Below, in pieces: positions 1 to 64,000 of a stretch of 64,000 nucleotides of DNA (its first letter is position 1; each line of letters begins with the position of its first letter). Location of the stretch: NCBI GenBank assembly GCA_039621445.1, contig CP154954.1, positions 24,626,954-24,690,953 of the forward strand, in the 5' to 3' direction. The stretch comes from Euglena gracilis (lineage: Eukaryota). Under the pieces are notes generated by a model. It was not told the origin of the DNA. It did no database searches and saw only the letters and a list, made by a program, of their open reading frames with translations. The translations under genes and the position numbers were made by a program.

Positions 1-487
1 CGGGGTGACTGGTTTTTTCAGAGTGACTGACTGGTTTTTAACCCGGACCCCCTCCCCCCCCGGGGGGGGGGGGGGTCGGCCAGGAGTAGGCAAAAGCGGC
101 TTGAGTGACCCCGGCGCCAAAGGCGCCGGAAATTTTTTTTTGGCCTAAAATGGCCTAAAGTGACTGGAAAGTGGCCGTTTTTCTGAGTGGCCGACCCCCC
201 CCCCCAGGGGTTAGTGACTGGTTTTTTTGAAAATGAGTGACTGACTGGTTTTTTTTAAAAAAAAAGTGGAGTGACCCCCCTCCTCCCCCCCGGGGGTCGG
301 TAAAAAATTGTATGGTCAGAAGACCCCACCCCGGGGGGGGGGGGGTCTGGGGCCGGACCCCGAGGGGGTCCCAGGCCGGAGGCCCAGGTATGGGTTTCGG
401 AGCAAAGCGCCGAAAATTTTTTGTGAAATTGTCAAGGCAGGCTGGGTCGGTGGGGGCCCCCCCCCGGAGTCTTAAAGAGAAGCCCGC
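1..487. repeat. Partial dispersed repeat with reiterated AGTGACTG(ACT)GGTTTTT motifs
   Basis: The motif recurs at 5-40, 213-255, inverted at 736-772, and again around 50197 and 50588-50640. Confidence 0.5.
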
Positions 488-1743
488 CCCACTTGGCTTG
501 CCCACTGGAACAAGTGAGAGGGTGTTTAATTTCCATTTATTTTCAATTGGATTTTGGCTTTAAACTACTGCCCCCGGGGGGAGGGTGAACGACCCGGAAA
601 TTTGTCTTTCTGTCCAAAAAGGCCATACATCAAAGCATGTTGGTCAACGTCCAAAAAAGGTTCTTCTGTGCCTTCGGTGCCGAGTAGCCGGGTGGGGCGG
701 CATCCTGGTCTACTCCGCCCCCCCCCCCTGGGCCAAAAACCAGTCAGTCACTCCGAAAAAACCAGTCAGTCACCTCCCCCCGCACACACCTTAAGCAATG
801 GGCCCCCCCATGGAGGGATGAAGTGGTGAATGGATTTTGAAAAGCAATTGATTGGCTTTTTGAGAGAAGACAGTGACAGACCCCGGGGGGAGAGGGAGGG
901 AGAGACACGGTTGTGTTCACTGGTGAGGTGGAGATTCGTGACAAGCTTCCCCGGCAGGCCTGAACCCAAGGCACCAGAAACTTTTTTTCCGGTTTAATGC
1001 AATTCTCTGCGTTTTCCCCCCCATAGCTAGCATATGCGATTTTCCAAATTTCTCCGAAGGTGTGCCAAAGAAAAAAAGTTTCAATGTCTTGAGGAAATTG
1101 GGTAATTTGTGTGTGGTGGCTCTTTTTTCATGGATGGTTATATAGGAAGAAGGATTCTGCTTGCCCCCCCCCTCGGCCCTTGGACCTCCGGCGCTTGGCG
1201 CTTGGCTTGGCCTCCTTTCACGCAAACCTGTCCAAAATTTCGCCCTAAATTTTTTCTATCTTTGGCCCCATGTTGAATCGAAAACATTTGAATGGGACAA
1301 ATTGGCACCCAGCATTGAAAAAATTCTGGCCGTTGGTCCCAGAATCTTTGTTTGCTTTTCAAAGGTTTGACAGTTTTTCTGACTTTGCATGGATGCCAAC
1401 AACATCAACAACGTCCATTTTTTTGCATTTTTGGGGGGGGCATTCCACTCTGCATTTTTTGTGTATATTCGAAGCCCCTTCTCCGCCCTCCCAGGTCCTA
1501 AGAATTACTCTGCCTCCCCCCACTCACCCTCTCATTTTTGACCACAGTGGACATCACTTCCCAACCCACCCAACCCCACCCCCCTGCTGGTCCCTCCCCA
1601 GCAGCCATCGGCGCGTGCCGCCCCGTTTCTTTCTCAACTCGAGCCCAACGCTGTGCCCCCCCCCCACAGTGACTCCCGAAGCGGCTGGTCTTTGGACTGT
1701 GGTCGCTATGGGCAATGTCAGATTGCGGAACCAGTACCGCATA

Positions 1744-1823
1744 GGGGATGCTGACGCACGGTGTGCGGCACGGTGTGCACGGTGTGCCACACGGTGTGCC
1801 GCATACCGTGCGTCGGCATCCCC
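1744..1823. repeat. 80-bp hairpin mini-element with internal CACGGTGTGC repeats
   Basis: GGGGATGCTGACGCACGGT ... ACCGTGCGTCGGCATCCCC (18/19 inverted match). Confidence 0.75.
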
Positions 1824-2842
1824 ATGGCAGTGATGAGTACGACAGTGGCGGCAGCCCTGCCGCCGTTTTGTTCTACGTTTGTGTGAGTTTCTAATTTGGG
1901 TTTTCCAGTTTTGGTACCTGCACGCCGACGTGCCCCTGACCATCCATGTGGCTTCCACTCTACAGGGCGGGGGTAAACCAGTTTGGTTATCTATGGGCAG
2001 CCGAACTGCTTTTTGGCTTTCCACCTCCCCCTGCACTGTTGCTTTGTACTATGGAAAGCGACACAGCAAGATTTTCGATTGTACCGCTGCTTTGTGTGTG
2101 TCGCCTGGGGGGATAAATGATGACATGACGCCGACATGTTTTGCCTTGCGGTTTGCCAATTTCAGACACAAACAATGATGGTATTTTAATTTTTGGGGGG
2201 ATTTTTGAGCTCCAAAATGTAAATGCCAAATTGTACCAATTTACAATGTCGCGGAGCGCCGAAAGAGGATTTCTATTGTTTTTGGAGCCTGAAAAATGAT
2301 ATTTTTATGGTCCCGGGTCGGTTAAGGATAAGTCTAAATATAACCCCCCAAAGTTTGGTGGTGACTGAAGTGGCCATCGAGCACCTTTGACGATGCTGGG
2401 CAATGCTGGGTGATGCTTTCCTCTGCAGCCGGAGACCCACATCAAATCAAGCCAAAAGGCAAAGAGCAGCCAGGCCATGGGCCTGGGCCATTACGGCCAA
2501 CGGTTGCAGGCCCACTGGGGGCATCACTTTCCAGGCCCTGGGGGCCAGATGCTAACCAGCTGCAGCCCAGTGGGGCCTTACTACATGGCCCAGACCCAGG
2601 AGGACTCCCCAAAGGGAGGTCATTTTTTGCATAGCTTTAAAGGATGAAACCCACATTTTGGATCAATAAAGAATCATTTCCCTCAGATCTCTCATGTTAC
2701 ACCCATTTTGGCCATGGTTTGGAACAATTTTTGACAATTTGGGCAATTTTGTGATAATTTCTGTTCCCCCCCCCCTATGTCCAACGACCAGGTTTTGGAT
2801 AGTGCTGAGCTCTTTATAAGCGCGCCCCCACCCCTTCATTGA

Positions 2843-3160
2843 CCCCGGCCCGGCGGCCCGAAGGCCCGGCAGCCCGGCGGCCCGACGGCCCGGCAGCCCG
2901 GCGGTCCGGCCGGAGGCCCGGCGGGCCCGGCCGGCGGCCCGGCGGGCCCGGCGGTCCGGCCGGCGGCCCGGCGGTCCGGCCGGCGGCCCGGCGGGCCCGG
3001 CGGTCCGGCCGGCGGCCCGGCGGCCCGGCCGGCGGCCCGGCGGTCCGGCCGGCGGCCCGGCGGGCCCGGCGGTCCGGCCGGCGGCCCGGCGGTCCGGCCG
3101 GCGGCCCGGCGGTTCGGCCGGCGGCCCAGCGGCCCGGCGGCCCGGTGGCCCGGCGGCCCG
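2843..3160. repeat. Almost pure G/C minisatellite (CCGGCGGC / CCGGCGGTCCGG units)
   Basis: Directly visible. Confidence 0.95.
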
Positions 3161-3191
3161 AAAAACGCTCGTTTTCGGATCAAAGCCGTCT

Positions 3192-3935
3192 GGGGTCATG
3201 ATGGCCATCATGGGTCATGATGGCCATCCGGGGTCATGATGGCCATCCGGGGTCATGATGGCCATCCGGGGTCATGATGGCCATCATTGGTCATGATGAC
3301 CATCCAGGGTCATGATGGCCATCCGTGGTCATGATGGCCATCTGGGGTCATGATGGCCATCCGTGGCCATGATGGCCATCCGGGGTCATGATGGCCATCA
3401 TTGGTCAGGATGGCCATCATTGGTCATGATGGCCATCCGGGGTCATGATCCGGGGTCATGATGGCCATCATTGGTCATGATGGCCATCCAGGGTCATGAT
3501 GGCCATCCGGGGTCATCATGGCCATCATTGGTCATGATGGCCATCCGGGGTCATGATGGCCATCCGGGGTCATCATGGCCATCATTGGTCATGATGGCCA
3601 TCCGGGGTCATGATGGCCCTCCGGGGTCATGAGGGCCATCCGGGGTCATGATGGCCATCCGGGGCCATGATGGCCATCATTGGTCATGATGGCCATCCGG
3701 GGTCAAGATGGCCATCCGGGGCCATCCGGGGTCATGATGGTCATCCGGGGTCATGATGGCCATCCGGGGTCATGATGGCCATCATTGGTCATGATGGCCA
3801 TCCGGGGTCATGATGGCCATCATTGGTCATGATGGCCATCCGTGGCCATGATGGCCATCCGTGGTCATGATGGCCATCATTGGTCATGATGGCCATCCGG
3901 GGTCATGATGGCCATCCGGGGTCATGATGGCCATC
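3192..3935 (+). repeat. 19-bp tandem repeat GGGGTCATGATGGCCATCC (variant ATTGGTCATGATGGCCATC), roughly 39 units
   Basis: Head-to-tail units with no spacers; each unit contains the palindromes TCATGA and GATGGCCATC. Confidence 0.95.
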
Positions 3936-6030
3936 AATGGGTCGGCGGTCCAAAACGGGGCGCTGGCGGGTCGAAAAACGCTCGTTTTCGGCTCAAAAAC
4001 AGTTTTTCTGGGTCCGGGAGGACCCAGACCCAGGAGGACCCAAAATTTTCAGCGCGAAGCGCCGGAAGGGAAAAATTGGGCATTTTTGGGTGGGTTGGGA
4101 CCCGGGTACCCACCAACTTTCTTTTGACCCCATGTCCAATGACCACCCCCCCCCCCGGTCAGAGGACACCTTTTTGGTCACTACCCTATGTCCAACGACC
4201 ACCCCCCCCCCGGTCAGAGGATAGAGGTTACCGGTCATTGGACATAGGGGGGGTAAGATTTTAGGCTGATTTGGATCAATATCAGCAATTTTATGGCATT
4301 TTAGGCCATTTTATGCCGTTTCGGTAGTCTTGGGTCATTGTTCACGATCTTTGCGGACATTGTGAGCCATTTTGGGGATGTTTGAGGTCATTTCGAGCCA
4401 TTTTTGGTCATTTTGGTCGCTACCATTTTATCTCATTTGTTTTTGGGCTTTTGGGGCATTTTGGTTCAGTTTATAACCAGGATGCAGATCCTGGAATAGT
4501 TGCACCGAGCATCCATTCCATCCAACATCCACTACACCAAATCCAGTTTCTGCAATCCCTGCATCGTCCAGCATCTGCATCCACTGCCTCGAATCCGATA
4601 TCTTCATCCACTGCATCGGCTCCAGTATCTGCATCCAGTCCATCCTCCCATCCACTCCCGTGTCCACTCCATCAATTCCGCTTTAGTACTGGTGCGAGGA
4701 AGACCAAGAGGGGAAGAAGCTTGTGGCTGGATGAATTTGGGCAAAAGTGAACAAAAGGACAAAAGAACAAAAGTAGCCAAAAGTGACCATGGCCAAAAGT
4801 GGATGAAATTGGGCAAATGGTCAAAAGTGGACAAAAGTGGATGCAGTGTATGCGGTATTTGAGTGAATGCAGGTATTGGAGGTACACCACCAAGGGCTTC
4901 ATTAACAATGTGGGCGATGCTGGGCCAATGACAGGGCTGCTCGTGGCCATCCAAATCCAAAATTGCTGTTTTTGAGAGATCAACAAGTCTGCTGGTTTTG
5001 AATCGAAAACGTCCCAAGCGGCTCGCAGCGGAACAGCTCCCACCCAGTCGCCCGGCATCTGCTCACTTGCCACAACGCCCTGCCCTCAGTGCCTCCCCAG
5101 CCCCTGCACCAGGGGCAAACTTCCAGCCCCACGCTCTCCTTTTCATCTAGTGTCACAATAGTTCTCTGCTGTATCGCTCAGAGGTTTCTGTACTCCATTC
5201 AGAAGCATCTGGCCATTCATCACAAGCCCAGATTTGATTTCTGTTTGTGATTGGGGTTTGGAGTTTGGAGAGAAGCCACCTAGCAACCTACGTAACTGCA
5301 TTCCGGGCACATCTTGGGTAATTCACAAGATAGTTCGCTTAGTTTTGTGTTACAGCTTGTGATTTTTTAGAGTCATCACCCTTTTTTCCCTGCGTGTGCC
5401 TTCATCCAAGACACAGTCTGTCATTGAACAATCCTGTCCAGATATTTTTTTTTAAATTTTGGTGACCCGGGGGGGGGTCTGGTCCCTCCCCCTCCCCCAG
5501 GGGGTGGGGGTCAGCCAAGTGGATAACCCCCTGGGAGGTTTCCTTTGTTTTCGGCACTTCTTGCCGAAAACAAAATTTGAACCCCAAAATTGACCCCCAA
5601 AAGGTGGCCCTCACAAGCCCCCCCCTCCAAATTGAGACTAGAGGCTTTGAAAGACCCGGGAGGGGGACCATTCCTTGCTCACCGACCTCCCCCCGGGGGG
5701 GGGTCACTTTCCACTTCAAAAGTCCGGTCAGCACTTTTCGCAACCTTGGCCTCGTTGTTAAAATGTTTGGTTTATTCCGTGCACAGAACCCGGAGGAGAG
5801 GTATGTCATTTCCATCCTCTTTTTTTTGTCAGTCCGTGAGGTAAATCTCCTGCTCAGGATCACAAAACAACGCCACGCTCCCCCCAGCTGCTTCCGCCAG
5901 CCACCTGCATCTTTCCTCCGTCAGTTTCCCCCTGTCCTGAATCGCCCTGGTGTTTGTGACCAATGACACGCCCTCCCAACGGTACCCAGTGGCAGAGGGC
6001 CCCGGCTGCCCGTTTCTACCAGTTGTTTGT

Positions 6031-6071
<41 letters not shown>

Positions 6072-7086
6072 GGTGGGTGGGTGGGTCTTACCGCCTGGTC
6101 GTCTGTCTCTGTCTGCCAAGGCTGTTGGCTTTGAGGTTGTATGGATGTGCTGCATGGACAATCCCTCCAAATGGACGCTGAAGTTTGGAATAAATTCAGG
6201 GAAATCCCATGGTGAATCCCCTCAGTGCACAGAAAGGCCAATGCAGGATTCAATTTATGTGGGGGGTCCCCCACCCTGGACCAGACGGACCCCCCTGCCC
6301 ACCTTCCAAGGGTGGATCTGGACCGACCTGGGGGGGAACCTGGGACCCCCCCAAAAAAGCTTCAATCTTTTCTACCGGCGCATCGCGCCGAAATCTTGTC
6401 TGCATTTTTTTTGACATCTGTCACCCAATAAGGTGGGCTCCCCACCCTCCCCTCCTGGATCGGTCCAACCCCCCCACCTGCCCTTTTATCGAACCCATAT
6501 ATCGTGTCAGCAGCAGGCTTCTGCTTAAGGGTCGAAGAACCCAGAGGGGGCTGGAATGCAGCTAATCCAAATTTGAACGGTAAAAATCCTGGTGGACCCC
6601 CCAGGGACTCCCAGCATGGCTAGCCAATGGAAGTTTTTTTTTTTGAGCCCCCAAAATCTGCCAAAATTTGCTCATTGTTGGCTCTTTTTTTTTAAACACC
6701 ATACATACCCTATTTTCACCTCGGCACCCAGCGCTGGATATTTTTTCCATTCGGGGAGAGCTCAGGACTCCAGCTCAGGAGGGGGGTCTACCTTGTGGCT
6801 TTTTTGCAATGACTAGCAAATTGGGTAGGTAGTGGACCCCCAGGATATTTAAGCAAAGCCTAGTCTGCAGTGCTTTTTGTGGAATATTTCCACCTGAAAT
6901 GCACCCTCACCAGATTTTGTGCCATCAGTTCAGGGACGGATATTCTCGACCAATGCATGGAAGTGCTGCTTCAGGGGATGGTCTTGGGGATGGTTGGATT
7001 ATATTAAACTAGCTTAAAGTAAATTGAATTAAATAATTACTTATGTTAAATCATTAAAATATAAATTAAACGAGATTAAATAATTA

Positions 7087-7500
7087 CCCCCCTCCCTAGT
7101 CGTACGACCACCCCTCATCTATGACCACCCCCCGGTCACAGGTTGCAGGTCATGGGGGTGTTATGACCACCCCCCCCCCCGGTCACAGGTTGCAGGTTGC
7201 GAAAAATTTAACCCCCAAAAATAAGTCCCCCTCCTGGCCGGTCCGAGCAAAAATCCATGAAATGGACCCCCCCCAAAATAAGGTCCCCCCTGCCGGCGCG
7301 AAGCGCCGGATTTTTGAAAAATGGGACATTTTGGGGGGGTAAATCTGCCATTTTGGGACAGTTTTCACACACTTCTACGACCGCCCCCTCATCTATGACC
7401 ACCCCCCGGTCACAGGTTGCAGGTTATGGGGGTGTTATGACCACCCCCCCCCCCGGTCACAGGTTGCAGGAACCCGGTCATACGACTAGGGGGGGGGGGG
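7087..7500. mobile_element. MITE with poly-C/poly-G termini, flanked by TAATTA
   Basis: C-run+TAGTCGTACGACC ... GGTCATACGACTA+G-run; internal direct repeat 7113-7196 / 7386-7469. Confidence 0.8.
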
Positions 7501-9771
7501 TAATTAATTGAATTAATTTAATTAAATTGAATTGAATTGAATTGAATTGAATTTGCCCGTGTCCAGAGCATGCACTGGGGCCAATTTGGGTGTCGATCAC
7601 CCCAAGATTGCCGTGAAGGCAACGGAGGCATGAGAAGCTGAGAAAGAAAGGGACCCCCTGCAAGCTCTTCCACTCCCCTCCCCCGCACCTCCGCGCTCCT
7701 TCCCTCCACGACTCGCCCTCACCCTCGGCGGCCACGCATCCCCTCCCTGCGGGTTGGAGCTCGCCAGCTTGACCGCGGCCCTCTGTTGTGCAGTGCGGCC
7801 CGAAATGCCTGTTTTGGAGGTGGATTTCGTGACTCGACTATTTTGAATGGTTTCTTATAAGCGTTGGTCAGACAAACCGGGTGGGGAACGTGACAAGCAA
7901 ACCGTGGTGCTGTCTGGCTCAGCACCGCAGCAATAGAAGCCCACCTCCGATGGATACGCAGGGGCCACTGCAAGTGGAGGGTCTAAATAGCGGCCCCTCC
8001 TCCCCAGAACAGAACGGGAATCGGCCGAACAGCCAGGGTGGTGGGTGGGGGGGGGGGGGGGGGGGGGTCGACCTCTCCCCGTATTTCCGAGAGCACCAAT
8101 TTCCGAGACCCGAAAAAAATTTTCCGGCGCCTTCGGCACCGGGTGTTTTTTTTTTTGACCCATTCTGGGACCCATATAGGGGGTTCCCCCAGAAACACCC
8201 AAAACCCCATTTTTTCATACTTTCCAAAAACTCAACGTTTTCTCAAAATGTAGATTTTGAGTGGTTTTTGAAGCAAAAAATGCCATTGAAAGTCCAAATA
8301 AAATTCAAACGGAAAAAGTGTCAGTAAAATTTGATTGTGCCAAAATTTTGTCCACTTTTTTTTACCTTCGTTTTTTTTTCACCCCCCCCCTCCTGAAAAC
8401 TACCATTTTTTAACCCTGAATTTTTTGTAAAAAAAATGTGGTTTTCCATTAAAAAATCATGTGTTTTGGGTTCATTTTTTCAAAAAAAAATTCTAAAGTT
8501 TTCCCGGCCAAAATTCCCGTTTTCCCGAAATCGGTGTATATGCTGTGGTGGGGGGGGGGTCGACCCACCTCCCACCTCCCGGGTTGGGGGGGGGGGGGTT
8601 GACCACCTCCCCCCACCAGGCCTTCCCGTTCTGCCCGCTCCTCCCCCCGCCACCAGAGGTGGCGGTCAACTCCAGGCACACCCGCAATTCAATTTGGGGG
8701 GGACAGGGCAGTGGGGGTTTGCGGGGTGTTGGCCAATGGCCCCCCTCGCCCAGCGCCGCAAAGGGTCGCCGCCCCGCCTGGCTCGACGGCTCGCCCGACA
8801 CGATGCACTGCCGCCCCCTGCCAGTCCCCTCTGACCCCCCGGATGGCCCCAGCGCCCTCTCCCCCAGCACGGCACGGCATGGGGTGGCTTGGCAGGGCGT
8901 GGGGAGAGGGGGAAGGGGGGCAGGGGGGGAGGTGCCCGGTCGGCCGAGTGCGCCATCAGCACCTGGCCTGGGCCAGCGACCTGCCATTCGACTTTGGACA
9001 GTTTGTGCTGTTTTGTCTGTGTGTGTTGTGTTTTTTTTTTGTTTTTATTTATTTGCCCTTTTTTGGAAAACCTTATTGTGGAAGTTGACGTACAAACAAA
9101 ATGGTCGAACATTTGAACATGAGGAAGTAGGCCGCATAACGTTGTGATCCAATGTAGTGCATGCGTGTCCCATGCAGCGCCGGTGCCATCCCCAGTAGTG
9201 CCGGAACCCCCTCCCTCCCCTGCGACGCCAGGGGCCTGCCTGCTGCCGTGGCCACCGGTCGCTGAGCCGCTCTCTCTCTCCCCCCCCCCCATCCCCTGCA
9301 CTGGGCCACTGCTGCCACGGACTGGTAGTTCGGTCCGGCGGGCAACCCGGCCAAGATGGGTCCCCCGAGGAGCACGGCGCCGGCTGCCACTTGGCTTCAT
9401 GTGGGCGTGTTGCGCTGTCCAGTGCTGCGGGGTGTGTTGTGCCTCCAGAGAAGGGGTATGAAATTGAAGACCTTTTGTTGATTTCGAAAAAATCTGTGGG
9501 TTTGTGTGATTGAGTGTGAGGAGTGAGCGAGTGAGTGAGTGATTGAATGAGTATGTCTCTGTGCGTGCTTTCCCTTTTCTTTTGCATTTTGGTGATTTTT
9601 TCTGCATTCTGGGGGGGGAAATGGGAGTGAACGCGAAGTCTCATTTTTATTTTGTATTTCCAATGTGGTTTTTGTTGTGTCCAACTTTAAAAACATTTTC
9701 CTTTTTTTGAATCTTTGGACAAATGAATTGATGGGTATTTTATCAGCGGCGTTGCTTGCATCGGGCTCAAA

Positions 9772-9784
9772 CAATAATAATAAT

Positions 9785-9868
<84 letters not shown>

Positions 9869-9869
9869 G

Positions 9870-9914
<45 letters not shown>

Positions 9915-9928
9915 AATAATAATAATTC

Positions 9929-9972
<44 letters not shown>

Positions 9973-9977
9973 GTAAC

Positions 9978-10022
<45 letters not shown>
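9772..10022 (+). repeat. (AAT)n/(AAC)n microsatellite
   Basis: Directly visible. Confidence 0.98.
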
Positions 10023-10024
<2 letters not shown>

Positions 10025-10074
10025 GTGTGCCATACGGCAGTCAGTATTTCTGTTAAAACAGAAATGAAGGGGTA

Positions 10075-12235
10075 CGCTTATTATTTCTATTCAAGGGCCG
10101 TCCAGGAGATGTTGTACCCCAGGGTCCTTCTTGGCTGACCCATCCGTTTTGGGTAATTCTCATAAAATCGATTTTTTGGCCCCGGCAAGGCTGAAAAACG
10201 GCTAAGTCCTGTGGGAACCCCTTTTTGCCACCCCCGTACGGGCCCCAAAACGGTCCGGAGGGGCCGGGGGTATGTGGGGTGTATACAGGCCACTTGGGGG
10301 TCCCCCATGGTTGGTTTGGGTCCCCGGGTGGGTCCGTGTAGTTCCCCATCCGTTTTGGGTAACTTTCAAAAAATCGATTTTTTGGCCCCCGCAAGGCTGA
10401 AAAACGGCTAAAATCCTGCGGGAACCCTTTTTGGGGGCCCCGTACGGGCCCCAAAACGGTCCGGAGGGGCCGGGGGTATGTGGGGTGTATACAGGCCACT
10501 TGGGGGTCCCCCATGGTTGGTTTGGGTCCCCGGGTGGGTCCGTGCAGTTCCCCATCCGTTTTGGGTAATTTTCAAAAAATCGATTTTTTGGCCCCGGCAA
10601 GGCTAAAAAACGGCTAAGTCCTGTGGGAACCCCTTTTTGCCACCCCCGTACGGGCCCCAGAACGGTCCGGAGGGGCCGGGGGTATGTGGGGTGTATACAG
10701 GCCACTTGGGGGTCCCCCATGGTTGGTTTGGGTCCCCGGGTGGGTCCGTGCAGTTCCCCATCCGTTTTGGGTAATTTTCAAAAAATCGATTTTTTGGCCC
10801 CCGCAAGGCTGAAAAACGGCTAAGTCCTGTGGGAACCCCTTTTTGCCACCCCCGTACGGGCCCCAAAACGGTCCGGGGGGCCGGGGGTATGTGGGGTGTA
10901 TACAGGCCACTTGGGGGTCCCCCATGGTTGGTTTGGGTCCCCGGGTGGGTCCGTGCAGTTCCCCATCCGTTTTGGGTAATTTTCAAAAAATCGATTTTTT
11001 GGCCCCCGCAAGGCTAAAAAACGGCTAAGTCCTGTGGGAACCCCTTTTTGCCACCCCCGTACGGGCCCCAGAACGGTCCGGAGGGGCCGGGGGTATGTGG
11101 GGTGTATACAGGCCACTTGGGGGTCCCCCATGGTTGGTTTGGGTCCCCGGGTGGGTCCGTGCAGTTCCCCATCCGTTTTGGGTAATTTTCAAAAAATCGA
11201 TTTTTTGGCCCCCGCAAGGCTGAAAAACGGCCAAATCCTGTGGGAACCCCTTCTTGCCACCCCCGTACGGGCCCCAAAACGGTCCGGAGGGGCCGGGGGT
11301 ATGTGCGGTGGATACAGGCCACTTGGGGGTCCCCCATGGTTGGTTTGGGTCCCCGAGTGGGTCCGTGCAGTTCCCCATCCGTTTTGGGTAATTTTCAAAA
11401 AATCGATTTTTTGGCCCCCGCAAGGCTAAAAAACGGCTAAGTCCTGTGGGAACCCCTTTTTGCCACCCCCGTACGGGCCCCAGAACGGTCCGGAGGGGCC
11501 GGGGGTATGTGGGGTGTATACAGGCCACTTGGGGGTCCCCCATGGTTGGTTTGGGTCCCCGGGTGGGTCCGTGTAGTTCCCCATCCGTTTTGGGTAACTT
11601 TCAAAAAATCGATTTTTTGGCCCCCGCAAGGCTAAAAAACGGCCAAGTCCTGTGGGAACCCCTTTTTGCCACCCCCGTACGGGCCCCAGAACGGTCCGGA
11701 GGGGCCGGGGGTATGTGGGGTGTATACAGGCCACTTGGGGGTCCCCCATGGTTGGTTTGGGTCCCCGGGTGGGTCCGTGCAGTTCCCCATCCGTTTTGGG
11801 TAATTTTCAAAAAATCGATTTTTTGGCCCCTTTACACATGGGCTGCAGGCCCCCGAAAACGCTCAAGTCGACAAATTTGGGGTCCGACCCCCAGTTGCAC
11901 CCACCTACGTGTGCAGTCGCGACCCGGGACCCATGCCATACAACGGGGGGACCCCCTGTCCTTGGGAGACTTTTACATCAGATCGGGTCGACCGACTGTC
12001 ATATCCCGGGAAAACTCTTTATTATTATTTGTAGTAGTAGTAGTAGTAGTAGTACTTAGGAGTCCCCTATTTTTGGCCCGTGGCGGCTCCTACCGGGTCG
12101 GTCGGACCGAAACTCCGACACCTACCCCCCCGTTTGGGGTCTGGCCACTCTCAATGCACCAGGTCCCGAACCCTGGTGGAACAGCGTACCTATACCTACT
12201 GGGGTGAACCACCCCCCGAATAGAAATAATAAGCG
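10075..12235. mobile_element. Non-autonomous TIR element with TA TSD (Tc1/mariner-like signature) carrying a 206-bp satellite
   Basis: Perfect 18-bp TIR CGCTTATTATTTCTATTC (10075-10092) / GAATAGAAATAATAAGCG (12218-12235), each flanked by TA. Confidence 0.85.
10139..11830 (+). repeat. 206-bp tandem satellite, ~8 near-identical units
   Basis: Equivalent positions recur at 10308, 10514, 10720, 10925, 11131, 11337, 11543 and 11749. Confidence 0.97.
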
Positions 12236-12440
<205 letters not shown>

Positions 12441-14460
12441 ACCCACCATCCACCCCCCTCTCCCCACCAAACTCAAACCACCCTCAAAATACTAAAGGTG
12501 TTGTAATATCCCCTGCACGTATTGTATTTTCCCCCCTGCTTGGAGGTGTTCCTCCTCACACCCAAATTTAACGCTCATATTGACCACCCACCTTTGCATC
12601 ATTTAACGTAAAACCCCCTGGTGGGAGTCCTGGCTGGACCCCCCCCCCTGGCGGGTCCGTGCAAGGTGCAGGCTTTGGGTAAACCCCCCAAAAATGAGAC
12701 CCCCCCCAAAAATAAGCCCCTCCCCAAAAAAAGTAAGACACCGCCCGTGTTGATCGAGTTAAAATTCCGAAAAAGCCCCCCCCCCCCCCAAACCCCCATG
12801 ACAGTGCAAAGAAGACGGAGAATTGTTTCTCTAAAAAAAAAGCCAAAACCCCAATTCAACAAACCCCAAAAATCAGACCCAGGTCTTATTTTTTGGGTCC
12901 ATTTGCTGGAAACCTCCAGGGGGTGATGTTATTTTGGGAGGGTCTATTTTGGGTTTTTTCCCTCGACCGACCTGGGCCCGAAAAAGCATCATTTTTCGAA
13001 AAGAAACAGAATTTGGTGTTTTTATTTTGAAGGAAAATTTTGTTCCCTCAGCAATTCGCGCCACATGTAAATTTGCACACATTAACATTTTACCATGCTT
13101 TTGGGACTCAAAAATCCAAAATTTTCTGAAATTTCATCATTTTCCGGTCCGAAATTGTGGTTTTTGGTGATTTTTCAGGGAAAATTTTCACCGTCCTCAG
13201 CGCCGTCGGGGAGGTTTTGTTTTGGGGGACTTATTTTAGATTTTCGCTTGGTCGGCCCGGGTCTTATTTTTGGGGGGTCTTATTTGAGGGGGGGGGGGGG
13301 GGCTTATTTTGGGGGGGTACCCAAAATGAGATTTTTCAATGACATTTCACCAATTTTTTAATTTTTTAAAGTGCCAAAAATGTGGTAAATGTCAAATTAC
13401 ACCAATTATGAAAAAATGATGTTTTTTTCTAGGCCCAGGTCAGAAGAAAAAATCCAGGGAATAAGACCCCCCTGGAAGTTTCCAGCAACCCAAAAACAAG
13501 GCCCAGGCCTTATTTTGGGGGGGGGTCATGGGCCTCTGCCACGAAGCGCCTGACATGATCTGATTTTGGGGAGTTCTGCGCAGGAGGGGGGGTCCACCCG
13601 GGCTGGCTTGGTGGGATGGACCTTCCCTGGGGGTCTTTGAAAGAAGCCTGCACGCAGAAGTATTTTTCATCTTTTTCTATTTTTTGAATATTTCATTTTT
13701 TTTGCATTTTCCTCCTACGGGTTTTCAACATGAATATAAAACAATGGATTGCCTCAGAAAAATTCGCATTTTGACCAAATTTTTCCCCCGCGAGCAATCT
13801 CGGCATAAATTTTTTGTGATTGGCACCGTAAAATACATATTTTTTTTCATTTTTCAGACGTGGCCCGCGTACAAAAATGGTTGCCTAGCGGAGCCTCCTA
13901 AGGTAACCAGCGTCCACGGAGGCTCCGTGGAGGGTAAGGTAACCAGAAATTAGGATTTCACATTTGCTGGGACCCATGGGGTTGAATGCCCAAGAAGAAG
14001 GGCGGTCCCTGAATGGAAAAAAAAAGCCAGTCAGAATGCCCACATTCAACTGAGCATCCACAGGGGGAAAAAAGGGCGAAAATGAGATTCTTGTTTGAGA
14101 AAAATCTCTGGTGAAAACAGGTTGTCGTTTGATTTCCAGCATCCTTGGACCATCGTCAATCCACCAAAAACACCCAAAAATGTGGTTTTAATGTTTCACC
14201 CATCCGAGATCCAGACCGGCCGTTGGCAGCCATTTGGATAAAGGTGGTCCTTAAACAAAATCCCCCCCCACACCCCTCCCCATTGGCCCCACAACTAATG
14301 CTAAGAGGAAGAGGAATTTATTTTTTTTCACCCTACTCCACAAAAAACTTTTTCCCATTTTTGCCACATCCCTGAAGAAAAAAAAATTCAGTTTGGACTC
14401 CAACACTGCCCACATCCCCACAAAAGGCAAAACTCTTTCCCCTCTCACATGCCCCATACC

Positions 14461-14927
14461 CAGCGGGGGGGAAATATGCAACTTGCATAATTTGCTTTTT
14501 TTTGCATAATCAGGTTCTTCCGAAATTTGCATTTTTTGCATTTTTTTTGCATTTTTTTTGCATAAAATATTTTTCCCTGGAAAATTTTTTGTAATTGGTC
14601 GCCAAATGTTTGCATTTTTTTTGCATTTTTTTTGCAATTTTTTTGCATGAAATATTTGCCCTGTAAATTTTTTTGTAGTTGGTCGGGATATGTCATGGTT
14701 TGTCTCTGGTCCCTCTCCAGTCGCCTGTGCTTGCCATTGTCTTCCAGGAGGTCTTCTTTGTGAATCATTGACAGGTACACTGGCATTGCCACATGTTTAC
14801 GGATTTTAGGCAGCAAAGCTCTGATACATTCCAGCCTTTTTCTCAGGGATTTTATGCAAGTTGCATTTTTTGCATTTTTTTGATTTGCACAATTTGAAGG
14901 GCCAAGTTGCATTTCCCCCCCCCCCTG
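14461..14927. mobile_element. hAT-type MITE with 8-bp TSD CCCATACC
   Basis: CAG(C)GGGGGGGAAATATGCAACTTG ... CAAGTTGCATTTCCCCCCCCCCCTG; TSD at 14453-14460 and 14928-14935. Confidence 0.9.
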
Positions 14928-16923
14928 CCCATACCCCCCGTTTGCCACAAAAACGACATGTCCGCTTGATGTGGCACAGACCGTTCACCCATTCATCATT
15001 TATGCCATGTCCACAAAATTTGTTTGAAACCATTTATCCATTTGCCACAAAAACGAAATGTCCACCTGATTTTGCTTTTATCGTTTACCCGTTTGCTATT
15101 CACGCCATGTCCGCCAAATTTTGTGCACACAAGAGGATGTTGTGTGGAGCAGGGGAGGGGGGCGGGGGGAAGGGGATAAAGGGGAGGGGGGTGGGGTGGG
15201 GTCCGGGGGGAGCCCCTCGCCCCCCCCCGGGCACAGCCAAATGGACGCCATTTTGGATTTCACGTCACCTTTTTTTTTGCGACAGGACATCCATGCTGAC
15301 AACATGACATCTGTGCAGTTTGCCTACCACCTCCCCCCCCCCCCACGTGACTGTTGGTTCACCCTGGTGGAAGATGCAGTATAATCTTGGATCAAAGTTG
15401 AGACAAATCTCAACAGGATCACAATTTTGGGTACAATTCTGGCGTGGCCTCTAGATAATTCTGGTGCAATTCTGTCTGAATAAATTCTTTTTCGGTTTCG
15501 TTTTCAGCTCTATGTTGCCTCCCAAAGTCCGTGATTTTTTTTGTATCCTCTGTGCAAATGGGCAGAAATGGTTCTCACTGGTTTGGAAGCGGATGATCTG
15601 CCACTGAGTGCATCGCCGTGTGTGACATTGAATACTGTTTCTCTTTATAACACAAAAAAAAATTCCCGTACATTTCTAAGTTCACAACATGCTCTGGAAA
15701 ATCTGGTTACCTTAACCTCCGCAGAGCCTCCGCGGAGGCTGGTTATCTTAGAGCCTCTGCGGAGTCTGGTTACCTTGAGCCTCCGCGATGGCTCTGCGGA
15801 GGCATCCTAAAAGTTAGGATTCCACTGTTGCGGTAGGTGGTAATTTTGGTGGATTGGCGATGGTCCAAGGGTGCTGGAAATCAACTTTTTCCAACGACAA
15901 CCTGTTTTCACCGAGAATTTTCTCATGTTCGCCTTTTTTTTCCCTTGCGGATGCTGAGTTGAATGTGGGCATTCTGAGTGGTTTTTTTTTATTTAAGGAC
16001 TGCCCTTCTCATCAGTCATTCATCCCCCCCAAAAGGTTTATTTTGAGCTTATTTTGGCTTTCGTAGCCTGTGGAATACCAAATTTCTTAAAATGCTAAAA
16101 GTGTGTGGATGGGGTTGGCTCAGACCCACCCACCCACCCACCCAACCCTGCCCCCCCCCAGGGTCAGCAAAACGTAAAAAAACCGCAATTTTTTCTGATG
16201 TCAATGCAAACGGAGAAATGGACCGCACTCCAATGAAAAGAGACTCTGATGGGTTGATTTTGGAAAGAATTGGTGGAAATTCAACGGACAATTAATACGC
16301 ACACCCCCCAGGCCAAGGTTGACTGTAAGGTTCAGGGGAGGGGGGGGGGCAAGTGGGTACCCCGCTGGAGGCAGGGCTTTGCTCTATTTTTGTGCCAAGG
16401 CCCGTAAATGTTTGGATCCCAAAATTGCCCCCCCCCCCCCAAAGGGGGCCCCCCGAGCCCACCCCCCCCCCGGTCCCCCCCCCCTGGGGTGGGGGGAGGG
16501 TCCGGACCGCCCCCCCCCCAGTCCCAAAAGCAACCTCAGATCGACGCCCGACAGGGAAACTGGACGGAATGTTCCCCAAAGACCCAGTCTGCCAGTTCCT
16601 TGTCACGGCCGCCGGGCTCCCGGTGAGTGTGCTCATCCTTCCCTCTGAGGTGTCGACATCGCCCCCGGGGCTGAGCCCCCCTGGGCGTCGGGTGCCTGGC
16701 CTTGCCCACACCCGGCCCAGGGGTGGCTGGGCCCAGATGTCCCCGGCCGCCTTCCGGGGCGGCTCATCTCTCCCAGTCTTGATGGTCCTTTTTGTGACTT
16801 TTGTTTGTCCCGCCATTTTTTGAATGTGCTCTGTAACCCCCCCCCGGCGCTTAATCCCCCCTTTCATGCAAATTTGTACCCCTAAAGTTGGCCTTGGCTC
16901 CTAACTTGCGTGCCCTACCCTCC

Positions 16924-19764
16924 CTCAGGCGGCGCATCTCGCACTTCAGTTTTTTTTCGTCGATTTTCGCTCATCGACCATTTTTTGATTTGGGTGCTGG
17001 CGTTACAAGGGGAGAGAGTGAGAGGCAGCAGGATAGGACAAAATACGGGCGATTTCTCATTTTTGGCACCGGCTCTCCTGAGAATTACGCTTTTTTGCTG
17101 TTTTTTTTTTTTTTTGGTGGTCGGAATGACACGAAAACCCCCGGACCTGTCTCCCCAAAATGAAAAACACCGACAAAAGCACCAAAATGCCGGTACCGCC
17201 TTCCCCCTTTTGGTTCGATGCGACTCTCCTCACTGGTTCAGCCATGTTTTGAACAAATAAAGCAGGTCGATGTGCGCAGTTGCGCACATCGTCCATTCGA
17301 TGATTCCCTGAAGAACGTCCATAAATGCTCCAAGATTCATACTTTTGAAAACGGTGGGTCAAATACCGTGAGTTTGGGGGCGAAGATGAGATCGGTTTGT
17401 TGGACACCCTGGCTGGCTCCCTCCAGGGGTTTTGACGCACTTTTCTTGTTTTTGCCGGTCTCAGACTTTTGTTCGTTTGCCAGAGCGCGGAGAACAAGCA
17501 TGGGGGGCTAGAGTGGCTCCAATCACGCCGCCGGTCCGTGCAGGGTGAAGAGAAAGTGGTTTAAAGGGGAGGGATGGGTCGCGAGTCCCCACCGAACTTG
17601 CAGTGGGATGCGTCCGGCCAAATTGTATCGTGATGAAATGGGAGAATTGATGACACAAATTTCACTGGAATGATTTTTTTGTTGCGCAAATGCGCACATT
17701 CGACAACGTGTGCGCATTTGCGCACACCAAACTGACGTCCCTTTCCATGAAGCGGGAACGGGCCTCGCTGATTTGAGCTTTTTGAAACAAACAATAACTG
17801 AAAGAGCTTACCATGCAGCTTTGCTCTGAAAACAGACAGAAATACACTAGAAGCATCAATTACCAGGTCGGAATTAAAGAAAAAGTGGTCGGTTTGCGCA
17901 AATGCGCACGTGGTCCGCATTTGCACACTTTCAAACACCGACCACGTGTGTAAAGGTTGACGTTGTCGGAGTGCGAAATGGGCACACCATGACGACGTGC
18001 GCATTTGCGCACACCAACCACGATAGCAAAATTCAGACAGAACACATCAAACACGACCCCAAACACCACCTGTAATGGCTCCTTCGGTGTGCAACTTACT
18101 CAGCTGCCAAACGCTCTCCTCAACGATGAGGCTGTTTTCAAGGCCAATTCTGGTCCAGTGACAGGTCCAGGTCCATGTGGAGACCGTACACCTCTGGTAG
18201 GTGGTCCACCGCTCGCACGTCGCGACACACGTGCAATGACTCTGCTTGGGGTGGCCCTCGAAAACCCCCGCCACTTGCCCCCTGGCTTGCGTTTTGCTGC
18301 ACCAGTCACATCAGCTGATGATAGCTGGTTGCACTTAAGCATCCACCAGGCCGTCATGAACCCCCAGTTCAGCAGCAGCCACCGAGGTGGCATCATTATC
18401 CCCCACAGCCGAGACAGCAGACTGGATGGGCGGGCAAGCTGCTAGTCCATGGAAACAATGGAAAATGGGGCGTCTTAAATGTGGCCATAAAACTCATTCT
18501 TTTGGAGGTAGAGAGTATTTGATGTTTACACCTGGTTGGGTTGCGTGAAAGTATTGGGACTCAGCACCCCTGTTTTCTGAGGGGAAAATGAGGCATTATT
18601 ATTGTGGCAAAACAGAAAAAGTGTTCCTGGCCGAGGCGTCAGGAAGATTACATATGCGTAATTTTTGAAATTCTGGAAGTCGTTATTTTTTTGAAGAAAG
18701 GTGTCCAGCAATCATGGGGGGTTACACATCATCGATTCCTCCCCGCAATTTCCAAACTGATGGCACGAAAACGATTGGTCGTACGAGTTGGGGATCAGAT
18801 ATGCAAAATTTGCCCTTGGAGAGGACAATATTTCTCCTGTCATGTAGTGTGTTCCACTGCACGTTACGCATAACATAAAAAAACCAAGTTTTCTTCACCA
18901 CACAATATCTTCAACACAATAGTTTGTGCACACAGTGGTCAGTGTGCGCAAATGCACACGTCAATTGTTAAGGATGAAGAGCACTCTATAACACGGGGGC
19001 AAAACAAAGGTACATTTACAAGCCACCGTTCTATGTCACAAATTGCAAACGGTCCCCATTCAAAATCCTTGCCCAAGATTTATTTCTAGGTCCAAGAAAA
19101 GGCAGGAGTTGTGTTCCATGTGGTAATATAAAAATGTGGAGTATATTTCTCAAGTTTCACATGGTTAGTGTGCGCAAATGCGCACACCAACCATTCAAGC
19201 AATTGTGCTCACAAACCAGGTATGTATTTCGAGTCAGTGGTTGGTGTGCGCATTTGCGCACATCGCCCATCTACAAAATACGCAAATGGTCGATGTGCGC
19301 AAATGCACACACCAACTCCTTACACAAAATGCAAATGTGGTCGATGTGCACAAATGCGCACATCGACCCTCTTTTCATAAATTTGTGTCAGGTGTGTTCC
19401 ATCGCTACACACACATCCCGATCCTGTCGATAGCAGCAGAGTTCTGGAGAGTTTTTTATGCAACAATCGTCGCCTAATTCACCTGCACATCACATCATCT
19501 CCGAATGGTGGAAAGTTGGTCCCTTTCATCATCACCCGGCAGTTACAGGCAGCACGGATGCACCAAACCCATAGTCGTTACAGCCAGGGTGTACAACCCA
19601 CCTATTTCACAGACGACAACACCAATCTGTCGCTCCAGATGTTTCACACTGCCGCTTCATCAGGCGCAGTCGGCGGTTCAAGGAAATTGTAAAAAATGTT
19701 GATGTGCGTAATTGCGCACATCGACACAGAAAAAACAGCTTAAGTGCGAGATACGCCGCCTAAG
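16924..19764. mobile_element. 2.8-kb non-autonomous or decayed relative of the 11-kb transposon
   Basis: CTCAGGCGGCGCATCTCGCACTTCAG (16924-16949) versus CTTAAGTGCGAGATACGCCGCCTAAG (19739-19764): 23/26 inverted match, and clearly related to the large element's TIR. Flanks are CCTCC/CCCCC (4/5 match). It holds about 11 copies of GTGCGCAnnTGCGCAC. No intact ORF. Confidence 0.85.
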
Positions 19765-21199
19765 CCCCCCCTCCCCTGCCTGTCCATAACACCCACCCCT
19801 GGGGTGGTTTGGGCATTTCCTTAAATAGAAGCTCTGAGGGAACCCTTGCCCGACCAAACCACCCTCCCCCCTCAGCGTTTGGAGGTCCACTGGGTAATCC
19901 CCGTTTGTAATTGCTCCCTAACCCCACCCCCAAAAATATGACCCGGGTCTTATTTTTTGGGTCCGTTTGCTGGAAATCTCCAGGGGGAGTCATATTTTGG
20001 GGGGTCTAATTTTTGGCTTTATTCCCATTCAATCTGGCCTGAAAAAGACATCATTTTCCAGGTTCCCAAAAACACTGAAAATTTGAGCCGCATTCCAGAA
20101 AGGAAGATGACATTATTTCTTATTCATGCGTCTCAGATCAAACCTTTCCAAATGATGTTGCCGTACCGCGACCTCGAGTGTTCAAAACCCAACAAAATCC
20201 CAACAACAACACCAAAATGCCAAAGTGTCTGGAGGTGTTTGGCAACATGGGTGCCAAACACCCACAAAATGATATTTTTCTTCACTTCTTGTCCCTTGGC
20301 CTCCTTGTATGCAAGCCTGGCCCTTTCTTAGCTCTGTTTCTTTGGCATTTCCCCCATATCTGATTGCAGGCGCATTTCCCAGAGGTTGCCCCCCCCCCCG
20401 GCTTAAGCCTTGGCTGGGAAGGACGTCGTGCAAGTTGGGGGGCAGTTGTTGGAGTTAGGTTTGGGGGGGGGGGGGGCAGGAACCGGCATGGTACAGCGAT
20501 TTGTGCTTATCCTGAAATGGTAACTCAGATAACCCTGAGACCCCCAACTACAGTTTGGATCAGCCCGACCCTCAAATACGGATTGATGAGGATAATGGAA
20601 TGATGGATTGGTAAGGAAATAAGCATGACGAACGAGGATTCGACAGGGACGGGAGTGGGTGTCAAGCAGCCCAGTGTCAGCGTACATCAGCGTGTATTGG
20701 ATGTAGGCCATTCTTTTTTATTCTGGTGTTTTGGATGGTTGACCAGCGTTGCAACTAAGGAAACCACAGATAACAACTTTTTACACGGAAAATTGCAACT
20801 TTCGGATGACCACGGATAACGGCGGTTTATACGGATGATTGCCGATTTCGGATGACCACAGATAACGACAGTTTATATGGAAAACTGCCATTTTGTATGA
20901 ACAAAAAAACCATAAAAAATTCCCAGCACGGTGTGTGGAGGACGATCTGCTCCCACAGGGGTATGCCAACATGGCTCCACCCCTGGAGGCGTGTCCAGCA
21001 CTTGGGCCCCTGTCCGCGACGCATACCCGTCTCGGCGCCTTTGTCCCGTCGTCCGTCGCGTCCCACCGCCCATCCCGTCCCATTGGGGAGCCCCACTTCC
21101 TCCGGCGTCTGCTCCTCTCCGTGCGTTGCCATCCCATGGGTTTGGTCTCTTCTTGCCTGCTGTGCCCCCCCCCACTCAGAAGCCCCCCCTCCCCGGAGG

Positions 21200-21264
21200 G
21201 ATTTAGATGGTCCGATTTGGTCCGATTTAGATGGTCCGATTTGGTCCGATTTAGATGGTCCGAT
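21200..21264 (+). repeat. 24-bp tandem repeat GATTTAGATGGTCCGATTTGGTCC (~2.7 units)
   Basis: Directly visible. Confidence 0.9.
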
Positions 21265-23944
21265 CAAAACTGAACATTTTTCCCCACCTGTCAACCCCCG
21301 GTGAGAGATACTCAAAATTTTGTTTGAGGGTGTGCGGAAACAGAACGCAACTTTTTTTGCAAGTTTTTTTAGGACCGTTTGTAGGCGGATCTCCGCACAT
21401 ATGAATTGATGAAACGTTGGAAAGCTTCATGCACAGCTGCCGGCGTGTTGTATTTTTATTTTGTCTGGTGGATGGTTCTGTGTCAGGGATGGGGATGGGG
21501 ATGCACACACACGGCATTTGAATGATGTGAGTGAGCCGCATACCTTTCAGGCGGAGACCTGCGCAGAAGGGATTGACAATGAGAAGAGTTTGTGTTTGTG
21601 GATGACACGTGGCAGCGGGAAGTGGGAACGCGCTGAAACCTCCAGAGGTCGGTCATCGTGTGAAGTTGTTAATGAACAAATTTGGGAGAGAGGGAGGGTG
21701 ATTTTGAGACGTTAGTGAATGGTAAGAGTGGGCGGTTATCCGCCCACTCTGCTTTTATTTTGCACGGGTTTCCGCCCAGATGTGGTTTGGGCGGAAACCT
21801 GCGTGGAGCTTGTTGGTGTCCCGATGGGTTGTGTCTGTGATGTTTTGGTGTCCCGAAGTGTCCCGGTGTCGGTGGTGGTGCGCGGCGACATAATTTTTAA
21901 AAGTTGGGCTAGACAGGTTGAAAGGGAGCTGTGGTTGCTGCACCTTGGCAGCAAGCACCCAAGCAGGCGGAAACCCGCCTGGCTTTTGAGCAGGAGGTGG
22001 ACACCCTCCTCTCCAGTGAGGAGGCGGCAATGTTCCCCCTGGCCGGTGGTGGGGTCGTCTGCAGGGACAGCAGTGGAACACATGTGTCAGTTGCCCGGCC
22101 GGCTGTGCTGCAGTAGAGGTGATGTTTTTCACTGTCCTAAAAAACAGCAAAAAACCTGAGGTTGATTTCTCAAAAGGGAAGACGCACCTCCCAGGGCCCT
22201 CTATTTGGACCCAACGTTGTTGGTGGTCCAAAATCAGGGTTTGGGGATGGCTGACGAAGAAGTGATTCAAGATATGGACGGAGAAACGCCTGTTTCAGCG
22301 GCTGGTGGCGGCAATCGAAAAATTTTGGGGGGATTTCGGAAGGGGTTCTCCAAGTTCTGAAAAATTCAAGGCCTTTTTAATTGTTTTTTGAAAGAGTTTT
22401 CCAGCATTTTTCCTTTGAAAAGCTGCAGTTTTTGCTGAAATTCAGACAAAATTCCCAAACCACCTCTTTTTTTCTGGCTCTCCTTCCTTTAGGTCCGGCA
22501 ACGTGCCTCCAAAGGAGGCAACAGTGGTCTCCACAGTCAGAAATCGCGTGGAGGGGGGTAAACCAGAAGGTTGTCTGTTCTCAACCAACGCTGGGTCGAT
22601 GTTTGACCCGATGCAGTTGGCATCCATGTAACCCCCCTGAGCACAAGTGTTTCCGACCAGGGGTGGTCCTTTCAAAACCACCCCTGCTCTGAGTGCCCGA
22701 GTTTAAAGGTCGCAGGTCTCCTCTCGTTTGGTCAACCCCCTCTTGAGCAATCTCCTCTCCCTGGTTTCCATAAACCAAAACCCCTCAAACCCTACACAAC
22801 ACGCCAGACACCATTCAGTTGCAAACTTTCCAAGCTTGGCAACTAAATCTGTCGGGGGGAGGGATAAAAAGAAGGCCAGGGGGGGGGGGGCGCCTTAAAA
22901 AGAAGCCCTCCCCACCATTCCTCTTTTGCCCAAAATGGTCACCACCTCGAAGTCACTGCCCGCGTTGAACGGGGTTGCCATCTTGCATAATTCAAAGTTG
23001 GGGTCCAGTATACTCACTGCACTGTGAGTCGCCTGCCAATCTGACCTGAGGCTGGGTTTGGCCTGGGCTGGGTCAGTGAAGGTGGGAAAACCCGCTCCCA
23101 GAGGAATGGCCTCGATGATCCACCGCGCACCGAAGCATAGCTGGCTGGGGCACTGCTGCGTGGGGCGGGGCTGTGCCAGTGTGCGCACACCATTACCACA
23201 ACCCATGGGCTGGCAGAGGCTTTGCTGCTGACGGTTGGGTACCCACAAGGTTCTCAGGTGTACCAACATTCAATTCCTACTGTATACCCTGACCCCCCCC
23301 CGGGGTATAGGTCAATTTCAGCCTGACCATAACAAGTTGCAGGGTTCATTTCCCACGGAACAGATATTGGCCCAGGTAAACAATTTTGTGCACCTCTGAC
23401 ATCGCACCCCACCACATCTCATTGCCCCACCACACAACACATCACGCCCCAAGTTTTGTCGCTTCCCATTGCAAATTTGCGAGCCTCTTTTTTCGCGTCC
23501 TCATGGCCATCATTTCATCATTTTTCTCATGTGGTAACGTTGTCTGAGAACTGAACCCATGTCCCCAAGCGGTTTTTTGGCGGTATTTTTTAAAAAATCT
23601 TTTTTTAAAAGTTTAAAAGTTTAAACACCCAGGGTTATACAGCAGTTTTGAAGGATTAAAGGTTTCTCAAGCCCCTGTTTATGAGGTTGTGTGCACCCCC
23701 TTTTGCTTCACACTCATCGCCTGTCAATGGACCCATGCGGCGGAGGCGGGGGAGGGGGACGCCCCCCCAACCAACCCCCCCCCCTTGCCCCAGAGGCCTC
23801 CGACTGATGGGCTGCACTACCTCCGGGGCCACTGCCGTCTCGCACGCGGCGGGGCTCCTGGCGACGCCGGCCACCCCGCTCCGGCGGCCCCACCCCTCCC
23901 CACCTGACACGGCCCCCGCCCGCACCCCCGCCGTGTGGCCTGAT

Positions 23945-24620
23945 ATGTATGTATGTATGTATGTACGTATGTATGTATGTATGTATGTATGTATGTATGT
24001 ATGTATGTATGTATGTATGTATGTATGTATGTATGTATGTATGTATGCATGCATGCATGTATGTACGTGTGTATGTATGTATGTATTTATGTGTGTGTAT
24101 GTATGTATGTATGTATGTATGTATGTGTGTGTATGGATGGATGTATGTCTGTCTGTATGTATGTGTGCATGTATGTGTGTATGTATGTATGTATGTATGT
24201 ATGTATGTATGTATGTATGTATGTATGTATGTATGTATGTATGTATGTATGTATGTATGTATGTATGTATGTATGTATGTATGTATGTATGTATGTATGT
24301 ATGTATGCATGCATGCATGTATGTACGTGTGTATGTATGTATGTATTTATGTGTGTGTATGTATGTATGTATGTATGTATGTATGTATGTATGTGTGTGT
24401 ATGGATGGATGTATGTCTGTCTGTATGTATGTGTGCATGTATGTGTGTATGTATGTATGTATGTATGTATGTATGTATGTATGTATGTATGTATGTATGT
24501 ATGTATGTATGTATGTATGTATGTATGTATGTATGTATGTATGTATGTATGTATGTATGTATGTATGTATGTATGTATGCATGTATGGATGTATGGATGT
24601 ATGTATGGATGTATGGATGT
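23945..24620 (+). repeat. (ATGT)n microsatellite with a ~260-bp higher-order duplication
   Basis: The variant block GCATGCATGCATGTATGTACGTGT...GTCTGTCTG occurs at ~24047 and ~24307. Confidence 0.97.
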
Positions 24621-25146
24621 TCATATCAGAACATACATTCTGGTTTTCTCACTTTTTCCACCATTCAATTCAACTCAAGACGATCGAAAAAACTTTTGAA
24701 TCTTTCGAAGCATTTCGCTTCACCAGTCCTCCACAGTGGGCCGATGTTTGGTCGCACAGTACCTGGGGGTGTCAGCCTCTGCTGCAGGGGTGTGCATGTA
24801 TCGCACTGCCCCCACCGCTCCACTCCAACACCCCCTCTGAGTCGGCGTTCGATAGCCTGGGTGAGCAAACCGAGGACGAGGACTCCCCCAGGCAGACCCC
24901 TCCCGCCCTCCCCTCCGTGCCGTGGGCTCTTCTGGTTTTGCATGTGGGCGAGGTGATGAGAGATTTTCACCGCATTTCTATCACGGGTGTCTCTTGCTTG
25001 GCTCTAGTGTGGTTGACGTTCAACACCTGCACCCCCTCCAGGACGTGCGGAGTACGGTGGGCCGACATATGGCCGGACCACAGTCACACTGGTCAGGGGT
25101 GACCAACATGACACCGGAATGTGGCTTACCCCCCGCCCCCTGCAGC

Positions 25147-25360
25147 CCTGCGGCCACGACGATGGGGGGCTCTGCAGCCGACAGCCTCCGCACGCTGTCC
25201 GACGTGGAGGTGGGCAGCAGCGCCTCCACAGTCCAGCGCAGCCCCCGGCGTCGGCCGCGCCGCAACGTCCCGCTGAAGTTCCGCGTCCGGGCCAGCCCGG
25301 TCTCCCCCCGGCCAGCGCGGGACCCGCCGCCCACCCCCCGGCCCGCCGCCATGGACCACT
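25147..25360 (+). CDS. Candidate host exon, Ser/Pro/Arg-rich, product unknown
   Basis: Non-repetitive GC-rich open frame (…MGGSAADSLRTLSDVEVGSSASTVQRSPRRRPRRNVPLKFRVRASP…) with mostly G/C third positions, after a CTGCAG acceptor-like site. No recognisable domain. Confidence 0.25.
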
Positions 25361-26265
25361 GCGCTCCATCCCGCCCATCATCCGCCCAATATGGCATTTG
25401 GGTCAGCCATGCCACTGTTTCGGTGGGGGGGGGGGGTACCCCAGCCTCCTTTTGACCAGGGGGGGTCCGACCCACTCCCCCCACCTGCCTTTTTGTTGAG
25501 CCCTGTTGCGGGGCTGTGCATGGGCCAGTTTTCCAAGAAAGAATAAATGGGAGAGTTGGTTTGGGAAAATTTACCCCCTGGGTCATCAGTGAATCTATGA
25601 TTGAAGCCCAGATGCAAGAACTCACACACATCTATTTGTTTTGTCAGTCGTTTAAGTCACCCAAGTTGTCTTATATTCATTCAAATTTCTTTCGCCTCTT
25701 GGGAAGTTGGGTGGAAAAATTTAAATCCCAAATTTCGCTGCCCAATCCAAGGTGGTTTGTCTGTTCAAAAAGGAAATCATTTTGAGGAATTTGATTTGTA
25801 CCGGGAAACAGCGCTCCTGGTTAGTTTATCAGTTGACAGCGGTCAAAAGAAAATTTTCATTCCTTGAGATGTGTCACTGGCTGCAGCCCAAGGGGGGGGG
25901 GGTCTGTTTTGGGGGAGGGGTAGGCATCTGAGAAAGCTTCAGGGCAGCTTCCTCCGCATTGGCGGGAACCTTCCTGCAGCCTTGTTTTTTTTGGTTTCGT
26001 TTCCCGCACAGCAGATTTTAGCTTTTAGCTTACCTTTCAGCACACTAGATTTTAGTCGGGTGCCGACCCCATCTGGGGGGGGGGGGCTGCCTGGGCAGGT
26101 ACTCCAAGGCACTCCATATCCGACCCCCCCCCAGGGGGGGTTGGGCACTTGGTCAAAAGTGCCTAACAAGCACTCGGGCGCTGAAGGCGCCGGAAGGCTC
26201 AAAACAGGCCCATTTTCAAGGAAAATGGCCTATTTTCTGAGGAAAGTTCTTGGGCACAGGCCGAA

Positions 26266-26291
26266 CTTAGGCGGCCTAATTCGCACTTAAG
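26266..26291 (+). repeat. Left 26-bp terminal inverted repeat of the 11-kb element
   Basis: Reverse complement of 37329-37354 with one mismatch; preceded by the TSD CCGAA. Confidence 0.95.
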
Positions 26292-27695
26292 GATTTAACT
26301 TTTTATTTGCGCATATGCGCAAATCCCCCGATTTTTTGATTCCGGCGGGGAAGGTCCAAGGGTTCAAGGGACACGCCGGCAAGCAAGGGCAAAAACGAAG
26401 TGATTTTTCGGTTTTGGCGATGAGACCCCTGGGGTTTTGGGAAAAAATGGTGTTTTTTGGGATGTCCAAAATTTTTATTTTAGGCCAAACCCCCGGGACC
26501 CTGCCCGCCAAAATAGAAAAAAAACTGAAAAAAGCACCTGGGGACCGGGACCCTGCCCGCCCCTGTGGTGACGCGGAGCCTTTTTTGGGGAAGCGGACTC
26601 GCCGGCAGTGTGTTCCCTCCCGGTGCCTCGGAGTGTGTGTGTCTATTTTGACCTTTGGGACTTGTGAATTTTTGATTGGTAAGGAAAGCAGCAGACAGGG
26701 TGGCAGGGCTTTGGGAGGGGTGCGGGTTGGGGGGTCCGGTGTGCAGGGGGTGCAGGGAGGAGGGGTCCACGGGTGCAGGGGTGACGGTGCGAAGGGTGCG
26801 CAGGGGTGGTGTGCGGCGGGCAGGGCGGTGGGGGTGAGGCACCCGCAGGGGTTGTCAGTGGGGGCCTGGTTGCCTGTGTGTGGAGGCTTGCGTGCGTGCA
26901 ACCCGTTACTTTGACCTTGATGTTTTTGTGAGGCACCAAAACAGATAATTGATGTTGATGCGCGCAATTGCGCAAATCAAACGTACGGTGGTGTGCGTGC
27001 CAGGGTGTGGGAGGGGTGCCGGTGGAAGAACCAGACGATTGAAAGAGATGGGGATGAAAAGATAAGAGGGGAAAGAGAAAAGGCAGACTGGCAAACAGAC
27101 CCCCGGCGGGCGGGGTACACGCTGACCGCCCGGGGCTGAACAGGAAGGAGGGGGGCCGCCCCGCACTCCGCCGCGCGCAGGTTGTCAGTGGGGGGCGGTG
27201 CTTGGGGGGAGGGGTAATTAATTTTTTTTTTTGAACACGGGTGAGAGGGGCAGCACGGCACGAGAGGGGGGCTGCAGGGTCACGAGAGGGGGCGTGTCAC
27301 ACCAACCCACAAAAAAAAAACACAAATCCACCTCCCTGCAGGGTAGAGGGCGTGGGGATGACGGTTAGCAGGGAGGCGGTGTACACGGACACCACGGCGG
27401 TGGGGCAACTGTCTCTGAGCTGGCAGACAAATAACAAAACAAACAAAGTGTGCGTTTTACTTGCGCAAGTGCGCGCACCAAACGCAATGATGAATTTTTT
27501 TGAAATAAGAATTCCGAGAGAGGACAGACCATAGCCGAGAGGGGACTGAGAGGGGGAAACATTTGTAACCGTAACGTTTGCGCAAATGCGCGCATCAAAC
27601 GTGTATCACAGAGAAAAAAAAAACACTGAAAACTGAGTGGGGTGATGCAGGGAACAAACAAGAGAGAAGTTGCTGAGACAGGCCCACAGCCAGTC

Positions 27696-30600
27696 TCACT
27701 TCTTGTGCTTGGAGAGCCGCTTGGCCAGGCTCTCCGAGGCGGCCGCCGGCTTGGCGCCGGGCTTGGCCAGCCCGCGGCGGACGGTGCTCCGGGGCGCCGC
27801 AGCCGGGGCGGTACGAGCCGGTGGCGGCGCCGGGGCCTCCGCCTCCTCCTCCTCGGACTCCTCCCCCTCGGACTCCTCCGCCGCTGCCTCCGGCGCTGCC
27901 GCTGCTGAGGCCGCCGCTGCCTGCGACGCCGCTGCCTCCGCGGCCACCTTGGCCTTGGAGGCCTCGATGATGTGCTTCATCGCCGGGTACTTCTTGGGGT
28001 CCAGCAGGTGGTACGACTTGGGGCCCTTCAGGGCCTCCCCCGGTCCCGGGGGACGGATCAGGCCCGCCGCCTTCCACCGGGTGTCCTCCCCCTTGCCTTT
28101 CCCCTTGCCCTTGCCCTTGCCCTCCCCCTTCTTCTCCTCCCCCTTCTTCTCCTTCCCCTTCTGGGTGGGCTCGGGCTTGCGGTACCCGGGGGTGATCTCC
28201 TCGATGGTGTCCTCCTCCTCTTCCTCTTCTCCCTGCGCCGCTGGTGGGGCTGCGGGGGCTTCGCTGGCGACCGGCGAGGAGGTGTCGCTGCTGCCACTGC
28301 TGGTGCTGCTGCTGCTGTCCTCCTCCACCTCCTCCGCCTCCGGGTGACGGCTCGGCTGGGCCCGGGGCGGCGGCGGCACCAGGACGGGGCTGGGCCCCTC
28401 CTCGGGCTGGCTGGCGGGCGGGGTCAGCTCCGGGGTCTCCCGCCCCGGGGCACTCATCTCGACGTCGCTGCCCTCCTGCGGGCTGTCCGCGGCCTCGGTC
28501 TCCTCCCGTCGGGGTTTGGGCGCTGGGGGCCTGCTGGCCTTCTTCTCCGGCTCCTTCTTCCGGCGCTTCTTCTTCCGGTCCGCCCCACCCTTCTGGCGCT
28601 CCTCCAGCCTCTGCAGGCGGCGCTGCTCCTGCCGGACCTTGGTCTGCTGGCGCCGCTCCTCGGCCTCCTTGGCCCTTCGCGCCGCCTCCTCGGCGGCCAG
28701 GCGGAGCTTGTCCTGCAGGGCGGCGTTCTCCAGGGGGACCCAGAGGGCGTCGCCCCCTTCCAGGGCGGCCAGCAGGAGGGGCAGCATGGCGGAGGACACG
28801 GGGCGGGGCAGGGTCACCGTGTTGGCCACGGTCTGGGTGACGTCCTCCAGGCTGCTGGCCGAGTCCTCCACCACCACCAGCACCTCCGGGGGCTTGGCCG
28901 CCCAGGCCGCCACCCGGCCCGCCACCGCGGCGTCGGCGGTCTGGATGACCATGGCGTTGGCCGCCTCCATCCGCCGCACCACCCGCCGCCACAGCCACTC
29001 CACGCACAGCCAGTGCAGCCCCGCCCCGCAGCTGGACTCCACGTCCCACTCCACCTTCGGCAGCACCTACGAGGGGAGCCAGGCAGGCAGGCATAGACAG
29101 GGGAAAGCTTTTTTTGTGCACAAGGTGCGCGCAATTGCGCAAGTAAAATGAGAACCACCAAAAAAAAAACCGTGGCAGTCATTGCAGCAGCAAGCAGTTT
29201 AATTGTGACACTCCCATGTATGCACATTGTGTGGGGGAGGGTGTACACCTTGCTTCGCTCCACGTCCCCCGGGCCGAACACCACCACCAGCGTCCTCTTC
29301 TCGAACCTGCGGGCCACCCCCTGGCCCCCCTGCCGCAGCCACACGTCCACCGTCACCGACTCCCGCCCCGGCGCCAGCCGCCGCACCGCCGCCTCCACCG
29401 CGGCCACCGCCCCGACACCACCGTAGATGGCGACCGGCACGACGCCGGCCAGGCGCTTGACCTGCTCAGACAGGAGGGGGCAGGATTCTGTTTCACTGGA
29501 CACGTTTCTGAAGTGCGCTGTTACATTTGCGCAAGTGCGCGCATCAAATTTAAAAAAAAATGCACACAGTATATGTCACAAGCAGCCGCGTCGAGAGGGG
29601 AGAGTGAAATGCAATGAAATGAATTTTGTGTTTGGTGCGCGCAATTGCGCAAGTCAAACGGGAACATCAAAAGGAAAAATACACCAAGCAGAAACAGAAC
29701 CCTGAGCCGGTACTGGGCGTGACCTCCACCACCACCAGGCCCACCGCGGCCCCCAGCGCCTCCGCCGGCACCGCGCCGGCGCTGGCCTTGTAGGCCAGGC
29801 ACTTCACCGCCTTCTCCTCCCCGTACGGCCGGGCCACCCCCACCTCCTGGAGGGCCCCGCCCTCCTTGGCCACCACCTCCGACTGCACCGCCGGCAGGGC
29901 GAAGGAGCCCCGCAGCTCCTCGTACTGCGCCTCCACCCAGAAGGCGGCCGTCAGCACCGCCGCCAGGGGGGGCTTCGGCTCCACCGGGCTCCACGTCCAC
30001 GACCCCAGCCGGGTCACCTGCAGCGCCGCCGCCACCGGGACGGTCCGCTTGAAGCGGCTGCGCTCCGCCCCGTTCGCCACTGCAGGAGGAGCACGGGCGG
30101 GGTGGGACTACGGACACACCACGTCACCCGTCAAATGCATCTGTGTGCATGCACCCTATGCACCATATGCACCCTCATAACCTTATCCCAGATGGATTGA
30201 ACAACGGTGGCATACCGATCAGCCCGTGGATGTGGGGGTTGTCCTGCCGCCACGCGAAGGCCACCCACATCTCGTGGGTGGCCTCGGTCACCGCCTGCTC
30301 CAGCTGGGCCAGGCCGATCCCCGGGCTCTGCAGCGCCGCCGCCACCTGCGCCCGCGCCTCGGGGGTCAGCAGCCGCCGGAGGCTGCGCACGTGGGAGGAC
30401 AGCAGCATGCGGCCCCTGGCCGCCAGCGCCGACTCGACGCTCAGCAGCCCCGCCACCGCCTCCGGGTTCTCCTCCACCAGCCGCTGCAGCGGCCCCCACA
30501 TCTGGATGACCTGCCCCTGAGAACAAGTGAACACACTGTACACCCCCGACCGACAAGTTGCAATGTGCAATGCGTTCACTTTTGATGCGCGCAATTGCGC

Positions 30601-31875
30601 AAATGAAACGAGAACACTCTCCATGTAATGCACTGGCTGACTGGCAGTGGGCGGACACCTGGGCGACCGACCGGTCCCAGCCGGCCTGCCGGTAGGCCGC
30701 CGCCAGCCGCACCGCCGGCACCGTGGAGATGTCCTTCCCCTTCACCAGGAGGTTGGCGAACTGGGGGATGGACAGCTCCTTCACCGCCGACTGGATGGCC
30801 TGCGCGTCCCCACCGGCGGCCCGCCGCAGGTGCACCGGGGTCAGGGGGTGCAGGATGGTGGCGAGGACGTACTTCCCCTGGCCACAGCCCTGCATTTGCA
30901 CCGTTGTCTGTCACACCTGGGAGGGGCTGCATAGGAGGGGCGTCACGAGAGGGGGCGTCACGGGAGGGGGCGTCACGGGAGGGGGCGTCACGAGAGGGGG
31001 CGTCACGAGAGGGGGCGGAGGGGGCGTCACGAGAGGGGGCGTCACGAGAGGGGGCGTCACGAAAAACACACAAACAAATACAGGTCTGATCCCTTCGGGG
31101 GGTTCAACTTCTGGGACCGGAAGCCCTCCGCCCAGCGCTTCAGCGCGGAGGTGATGTGCTGCCCCGACATCAGCACGTAGTGGTTCTCTGTGACGACAAC
31201 GCAGGGAGGTGCGCGCAATTGCGCAAGTAAAACGAACTGTGTGTCTAAGTGCGCGCAATTGCGCAAGTCAAATGCATCACGTGTGCATGTGCGCGCAAAT
31301 GCGCAAATCAAATGCTTTGTGTGTTATTGCGCGCAATTGCGCAAATAAAATGGTACTCACAATGCAAAGCACTTGCCAAAGCTGAGCCTCACATACCAAA
31401 AGAGTCTGCGCACACAAACCAATTTCACAGAAACCGTCACACCTCAAACACACATGTAAAACACAATCGCAGTGGGAGACACACCGGCCTTCTTCCAGAC
31501 CGTCACCCTCACTGGCTCCAGCGGGGGGTTGAGCTGCAGCTGCCGGAGCTTGCGCTCCACTTCGTTGTTGTCGAGGGGGCGGGTCTGGCCCTCCGTCATC
31601 CCGTAGTCGACGTGGAGGGTGTCGAGGGGGAGTCGGGTGCCGGTCGCCAGCACCCATTGCTTGACCTCCTCCTTATACACCTCCGCAATGGGGAGCTTCC
31701 GGGCGGTACTTCGGGGGCGGATCCGCCCCGCCTTGGGGGCGGGCTTCGGCTCCTCCGCCGCTGCGGCCTCCGCCGGGGCCGGCTCGCCGCCAGCCTCCGC
31801 CGCCTCGGTCCCGGGCTCCGCCTGGCCGGGGATGACGGGTTCCCCCTCCGGGGGGACAGCAGCAGGGTCGGCCAT
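27696..31875 (-). CDS. 7-exon cargo gene (~1000 aa): ParB/Srx-like N-terminal domain, possible degenerate DNA amino-methyltransferase fold, coiled-coil/charged low-complexity C-terminus
   Basis: Exons: 31875-31485 (ATG; donor G|GTGTGT), 31187-~31075 (acceptor CAG|), ~30890-30659 (donor CAG|GTGTCC), 30516-30216 (donor G|GTATGC), 30079-~29723, 29461-29249 (donor AAG|GTGTAC), 29066-27696 (acceptor TAG|; stop). Four of six junctions are phase-consistent GT-AG; the donors of exons 2 and 5 are uncertain. The spliced N-terminus reads GQTRPLDNNEVERK...PVRVTVWKKAENHYVLMSGQHITSAL, resembling the ParB/Srx/DGQHR 'R.l....v..l ... vl.dGqHr..Al' pattern. Confidence 0.8.
30936..31062 (+). repeat. 15-bp minisatellite (GAGGGGGCGTCACGR, ~8 units) in intron 2 of the cargo gene
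   Basis: Directly visible tandem units; related degenerate units occur at ~27243-27300. Confidence 0.9.
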
Positions 31876-32420
31876 GGTGTGGGACCTGGGGCAAGGCGCC
31901 GTTACAAGGGGGGGGGGGGAGATATCCAGTGACTGAAACACACACGCAACAACTGCATTCAACACAGTCAAATACAGTCAAATCTACGGCAGGCAATCCG
32001 CCCAAATTGTGACAAAAATTCATCCGACTTAGGCATTTTCAGGCAAAAAATGGAAAAAGTGTGAAACAGTGCAACGGAACGCACAACATGCATTATTCCG
32101 GTCCGTAGCAAGGGGGGGTATGGATATGCTACGTTTTTGTAATCTTTCACGGCCTATCTGTGTCACAAAACGCCCAACACAAACCGGGGCTGACACGTCA
32201 CGCATTCAGGTCGCGTAACTGCTAACGCACGGGCGGTTTGCCGTTGGCGTCCGTAGGCCTGCTGTTTTGGAAATCTAGAAGTCATATGGCGTGAAGTTTC
32301 TGAATTTTTTTCTTTTGGTGAACATACACCCCGTCACGGCGCATCGAATGACCCATAAAATAAGGCGTGGTGTTGCTTGTATCAAAAGTTACTGTTTCGT
32401 CGCCTCATCGGCAAATTCGC

Positions 32421-32638
32421 TCAGTCGGACCCCTCGAAGGGGTCCGCCGGGACGTACGCGCGGGGCGCCCTCAGCGACACCACGTCCCGACTGCTGGTGG
32501 CTGCCCCGCGTCCCACAGGGTCCTCCGGCACCCTCCCGCCCGCCCGCGGAGGCGACTCGTCACCCGCTGGTGACTCGAATCGTGACCTTCGAGTCGGTCG
32601 CTCAGACGGGGACTCCTCCGATGAGGACTCAGCAGCCC
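32421..32638 (-). CDS. Probable terminal low-complexity exon of the transposase gene
   Basis: GC-rich open frame (AAESSSEESPSERPTRRSRF...DPFEGSD*) preceded by a CAG acceptor, on the same strand and downstream of the transposase. The splice phase to the upstream exon could not be confirmed. Confidence 0.35.
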
Positions 32639-32680
32639 TGGCCAACAACAGACTCACGGTGCACCAAAAAATCTATTTTT

Positions 32681-32732
32681 AGAATTATTACTTTTGATGC
32701 GCGCAATTGCGCGCATCAAAAGTAATAATTCT
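32681..32732. repeat. Perfect 52-bp palindrome centred on the element motif
   Basis: AGAATTATTACTTTTGATGCGCGCAA|TTGCGCGCATCAAAAGTAATAATTCT. Confidence 0.95.
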
Positions 32733-33143
32733 TCTGGGAAGGGGGGTCCATGCTGTGATCTTTGAAAACTGTAACATTGTGAAACTTACTTGCTTACTTA
32801 CTGTCAAATTTTCAGCACCCTTCCCTCTGCTCCCAGAAAGCGTACGCTTTATCAAGCGCAAGCACAAATCTGAAGAACTGGGTATACCCCCCTGACAAAT
32901 AAGACGGTATCTTTCACCCGGGATAGCACGAATTTCTTAACGGATGCTGTACACCAACGGGGCCTACTGCACGTCTCACATAACAGCGCATCAAAAGTGT
33001 GGTACACTTTTGATGCGCGCAATTGCGCAAATAAAAATGTATAAACTGTTTCCCAAGGCAGAGCCGTATCTACAGCCTCTCCGTATGTGTGCACACGTTT
33101 TGTACGTTTGATGCGCGCAATTGCGCAAATGATAATTCACATA

Positions 33144-36139
33144 TCACAGTTTCTCTGCTCTGAACGTTAGTATAACCGCAGTAATGCTGAACACCCCCTC
33201 TAAAACGTGCTGACCAACCGGGAGTCTGGATGCTGCCTGCCCAGGAGCTCTCTCCTGGCGTGGACGACGGCGACCCAGCACGCTGTCCCAGTGGACGTGG
33301 CACAGGTCCAGCTGCGCCTGCGACCGCCGACTGCGGCCTGTCTGCGCGTCGAAGCAGAGCTGGTCCAGCTCAGTAGCGGCGTCAGCAGAGGGCACCTGGT
33401 CCTTCAGGAGCGTCCGCAGCGCGTACTGCAGGACGTCCTTCAGGGCGGTCTCGCCCTTCGGCCCCGCGTCCGGCGCCAACAGGGACGGCGGGCCCACCCA
33501 GCCGTCCGGCCACCGCGGAACCACGGACTGGTCCTCGGACTCCTCCCCCTCGTCCGCGTCCAGCTCCTCCGGCTGCCGCCGTCGCTCTCGGCGCAGCCCC
33601 CGCACTGAGGCGTACGTCACCATCTGGTGGACCAGGCGGTCCGGGGCGTCCAGCGGCGGCCGCAGCTCGCTGCCGTCCAGCAGGTAGTCCAGGTTGCGCA
33701 GGCAGTCCGCCAGCCACCGCCGGTCCACCCCGCCCGCCCGCAGCTCCCGGGCGCCGTGGTGCCCCTGCCGCACCAGGAGGTAGAGGTCCATCACGTCCTC
33801 CACCTCCACCGCCTCCGGGTGCTGCTGCATCGACCCGCCCAGCCTGCTGAGGGTCGCCTCGTTGACCTCCTCTGAGAAACAGCAGGCGGGCAGGTCCGCC
33901 ACCGGTCCCACATCAGCAGCGCGCACGCCAGCGTCCGCACGTAGTCGGAGTGGCCCCGTGGGCGGTGCCCGGGTGTCGGCGCCTCCAGGTGCAGCAGCAT
34001 CGTCAGGGCGTTGCACAGCACCTTCCGCGCCTGCCCGCCCGTCTGCGGCCGCCGCTCCTCCCAGTGGCACTCCCGCACCTGCCACCCCAGCGCGAAGCAG
34101 GCCGGCGCCCACACCAGCAGCAGGTCCTCCAGTGCCTGCGCCACCGCCAGGTCCCGCTCCAGCTTCTCCAGGGCCTCCACCGCCTGGGCCTCCTTCCGGC
34201 GGCAGTGCTCCAACGCCCGGATGCACTCCATCTGCCGGCTTCCGGCCTGCCACGCCCGCTCCATCTTGGCGCTGGCCGCCGCGTGCCGCACCTGCCGGGC
34301 GGTCTGCCGCTCTGCCTCCTCCTGCCGCCGCTGGGCCTGCTGCGTCTTCTGCCGGCGCCGCTCCACCTCTGGCACCACGGTGTCCCGCCGCCGCCGCAGG
34401 GTCCGGATCAGCCGTCGCAGGCGGGCGCGGCGGTCCGCCGGCACCAGCAGCATGGCGCCGACCCACATCTCCAGCGCCCGCACCTTCGGCTTGGTCGACC
34501 ACTGCTCGCCCGGCGCCATGGTGTGCCCCGCTGCAGGAACAGGAACAGCGGCAGCAGGCGGCGGTACAGCACGTACAGCACCTGCTTGTACGCGTGCCAC
34601 ACGCCGTACAGCGGGGGCAGCTGCCGCAGCGCCTCGCCCGCGTCCCACCGCTGGCACTCCCGCCCGTAGACCACCTTCAGCTGGCGGTACCACAGGTTGA
34701 TGTCCACCAGCAGGGGCAGCGGCGCCCTCACGCGGCCCAGGACGTCGCCCTTCAGGAAGCGGAGGACCTTCAGCATCCCCACCTGGGAGGAGATGCGGTC
34801 GTCCGTCAGCATGAAGGGGCGCCACACCGGGACGCGGGCGTTCTCTCAGCCGCATCGGAGCCGCCTAAGTGTGTGTAACACCAAGTGCATGGTAACACCC
34901 CTGCTACAAAACGGACCATAAGCAACTTTTGATGCGCGCATTTGCGCAAATGCGCGCATCAAAAGTTGCTTTGCAAATATTCAACAGATGCAGAGAGTGA
35001 CCCAGGACTGGAACTCACTTCAGTTCACATGGTGCGCGCAAATGCGCAAGTCAAATGGGACTGACAGCACAAAAGAGAAATCTGCGTATAGTACTGTCTG
35101 CCAGTTGCCTCACCTCACTGAATTTCAAACACTTCTTTCGTAACATTTGCGCAATTGCGCGCACATTACGTAGCAATTCAACTTCGTTCAACTGAGACCC
35201 AGTCACAACCTCAACCCTCCAGGACATCGACACCAATGTACACAGGTTGTTCACACCCCTCGACCCATCCACCGACGCAGACCGTTTCAAAAAGAGAAAA
35301 AAAAAAAACAGACCCAGTCCCTCTGATGGTTGGGGCACGTCCAGCGGTACGCGCAGCTCGTGCGCCTCCAGCGGGCGTGCGCCGATCTCGGCCACCAGCT
35401 CCAGGAACGCCGGCAGGTCGCTGCGCACCAGCCGCGCGGCCACCCGGGGGATGCGGCCCAGCAGCTGCTCCAGCGACGGGTACCCCGGGTACTCCGGGAT
35501 GCCGCCCACCGCCGTCCGCATCATGGACATCACGCAGCAGTCGTGGGTGCGGATCACCATCCTCGGGTTCGACGTCATCGCCCGCTTCCAGAAGTTGTCG
35601 AACCAGAGGACGCAGCTCCGCCCCTCCGACTGCTGCCACAGGTCCTCCAGGCGCTCGCAGGCCCGCTCCCGCCGCCACTGCCGGTTCCACACCGGCTCCC
35701 CCGGCAGGATGCCGCTGGGCCGCAGCAGTCGGCTGGCCGCCCGGTGCCGGGCCAGCGGCGCCTCGTGCTCCTCCGCCACCACCCGCTGCGCCGCGCGCGG
35801 GCAGGCGTGCTGTCGGAGCGCCCGGTACACCGCCCAGGCGTCCTTCAGCAGCAGCTCGATGCGGGGCCGCCGGGGCTCCCGGGCCAGCTCGTCCAGCAGC
35901 GCCGCGCCGCCCTCCGTCCGCAGCGGCACCCGGGTGTGCGCCACGTGCACCACCAGGGTCTGCAGCGGGTGGCCGCGCTGCACCACCGCCGCCACGAACT
36001 CCTCGTACGTGGCGGCGTAGTGGGCCTTCACCAGCTGGCCCAGCAGCTTCCCCAACTCCGCGGCCTGGGCGGCCTCCTCGCTGTAGCCCTCGTAGCCACG
36101 GCGCCGGGAGTGGGTGCTGCTTGCCTGGGAGGACTCCAT
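33144..36139 (-). pseudogene. Spliced RNase-H-fold DDE transposase (RAG1/Transib/DUF6589-like), with two frameshifts in this copy
   Basis: GC-rich coding blocks at 36139-~35313 and ~34845-~33219 lie either side of an AT-richer intron. Motifs in order: VLWFDNF (D at 35597-35599), WRPFML..SSQVGMLKVL, LLVDINLW (D at 34702-34704), PLYGVWHAYK, DYVRTL, FSEEVNEATLSRL (E at 33858-33860; compare Transib LSEEAQEARNK and RAG1 SEGNESGNK). The reading frame shifts near 34522 (...QRG|TMAP) and near 33898 (...DRW|DLPACC). The intron junctions are approximate. Confidence 0.7.
34920..34971. repeat. Perfect 52-bp palindrome inside the transposase intron
   Basis: AAGCAACTTTTGATGCGCGCATTTGC|GCAAATGCGCGCATCAAAAGTTGCTT. 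Confidence 0.95.
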
Positions 36140-37328
36140 TCAGTCCCCTTCAGATCCGGCGGCCCACCACCTTTCACCAAAAACCCACCATTCCGCCAAC
36201 ATAACACCGGTCACTTCCACCATTCAGAATGCATGCATGGCACACACACCACTCACACACTACACATCCACATATCCTTATGAGTCATTTTTTTTTTCTT
36301 TGGAAACGTTTTGTGCGCGCAATTGCGCAAGTCAACAAGGAAACAGGATCACAACAATTCACGGCTATACCCCGCCTGGTCATCCGCCATGTAGGTTAGC
36401 TCCAGGCAGGGCAGCAGCAATCAAACGTCATCATGTGGCCGTAACCACCCCGCACATCACACACACACTCCCAAATTGGTTGTCAGCATGACATCTCAGG
36501 AGTCACAACATCTCCAACAGTCATACAAATCAAGACCCCCTTTCGCTCCACTGAGTAACCCATAACGTCCAAAGTGTTTCATTGGTCACACCACACCCAC
36601 TGGGCAGCCGCACAACAAAAAAGTAATAAATTGTGCGCGCAATTGCGCAAGTAAAACGGTACCACCTTTCATCACTGACACAAATCTCGGGCGTCACAAA
36701 CCCATTCTCAGCAACTCAATTCACAATTCGGGAAGCAATCGTTTGATGCGCGCAATTGCGCAAGTGTGCAACGCGCCACAAGTAAATTTCTGTTGTACAC
36801 CAACTGGAAGGTTCTAATTCGATGGGTGTTTCTTCGCACTCCTTCAGGACAGTGGCTGTCATACCCCTCTTTCAACATAATCAATTGCTTCGTAATTCGC
36901 AAGTCCTGGCACCCAACACACCCTCGCAATAATTCTTCAACCCATCCAGGGTGTCCGATTCCATCGTCGGCCAAACCATTGATATGCACAGGTCACATTT
37001 GGACACCCAAAAGTCAAAACCTGTACGCCGCCGGATCTGGCCAATTGCTTGCCGCGGGCAGCTGTGGGGTGGTAGTGGGTGTAGGTGGGTGCCCCGCGGG
37101 CGGCGGGAAAGAAAGCGGCTGCGGAGAGGGACAGGTACAAAATTTCACGCGTGCGTCACGTCGCGAAGTCCAGTTAGGACTTTGTATTCGAAGGGGTTCG
37201 AATTGCCCAGCCCTAACGAGTTCCGGTCGCGATCACAAAATTTTTTTTTCGGCGGACAGGGTACAGGGTCCCGGGGGTTATAAAAAAGTGGTAAATTTGC
37301 GCAATTGCGCAAATCAAATGAAAAAAAG

Positions 37329-37354
37329 CTTAAGTGCGAATTCGGCCGCCTAAG
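37329..37354 (-). repeat. Right 26-bp terminal inverted repeat of the 11-kb element
   Basis: Reverse complement of 26266-26291 with one mismatch; followed by the TSD CCGAA. Confidence 0.95.
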
Positions 37355-38089
37355 CCGAAATCCAACCCCCCCCCTGGGGGGGTGCCCGCCTGGGACTCCG
37401 ACCCTCCCCCCCCCCGGTTGGTAAAAAAAAGACAGCCTGGGGCACGCCGGCGTGGCCCATCCCCCAACCCCAGCCGCCCCCCGGGGCCCGTCCCCCTGCC
37501 ACGGACCAGCCGCGTGCACCCGCTGTTCCCCCCGCGGCCGGCGTGCCCGTACCAGGTGGGCCCGGGGGGCCGCAAGTTGCCGCAGCTGCAGTGCGGCATC
37601 TGAGGGGTCGGCAGGGCCCGGCCACCCGTCCGCCCCCCCCATTGTCCCCCCTCGGGTGTCCGCCGGTGAAGCTGGAGCGAAGAGGAAGCACTCAGATCGC
37701 GGCGTCAAGTTTCAGAATGACTTATTTGGGGGTCACACATTAGTGAAAGTTGAAAGAAAGAAAGCCCAGCCAGATGAAGAGGAGTTGTGTAGGCTCCACT
37801 GCCTGGGGGGGGGGGGGATTCACCTCGTTTGTCCAAGATACCACCTGTCATCGACATCCCACCCACGTCAACAATACATCCATGTCATTATTAAACCAGG
37901 TTTTGAATAGTGCTGAGCTCTTAATGGGACATGCACGTGATGGAAGGCCGAAAAGACTAGCGTAGCAAAGTTCGCCTAATTTACAATTTACAAACTACAC
38001 TGTTTCAATTTACGGTGATTTTCAGTGATTTTACGGTAATTTCTGAAATGCTAATGTTAACACCCCATACACCCCATCCCCGTTTTATA

Positions 38090-39275
38090 GGATTTTATCG
38101 ACTTTTTTTTGATCCGGTTTTTCACCCAAAGTCAATGGGTTTCGGGCCCAAAACGGGGGCGCTGGCGGGTCGAAAAACGCTCATTTTCGGCTCAAAAACA
38201 GGTTTTACGGGTCTGGGAGGCCAAAAAAAATCGTTTTGGGCCAAAAAAATCGATTTTTTTTCGACTTTTTTGACCCGTTATCGACCCAAAGTCAATGGGT
38301 TTCGGGCCAAAAACGGGGTGCTGGCGGGTCGAAAAACGCTCATTTTAGGCTCCAAAACAGTTTTTCTGGGTCCGGGGAGCCAAAAAGACACCGTTTCGGG
38401 CAAAATAAATTTCCGATTTTTTTTCGACTTTTTTGACCCAGGTTTGACCCAAAGTCAATGGGTTGGCGGCCCAAAACGGGGCGCTGGCGGGTCGAAAGAC
38501 GCTCATTTATGGCTCCAAAACAGGTTTTCCGGGTCCAGGAGGCCAACAAAACATCGTTTTGGGCAAAAAAAATTCGATTTTTTCGATTTTTTTGACTCGG
38601 TTTGACCCAAAGTCAATGATGGGTGTCGGGTGCAAAACGGGGCGCTGGCGGGTCGAAAAATGGCCAAGTCAAAACAGGCCAAAACTGCACAAAATGGCCA
38701 AAATTGGCCGAAAAATGACCGTAACTCGGGCCAGACAGGGAGTTGCGGGGAAATCAAAGTACCGTTACATAGAGGATTTTAAGGGCTTCAAATTCGGTCT
38801 GCGGACATTTCCTTTTTGCTTCATTTTCGAGATATTTTGAAAAAATCAATCTTTGACCGAAAAACGGCCCAAAAAAAAACACCCAAAAATGCCCGTTTTG
38901 GGCCGCAAAAGCACGCCGGAACACGACGGCCAAAACGGCAAACGGGGGGCGATGGAGGGCCTCCGGGGGTACATTTCGTCAGACCGACATTCCCGGATAT
39001 AATGTACGTTTTCTCGAGATATTTTCGAAAAATCGATTTTTTGACCGATTTTTTGACCCCGGCAAGATGGCAGAGTTGGAAGAGGGGGGGGGCGGGCCAA
39101 TGCTACCCAGTTTGGACCCTTTCGCGCGTGAATAACTCGGGCCTGGCGGGGAGTTGGGGGTCAAACCCAGGTGATTCGGAAACTAGAAATCCAGTCGCTT
39201 GTGACTAGAAAAAAAATTCCGGAACGGAGCTGGAATCATGGTTATAATCCGCCCGTTCCCGAGTTGGCCCCGACG
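38090..39275 (+). repeat. Dispersed repeat family with internal ~160-180-bp tandem units (…CCCAAAGTCAATGG…AAAACGGGGCGCTGGCGGGTCGAAAA…)
   Basis: Four units at 38100-38660. Homologous pieces lie at ~3935-4020 and 41780-41940, and 38660-39270 is similar to 42640-43345. Confidence 0.8.
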
Positions 39276-42085
39276 CCGGATGCCCAAGCCCCGCCCTGGC
39301 GCTGCCCTTCGTCTGGGGGTGGCGGCCAACCGTCGATCCCCCCAAAAGCCCGGCGTTCAGCGGACGGGTGCCCCCCCCCCCCATCTGGCTTGCTCCGCTG
39401 CCTTCTCCGCCCGTCCTCCGCCGCTCCGTCTCACCCGCGTCGCCCTCCCTCCCTCCCCCCCCCCGTCCCGCGCCGCACACCGCAGTGGGGACAGCGAACC
39501 GTCGGCGACGGGCAGAGAGGAGGACGCCCTGGCCGGTGCGAGGCTCCTGTGCCGGCAGCCAGTGAGTCCAGTGGCCCGGGACAGCAATCCCACCGACGGC
39601 CCTCCTCACCGTAAGGGAGCAAATGGCCCTCCTTTTGGAGATTCACAAAACATCACTCTGAGTTGGGTTTTTTTTATCGTATTCGGAGAAACTGCCGTTT
39701 GTGTGGCGTTTGAAAGCAAATGAGTTCTGTGAAAGGTTTTTTTTTATCGAAAGCCAAAAAACGTCAGTTGTGTTGTCGATACTGATATGCTGTGCAAAGT
39801 GAAATCAAACGAAGTAAAACAAAACAAATTGTTTCTTTCATATTTGAAGGAGGAGGGCACCACTGCCCTCGTGTTGTTTGTGTCCCTCGTGGGCTCCGGA
39901 GCATCCCCCCATTCCAATTCAAGTCGGGGGTATCAAGACTATCCTCCACCGGTAGTATCTGTATCGTTTATCCAATGTGGTGGTCTTCGCAAAAGGACAA
40001 TTTCCGATAATTTTGGAAAAACCCCAAAGTTTCAAAGTCAAAAAGACGCATTTAGCCGATTTTTGGGGGCATTTATTTAGGGCCAGGTCGTTGCCAACAG
40101 TTCTACTGTGCATGTTGGTGGGTCACATTAGGAATCCCATCAGGATGGAGCTGTGGAGCCCAACACTGGACTGTTCGTTGTGAAGTTCTCCTTTCCTCTT
40201 CCCTCAAGCCGGAGTCATATTTGGCTCCGTCGCATTGTGGCCACACGTGCAAATGATCAAACCACAACTCATGTCGGGAAGGCGTTCAAAATACCTCCAA
40301 GGAGAGCCTTATTTTGGATTTATCAACCTGGCCAAGAAACCATCATTTTTGGGGTGTTCCCAATAACACAAAAAAACTTTTCGGTGCTTTGCACTGTTCA
40401 TAAATTGGTCTGATATGAGGTTCCATGTAATTACTGTTCCGAAAAATTCCGAAGTATCAACGATCTCATCATTGTTGTCCTTGAGAATTGGGGTTTGGGG
40501 TATTTTGCAGCTTTTTTTTTCACCGTGAAGCGCCGCCGGGTGGTCTTCAATTTGGGAAGGCAAATACCTTGTTCCTAATGACGAAGAGCAACGATGGAGA
40601 GATATGGCACCATTAAGGACCAGAAAGCAATGCAGTATTTTATTTCCAAAATAGGAATCACACAGTTAGAAAATCGATGGAAATTGCCATTCAGATTTGG
40701 GGGGGGAATTATATTTGGGGGGGAGTTATAAAATGCTTTTAACAACGTCCACTTTACTGAAACCAATTTCCACCAGATCTCCTGCCATTGCAAATGTCCC
40801 TGTGTCTCATTGATTCAAGGACCGGACAAGACCTTCCCTGACAGTAACAAAAAAAATGAACTGTCTCATTTCCAGGAGGGATACTATGCTCTGTGTGCAA
40901 AAAGAGTGTGTGGCTGTATATATTACCCTCCCTCGGGGTCCGACTTCGGCGACCGGGTTAATACCCCCCCCCCAGTTTAGGGCCAAAGGCCCGGATTTTG
41001 ACCTGAAAACGTTGTTAAGAATCACAATCTCTCACAACGAATTACGAAAAAAAAATCTTTCTGGATCATCTGACCTCCAAAGAATGCCAAATTTAATAAG
41101 AAAGTACAAAAATGACCCCAAAGGGGAGTTTTGGTGCTATTTTGGCTCCTATGGGACTTCGAAAAATTTCGAAAGTTTTGGGGTGCTCTGACCCCCCCCC
41201 AATAATACCCCCCTCGGGCCGGGACTTCGGGCGAAAAAATGATACCCTAGCGGTGTATTATTTGGGGGGTTTACTCTCTTTGGAAAATAATCTAACTCTC
41301 CAATAGGGATTTCAGGGGCATTCCGGTTCATCTCTCACTCGAGTTAAAGAAACTCCAATGAGAGTTTATTAATAAAAAAAATTACTATGACATCCACCAT
41401 TCTGACACCATGAAACGCACTGGTCCAGCAGGGTGTATGGGGTTCTTGTTTTGTGAATTAAAGCAAAGGCGTGACAGCAAGTTGTTCGTGCTCCGGCAAG
41501 TTGTTTCAAACATCTATTATCGGCCATCACCTCTCAAAATATTAGTTCTGCCCTTACCTTTCCGGGGTTGGCAACCTTCCATCCAAGTGGTCTCACAGCC
41601 AGGGTATTAAGTGAAGGGAGGAGGGGAGAATGGGGTCAGACCCCCCCAGGGTGGGTCCAGACCCCTCCTCCCCACCTTCAAACCGAGGGGGACCTGGACC
41701 CCTCTGGGGACCAGATCCCCATGAAAAATCTAAGGCGCTTTGCACCGTAGTGACGGCGTAAACTGACTTGTTGACCCGTTTTTGACACAAAATACACGGG
41801 TTTCAGGCCCAAAACGGGGAGCTGGGGGGGTCGAAAATTACTCATCTTCGGCTCAAAAATAATTTTTACGGGTTCAGGAGGCCCAGATGCATTGTTTGGG
41901 GCAAAAAAAAAATCGATTTTTTCGACTTTTTTTGACCCAGAAATGGCCCAAAATCCTTGGGGCCCGGGGGTCGAAAACCGCTTTTCGGCTCGAAAACAGT
42001 GTTTCCCAGTCAGGCTGTATTTTAGTTGGGTGCCAACCCCACCCCAGGGAGGGGAGGGGGTGCTTGCCTGGGCAGGCACCCCAAG

Positions 42086-42465
42086 CAGGGTTCGATATAA
42101 GGAGGGCGTACATGGTTTAGGTGGGGGGGGTGTCCCCCCACCCCCCCCCCTCCTGGCCCGCAGGGGGGTCCGGACCCCCCCCCCCACCTGCAAGGGGTTC
42201 CGGACCGACCCTGGGGGGGTACCCAGGACCCCCCCAAAAAGGGTCGATTTTTTCCTCCGGCGCTTCGCGCCGAAAATTTTTTGCATTTTTGGCAAATTTT
42301 TGCCCAAAAAGTGCCCAAAATGGCACTTTTGGTCATTTTGGGGGGTCAAAAATTTTCGGTCACCCGGACTGCGCCACTGTTTAGGTCGGGGGGGTGTCCC
42401 CCCACTCCTGGCCCGCAGGGGGGGGTCCCGACCACCCCCCCCTCCTCTCCTTATATCGAACCCTG
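42086..42465 (+). mobile_element. hAT-type MITE family A, copy 1 (TSD ACCCCAAG)
   Basis: TIR CAGGGTTCGATATAAGGAG ... CTCCTTATATCGAACCCTG; 8-bp TSD at 42078-42085 and 42466-42473. Confidence 0.95.
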
Positions 42466-45400
42466 ACCCCAAGGCACTCCAAATCCGACCCCCGGGATGG
42501 GGGGGCGCACCGCCAAAAGTGCCCTAGCACAACACCGGGGAGCCAAAAATGGCCTATTTCCAAAGGAATGTGCCTGGTCACAGGCCGAAATGCGACTCCC
42601 CCGATTTTTTTCGACTTTTTCGACCTGAAATGGCCGAAAACCGCCCAGTCAAAACAGGCCAAAATCGTGCAAAATAGCCAAAATGGGCCGAAAAATGGCC
42701 GTGGCTTGGGCGAGGTGGGGAGGGAGTGCGGGGAAATAAAAAAAAATGTGAAAATAGGGAAATTTAAGGGATTCAATTCAGGATTTTTCATTTCATTCCC
42801 CACCATTTTGTGAAATCTCAGAAAAATCTTTTTTTTTTGACCCCAAAAACAGTCCAAAGGGCTCCAGAAAGGTGCCAAAAATGGCCGAAAAATGGCCATA
42901 ACTCGGGCTACACGAAGAGTCGGGGGGAAAGTTAAGCATGGATTGGGCGTTCCAAGGGCTTCAATTTTGCTTTCTGTTTTGGGCCACAAAAGCGCGCCGG
43001 AACACGGGCCAGACGGTAAGGCAGCCGAAACGGTGAATGGTGTCGATAGAGGCACTCCAGGTGAACATTTCGTTAGACCAACATTTCCGGACGTTTTCTC
43101 GAGATATTTTCGAAAAAATCGATTTTTTGACCGAAAATCACCTCGGTGAAATGGTCGGAAGGGGAGCGGGCCAATCCTACCCAGTTTGGGCCCCTTTGCG
43201 GCTGAATGACTCGGGCCTCGCAGGGAGTTGGGGGTCAAATGGAGGTGATTTGGAAACTAGAAATCCAGTCACTCGCGACTGGAAAAAAAGAATAACAGGA
43301 ATGGAGTCATGGTGATTATCCGCCGTTCCTGAGGTCGCCCCGACCTGGGGGGGGACGGGGGGTTCGACCCCCCCCTTTGCCCAGGGGTAAGCTTCGCTCT
43401 TACCCATAAAGGGATAAGGGTTCTTAGACCCCACACTTAAGTGTGGGAGCTCCACTTTGTACCATGTGTGGGCCAACGACTACCCCAATCGCTGCCTCCC
43501 ACCCGACTTTGGAACTGAGAAACTCGGGGTTTCTGATGCAGTGCCTCCCAGGGGCTCTGTGTCAGCGTTGCACGTGTGTTCTGGTTGGAGTGCCCTCCCT
43601 CCTCGGTACCCGGGCGATCGTGTCTGCACATGTGGCTCGCCGGACACAGGGTGCGACCCCCTCCGGGGCCCCAACCCAGCCCTAACCTCCCCACCCATCT
43701 GCGCTGGCATGCCCTGCCAACCGCATGCCTCCCCCTGCAGTCCTCTTCAGTCTTCAGTGTGGTCTTCATCCTCAGAGATGAAGGAAGACCGGCTTGGAAA
43801 GCACACATTTCTTCAAGGTTTGCAGATCCCGATTTGGTCCACCCCAGCCGCAACAGTACCCTCCCGGGGGAGGGGTTGCTGCTGACCCATAAATCCAGCT
43901 CTTTGGGGGTCCAGCTGGACTTGTTTTGCAAAAGTGTAGGTCAAAAATCGCCATAAAAATGGTGTTCCGGGAGTTTTTGATGATGTCACGTGCTTGATTA
44001 ATTTTTTTGAAAACAATGTTTGGTGGCTGCTTTTTTGTACCATTCTGGTTTCTTGCCCAAGCCCAGCAACCCTCCCCCCCGGGGCCTTGCGGACATGAAT
44101 GGTGGGTACCCCCGCATCGCAGGACCGTGAGCCAACCATGTGCTCCGCCCTCCTCTCCCACCTCTCCTCGTCTGCTGGGCCTCGGCATTCCCCTCAATAT
44201 ATCTAAACCGGCGGCAAGTGTATAACCCCCTTATACCCAGGGCTGAACGAAACCCCAGAAGCCCATACGTGGAGGGGACAGGCTATTGTTCAACGTGTAT
44301 TGTGAAAAAGTGTAATATGTGTTTCAGCACAAAAATATTTGTGTATCAATTGTGTATCACCAAAAAAATGTGCGCCACATGTCACCAAAAAGGAAATTGT
44401 TTATTCCATGGGTCCACAAAAAGAAAGCAAAGAAGAATAGTCACTGAAGTTGGACATGTCGAGAAATTTTTCTTCGGTGTGATTCCCCAATTTGTGTTCC
44501 TAATTTTCCTCTAACGCAAACCTTCCATAGCCTGGATCGCTTGATCAATTTGTGGCATGAGGGATTGTGTTCCTCCCCGGTCTGCCCCAACAGCAAGGCC
44601 AGATTCCCTGTTCCAACCCCTCCCAAAGGAAGGCCGCACAACCCCCCCCCCCGATCCAATTGAACAGAAAAAAACAAAGTAAGACCCTCACATTTGTAGC
44701 CGTTTCCAATGTAAGTAGGGCGTGTCCCTCCCCTCCCTGCCCCATCGTGGTGGACCGACCCCCACCGGTGGACCGGACCCCCCCCCCTCCTGAACTGGAG
44801 GTGGGGTCCGGATTGACCCTGGGGGGGGGGGGGGCAAGACATCCCCCACAAAATCAAATTTTTCTCTTCGACACTGACCACCAAAAATTTTGGGCATGTG
44901 GTACATTTTTGCCCCAAAAAAGCTGACACGTTTGGCTGATCTTGAGGGGGTGGCTTTTCGGCTTGGTGATTCGCGCCAGGCTGAAATTTGGCCACCTGGA
45001 CTGCACCACTGAGGGGGCATGTATACCCACATCCCTGCATTGATGTCTGGGGGGGGGGGGGGCTCACCCCCCTTTTTTTTATCTGGGAGCACGGAGCCTT
45101 GTGTTGCAGCTTCCTTTTGTCCATGCGGCATTGCTGTTCTTCCCCCTGTCGACCTCCCTCTGCACACGCCATTCAGCTCTGCCGATACTTCCGGTGGCAA
45201 AGCAAAGCGGCACGGTCGGGTTGGATTTTCCCGGCCCCCGTCATCTGCCGGGAAAACTGGGATTCCCCAAATTGTGTGTCATGGAGGGAGAAAACCGTGG
45301 TGCTGTTCTGGGAATGACGAGGAAGTGTGATGCGCAGTTTCGCCCCACCAGCCGAAAGTGTCATTTAATAAAATGAAATAAAATAAAAATGCCGTGACCC

Positions 45401-46615
45401 CTCATTTTTTTGTGTTTTGTTCTGCTTCACATCCAATTCAGAGGCCGCTATTGCCCTCCACCCAAAGGTTGGTTGTTTCCCTGCTTTACCTTCAACCATT
45501 GCCCGGGACAAACCCCTGTGTGCCCTGGGGGAGGTATTTATCATTGAGTCATTTTTTATCCAGTATTGTGTGAGATTGTGTGACATTGATGGAAGTGAGT
45601 GGTAAATACGAGGGAAATGGGACATACCGGCGAGGAAGACGGGCCAAAGGATAGTCCAGTAACTGGACCCTGCCAGGGTATTTGGCAGGGGTCATTTCAG
45701 TGAAGAGGTCGGTGCATTTGCGCTTTTCCATTTCTGGGAGTATATTTTTGCTGTTTGTGTATTTCTTGAAACCGGTGTTTTCCAATCTGTGCAAAGGCCT
45801 TTGATGCCCCCCGGCCACATTGGCGACTCTTTGTTGGCTTTAATTTGTCCAAGAATCCCGGCCAACGCTTCCATATCAGAGCCCAGCCATAACCCTTTCG
45901 GTGCACTGCACCCCTTCGGTAACAGTGCTCCTGTATTTTACGGTTTACGGACGGCGTTCTTCCTGCTGCGTGCCTCCTCGTGGCAGCGTATCCTCCTCAT
46001 CTGGTTAGCCCACCCTTGTCCGCACATTTCCCATGTCAAGCACATTTCGGGAAGATCGTTATTCTTTCAGAAAGCTCTGCAGAAACTTTATAATTGCCTT
46101 TGGGAAGCAGATTACTGATCCTGTTTGTCATGCCCACCGCATTCAATGCCATTTCTCTCAAATTTGATTTTTTGGCCAAATTTGATTTTTTTTGGCAAAT
46201 TTGATTTTTTTTTTTTTTGGCTCCACGCATGGCCCAAATTTCGCCAAGGTGTGAAGCATAGTTGTAGGATCTTGACCCCCAAATTGTTTATGATGCATTT
46301 CTCAGAAGTTAGATCAAAAATCTTCCGTTGGGCATCTCACGTTTTCAATCGTTGTGCAGCTGTTCAGATGTGATGTCTGAGCTGTTCCCAATTGCGATAA
46401 AACCTGGCGGATGTATTTACCTCCCTTACACAAGGCACACCAAGTCATTGACACGTCAACAGCAAAAAGCTTGGACATCACCCCCCCCCATATCTAACGA
46501 ACCTCCCTTTGTCTAACGGCCAACCCCCCTACAGTCGGAGAACTCAATTTCGGAGGCAGGCTGTTTTTTAAGGTGGTGCCGATCCCACCCCGGGGGGGGG
46601 GGGGGGGGGGGGGGG

Positions 46616-47047
46616 CAGGGTTTGATATAAGGAGGGCATACATGGTTTAGGTGGGGGGGGTGTCCCCCCCACCCCCCCCCCCCTCCTGCCCCCCGGGGGG
46701 GTCCGGACCACCCCCCCCCACCTGCCAGGGGGGTCCGGACCGACCCTCGGGGGGGTTCCTGGGACCCCCCCAAAAAGGGTCAATTTTTTCCTCCGGCGCT
46801 TTGCGCCGAAAATTTTTTGCATTTTTGGCACATTTTTGCCCAAAAAGTGCCCAAAATGGCACTTTTGGTCGTTTTGGGGGGTCAAAAATTTTCGGCGACC
46901 CTGACCGCGCACCTGTTTAGGTGGGGGGTGGGGGGACCCCCCCCCTGCGGGCCAGGAGGGGGGGGGGGGTGGGGGGGACACCCCCCCCCTCCTGGCCCGC
47001 AGGGGGGTCCGGACCACCCCCCCCACCTGTCCTTATATCGAACCCTG
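46616..47047 (+). mobile_element. hAT-type MITE family A, copy 2 (inserted in a G-run)
   Basis: Same TIRs and body as 42086-42465; poly-G on both sides. Confidence 0.9.
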
Positions 47048-50000
47048 GGGGGGGGGGCTGCTTGGGCAGGTACTCCAAGGCACAAAAATCTGACCTACTT
47101 GGAGGGGGGGGGTAGGGCACATGGCCACAAGTGCCCTAGCACAACCCTGGCGCCGGGAAGTCCAAAATGGCCTATTTTCAAAGGAATGTGCCTGGGCACA
47201 GGCCGAAATCCAACCCCCGGGGGGGGGGGGGTAGTGCCTGCCTGGGCAGGCACTCCGGACCCCCCGGGGTTGGTAAAAAAAACGGCCTGTTCGGAGGTTT
47301 GGCCATATTTTTGCCTTTCAAAGGGCTGAAAATTTTTGCTCCCCAAAATCAGCTCAAAAATGCCATTTTGAACATTTTCGGAGCAAAAATTTGTCAAAAA
47401 TGCCAACAATTTCTGGCACAAAGTGCCGAAAGAACCCCCCCAAGTTTGATTTTTTAGACCCCTAATGACCGACCCCGCAGTCGGAGGACACCTTTTTGGT
47501 CAGAGCCCTGTGTCCAACGACCCCCCCAGGTCAGGCAGAGATAACCGGTCGTTGGAAGGGGTACCGTGCCTTGGACAATGGGGGGGAGCAGTTGGCAGGC
47601 AGAAAGGCAGGCGCGAGTCAGCAGAGTTTATGGAGCACATTGTTTTTAGAATGGCCGCAATAAAGGGGGTTCTTCATTCACTGGACGGAGAAGGTGGTCG
47701 CCGTGAGGACGCAGGTGTTCGGCGGCGGGAAGCGGACCGGGCGACACCCCTCCCCATGTCTCCCAGTGCTCTCACCTGTCTGGGTTTCCCTGCCGGACGA
47801 AGCCATCCCGTCTCCGTCCGTTCCTGCCGTGTCGGCCCAGGGGGTCGGGACCCCCGAACGGCCGACCCCGTCCACCACTGTTCGGCAAACCTCGGCCCGG
47901 GTCCCCCCCCCCCCGAACCCCCGTCCCCGTCGCGCACTGCGCCTCCCCCCCTCCTTGCAAGTCAAGGCTGGCCCCGTCGCGGGTCCCGATCGTCCCAGAG
48001 CCGGGCGCGGCCGCCTGCGGAACCCCGGGGGCTGGCCGTCCCCTCCCCTGGCCGGGGTGGGCTGGCCAGGGGAGGCATTGGCACCAGCCAGCCCAGCCCC
48101 CTCCTGGCCCACGGGACCCGCCAGCCCGGAGAGCGGAGCCAACTCAACCCCGCCCAACTGTCGGCGGACCTCAAACCGACGCTGCTGCGGGGAACCCACG
48201 CCCAAGGGGCTACTGAACGTCAAGGAAGGACGCAAGGAAAGGAAGCAACCAAATGAAAGACTGTCAGCGCAGTGCCATTCTTTTCCAGTTGAGATGTGTT
48301 TGCTCTTCGATCATTGCTTCAAGGGACATGCATCTTTCCTTCAGGGTGTGCCTGCCCCTCCTTTTGGAACCAGGCAATCAATCCCTCAGTCATTGGCCGA
48401 CCCCACCTCACCACCCAACCCAAGTGGTGATTGGTTTCTTCAGGATGACTGACTGTTTTTTGTTCTAAACCCCCCTCCCTCCCTGCCCGAATGCACCGGG
48501 ATTTTGAGGAGGGGGTATTTTCTTCATATTTTGCAGTCAGATTTCCGTGTATCGCAGAGTTTCCGACCCCAGGGACTTCAGACTGATTGGGTTTTCAGAA
48601 AGGGTGACTTGCTGCTTTTTGGAAGCGTGTAAGTACCACTGGAACAAAAACGTTTTTTGTTGGCCACTCAGTCTAACTTTAAGCAGCCACTCAGTAATTG
48701 CAATGAAATCCGAATGTAAGCAACCCGCATTTGATTTGGTTTTTTTTTGTGGATTGTGGTGGGCAAATCAGGTCCCATCTGCCGGGTCGGACAAAACCCT
48801 GTCCGATACCCCTTCCCAGGAGTCCAGTGTCTCAGACAGCTTTATCCCCCAAAAAAGCGAGCTTTGCTTATTCCCGGAAGGGTCACCTGTCACCTGTTTT
48901 ATCAAACCGGTGGAGAAGGAATGGAAGGGTTTCGCACATTTTGTAGGAGCTCCAAAGGAACCGAACATTTTCAATTTTCGAGCGCGATGGTCGGAAGTCA
49001 CACCAAACACCAAGCGGCAAGCGGTGGGTGGGCCCCATCGCCACTCCGGAAAAACGTTGGACACCCTTTGAAAGTGGCCCGCCATCATTTAGCCGCCCCA
49101 ATCCGACTGAACCTCGCAAACTCCGGGGTGTCCTTCTTTGAGCAAGACTTGGGCTGGGCCAGCTCCATCGGCCAACTGCCGACGATGGCAACTTGTTGTG
49201 CCTGCTGTGGAAAGGGGTGGCTGAAATGGGTTCTAGCACGAATGGGTCTAACACCCACGAAATGGGTCTAACACAAAGCGAGGGGTTGCAGGTTTCTCAT
49301 GCTCAGGGACAACAAGGCGGCTCGGCTGCCAGAACCCTCACTTATCCTTGGCAATGCACAGGCACCAATGGCTCCCCCGTTCGAGTTCCGCCGGTTCTCC
49401 GGTGCTCTACCCCCGTTCGCTCTTCTCATCCTCCCAGCGCCACGCCATCCCATCCCCCCCCACGACTGATCCCTACCGTCCAGCTGCCAAGCTCCGTGAG
49501 TACAATGGATGGCCCAAGGGAGGTGGGTCGGCGGTAGCCTCATGAATTGGATGGGGTAGGGGACACGGGTTTTCTGAAGCTTGAGGAGACCATGCCACAG
49601 GGGGCCGGGGGGGGGGGGGCAGCCAGCACCTGCTTTCCAGCCAGCACCTTCCAGCTGGCCCATGGGACCTCTTTGACCCATTTAAGAAAACCCCTGGCGG
49701 CGCAGGGCGAGAATGTAGTATGGTTCAGTTTTCTCATGGACTGGTCATTCTTTTTTTTTGGTACACCTGGAGATGTGACGCAGGTTTGCCCCCCCACACA
49801 AAACATGCAAAATGTGCCCCCCAAGGTGGGCCCTTCAGGCCTGTACCTTTGTGGTCGACCTCAGCTGGCAGAGGCCATTTGGCTCCCCCCAAGGGCGCTC
49901 ACACCTGAGGGGGGCTTTCTTCCCGGTTTACTTTCTAGTTTACGAGCTTCTTTCATCAGCCTTGGTTCCTCAAAAGTCAGGTATTGTCTTTAACTGGCGA

Positions 50001-51640
50001 TCTCGGCCCCATCCGGGAGCAGGGTGTGTGGGTCAGCCAGCCCCCTCCTCTCCCCCCCAGTGTGTTTGTCCCCCCAGAGGCAGGGCCTTGGCCATTTTTT
50101 GGCCTTTTTTCTTCGTGAAACGACAAAAAAAAATCTGGTCCTAAAATTCACCTGGGACCCCGGTCCCCCCAGGAGGATAGGGTTCATATATCAAGGCTGA
50201 CTGGTTTTTGGCTCCAGACCCCTATGGGTGGTGGGTGGGGGGGGGGGGGGTCGACCACCCCCCCCCCATCCTGGTGGTGGGGGGGGGGGTGACCGACCCG
50301 TTCCGTATTTTCAGAGGTGCCGATTTTTTTGGTCAAAATTTTCTTTGATGACAAAGGATTTGTCTTTGAGCGGGTGCCATGGTGGGTAGGGGGGTTCGAC
50401 CCACCCCTCTGCCCCCCCCCCACGAGGCCTTTCTGTCAAGCCCTGGGAATGACTGAAAGTGGCCAACTGGCTCCAAAGGCACCGGAATTTTTTTGTGGTT
50501 TTTTCCCAAAATCTGTTGATTTTAGGCCATTTTTGGGCGAGTGGCCAGAGTGACCAACTCCTCCCCCGGGTGCGAGGGAGGAGGTGGGTGACTGGTTTCC
50601 AAAAAGTGACAGACTTGTTTTTTGAAAGTGGAAAGTGACCCCTCCCCAGCAGAGGCTCGGTTAGCAATGGCATGGTAGGGTCCCCCCCTTGGCAGGTGGG
50701 GACCCCCCTTCCCGGGTCCGAAAAAATTCCCTGCCCCCATGCTTTTTTCCCCCATGCTTTTTTGTGCTTATCCCACCGAAACCTTTGCTTATGTTAATTT
50801 GGGTCACCCCAATATGGTTGCCCCCTCCCCAACTTTACATTTCATTGTGGCCCCGGCCAAGCACCCCGAGAGAGGTGGCTCGACAACACAGGGTCCCGGA
50901 CGTGGCAATCGCAGGATGGCAGGGGTCGGGGGAACTGGGTGGCTAAGGCAGCAACCCTTCTCATTGTGTTCCCCAACGCCTCCGATGGACCGCCAACCAA
51001 GTCGCCCAGAATTTGCACCGGTCCCTTCCTTGCACAACTTTTCACCTGCACCGCACTCGCTCGGCCGATTCACAGCCCACGCTGAGTTTTACGGTGTGGC
51101 CTTAAGAATTAAACCCTCCGGGGGGGGGGGTGCCTGACAGAACAGAAGACCCCCCAGGGTGGTGGTTTCGGGCACCTGGCCAAGTGAGTGCCTGTGGGCA
51201 CTCTTGGTAAGCCGAAGGCACCTGAAGGCCTGAAATGGTCCATTTTTGGGGTAAATTTCTGCCCACCATCAGACAGGCATTTCAGGGCACTCCGAGACCT
51301 TTGTCCCTTCAGAGCTGGTAAAGTTCAGCCTGGCACGGACATCCCACGCACACGCTACGCAACCGCACACTCGCATTCGCAAGAACACACCCCGCGCATA
51401 TCGGTACTTTGCTGCCCGCCTTCCTTTTGTGATGCGGCTCACCAACAGAGCACCACCAGCATCAGGACGAGGGGGCAATGGCCTTGTTGTTCGTAAATGG
51501 CAGGGCGGAAGTCTCCCCTTTTTGGGTGCATTTCTGTGTGTACTTTTTTTTCCGTCAACTAGAGCCAGCGGCACGCAATGCCCCTCCTTTTTTGTTGAAA
51601 GTCATATGCCGGCCCTTCCTGCTAAATTGTGTTCGAGGTA

Positions 51641-51823
51641 CCTCCCCCCCCCCCCTTGTCGTTGACACGGCGTGTCGTTGACACACCCCCTGTGTCAACG
51701 ACATTTTTCTGGAACACTACCTATTGAATCACAGTGACATTGGCATGGCGTGTCGTTGACACCCCCCCCCGTGTCAACGGCACTCTCCTGGAACATTGGC
51801 GTGTCAACGACAAGGGGTGGGGG
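51641..51823. mobile_element. TA-flanked MITE with reiterated GTCGTTGACAC motif
   Basis: TA|C-run+TTGTCGTTGACACG ... CGTGTCAACGACAA+G-run|TA. Confidence 0.85.
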
Positions 51824-51970
51824 TATATACCCCCCCAGACGCTTGCCCCCCCCCCTCAAGATGGCCTTCGGCCTTAATTTGTGATAGTGTGTGTGCCCCC
51901 TCAGCAAACCCGTTTCCAGAGCCACCCACCTTCTGCTTAACCCCCCAAATATAACCCCGGGGGGTCCGAC

Positions 51971-52376
51971 CAGGGTTCGATATAAGGAGGGCGTACATGG
52001 TTTAGGTGGGGGGTGTCCCCCCCCCACCCCCCCCCCCGCCTGGCCCGCAGGGGGGGTCCCGCCGCCCCCCCCCCCCCCTGTCAGGGGTAGTCCGGACCGA
52101 CCCTCGGGGGGTCCCCGGGACCCCCCCCCAAAAAGGGTCAATTTTTTCCTCCGGCGCTTCGCGCCGAAATTTTTTTGCATTTTTGGCCAATTTTTGCCCA
52201 AAAAGTGCCCAAAATGGCACTTTTGGTCGTTTTGGGGGGGTCAAAATTTTTCGGCCCCCCTGACCGCGCCCCTGTTGAGGGGGGGGGGGGGTGTCCCCCC
52301 CCCGCCCCCCCCTCCGGGCCCGCAGGGGGGGGGGGTCCAGACCGCCCCCCCCCTCCTCTCCTTATATCGAACCCTG
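51971..52376 (+). mobile_element. hAT-type MITE family A, copy 3 (TSD GGTCCGAC)
   Basis: Same TIRs and body; 8-bp TSD at 51963-51970 and 52377-52384. Confidence 0.95.
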
Positions 52377-52758
52377 GGTCCGACTTTGGGTTCCGACCTA
52401 TAGCCCCCCCACAGACAACACCATGTGCAAGCCTTTTCTTAAGCATTCGCAGTACCGCCTGGGGGGGTGGACTGCAGCTAGCCCAGTAGTGGACCCTCCC
52501 CCCCGGGGGGGGGGGTTCGCTAGCAGGGCTAGCTAGTGGAAAATTCTTTTGCAATGGCCAGCGGAAAAGACAAAAAAATTGGGACCCCATAAATGGCTTT
52601 AAAAAAAAAGCCCATTTTTGGGCATTTTGGGGTCTTTTGAAGAAGATCAGCCAAAAAACCACATTAAAGACCTCATTTCCACTTCAGCGCACAGCACCAG
52701 GAATTTTTTCCCAGTCAGGGCGACCCCAGAACCCCATCCCCGGGGGGAGGTCTAGCTA

Positions 52759-53249
52759 CCCGCGCCCCCCCGGGCAATTGACGCCCCCGGGCAATTGACG
52801 CCCCCGGGCAATTGTCGCCCCCGGGCAATTGTCACCCCTGGCTGTGCCGGCCAATTTGTCACCCCGGGAAATTGTCACCCCCTTCCGTGCTGCCCAATTT
52901 GTCACCCCCATTTGCAGTATTTCATTGTGAACTTTCTTTTCACCGACAACTCGATTGATCTTCTATTTCGATACAACGTGCTGAGAATTTTTGCATACCA
53001 TACACTCTGTACAATATCACGACCATAGCTGCAGTTTTCCTGTGTTCATTTGTGTTTCGATGGTGTTCTTGGTCATTTGGATTAAATGTGACTTACATGG
53101 GTGGGCAATTGACGCCCCCGGGCAATTGACGCCCCCGGGCAATTGTCACCCCCCTATGTGCTGGCCAAATTGTCACCCCGGGAAATTGTCACCCCCCTCT
53201 GTGCTGCCCAATTTGTCACGCGACAATTGCCCAGGGGGGGGGGGGCGGG
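52759..53249. mobile_element. TA-flanked MITE with reiterated GGGCAATTG(AC/TC)…CCCC motif
   Basis: TA|CCCGC…CCCCGGGCAATTG ... CAATTGCCCAGGG…GCGGG|TA; internal direct duplication 52772-52905 / 53103-53219. Confidence 0.85.
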
Positions 53250-54335
53250 TAGTCCATTTTTCCAGTATCCAGCAAGATGGCCAGATAGCCAGTGGTCCCC
53301 CCTCGGGGGATTTTTTGGATTTGGTGCGACCTTCATGGACGGTTTTTGTATTTGAAGAGATGGGCAATGAAACGTTTTTCAGCTGGAAAACAACCAAGCA
53401 TCATAAAATCTGAAATATTCTTAAGGCGAGAGGAAACAGCATTTTTTATGCATTTCCCGGCGCGCAGTACCAAAAGAAATTTTCGCTGTTTTTTTTCATC
53501 CCAAAATCCCAAAAATATTTCCGACCTACAACCCCCCCCCCAAAAAAAATATAATAATATAATAAAAATATGATCCCCCCCCCCTTGTAATTGGGGAGGG
53601 GGCTTACTTCCACCTTTTTTTTTTTACCGAAAATTTAAAAGATTTTTTGGAGCTTTTTGAAAGAAAAAAATATAAATAAATATATGTTATTATTATTATT
53701 ATTTATAATATATTGAGAGAGTTTTTTTTGGAAAAAAATTCCAGCCAGCCAGCATCAGCCAGCCAGCCGTCCATCCCTGACCTTCCCCCCTTGCCCAAGA
53801 GATGGAAATGTTCTAATCTCTCTATCTAGTAATGTCCTAATGTGCCATTGGCACAGCGGCTGTGCCGCGTGCAGGCTGGCCAACGTCGCCGTATTTCAGT
53901 GCAAAAAAACAACATCGGGTGCGCCCTGGAAATGTTCCGTTGACATGGGGTGTGCTGTGGGCCAAGTGGATGCAGCCCCCCCCCCTTGGGGTCAAAAATG
54001 GGTGACTGGTTCTCAAGAGTGATTGGTTTTGATATTCAAAATTGACCCCCCGAGGTAAGAGGTTCTGGGGACATTGAAAGCCTCCCCCCTAGCTCAGGCA
54101 AAATGGCTCAAAATGAACGAATTTTGTAGATTTTCAAAAAATCGGCCTTTTTGGAACAGATGGGCCATTTTTACTGACTCCTGGACGACCCCCCCCCCAG
54201 GGGGTTGGGGCCAGAAGCCAGTCAACGACACCCCCCCCAAAAATCCAGTCAACGACCCCCCCAAAAAAAATCCAAAAGGCGAGCCACCATTAAACGATAT
54301 GGTATGACCCAGAAACACCTGCAATAGCTCACATG

Positions 54336-54378
54336 TTATTATTATTATTATTATTATAATATTTATTTATTTATTTTT

Positions 54379-54453
<75 letters not shown>

Positions 54454-54454
54454 T
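54336..54454 (+). repeat. (TAT)n/(ATTT)n microsatellite
   Basis: Directly visible. Confidence 0.95.
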
Positions 54455-57042
54455 TGTGTTATTTTGAAGAACGGTTTCGGTCCAGCATGAGCTTAGCCCC
54501 ACTTGCTCCACCGCCATCCCCCCCAGCCTGCCACTGCTGACATTCTTTTCACCTTTACGCTCCCTGTGGCCCGTCACTACCCCAGGGTTCAACATTAATA
54601 GGGTGTCGAGAGCTTGGATGGGTGGGGGTGTCCAGCACAATGCCCGACAACACCCTCCCATTTCCTGGACCACTGGATATTTTTTTACGTCTTCTGAATG
54701 TGGGGTTCCGACAATCTCGGACAACTTCCAACAGTTTCTGAAAGGATCAGCGAGGAAATAGAGAAAGACATTGTAACGACAAGCAAAACAATCCCACTGA
54801 GGTAACTTTGCTCGAAAATGGGAATTATCTGCGTAGCAGGCTGCGGTGTTGGAGCAGAAAGAAGTTGGCCGGGGCTATCATTTTGGTGGGTAGCCACCGA
54901 GCAGCCTTGCTCGGTTGCATTCTGCACCACGCTTTGTTCGCCTCGGAGCAAACCCCTCGGATAATGTTTCCAGAATCCACCCCCTTTGTTCGAGCCCACC
55001 CCCTCCTTTACCGGGAGGAGGTTCCACACTAAAAACCCTGGGTGAACCCCCAAGTTCATTCGCATTCAGGAGGGCGGTGCCCAGAATTTGCCCGGCCAAC
55101 CATCCCACCCCATCCTTGGCCCATCCTCCCACCCCAATGTGGCCAATGTCAGGCCCTGACTGTGTCCCATCGCCCGGCCCAGGCCCCCCGCGCCTCGCTT
55201 TGCCTGCGCTGCGGTGGGGCACCCGGGGGGAGGGGGGGGACTGAGGTGGCTGATCTCCCACGTGATAAGAGGTGCGCTGATCTGCGTACGCGTGTGTGCA
55301 AATTGCCCACGTTTCCCGGGTTTCTTTGGTTCCGGGTCCAAGTTTCTATATTGCTGAACACCACCTTCTGTGATGACCAAGAAATGGTCGAAAATGGCCG
55401 AAAATGGGCCAAAAGCAACAAAAGCGACCAAAAGCAGCCAACGTAGCCAAAAAGGGCCAAGGGTGGCCAAAATGGCAGAAAACATCCAATAGTGGCCAAA
55501 GAATACCCACGTCGCCCTGCATCGCCCTGAATCGGCAGACATCGAAACCTGCCTTTGACCAGCAAAAACACTGCACCCCTGGCCATTTTTGGCCATTTTG
55601 GTCACATTTTTCATTTTGTTTATTTTTGCACTGTTCGAAACAGGGCGGGAGAAAAAAAAGTGGTCAAAAGCAGAATTTGACCTTTTTTGGTTGCGTATGG
55701 CCAGTTTCGGGCTGCTTTGGTGACTGTCGAAACAATGGCTGTGCAGAGTGCAAATGCCCCACGCCAATTGCTTGTTAACTTTGTGAGATCGGCCACCTGA
55801 GTGGGACGTATGTGTGGCTCGGCCGTGTTCCACAGCCCCCGAATCTCCGCTGTCGGGCCTCCCCGTCCCCAGGGATTTCTTCCCAAAGGTGGACCATTCA
55901 AAATCCAGGGCTACACCTCAGGCAATGACTTGGGGGGACGCAAAAATCATCAGGTAAAGATTCAGTTCCCACCGCCACCAACTCCAACTGAAATCTCCAC
56001 TTGCAAAGCTGGAACCCACCCCAGCCAGCTGGGGATTCTCATAATTCCTTTTTTGTTTCAAATTGGGGCCGACCATCCTTTTAATGACATTGTTGGATGA
56101 GTTTACGTTCAATGATCTACATTCATAAGAGTAACATTTTGCAGCAAATTTGACATGGCTTGGAAAGGTGGGACATGTGGACCTACAAAGAAATAATGCT
56201 CGGACCCTTGGTTGAAAACTGAGGGGGGGGGGGCTCACTATTCGGAAAAGTGGTCGAAAACCAGATAGTAGCCTCCGGGGCTATTATTCAGGGGGGGGGG
56301 CTTATTCGTGTTGTTGTTTTTTTGGGGCATTTTAATCCATTAAAAATTTGGGGAGGGTTCATAAGTGGGGGGGTTTACTCCCCAACCAAAATTGCTCCAT
56401 CTCCAGCCTGTGGTGACGGATGCCACGATGCTTATTTTGCCAAGCGTCGTTTGCACACTCCTGAGCAGATTCAACTATTTATGTTGGGATTCCTGGGGAC
56501 CAAGTAAAAAACTATTTTTTGTGCATTATTGGGTTGAAGTTGGAGTTGAGGATTTCGAAATTCGTGGTGCCGCAAAGGAGCACAAGCTCTTGAAGAAGAT
56601 TGGGTCTTGCCCCAAGCATTGTGGCCAAATGTCACACACGCCAAATGCTTCAAAGAGCAAGAATTTCTTTCTTATTTGCAAGAACTTCCCAGGTTGTAGA
56701 CCTTTTGGCAATCCCCTAAGGACAGTGTTCAAAGTTTGCGGTGGTTGTTGTATATTTTTTTTCATCGTGACATGAAGAAACTTCACCAGGTGATGGATCG
56801 AAAGTTCCACATCCCCTGCAAGAAATGAAAGCATTGAAAATTTCTGTGTATTTCTGTGTATGCATTTTCCCCATATTTAGAAAGGAAACCGTTTGGCATC
56901 TTTGTGGGCATGGTCGGTACAAGTTTTGGTGCACGAAAACCAGTGTCCCGGCATCGAAACACATGATTTGCATTTCACTGCATGAAGAACCATGCAGAGT
57001 GCACCTTGATTGGTTGCTTCCATTTTTGTCGTCATCAGTTCC

Positions 57043-57245
57043 AAAGCTGCGCAAAGAAAAGTTAGGTGAAGTGGGGTGTTCTTATGTGGTCGCAATTTAC
57101 GTTGTTTTGCATATGCAGACCATTTCAGCTTGTTTATTGTTATTTTTTGTTGAAGTGCAGTTTTTTTGCAGTTTTTTGCAGTTTTTTTTGCAGTTTTTTG
57201 CGATGCAGTTTTTGACCGGCCCGTGTGCAGTGTCTCCCCCCCCTG
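57043..57245 (+). repeat. Right-end fragment of the same hAT family as 61764-63537
   Basis: Colinear similarity with 63332-63537, including GCAGTTTTTT repeats and a terminal CCCCCTG. Confidence 0.8.
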
Positions 57246-57659
57246 CCATCATTCTGGAAAAGAAAGAGCACCAGCGCTGACCCCTGCCCAAGGTCGTCAA
57301 ACAGCTGGTTTGTAGCAGGGTGGTCCCCAGCCTCCAGCCACCACCGGGACCTCAGAATCTCCCACCCCACACACTCTCTCTCCACTCTCGACGTGCCTGG
57401 TGCCAGTTCAATGGATCAGAGACCTCCTTCCCCGCCCTGGAGGGTCGAGTGGCGCGGCACACTCGTTGACCCCCCCCTCAGCAGTGCCTCTGCCTGTGTC
57501 CCTGTCAGATGGGCGATTGCTGTACCGCCGGTGGTGGGTTTCCTTCCCCGTGCCACCCGGCAACGCCACTGACAACAAGTGTCTTGCACCCGCATTGCGT
57601 ACGCCACTGATCAGGAAAGAGGTCGGAGAACACAGTCCCGGTGCAAAACGGGACAGGGG

Positions 57660-57954
57660 CAGGGGTTTTTTTCAGTCTTGGACCCCCTCCCCGGGGGGGG
57701 GGGGGGGGGTGGGGGGGGTGGGTCCCTTGGCCCCCCTCCCCCGGGGGGGGGGGGGGGGCTGGTGGGTATATCTTTTTCGGCGCCAAAGGCGCCGAAAATT
57801 TTGAAAAGGTGCTTTTTTTAGAATTTTCGGGCAAAAGTGGTGGGTCCCCCGGGACCCCCCCCCTCCCCCGGGGGGGGCCCCCCCCCCGGGGGGGGGGGGG
57901 GGGGTGCCGACCCCCTCCCCCCCTCCCCCCCCCCCAGTTTTAAAAAAGCCCCTG
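57660..57954. mobile_element. hAT-type MITE with 8-bp TSD GACAGGGG
   Basis: CAGGGGTTTTTT ... AAAAAAGCCCCTG; TSD at 57652-57659 and 57955-57962. Confidence 0.85.
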
Positions 57955-59610
57955 GACAGGGGTTCGATGGAAGGAGGGTGTCACAGATTTAGGTGGGAGA
58001 TTCTTGGTGTCGACCGCTGGGAAGCGCCGGCCGAAAATCGGCCATTTTGGCCACGCCAATGTGTAGGTGGCTGGGGGGTGGGTGGGTGGGGGGGTGGTTC
58101 CTCGCCCCCCCTTGACTGAAGGAGGGGTCTGCCCCCCACCTGCCTTTAAATTGAACCGTGGGATGGGACCATCCCACGCTGGGACCATACCATATTGTTT
58201 GGTGGTAGTGTGCCACACCGCTGGGAGACTGCCCTGTTTTTCAAGAAAGTTATTGGGTTTTGGACCTCATTGGGGCCAATGACCAAGCGTGGCCAACCGG
58301 GCACTGAAGGCGTCAAATTTTTTGAAGAAATGGTGAACTGGTGAAAGCCGGTGCATTTTGACCCATTTTGGGCGAACCGATTGCACAAGTTCCCAAAAAA
58401 AAGAAACTGGCCTTGGCTTAGGGTTCAAGACATCAATTTTTCCAAAATACCTCGAAACCTATTGGTTTGGTTTGGTTTATTCACTCTTGGAAGGCACACG
58501 TCTTCTTGCTCTGGTGTGCAGCAATGTTTGTGGCACAAATAATGAAACATTGGAGATTTGGAAGCATGGGGGAAAAGTGACTGGAGTGGCAAGGGTTGCG
58601 GACCCCGTTTGGGGGGGGGGGGATCGGAAGTGGGTCACCGGTTTGATGACTCGATGTTTTTTGAAACAGAAACTGGGCCTCGGTAAGCAGTCATGTACAC
58701 TCGCTGGATTTTTTCAAAAAGTTTTGGGTTTGCATATTTTTCCCCCACTCAATCACGCAGAGCATGCAGTGCTGCACACGGTACAACACAGTGTTGAAGC
58801 ATTTCCTACGTAGGATGTTGGTTGGTTGGTAAGTCTCATTCCAGCAAACCATTGCGGGGGCTCCACTGCTGCAGACGCCGTTGCAGCCATGCCAGGGAAG
58901 CCCTCAGACCAAGCGGTATATAAAAGGGATGGGGGTGGCAAGAAATAAAGACAGGGAATTCATGCTTTGTTTTGCTTTCCAAGTCCGATTTTTTTCTCCC
59001 CCCATGAGCCTCTGCCGCTGCAATTTTAGCGACGGCCATGTCCTTGTACAGCCGTCACTCGAAGGGTTTCAAGTCTCAGTTTCAGTCCTGGGGTGCCCCC
59101 TCTTCTTTTTGGGCAGTGGGAAATGCGGTCGCTGATTTATGTGTGAAGCCTGGAGTCACAGCACGGGGAAAACAGTGCCCAAGACATGGATTGCAGGGCG
59201 GTCCATAAGAGTCCATAAGACTTTTTCCCCCTGAAGGACTTGGCAAGCACTTGGTATTTTGGTGGTGTTTCCGCGATGTTGGTGGTATTGTCCGGAATTG
59301 TCACCGGTGGTCATTTGGTTTGGGGGGGGGGTTCTATTCGGGGGGGGGGGGTAAATGCCCAAATAATACACCCCCAGGATATGTTATTTGGGGTCTGACA
59401 GAATCAAACAAAAAATTGTTATTTGATGCTTCTGGGGCGGGAAGTAAGGATAATATAATAATTATGTCGATCAGGGGGGGACCCAGAAGCTACACAAACG
59501 ATGGGACAGGGACAACAATGGGTGGTTTATTTTTTTTATAAGTTAGCGAAAACCCTCTGTATGACAAGGTTGGGTGACTTTTATTTCTGTGTGTGTATTT
59601 GCGTATGAGT

Positions 59611-59820
<210 letters not shown>

Positions 59821-61207
59821 CCTTTGTGTGTGCTTTTTGTGTGTGCTTTTTTGTGGTCATTTGGCGGTATCTCCCCGACCTGCCTGGACCAGAGGGGATG
59901 GGGGAGGGTTAGTGTTTCATTTTTTCTGCTTGGGAGCTGAGTGGGAATCCCAGAAATCCTGCAGGTGGGAGGAACCACCCGTCACGACCCTTTCCCATTT
60001 TTCCAGAGGCATAGGCCCAGCCTTTGAATCTTCCTTCGGCGCCTTGGGTGCCGAAGGCTCAGTGCTGTGGTGCGTGGGGGGGGGGGCATCTGGCACCTGG
60101 CCCTCAGCCAACCACACCCGCATCTTACCACACACCTGTTGCACGTGTGCGCACGCACCTCGGCAGCACCGTGGCCCAACCACTTTCTCTACAGAGACCG
60201 CCAATGGGCTGTTCCAATGAGGGCTTCACTCTGGCTGAAAAGCCCCCCCCCCCAGCACCCCAATGCCAACCCCCCCCCCTAAATGACGCCCCCGTATGCG
60301 GTTACCCCCCTCCCAGATTGTGAATTTTTTTTGGAGCTGGTAACCCAACCGAGGGATTTTGCTTTTCCCCTTCAATGACAATCTTTGGTGGGTTTTGGGG
60401 TGTCGGGGGGATTTGGGGTGCCTTTTAAGGGGGGAGGGCAAGCATCTATGAAATGACTGGGTGACTGGGCGTGACTGGGTCTGGGACTCTGGATGACCAT
60501 TGGCACCTCCCCCCCTCCATGCCCAATGAACGCCCTTGCCCAATGAACAGGGGGTGTTCGGACCGTCAAGATTGTCATCATATACCTTATACCCCCGTTC
60601 AGACCGTGTAGATTGTCACCTTTGAGTTCATTGGGCTTGGGGGGGGGGGCGGTAGTTGGCGGCGGGGGGTACAGGCAGCAGCCCGCTGGCCCAATGGCCC
60701 CCCCACCCACCCCTCTCCCGGAACGAGCGACGCGTCTCCCGCCACCTCCTGCTACGCCGCGGCCCATACCGGGGCCGTCCCGGCCGACGGCGGCATGGAC
60801 GCCCAGGCGGTGTACGGCCGTGGCCCCGCTGACCTCTGGTCTGTGGGGCACGGGGGCTCCATCCCCAGGGCCGGCATTCAAACCATGCGGTGGAGCTCCA
60901 TTCGGGTGGTCTAATCCAGTCTGGATGTAATGCAGGCTTTCTTTCAGGGAAGATCGCACCCCAAAGGGGGGGGGGTGCTGCGGGGGCGGGGGGCGTTATC
61001 GACCCCCCAGGATTGGAAGGCTTGTGTGACAGCATAATCCCCAGCGCCGAGGGTGCTGGCAAAGCTCACCATTCTTAATGGAAAATGGGCTTGGTCGACG
61101 GGCACCGGGACCCAAAACCGACCCTCTGGTGGGGGAGGGGGGTGCCTGTTATGGGCAGCACCCCATTGCACTCCCACCCCCATTTCCTCCCGCCTTTTTT
61201 TCCGCAG

Positions 61208-61265
61208 GTCAAAATTTGCCGTCCGCGCCAAAAGACGTTCCCGGCACAGCTCCATCGTGCGTGAG
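61208..61265 (+). CDS. Candidate short host exon, product unknown
   Basis: Pyrimidine tract plus CCGCAG acceptor, open frame SKFAVRAKRRSRHSSIVRE, then GT donor candidates at 61261 and 61266. GC-rich coding-like sequence continues at ~61360-61520. Confidence 0.3.
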
Positions 61266-62229
61266 GTTAGGGTTAGACCCGACCCCCCACCACCACACCC
61301 AGCATCCCGCCGCCAACGCCCAACTGCTGCGTCGCAGCCAACTTCCGGGGGGGGGGGGGGTCCCCGGGGCCACGCGGGCAGCGCGGTGCAGCAAGCGGTC
61401 CACCACCACATCACCGCCCGGTCCGCATTGGCCCTCGCGGAGGAGGAGGAGGGGGAGGAGGAGGGGCGCCCACCGCCGGGGGGAGAGCAGGCGGGCGAGC
61501 CGCCCCCCGGGCAGACGGCGTCCCTCCCTCCCTCCCCTCCCAACGCCCATCGTTGCCGTCAGGTCCGATGGTGGCCCACGGCCGTAGCTGTCAACACCAC
61601 AACGCTGCTGCGGGGGACGGGGCCGAGTACATGAAGCATACATCTCTCTAAGGTTTTGCGAACCCCCCGGGGGGGGGGGGGGCGGCTGCAGCCAGCCCCG
61701 ATTTGGGCCCAGCCCAGCCGCAGCAGCCCCCGGGGGGTGCTGCTAGCCCTAGCTAGCCAGCCCCAGGGGGGTGGAAAATATGCACCGTGCAGTTTTTGCA
61801 GTTTTTTGCAGTTTTCACGTTTTGGGCTTTTTGCAGTTTTTTGCAGTTTTTTGCAGATTTTTTTCTGAAAAAACTGCACACGTTCAGTTTTTTGCAGTTT
61901 TTTTATTTGATCCAGTTTTTGAGGAAACCTAAGATGTTTATTTTTTGGTGCTTGTTGTTTTGGTGACAAGTCCACAATTACTCCCCAACCAAAATTGCTT
62001 CCTCTGCAACCTTTGCATTGTAGGAGGTTTGAACAATGTTGAAGGGTGTGAGGGCCTCTTGATGTTCTTTGCTTTAATTGTATATAGATTTTTTGTTTGG
62101 GCCGAATGCCCCCCAACCATGGTTTTTTCCTGCGCAAGATTTTCCCAGCAGGACAAATCCTGGCTCGAATGCCTAACTGCCACCGCTTGCCTGACCGCCT
62201 CCGACCATGGTTTTTTCCTGTGCTGCATC

Positions 62230-62720
62230 TGGTAACCAGATACAGCACATGGACGTTGCTGGTGGACGGCTCCAACAAAGCTTCAGCCAATCGTTTTTTT
62301 TTTGTCGGAATCTTATTTGTCCAAAATTCTGAATTATCAAAAGAACGTGTGATTGCAAGTCGTCACGGACGGTGCCAGCGTCATGACCGGGCTACAGGCA
62401 ATGTTGCGGAAGTTGTTCATCCGCGACCTGTTGTTGTTGACCGGGGTGGACGACTGCCACCAACTCCAGCGTGCCGTTGTTCACGCAACGCGACACGAGT
62501 GCGTTATGGATCAACGCAGTGTTGCGGGCCTGGCCAGCCAGCAACACTGCGTTGCGCCACTGCCATCCATATGGTTCGCGGCGTTGTGAAGATGTTCCGT
62601 AAATCGGACCTTCTAAGCATGCGGCTTGCATCGTTGTCCGATGACGCAACACGCTCCCTAAAAACCATCATCACTTCCCAGGTTCTGCATCCACTCGCTG
62701 GTGCGAATATCTGCATTCTG
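62230..62720 (+). pseudogene. hAT transposase remnant (frameshifted)
   Basis: TLLVDGSN in one frame, then QVVTDGASVMTG...DDCHQLQRAV in another. These match the hAT first-Asp, TDGAxxMxG and CxxH-like motifs. Confidence 0.7.
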
Positions 62721-62895
62721 CCTTCTTGGCTGTTTATACTAATTACGGTCCTTTGACAAAAAAACACCTGGGCAGGCACTCATAGGCACTCCGGACCCCC
62801 CCCCCGGGGTTGGTAAAAAAATAGCCTGATCTGGTTCACCTGCACTTTTGTGGTGAAACGAAGAAAAGGGGAGAAAGAAAAAGAACGTTGCAAAA

Positions 62896-63087
62896 ACTAA
62901 CCCTAACCCGAAATTTTTGTTCTTCAAGGAATGGGGTTCGGGTTAGGGTTAGGGTTCGGGTTGGGGTTAGGGTCACAGTTGACAATTATTTTTCTTAAAA
63001 AAAACAAAAAGAGCAAAAAACATGTTTTTTTTGTTTCCAAAAAAATCAAGCCGTCAACCTTGGTTAGGGTTAGGGTTAGGGTTAGGT
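62896..63087. repeat. Short interstitial telomere-like (TTAGGG)n tracts
   Basis: CTAACCCTAACCC at ~62897, degenerate (GGGTTA)n at 62933-62973, (TTAGGG)3 at ~63064-63087. Confidence 0.8.
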
Positions 63088-64000
63088 TCGACACTGCCGT
63101 TTGGGGGTCGTGGTTTTGGGGGTGGAGGTCGTACAGCGAACAAGTACCCAAAAAAAGGTGCGTTGGGCAGAACAAGAAGATAGTGATGAGTTGTAGAAAT
63201 GCATTTTGAAAACAACCCTTTTTGGCATTTTTTTTAAAAAAATAAGCATATTTTTGTTGCTTTTTTTTAAAAAAAAAAAATGTTTTTTAAAAAATGCCAG
63301 CATGGTGCCCATAATGGTGTTCATCGATTTCAAAGCTGTGCAAAGAAAAGTTAGGTGAATTGGGGCGTGCTCATTGGTGGCAGTTTACATTATTTTGCAT
63401 ATGCACACCAGCTTGTTTACTGTCATTTTTTAGTTGAAGTGCAGTTTTTTGCAGTTTTTTGCAGTTTTTTGCAGTTTTTTGCAGTTTTTTGCAGTGCAGT
63501 TTTTGACCGCCCCGTGTGCAGTTTCTCCACCCCCCTGCCAGCCTCTTTTTGGGGGTCCAGCCCAAAATTTTTCGGCGCTTTGCGCAGAAATTTTTCGAAA
63601 AACTGTGCTCAAAAGTGGCCAAAAATGGGGTTTGGGGGGCGTTTGGGCCATTTTTGGGGGGTTTCAGATGCATCATTTTTTCAAAACTGTGTTCTGTAGG
63701 ACATTTTTGGGCATTTTTCCGATTTCAGTCCAGCTCGCCCCGGTTCGGGTCCAGCCAGGGTCCAGCCCCCCCCCCCGGGGGGGGGGGGGGGGGGGGGCTA
63801 GCCAGCCCAAATTTCTAGCCCTAGCCCAGCAACCCCCCCCCCGGGGTCCTTAAAGAGATGTATGACATGAAGGCAAAGAAGGTTTGCCAGTGGCTTTTTT
63901 GGTAAGACCTTATTTTTCATCAGTTTGCGGGGTCAGTCACAGGGGTTTCGCAACTCGGCAACGTTTTTTTTTCGGAGGGTCAAAGATGTGAAATTTGCAC

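Follow-up and report, generated by a model that had tools for sequence, protein, structure and literature searches.

The DNA analysed here, a 64-kb stretch referred to as the window, contains on its minus strand a complete transposon of 11,089 bp with terminal inverted repeats (TIRs), termed element A (positions 26266 to 37354), which carries the TIR pattern at both ends and comprises a transposase gene (33147 to 36139, minus strand), another gene and a palindrome present in 24 copies. The left TIR, CTTAGGCGGCCTAATTCGCACTTAAG (26266 to 26291, plus strand), has 0 mismatches to the pattern, and the right TIR (37329 to 37354, minus strand) is identical to the left one at 25 of 26 positions, the similarity between both ends extending to about 60 bp at 83%. 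The pattern was found four times in the 64-kb window, compared to 0 matches expected by chance. The termini of element A read CTTAGG..CCTAAG, and comparison of the flanks identified a target-site duplication, CCGAA, directly adjacent on the left (26261 to 26265) and on the right (37355 to 37359). An uninterrupted copy of a dispersed repeat at 47164 to 47223 (plus strand) harbors CCGAA only once (47203 to 47207) and represents a paralogous empty site: the left flank (26222 to 26265) matches 47164 to 47207 at 39 of 44 positions, the right flank (37355 to 37375) matches 47203 to 47223 at 16 of 21, and the two matches have exactly 5 bp in common. Judged from these alignments, element A is inserted into a copy of the dispersed repeat that is seen empty at 47.2 kb, and its boundaries are fixed by the 5-bp duplication together with the paralogous empty site. 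The inverted match between 26266-26324 and 37295-37354 had also been considered as a dispersed repeat with a third copy at 19687-19766; this was ruled out by the TIR pattern search and the empty site, and the two segments are the element ends.

An earlier note on this DNA had placed the transposase in the neighbourhood of RAG1 and Transib, with a potential bearing on the deep ancestry of RAG-like enzymes, and had taken a 5-bp target-site duplication as independent support. The CCGAA duplication is real, and 5 bp is indeed the length described for Transib within the Transib/CACTA (CMCT) clade, whose members produce duplications of 2-5 bp (PMC12730594). However, 5-bp duplications are also described there for hAT5 elements (PMC12730594), so that this length does not single out Transib. 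The CMCT clade is, in addition, defined by the motifs C(2)C and H(3-4)H as well as by CA..TG termini (PMC12730594); the latter differ from the CTTAGG-type ends of element A.

The 16-bp palindrome TGCGCGCAATTGCGCA occurs 24 times with at most one mismatch; together with a degenerate copy at 37296-37313, counted at two mismatches, these copies span 26959 to 37313, and all are located in non-coding parts of element A. At up to two mismatches, 36 matches were obtained compared to 0.04 expected in the window, and none of them lies in the window outside elements A and B. One palindrome is positioned about 40 bp inside each end of element A. Repeated palindromes also adjoin a remote member of the transposase family that lies on a different contig. 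Element B (16924 to 19764, plus strand; 2,841 bp) is a non-autonomous relative that shares the TIR type, carries a variant of the palindrome and is devoid of GC3-rich open reading frames; its flanks, CCTCC and CCCCC, are alike at four of five positions. The second gene of element A (27699 to 31875, minus strand) consists of about six GC3-rich exons and has a long acidic/lysine-rich tail. Searches of Pfam, the ESM Atlas and PDB sequences returned no match for it; this includes any kelch or RAG2-like match in Pfam, and no nuclease or recombinase signature was found.

The transposase gene starts with an ATG at 36139-36137 and ends with a stop codon at 33146-33144. With the intervening sequence removed and both indels read as in other sequencing runs, it has a length of about 837-842 codons. 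The putative exon 1 (35314 to 36139, minus strand) encodes the N-terminal helical region and the first half of the catalytic core, including the WFDNF and RVPLD motifs, and is 52.6% identical to homolog P0006 over 272 residues; its end was set to the GT at 35313-35312, a putative splice site. The adjoining intervening sequence (34845 to 35313, minus strand), which may be an intron or an insertion, contains three palindromic motifs. Such an interruption had already been suspected, and the homologs do read through at this position, e.g., with VPLDVPRPAARSPVWRPF in P0006. Excision at canonical GT..AG borders keeps the frame and leaves five residues more than in the homologs. The putative exon 2 (33147 to 34844, minus strand) encodes the second Asp, the G(2)H motif, the insertion domain with a coiled coil, the helix with the candidate catalytic Glu and the C-terminal domain. 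In the RNA run X24, only 23 reads fell on the gene, three of them at an identity of at least 99%, and none showed a splice junction.

Two frameshifts that had been proposed near 34522 and 33898 correspond to two extra and four missing bases, respectively, relative to the homologs. At the first (34521 to 34522, minus strand), the window reads acacc where the homologs require acc, and the surplus bases at 34521 are left out in run X1 (40234 of 78830 depth), X13 (2284 of 3584) and X15 (24 of 24). At the second (33897 to 33898, minus strand), four bases are lacking where the codon for Trp adjoins that for Asp, and with these bases restored the sequence reads W-H-E-D, the same as in the homologs; TCGT is inserted behind 33897 in X1 (3244 of 4135 depth) and in X15 (12.6 of 12.6). 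In X15, each of the two changes is seen in a contig with 0 other differences. As contigs from other public runs are otherwise identical and lack both frameshifts, an open-frame version of the gene exists. A Gln codon (35330 to 35332, minus strand) furthermore replaces an invariant Arg (R255 of RVPLDxPR; Arg in 56/56 and 117/117 homologs compared). This is the sole difference among 42 alignable highly conserved positions of the window copy, which retains 41 of 43 positions conserved at 85% or more. With Gln at the invariant Arg and the two frameshifts as assembled, the window copy is probably crippled.

The motifs WFDNF, WRPFML, LLVDINL, GVWHAYK and FSEEVNEATL, from which the gene had been recognized as a transposase, are located on the minus strand in that order and proved to be conserved. 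Conservation was counted in an alignment of 128 homologs, using the numbering of homolog P0007. The first candidate catalytic Asp (codon 35597 to 35599, minus strand; WFDNF) equals D165 in model strand 159-172 and is present in 107/108 sequences, followed by N166 in 106/109; the second (34702 to 34704, minus strand; LLVDINL) corresponds to D303, which comes immediately behind model strand 300-302, and is found in 123/123. GVWH (34594 to 34605, minus strand), the start of GVWHAYK (34605-34585), directly follows model strand 333-335. While W338 (128/128) and H339 (127/128) are practically invariant, the residue three positions before the His is Gly (118/125) or Ala (7/125) and in no case Cys or Asp. 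The candidate catalytic Glu codons of SEEVNE (33858 to 33872, minus strand; 33872-33867 and 33860-33858) lie at the start of model helix 584-599 and correspond to E583 (85/95), E584 (89/94) and E587 (89/92). Conservation of the three acidic residues singled out previously, D165, D303 and E587, is thus confirmed. Since further near-invariant acidic residues exist, D252 (116/118) and E380 (122/126), the triad was assigned by topology only. The absence of a CxxC motif after the second Asp turned out to be a property of the family: of 56 full-length members, only 3 have a CxxC anywhere from the second Asp to the Glu, and in no conserved column. In addition, the family has no conserved H(3-4)H, H339 being its only invariant His.

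AlphaFold models were produced for two family members, P0007 with its long coiled coil and, as the fold search with P0007 was swamped by coiled coils, the compact P0018 (pLDDT 91.9 and 93.8; pTM 0.88 for both). In both models, strands and helices follow one another as in an RNase H core that carries an insertion behind strand 5, and an Asp is placed on strand 1, another just after strand 4, and a Glu on the helix behind a purely helical insertion domain. The canonical layout, as described in PMC8230255, has the two Asp residues on strands 1 and 4 and the Glu on helix 4, with strand 5 and helix 4 separated by the insertion. In the models, D165, D303 and E584/E587 occupy these DDE catalytic positions and form a candidate triad placed by topology. 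P, hAT and related transposases carry a [C/D](2)H motif after strand 5 (PMC8230255), of which GVWH is the positional equivalent. The Arg/Glu-rich coiled-coil insert remarked upon earlier (34105 to 34447, minus strand) appears as a hairpin of two long model helices, 391-446 and 450-517, within the insertion domain; its length varies across the family, and it is short in P0018 and P0019.

In a Foldseek search of the PDB with P0018, P-element transposase came first, with 6pe2_A at E 2.8e-3 and 6p5a_A at E 3.2e-3 (prob 1.00 each), followed by Hermes (E 0.075-0.45, prob 0.35-0.60). HzTransib (6pqn_B) was at rank 37 (E 0.83, prob 0.10, TM 0.23), and no RAG1 chain was among the 50 matches listed. With P0007, coiled coils of dynein and SMC-like type came out on top (best E 0.065), and P-element transposase was matched at prob 0.57-0.60. 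Neither of the two PDB searches gave an E-value of 0.001 or below, the TM-scores normalised to the target being 0.39-0.42. The best match in the BFVD viral library was, weakly, a Pandoravirus hAT-family protein (E 0.089). Predicted topology and the matches to P-element transposase and Hermes support the previous proposal of a DDE transposase with an RNase H-like core. Its placement close to RAG1 and Transib was not borne out, and neither fold, motifs nor termini support a bearing on RAG ancestry. A divergent member of the Transib/RAG1 (CMCT) group would share with the family the 5-bp duplication, the D..D..E arrangement with a helical insertion before the Glu and the presence of HzTransib among the fold matches; given the low rank of the latter, the missing clade motifs and CA..TG ends, and the second gene without RAG2-like match, we regard this as very unlikely.

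The fold matches also bear on the question whether the family is a very divergent branch of P or hAT, for example near hAT5, and not a separate superfamily. P-element transposase and Hermes as best folds, the Pandoravirus protein on top of the viral library, the 5-bp duplications of hAT5, and G(2)H standing in place of [C/D](2)H are all in line with such an origin. However, the fold E-values are marginal, the position three residues ahead of the His holds Gly or Ala but never Cys or Asp, and the P-element differs in the spacing of its Asp residues and in its target duplication, as compared below. Since the Pfam models for hAT, BED, THAP and P-element also remained without any match in the family, we consider a branch within P or hAT to be unlikely.

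Eighteen homologs of the transposase were collected in a homolog search. A profile search yielded 1461 clusters (50% identity) at E<=1e-3, 980 at E<=1e-10 and 369 at E<=1e-30, and 'hypothetical protein' was the only name for the family among the matches listed. No relevant Pfam match was obtained for four pieces of the window, for P0001, for ten members (E<=1) or for 56 members (E<=10); at the latter threshold, the RAG1, hAT, BED, THAP, P-element, KDZ and DUF6589 models, like those of other transposases, matched 0 of the 56. A profile search of PDB sequences gave matches at chance level only. One identical family protein was found on 35 contigs and another on 12. The 120 clusters at 90% identity that were listed (181 at E<=1) mostly comprise fragments that share 70-96% identity with P0018 and are located on Mb-sized contigs. 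In sequencing run X1, 5444 contigs fell on a 3.5-kb stretch that includes the transposase gene, and the summed depth was roughly 10-30 times higher in coding bins than in the intron core and the 3' flank. A metagenome locus scan returned 96 candidate stretches with no relative among them, and a scan with a single protein returned one 3.1-kb contig, which is too short to reach the element ends. Searches of the literature, with supplements and Repbase outside their scope, found no description of the family. At the sequence level, the family appears separate from Transib/RAG1, P, hAT and KDZ in comparisons with Pfam and the PDB; Repbase holds further superfamilies that have no Pfam model.

DUF6589-type proteins have DN, GDxxT and GxxH motifs. 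In the ESM Atlas feature search, 25 of the 30 nearest clusters were annotated as DUF6589, with a best score of 0.92 and 177 of 256 features shared, and DN and GxxH are present in the family. The transposase may, therefore, be a distant relative of DUF6589, which itself might be a transposase domain and possibly be linked to KDZ. The earlier note had pointed in the same direction, and the feature search upholds this as a lead, while the Pfam model does not: beyond the 56 members, it matched 0 of ten at E<=1 and 0 of the four window pieces. The recognition value of the query, 1596, is furthermore below 2300, the level at which a high score is strong evidence; the family has VDxN in place of GDxxT; the duplications of KDZ elements measure 7-8 bp; and the one paper found to mention DUF6589 is silent on its function. 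We therefore consider this relationship conceivable but doubtful. As DUF6589 is uncharacterised, the likeness explains nothing yet.

Another scenario is that the protein is a passenger or a host-derived gene, and that element A is moved by the product of the second gene or by an enzyme from another locus. The second gene, which is uncharacterised, might assist in mobilisation or even carry it out, the transposase copy in the window is damaged, and the role as transposase is a prediction from models. However, the conserved DDE residues at canonical positions, the transposase-like fold, the multi-copy family with its many decayed fragments, the palindromes adjoining also a distant member, and the lack of a nuclease or recombinase signature in the second gene all argue against a passenger, which we regard as hardly tenable.

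Taken together, the gene likely encodes a DDE transposase of the RNase H fold that belongs to the 11.1-kb cut-and-paste element A and probably represents a separate insertion-domain lineage. Binding sites of the enzyme would be the inverted ends and probably the 16-bp palindromes as well, which occur about 40 bp inside the ends and throughout the non-coding parts; the enzyme would excise element A and reinsert it with cuts staggered by 5 bp. By analogy with P, hAT and RAG-type enzymes, the invariant Trp-His after strand 5 and the insertion domain may act at the cleaved DNA end. We further propose, with a confidence that falls slightly short of even, that element A and its relatives constitute a previously undescribed superfamily of eukaryotic cut-and-paste transposons. 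As a joint proposal, such a superfamily would be characterized by a transposase about 650-890 residues in length and arranged as D-(about 138)-D-(33)-G(2)H-(long insertion of helices, frequently with a coiled coil)-E; by 5-bp duplications, CTTAGG-type ends in this lineage and a second conserved gene; by lineage-specific palindromes in all non-coding parts that would serve as multiple candidate transposase-binding sites; and by a position as deep sister of the group of P, hAT and Transib.

There are only few superfamilies of eukaryotic DDE transposons, and every addition to them has altered the views on the kinship of transposases, RAG1 and domesticated enzymes. Element A is a complete element with verified ends, duplication and empty site, and its enzyme family spans 1461 clusters without a Pfam model in the matches listed. 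It would widen the insertion-domain group of P, hAT and Transib/RAG by a fourth well-modelled point of comparison. A 5-bp duplication alone is no evidence of kinship to RAG or Transib, and, if the superfamily is indeed an undescribed one, this duplication length would have an origin outside the line of RAG and Transib. In protist genomes, members of the family probably escape masking and carry wrong annotations. The open-frame copy is a candidate for a new transposition tool, and the palindromes throughout the introns and spacers of element A merit study.

Compared to known systems, the family shares features with several groups. KDZ elements (Kyakuja, Dileera, Zisupton) are large eukaryotic DDE transposons, often with extra genes; their duplications are longer than the 5 bp of element A, and the 56 members lack a KDZ Pfam match. 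DUF6589 (PF20231), an uncharacterised eukaryotic family, is the nearest in language-model feature space and has DN and GxxH in common with the family, which has VDxN at the position of GDxxT. Transib/RAG1 is alike in the 5-bp duplication and in the DDE core with a helical insertion, but is set apart by C(2)C, H(3-4)H and CA..TG. Hermes and hAT provide the second-best fold matches, the best match in the viral library and likewise have an insertion domain, whereas no match to the hAT dimerisation or BED models was found in the 56 members and neither Cys nor Asp occupies the (2)H position. Target duplications of hAT elements are generally 8 bp, and within hAT the 5 bp of element A fits only hAT5. 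The closest solved structure is that of the P-element/THAP9 type, with which the family shares the RNase H core, the Asp residues of strands 1 and 4, the His-ending motif after strand 5 and the all-helical insertion before the Glu helix. The two differ in the motif itself, G(2)H in the family and D(2)H in the P-element, in the absence of THAP and P-element Pfam matches among the 56 members, and in the target duplication, which is 8 bp for the P-element and 5 bp for element A. The spacing between both Asp residues is 138 in the family and thus much longer than the 73 of the P-element (D230, D303; PMC8230255), and the insertion domain in the family of element A holds a variable coiled coil.

The gene at 33147-36139 (minus strand) probably encodes the DDE-type transposase of element A (26266-37354), a complete transposon with independently verified ends. 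A terminal pattern derived from three similar ends matched the window four times, with 0 matches expected, marking the left (26266-26291, plus strand) and right (37329-37354, minus strand) ends of element A and the left (16924-16949, plus strand, two mismatches) and right (19739-19764, minus strand) ends of the smaller element B. Element A measures 11,089 bp, and its ends are identical at 25 of 26 positions and 83% alike over about 60 bp. The sequence CCGAA flanks it on either side, and its host site is a dispersed repeat of which an uninterrupted copy occurs at 47.2 kb. This copy matched the left flank at 39 of 44 positions, up to 47207, and the right flank at 16 of 21, from 47203, the two matches sharing exactly five bases, CCGAA. 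The paralogous empty site confirms the boundaries of element A and the 5-bp target site duplication, which the earlier note had already mentioned. The dispersed repeat family is rich in G/C homopolymers and was found at 26049-26265, 37355-37440, 42019-42589 and 47047-47289. Element B (2,841 bp, 48% GC) is without a GC3-rich open reading frame, has only ends and motifs in common with element A and is flanked by CCTCC and CCCCC, an imperfect 5-bp match; it is a non-autonomous relative of element A. Tandem arrays were also observed at 10139-11830 (unit about 206 bp, 96-97% identity) and 38093-38660 (unit about 160 bp), with short-period arrays at 23944-24620 and 3185-3940.

The five motifs on which the gene had been read as a transposase were all recovered on the minus strand of 33144-36139 and in the order claimed: WFDNF (Asp codon 35599-35597), followed by WRPFML, LLVDINL (Asp codon 34704-34702), GVWHAYK (34605-34585) and FSEEVNEATL (Glu codons 33872-33867 and 33860-33858). 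The frame begins with ATG at 36139, stays open to about 35314-35324, is broken by some 470-484 intervening bases and picks up again at about 34844-34839. Near the 3' end of the intervening sequence, the first nine bases of the inverted end (CTTAGGCGG) recur on the minus strand at 34861-34869; 0.26 such matches are expected in the window, public contigs differ from it at 34866-34869, and the repeat may be due to chance or represent the remnant of a nested insertion. As had been noted earlier (~34522 and ~33898), the frame changes twice, at 34522 and 33897/33898, both positions being set by alignment to homologs. At the former the window carries two surplus bases compared to the homologs, and at the latter it is short of four bases between the Trp and Asp codons, where homologs read W-H-E-D. 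With both indels mended and the predicted GT(35313)..AG(34845) intron removed, the gene would comprise 842 codons.

Four public runs, three contig-based (X1, X13 and X15) and one of RNA, were compared with 32900-36400. The two surplus bases at 34521 were absent in 40,234 of 78,830 depth in X1 (10 contigs), 2,284 of 3,584 in X13 and 24 of 24 in X15, the X15 contig having no further difference over 263 bases. Four bases were present behind 33897 in 3,244 of 4,135 depth in X1 and in 12.6 of 12.6 in X15 (no further difference over 393 bases), giving back W-H-E-D. As both frameshifts are absent from otherwise identical public contigs, an open-frame version of the same sequence exists, and the window has the frameshifts either through errors of assembly or because its copy is lesioned. 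The RNA run yielded only 23 reads with no junction among them. In X1, with 5444 contigs on this region, the intron core had a summed depth of 10,600-13,600 and the 3' flank one of 6,300, compared to about 60,000-196,000 in coding bins, and X13 and X15 differed in the same direction. The excess in coding bins is only a sign of many related copies, depth itself not being copy number. Two proteins of the subfamily of P0018, a compact homolog, recurred in identical form, one on 35 contigs and the other on 12. Clusters at 90% identity numbered at least 120 among the matches listed, with 181 at E<=1; the majority of those listed were fragments with 70-96% identity to P0018, located on contigs of Mb size.

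Exon 1 as query retrieved one longer homolog, P0001, which continues uninterrupted across the exon junction, and P0001 in turn retrieved 18 proteins, 400-890 residues long, in ENA and JGI assemblies; no Pfam domain occurs in any of them. Against 1.84 billion representatives, a family profile made from these 18 proteins together with the window pieces matched 1461 clusters with E<=1e-3, of which 980 had E<=1e-10 and 369 had E<=1e-30. All matches listed came from ENA, JGI or Logan, the sole name being 'hypothetical protein', and no description of the family was found in the literature searched. Neither the window pieces nor, at E<=1, a set of ten full-length members had a Pfam match. When 56 full-length members were searched at E<=10, no DUF6589, KDZ, hAT, P-element, RAG1 or other transposase-type family appeared; the 33 families listed were all at chance level, with one or two members each. 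The profile likewise gave nothing meaningful against PDB sequences. By sequence, the family appears to form a large group of its own, unnamed among the matches listed and set apart from the Pfam models and PDB sequences searched, and it may rank as a new superfamily.

In an alignment of 128 members, numbered after the homolog P0007, the counts over aligned members were W163 (105/107), D165 (107/108), N166 (106/109), R248 (117/118), D252 (116/118), R255 (117/117), D303 (123/123), G336 (118/125), W338 (128/128), H339 (127/128), E380 (122/126), R513 (99/103), E583 (85/95), E584 (89/94) and E587 (89/92). These counts show that the three acidic residues singled out in the earlier note are conserved. 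The window copy agrees at 41 of 43 positions conserved to at least 85% in the 56 full-length members, the exceptions being the unaligned start Met and a Gln (codon 35330-35332) for the invariant Arg255 of RVPLDxPR, possibly an inactivating change distinct from the frameshifts.

An AlphaFold2 model of P0007 built with the 128-sequence alignment (pLDDT 91.9, pTM 0.88) places D165 in strand 159-172, followed by strand 180-192 and a long inserted helix, strands 255-269, helix 276-290, strand 300-302 with D303 directly after it, helix 304-315, and strand 333-335 directly followed by G336-V-W-H339. A large all-helical region with a coiled-coil hairpin (391-446 and 450-517) precedes helix 584-599, with E584 and E587 at its start. 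PMC8230255 describes for P-element transposase and relatives an Asp on strand 1, an Asp at strand 4, a Glu on helix 4 and [C/D](2)H directly after strand 5, with strand 5 and helix 4 separated by an insertion domain; the predicted model agrees with this layout in the order of its elements. From this topology, D165, D303 and the Glu would be expected to meet in space. Foldseek matches of the P0007 model in the PDB were dominated by coiled-coil proteins, with P-element transposase at prob 0.57-0.60 and Hermes at 0.16-0.38. After this swamping, P0018, with its short insert, was modelled (pLDDT 93.8, pTM 0.88). No PDB match reached E<=0.001; the best were those to P-element transposase, 6pe2_A (E 2.8e-3, prob 1.00, TM (target) 0.39) and 6p5a_A (E 3.2e-3, prob 1.00, TM (target) 0.42), followed by Hermes chains (E 0.075-0.45, prob 0.35-0.60, TM (target) 0.23-0.31) and ISCth4 (E 0.79, prob 0.16, TM (target) 0.27). 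In a viral library, the fold search returned a Pandoravirus hAT-family protein (E 0.089).

The non-coding parts of element A carry a 16-bp palindrome, TGCGCGCAATTGCGCA (core TTGCGCAA), with 24 copies at <=1 mismatch between 26959 and 36762, in element A only, and a degenerate subterminal copy with two mismatches at 37296-37313. A variant, TGTGCGCAnnTGCGCA, is restricted to element B (17271-19720). At <=2 mismatches, palindromes gave 36 matches in total compared to 0.04 expected. Copies of TGCGCGCAATTGCGCA occur in every non-coding segment of element A, also in the one that interrupts the transposase gene, and in no exon; one lies about 40 bp inward of each end. Depth in the public runs was highest in bins with a palindrome. 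A parallel, different in sequence, was found on a metagenome contig beside the distant family member P0197, where GTCCGCG-N6-CGCGGAC matched four times at 1600-2485 (0.14 expected), once within the P0197 coding sequence and three times downstream of the gene. The palindromes of element A and of this contig are candidate transposase-binding sites; those in the window may serve for binding or for regulation, or may be mini-insertions. Element A also contains a second gene (27699-31875, minus strand), downstream of the transposase gene on the same strand, with about six exons (GC3 0.8-0.94) and a long Glu/Lys/Ser-rich tail in its product, which had no match in Pfam, the ESM Atlas or the PDB. A 15-bp repeat lies in its first intron at 30918-31077.

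The earlier note had placed the enzyme in the neighbourhood of RAG1/Transib and, possibly, DUF6589. Its assignment as a DDE transposase is supported; kinship with RAG1/Transib is not. HzTransib (6pqn_B) ranked 37th for P0018 (E 0.83, prob 0.10, TM (target) 0.23), and no RAG1 chain was among the best 50 matches listed. PMC12730594 characterises the Transib/CACTA clade by C(2)C and H(3-4)H motifs and by CA..TG termini. The lack of a CxxC after the second Asp is general in the family, any CxxC between this Asp and the Glu being present in 3 of 56 members only, and no Cys/His column other than H339 is conserved in these 56. The termini of element A read CTTAGG..CCTAAG instead of CA..TG. Of the features compared, only the 5-bp duplication agrees with Transib, and it also agrees with hAT5, PMC12730594 giving 5 bp for hAT5, 8 bp for Zisupton and Dileera and 7 bp for Kyakuja. 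The proposed DUF6589 link gained a lead from an ESM Atlas feature search, in which DUF6589 clusters were nearest (25 of 30 matches, score 0.92, 177 of 256 features shared) at a low recognition value (1596); the DUF6589 Pfam model does not match the family, and the sole paper found mentioning DUF6589 gives no function. Judged by the predicted models, the enzyme is nearest in fold to the transposases of the P and hAT superfamilies. Their Pfam models match none of the 56 members searched, and the family differs from them in having Gly in the (2)H motif where P and hAT have Cys or Asp, and from the P element in an Asp-Asp spacing of 138 compared to 73.
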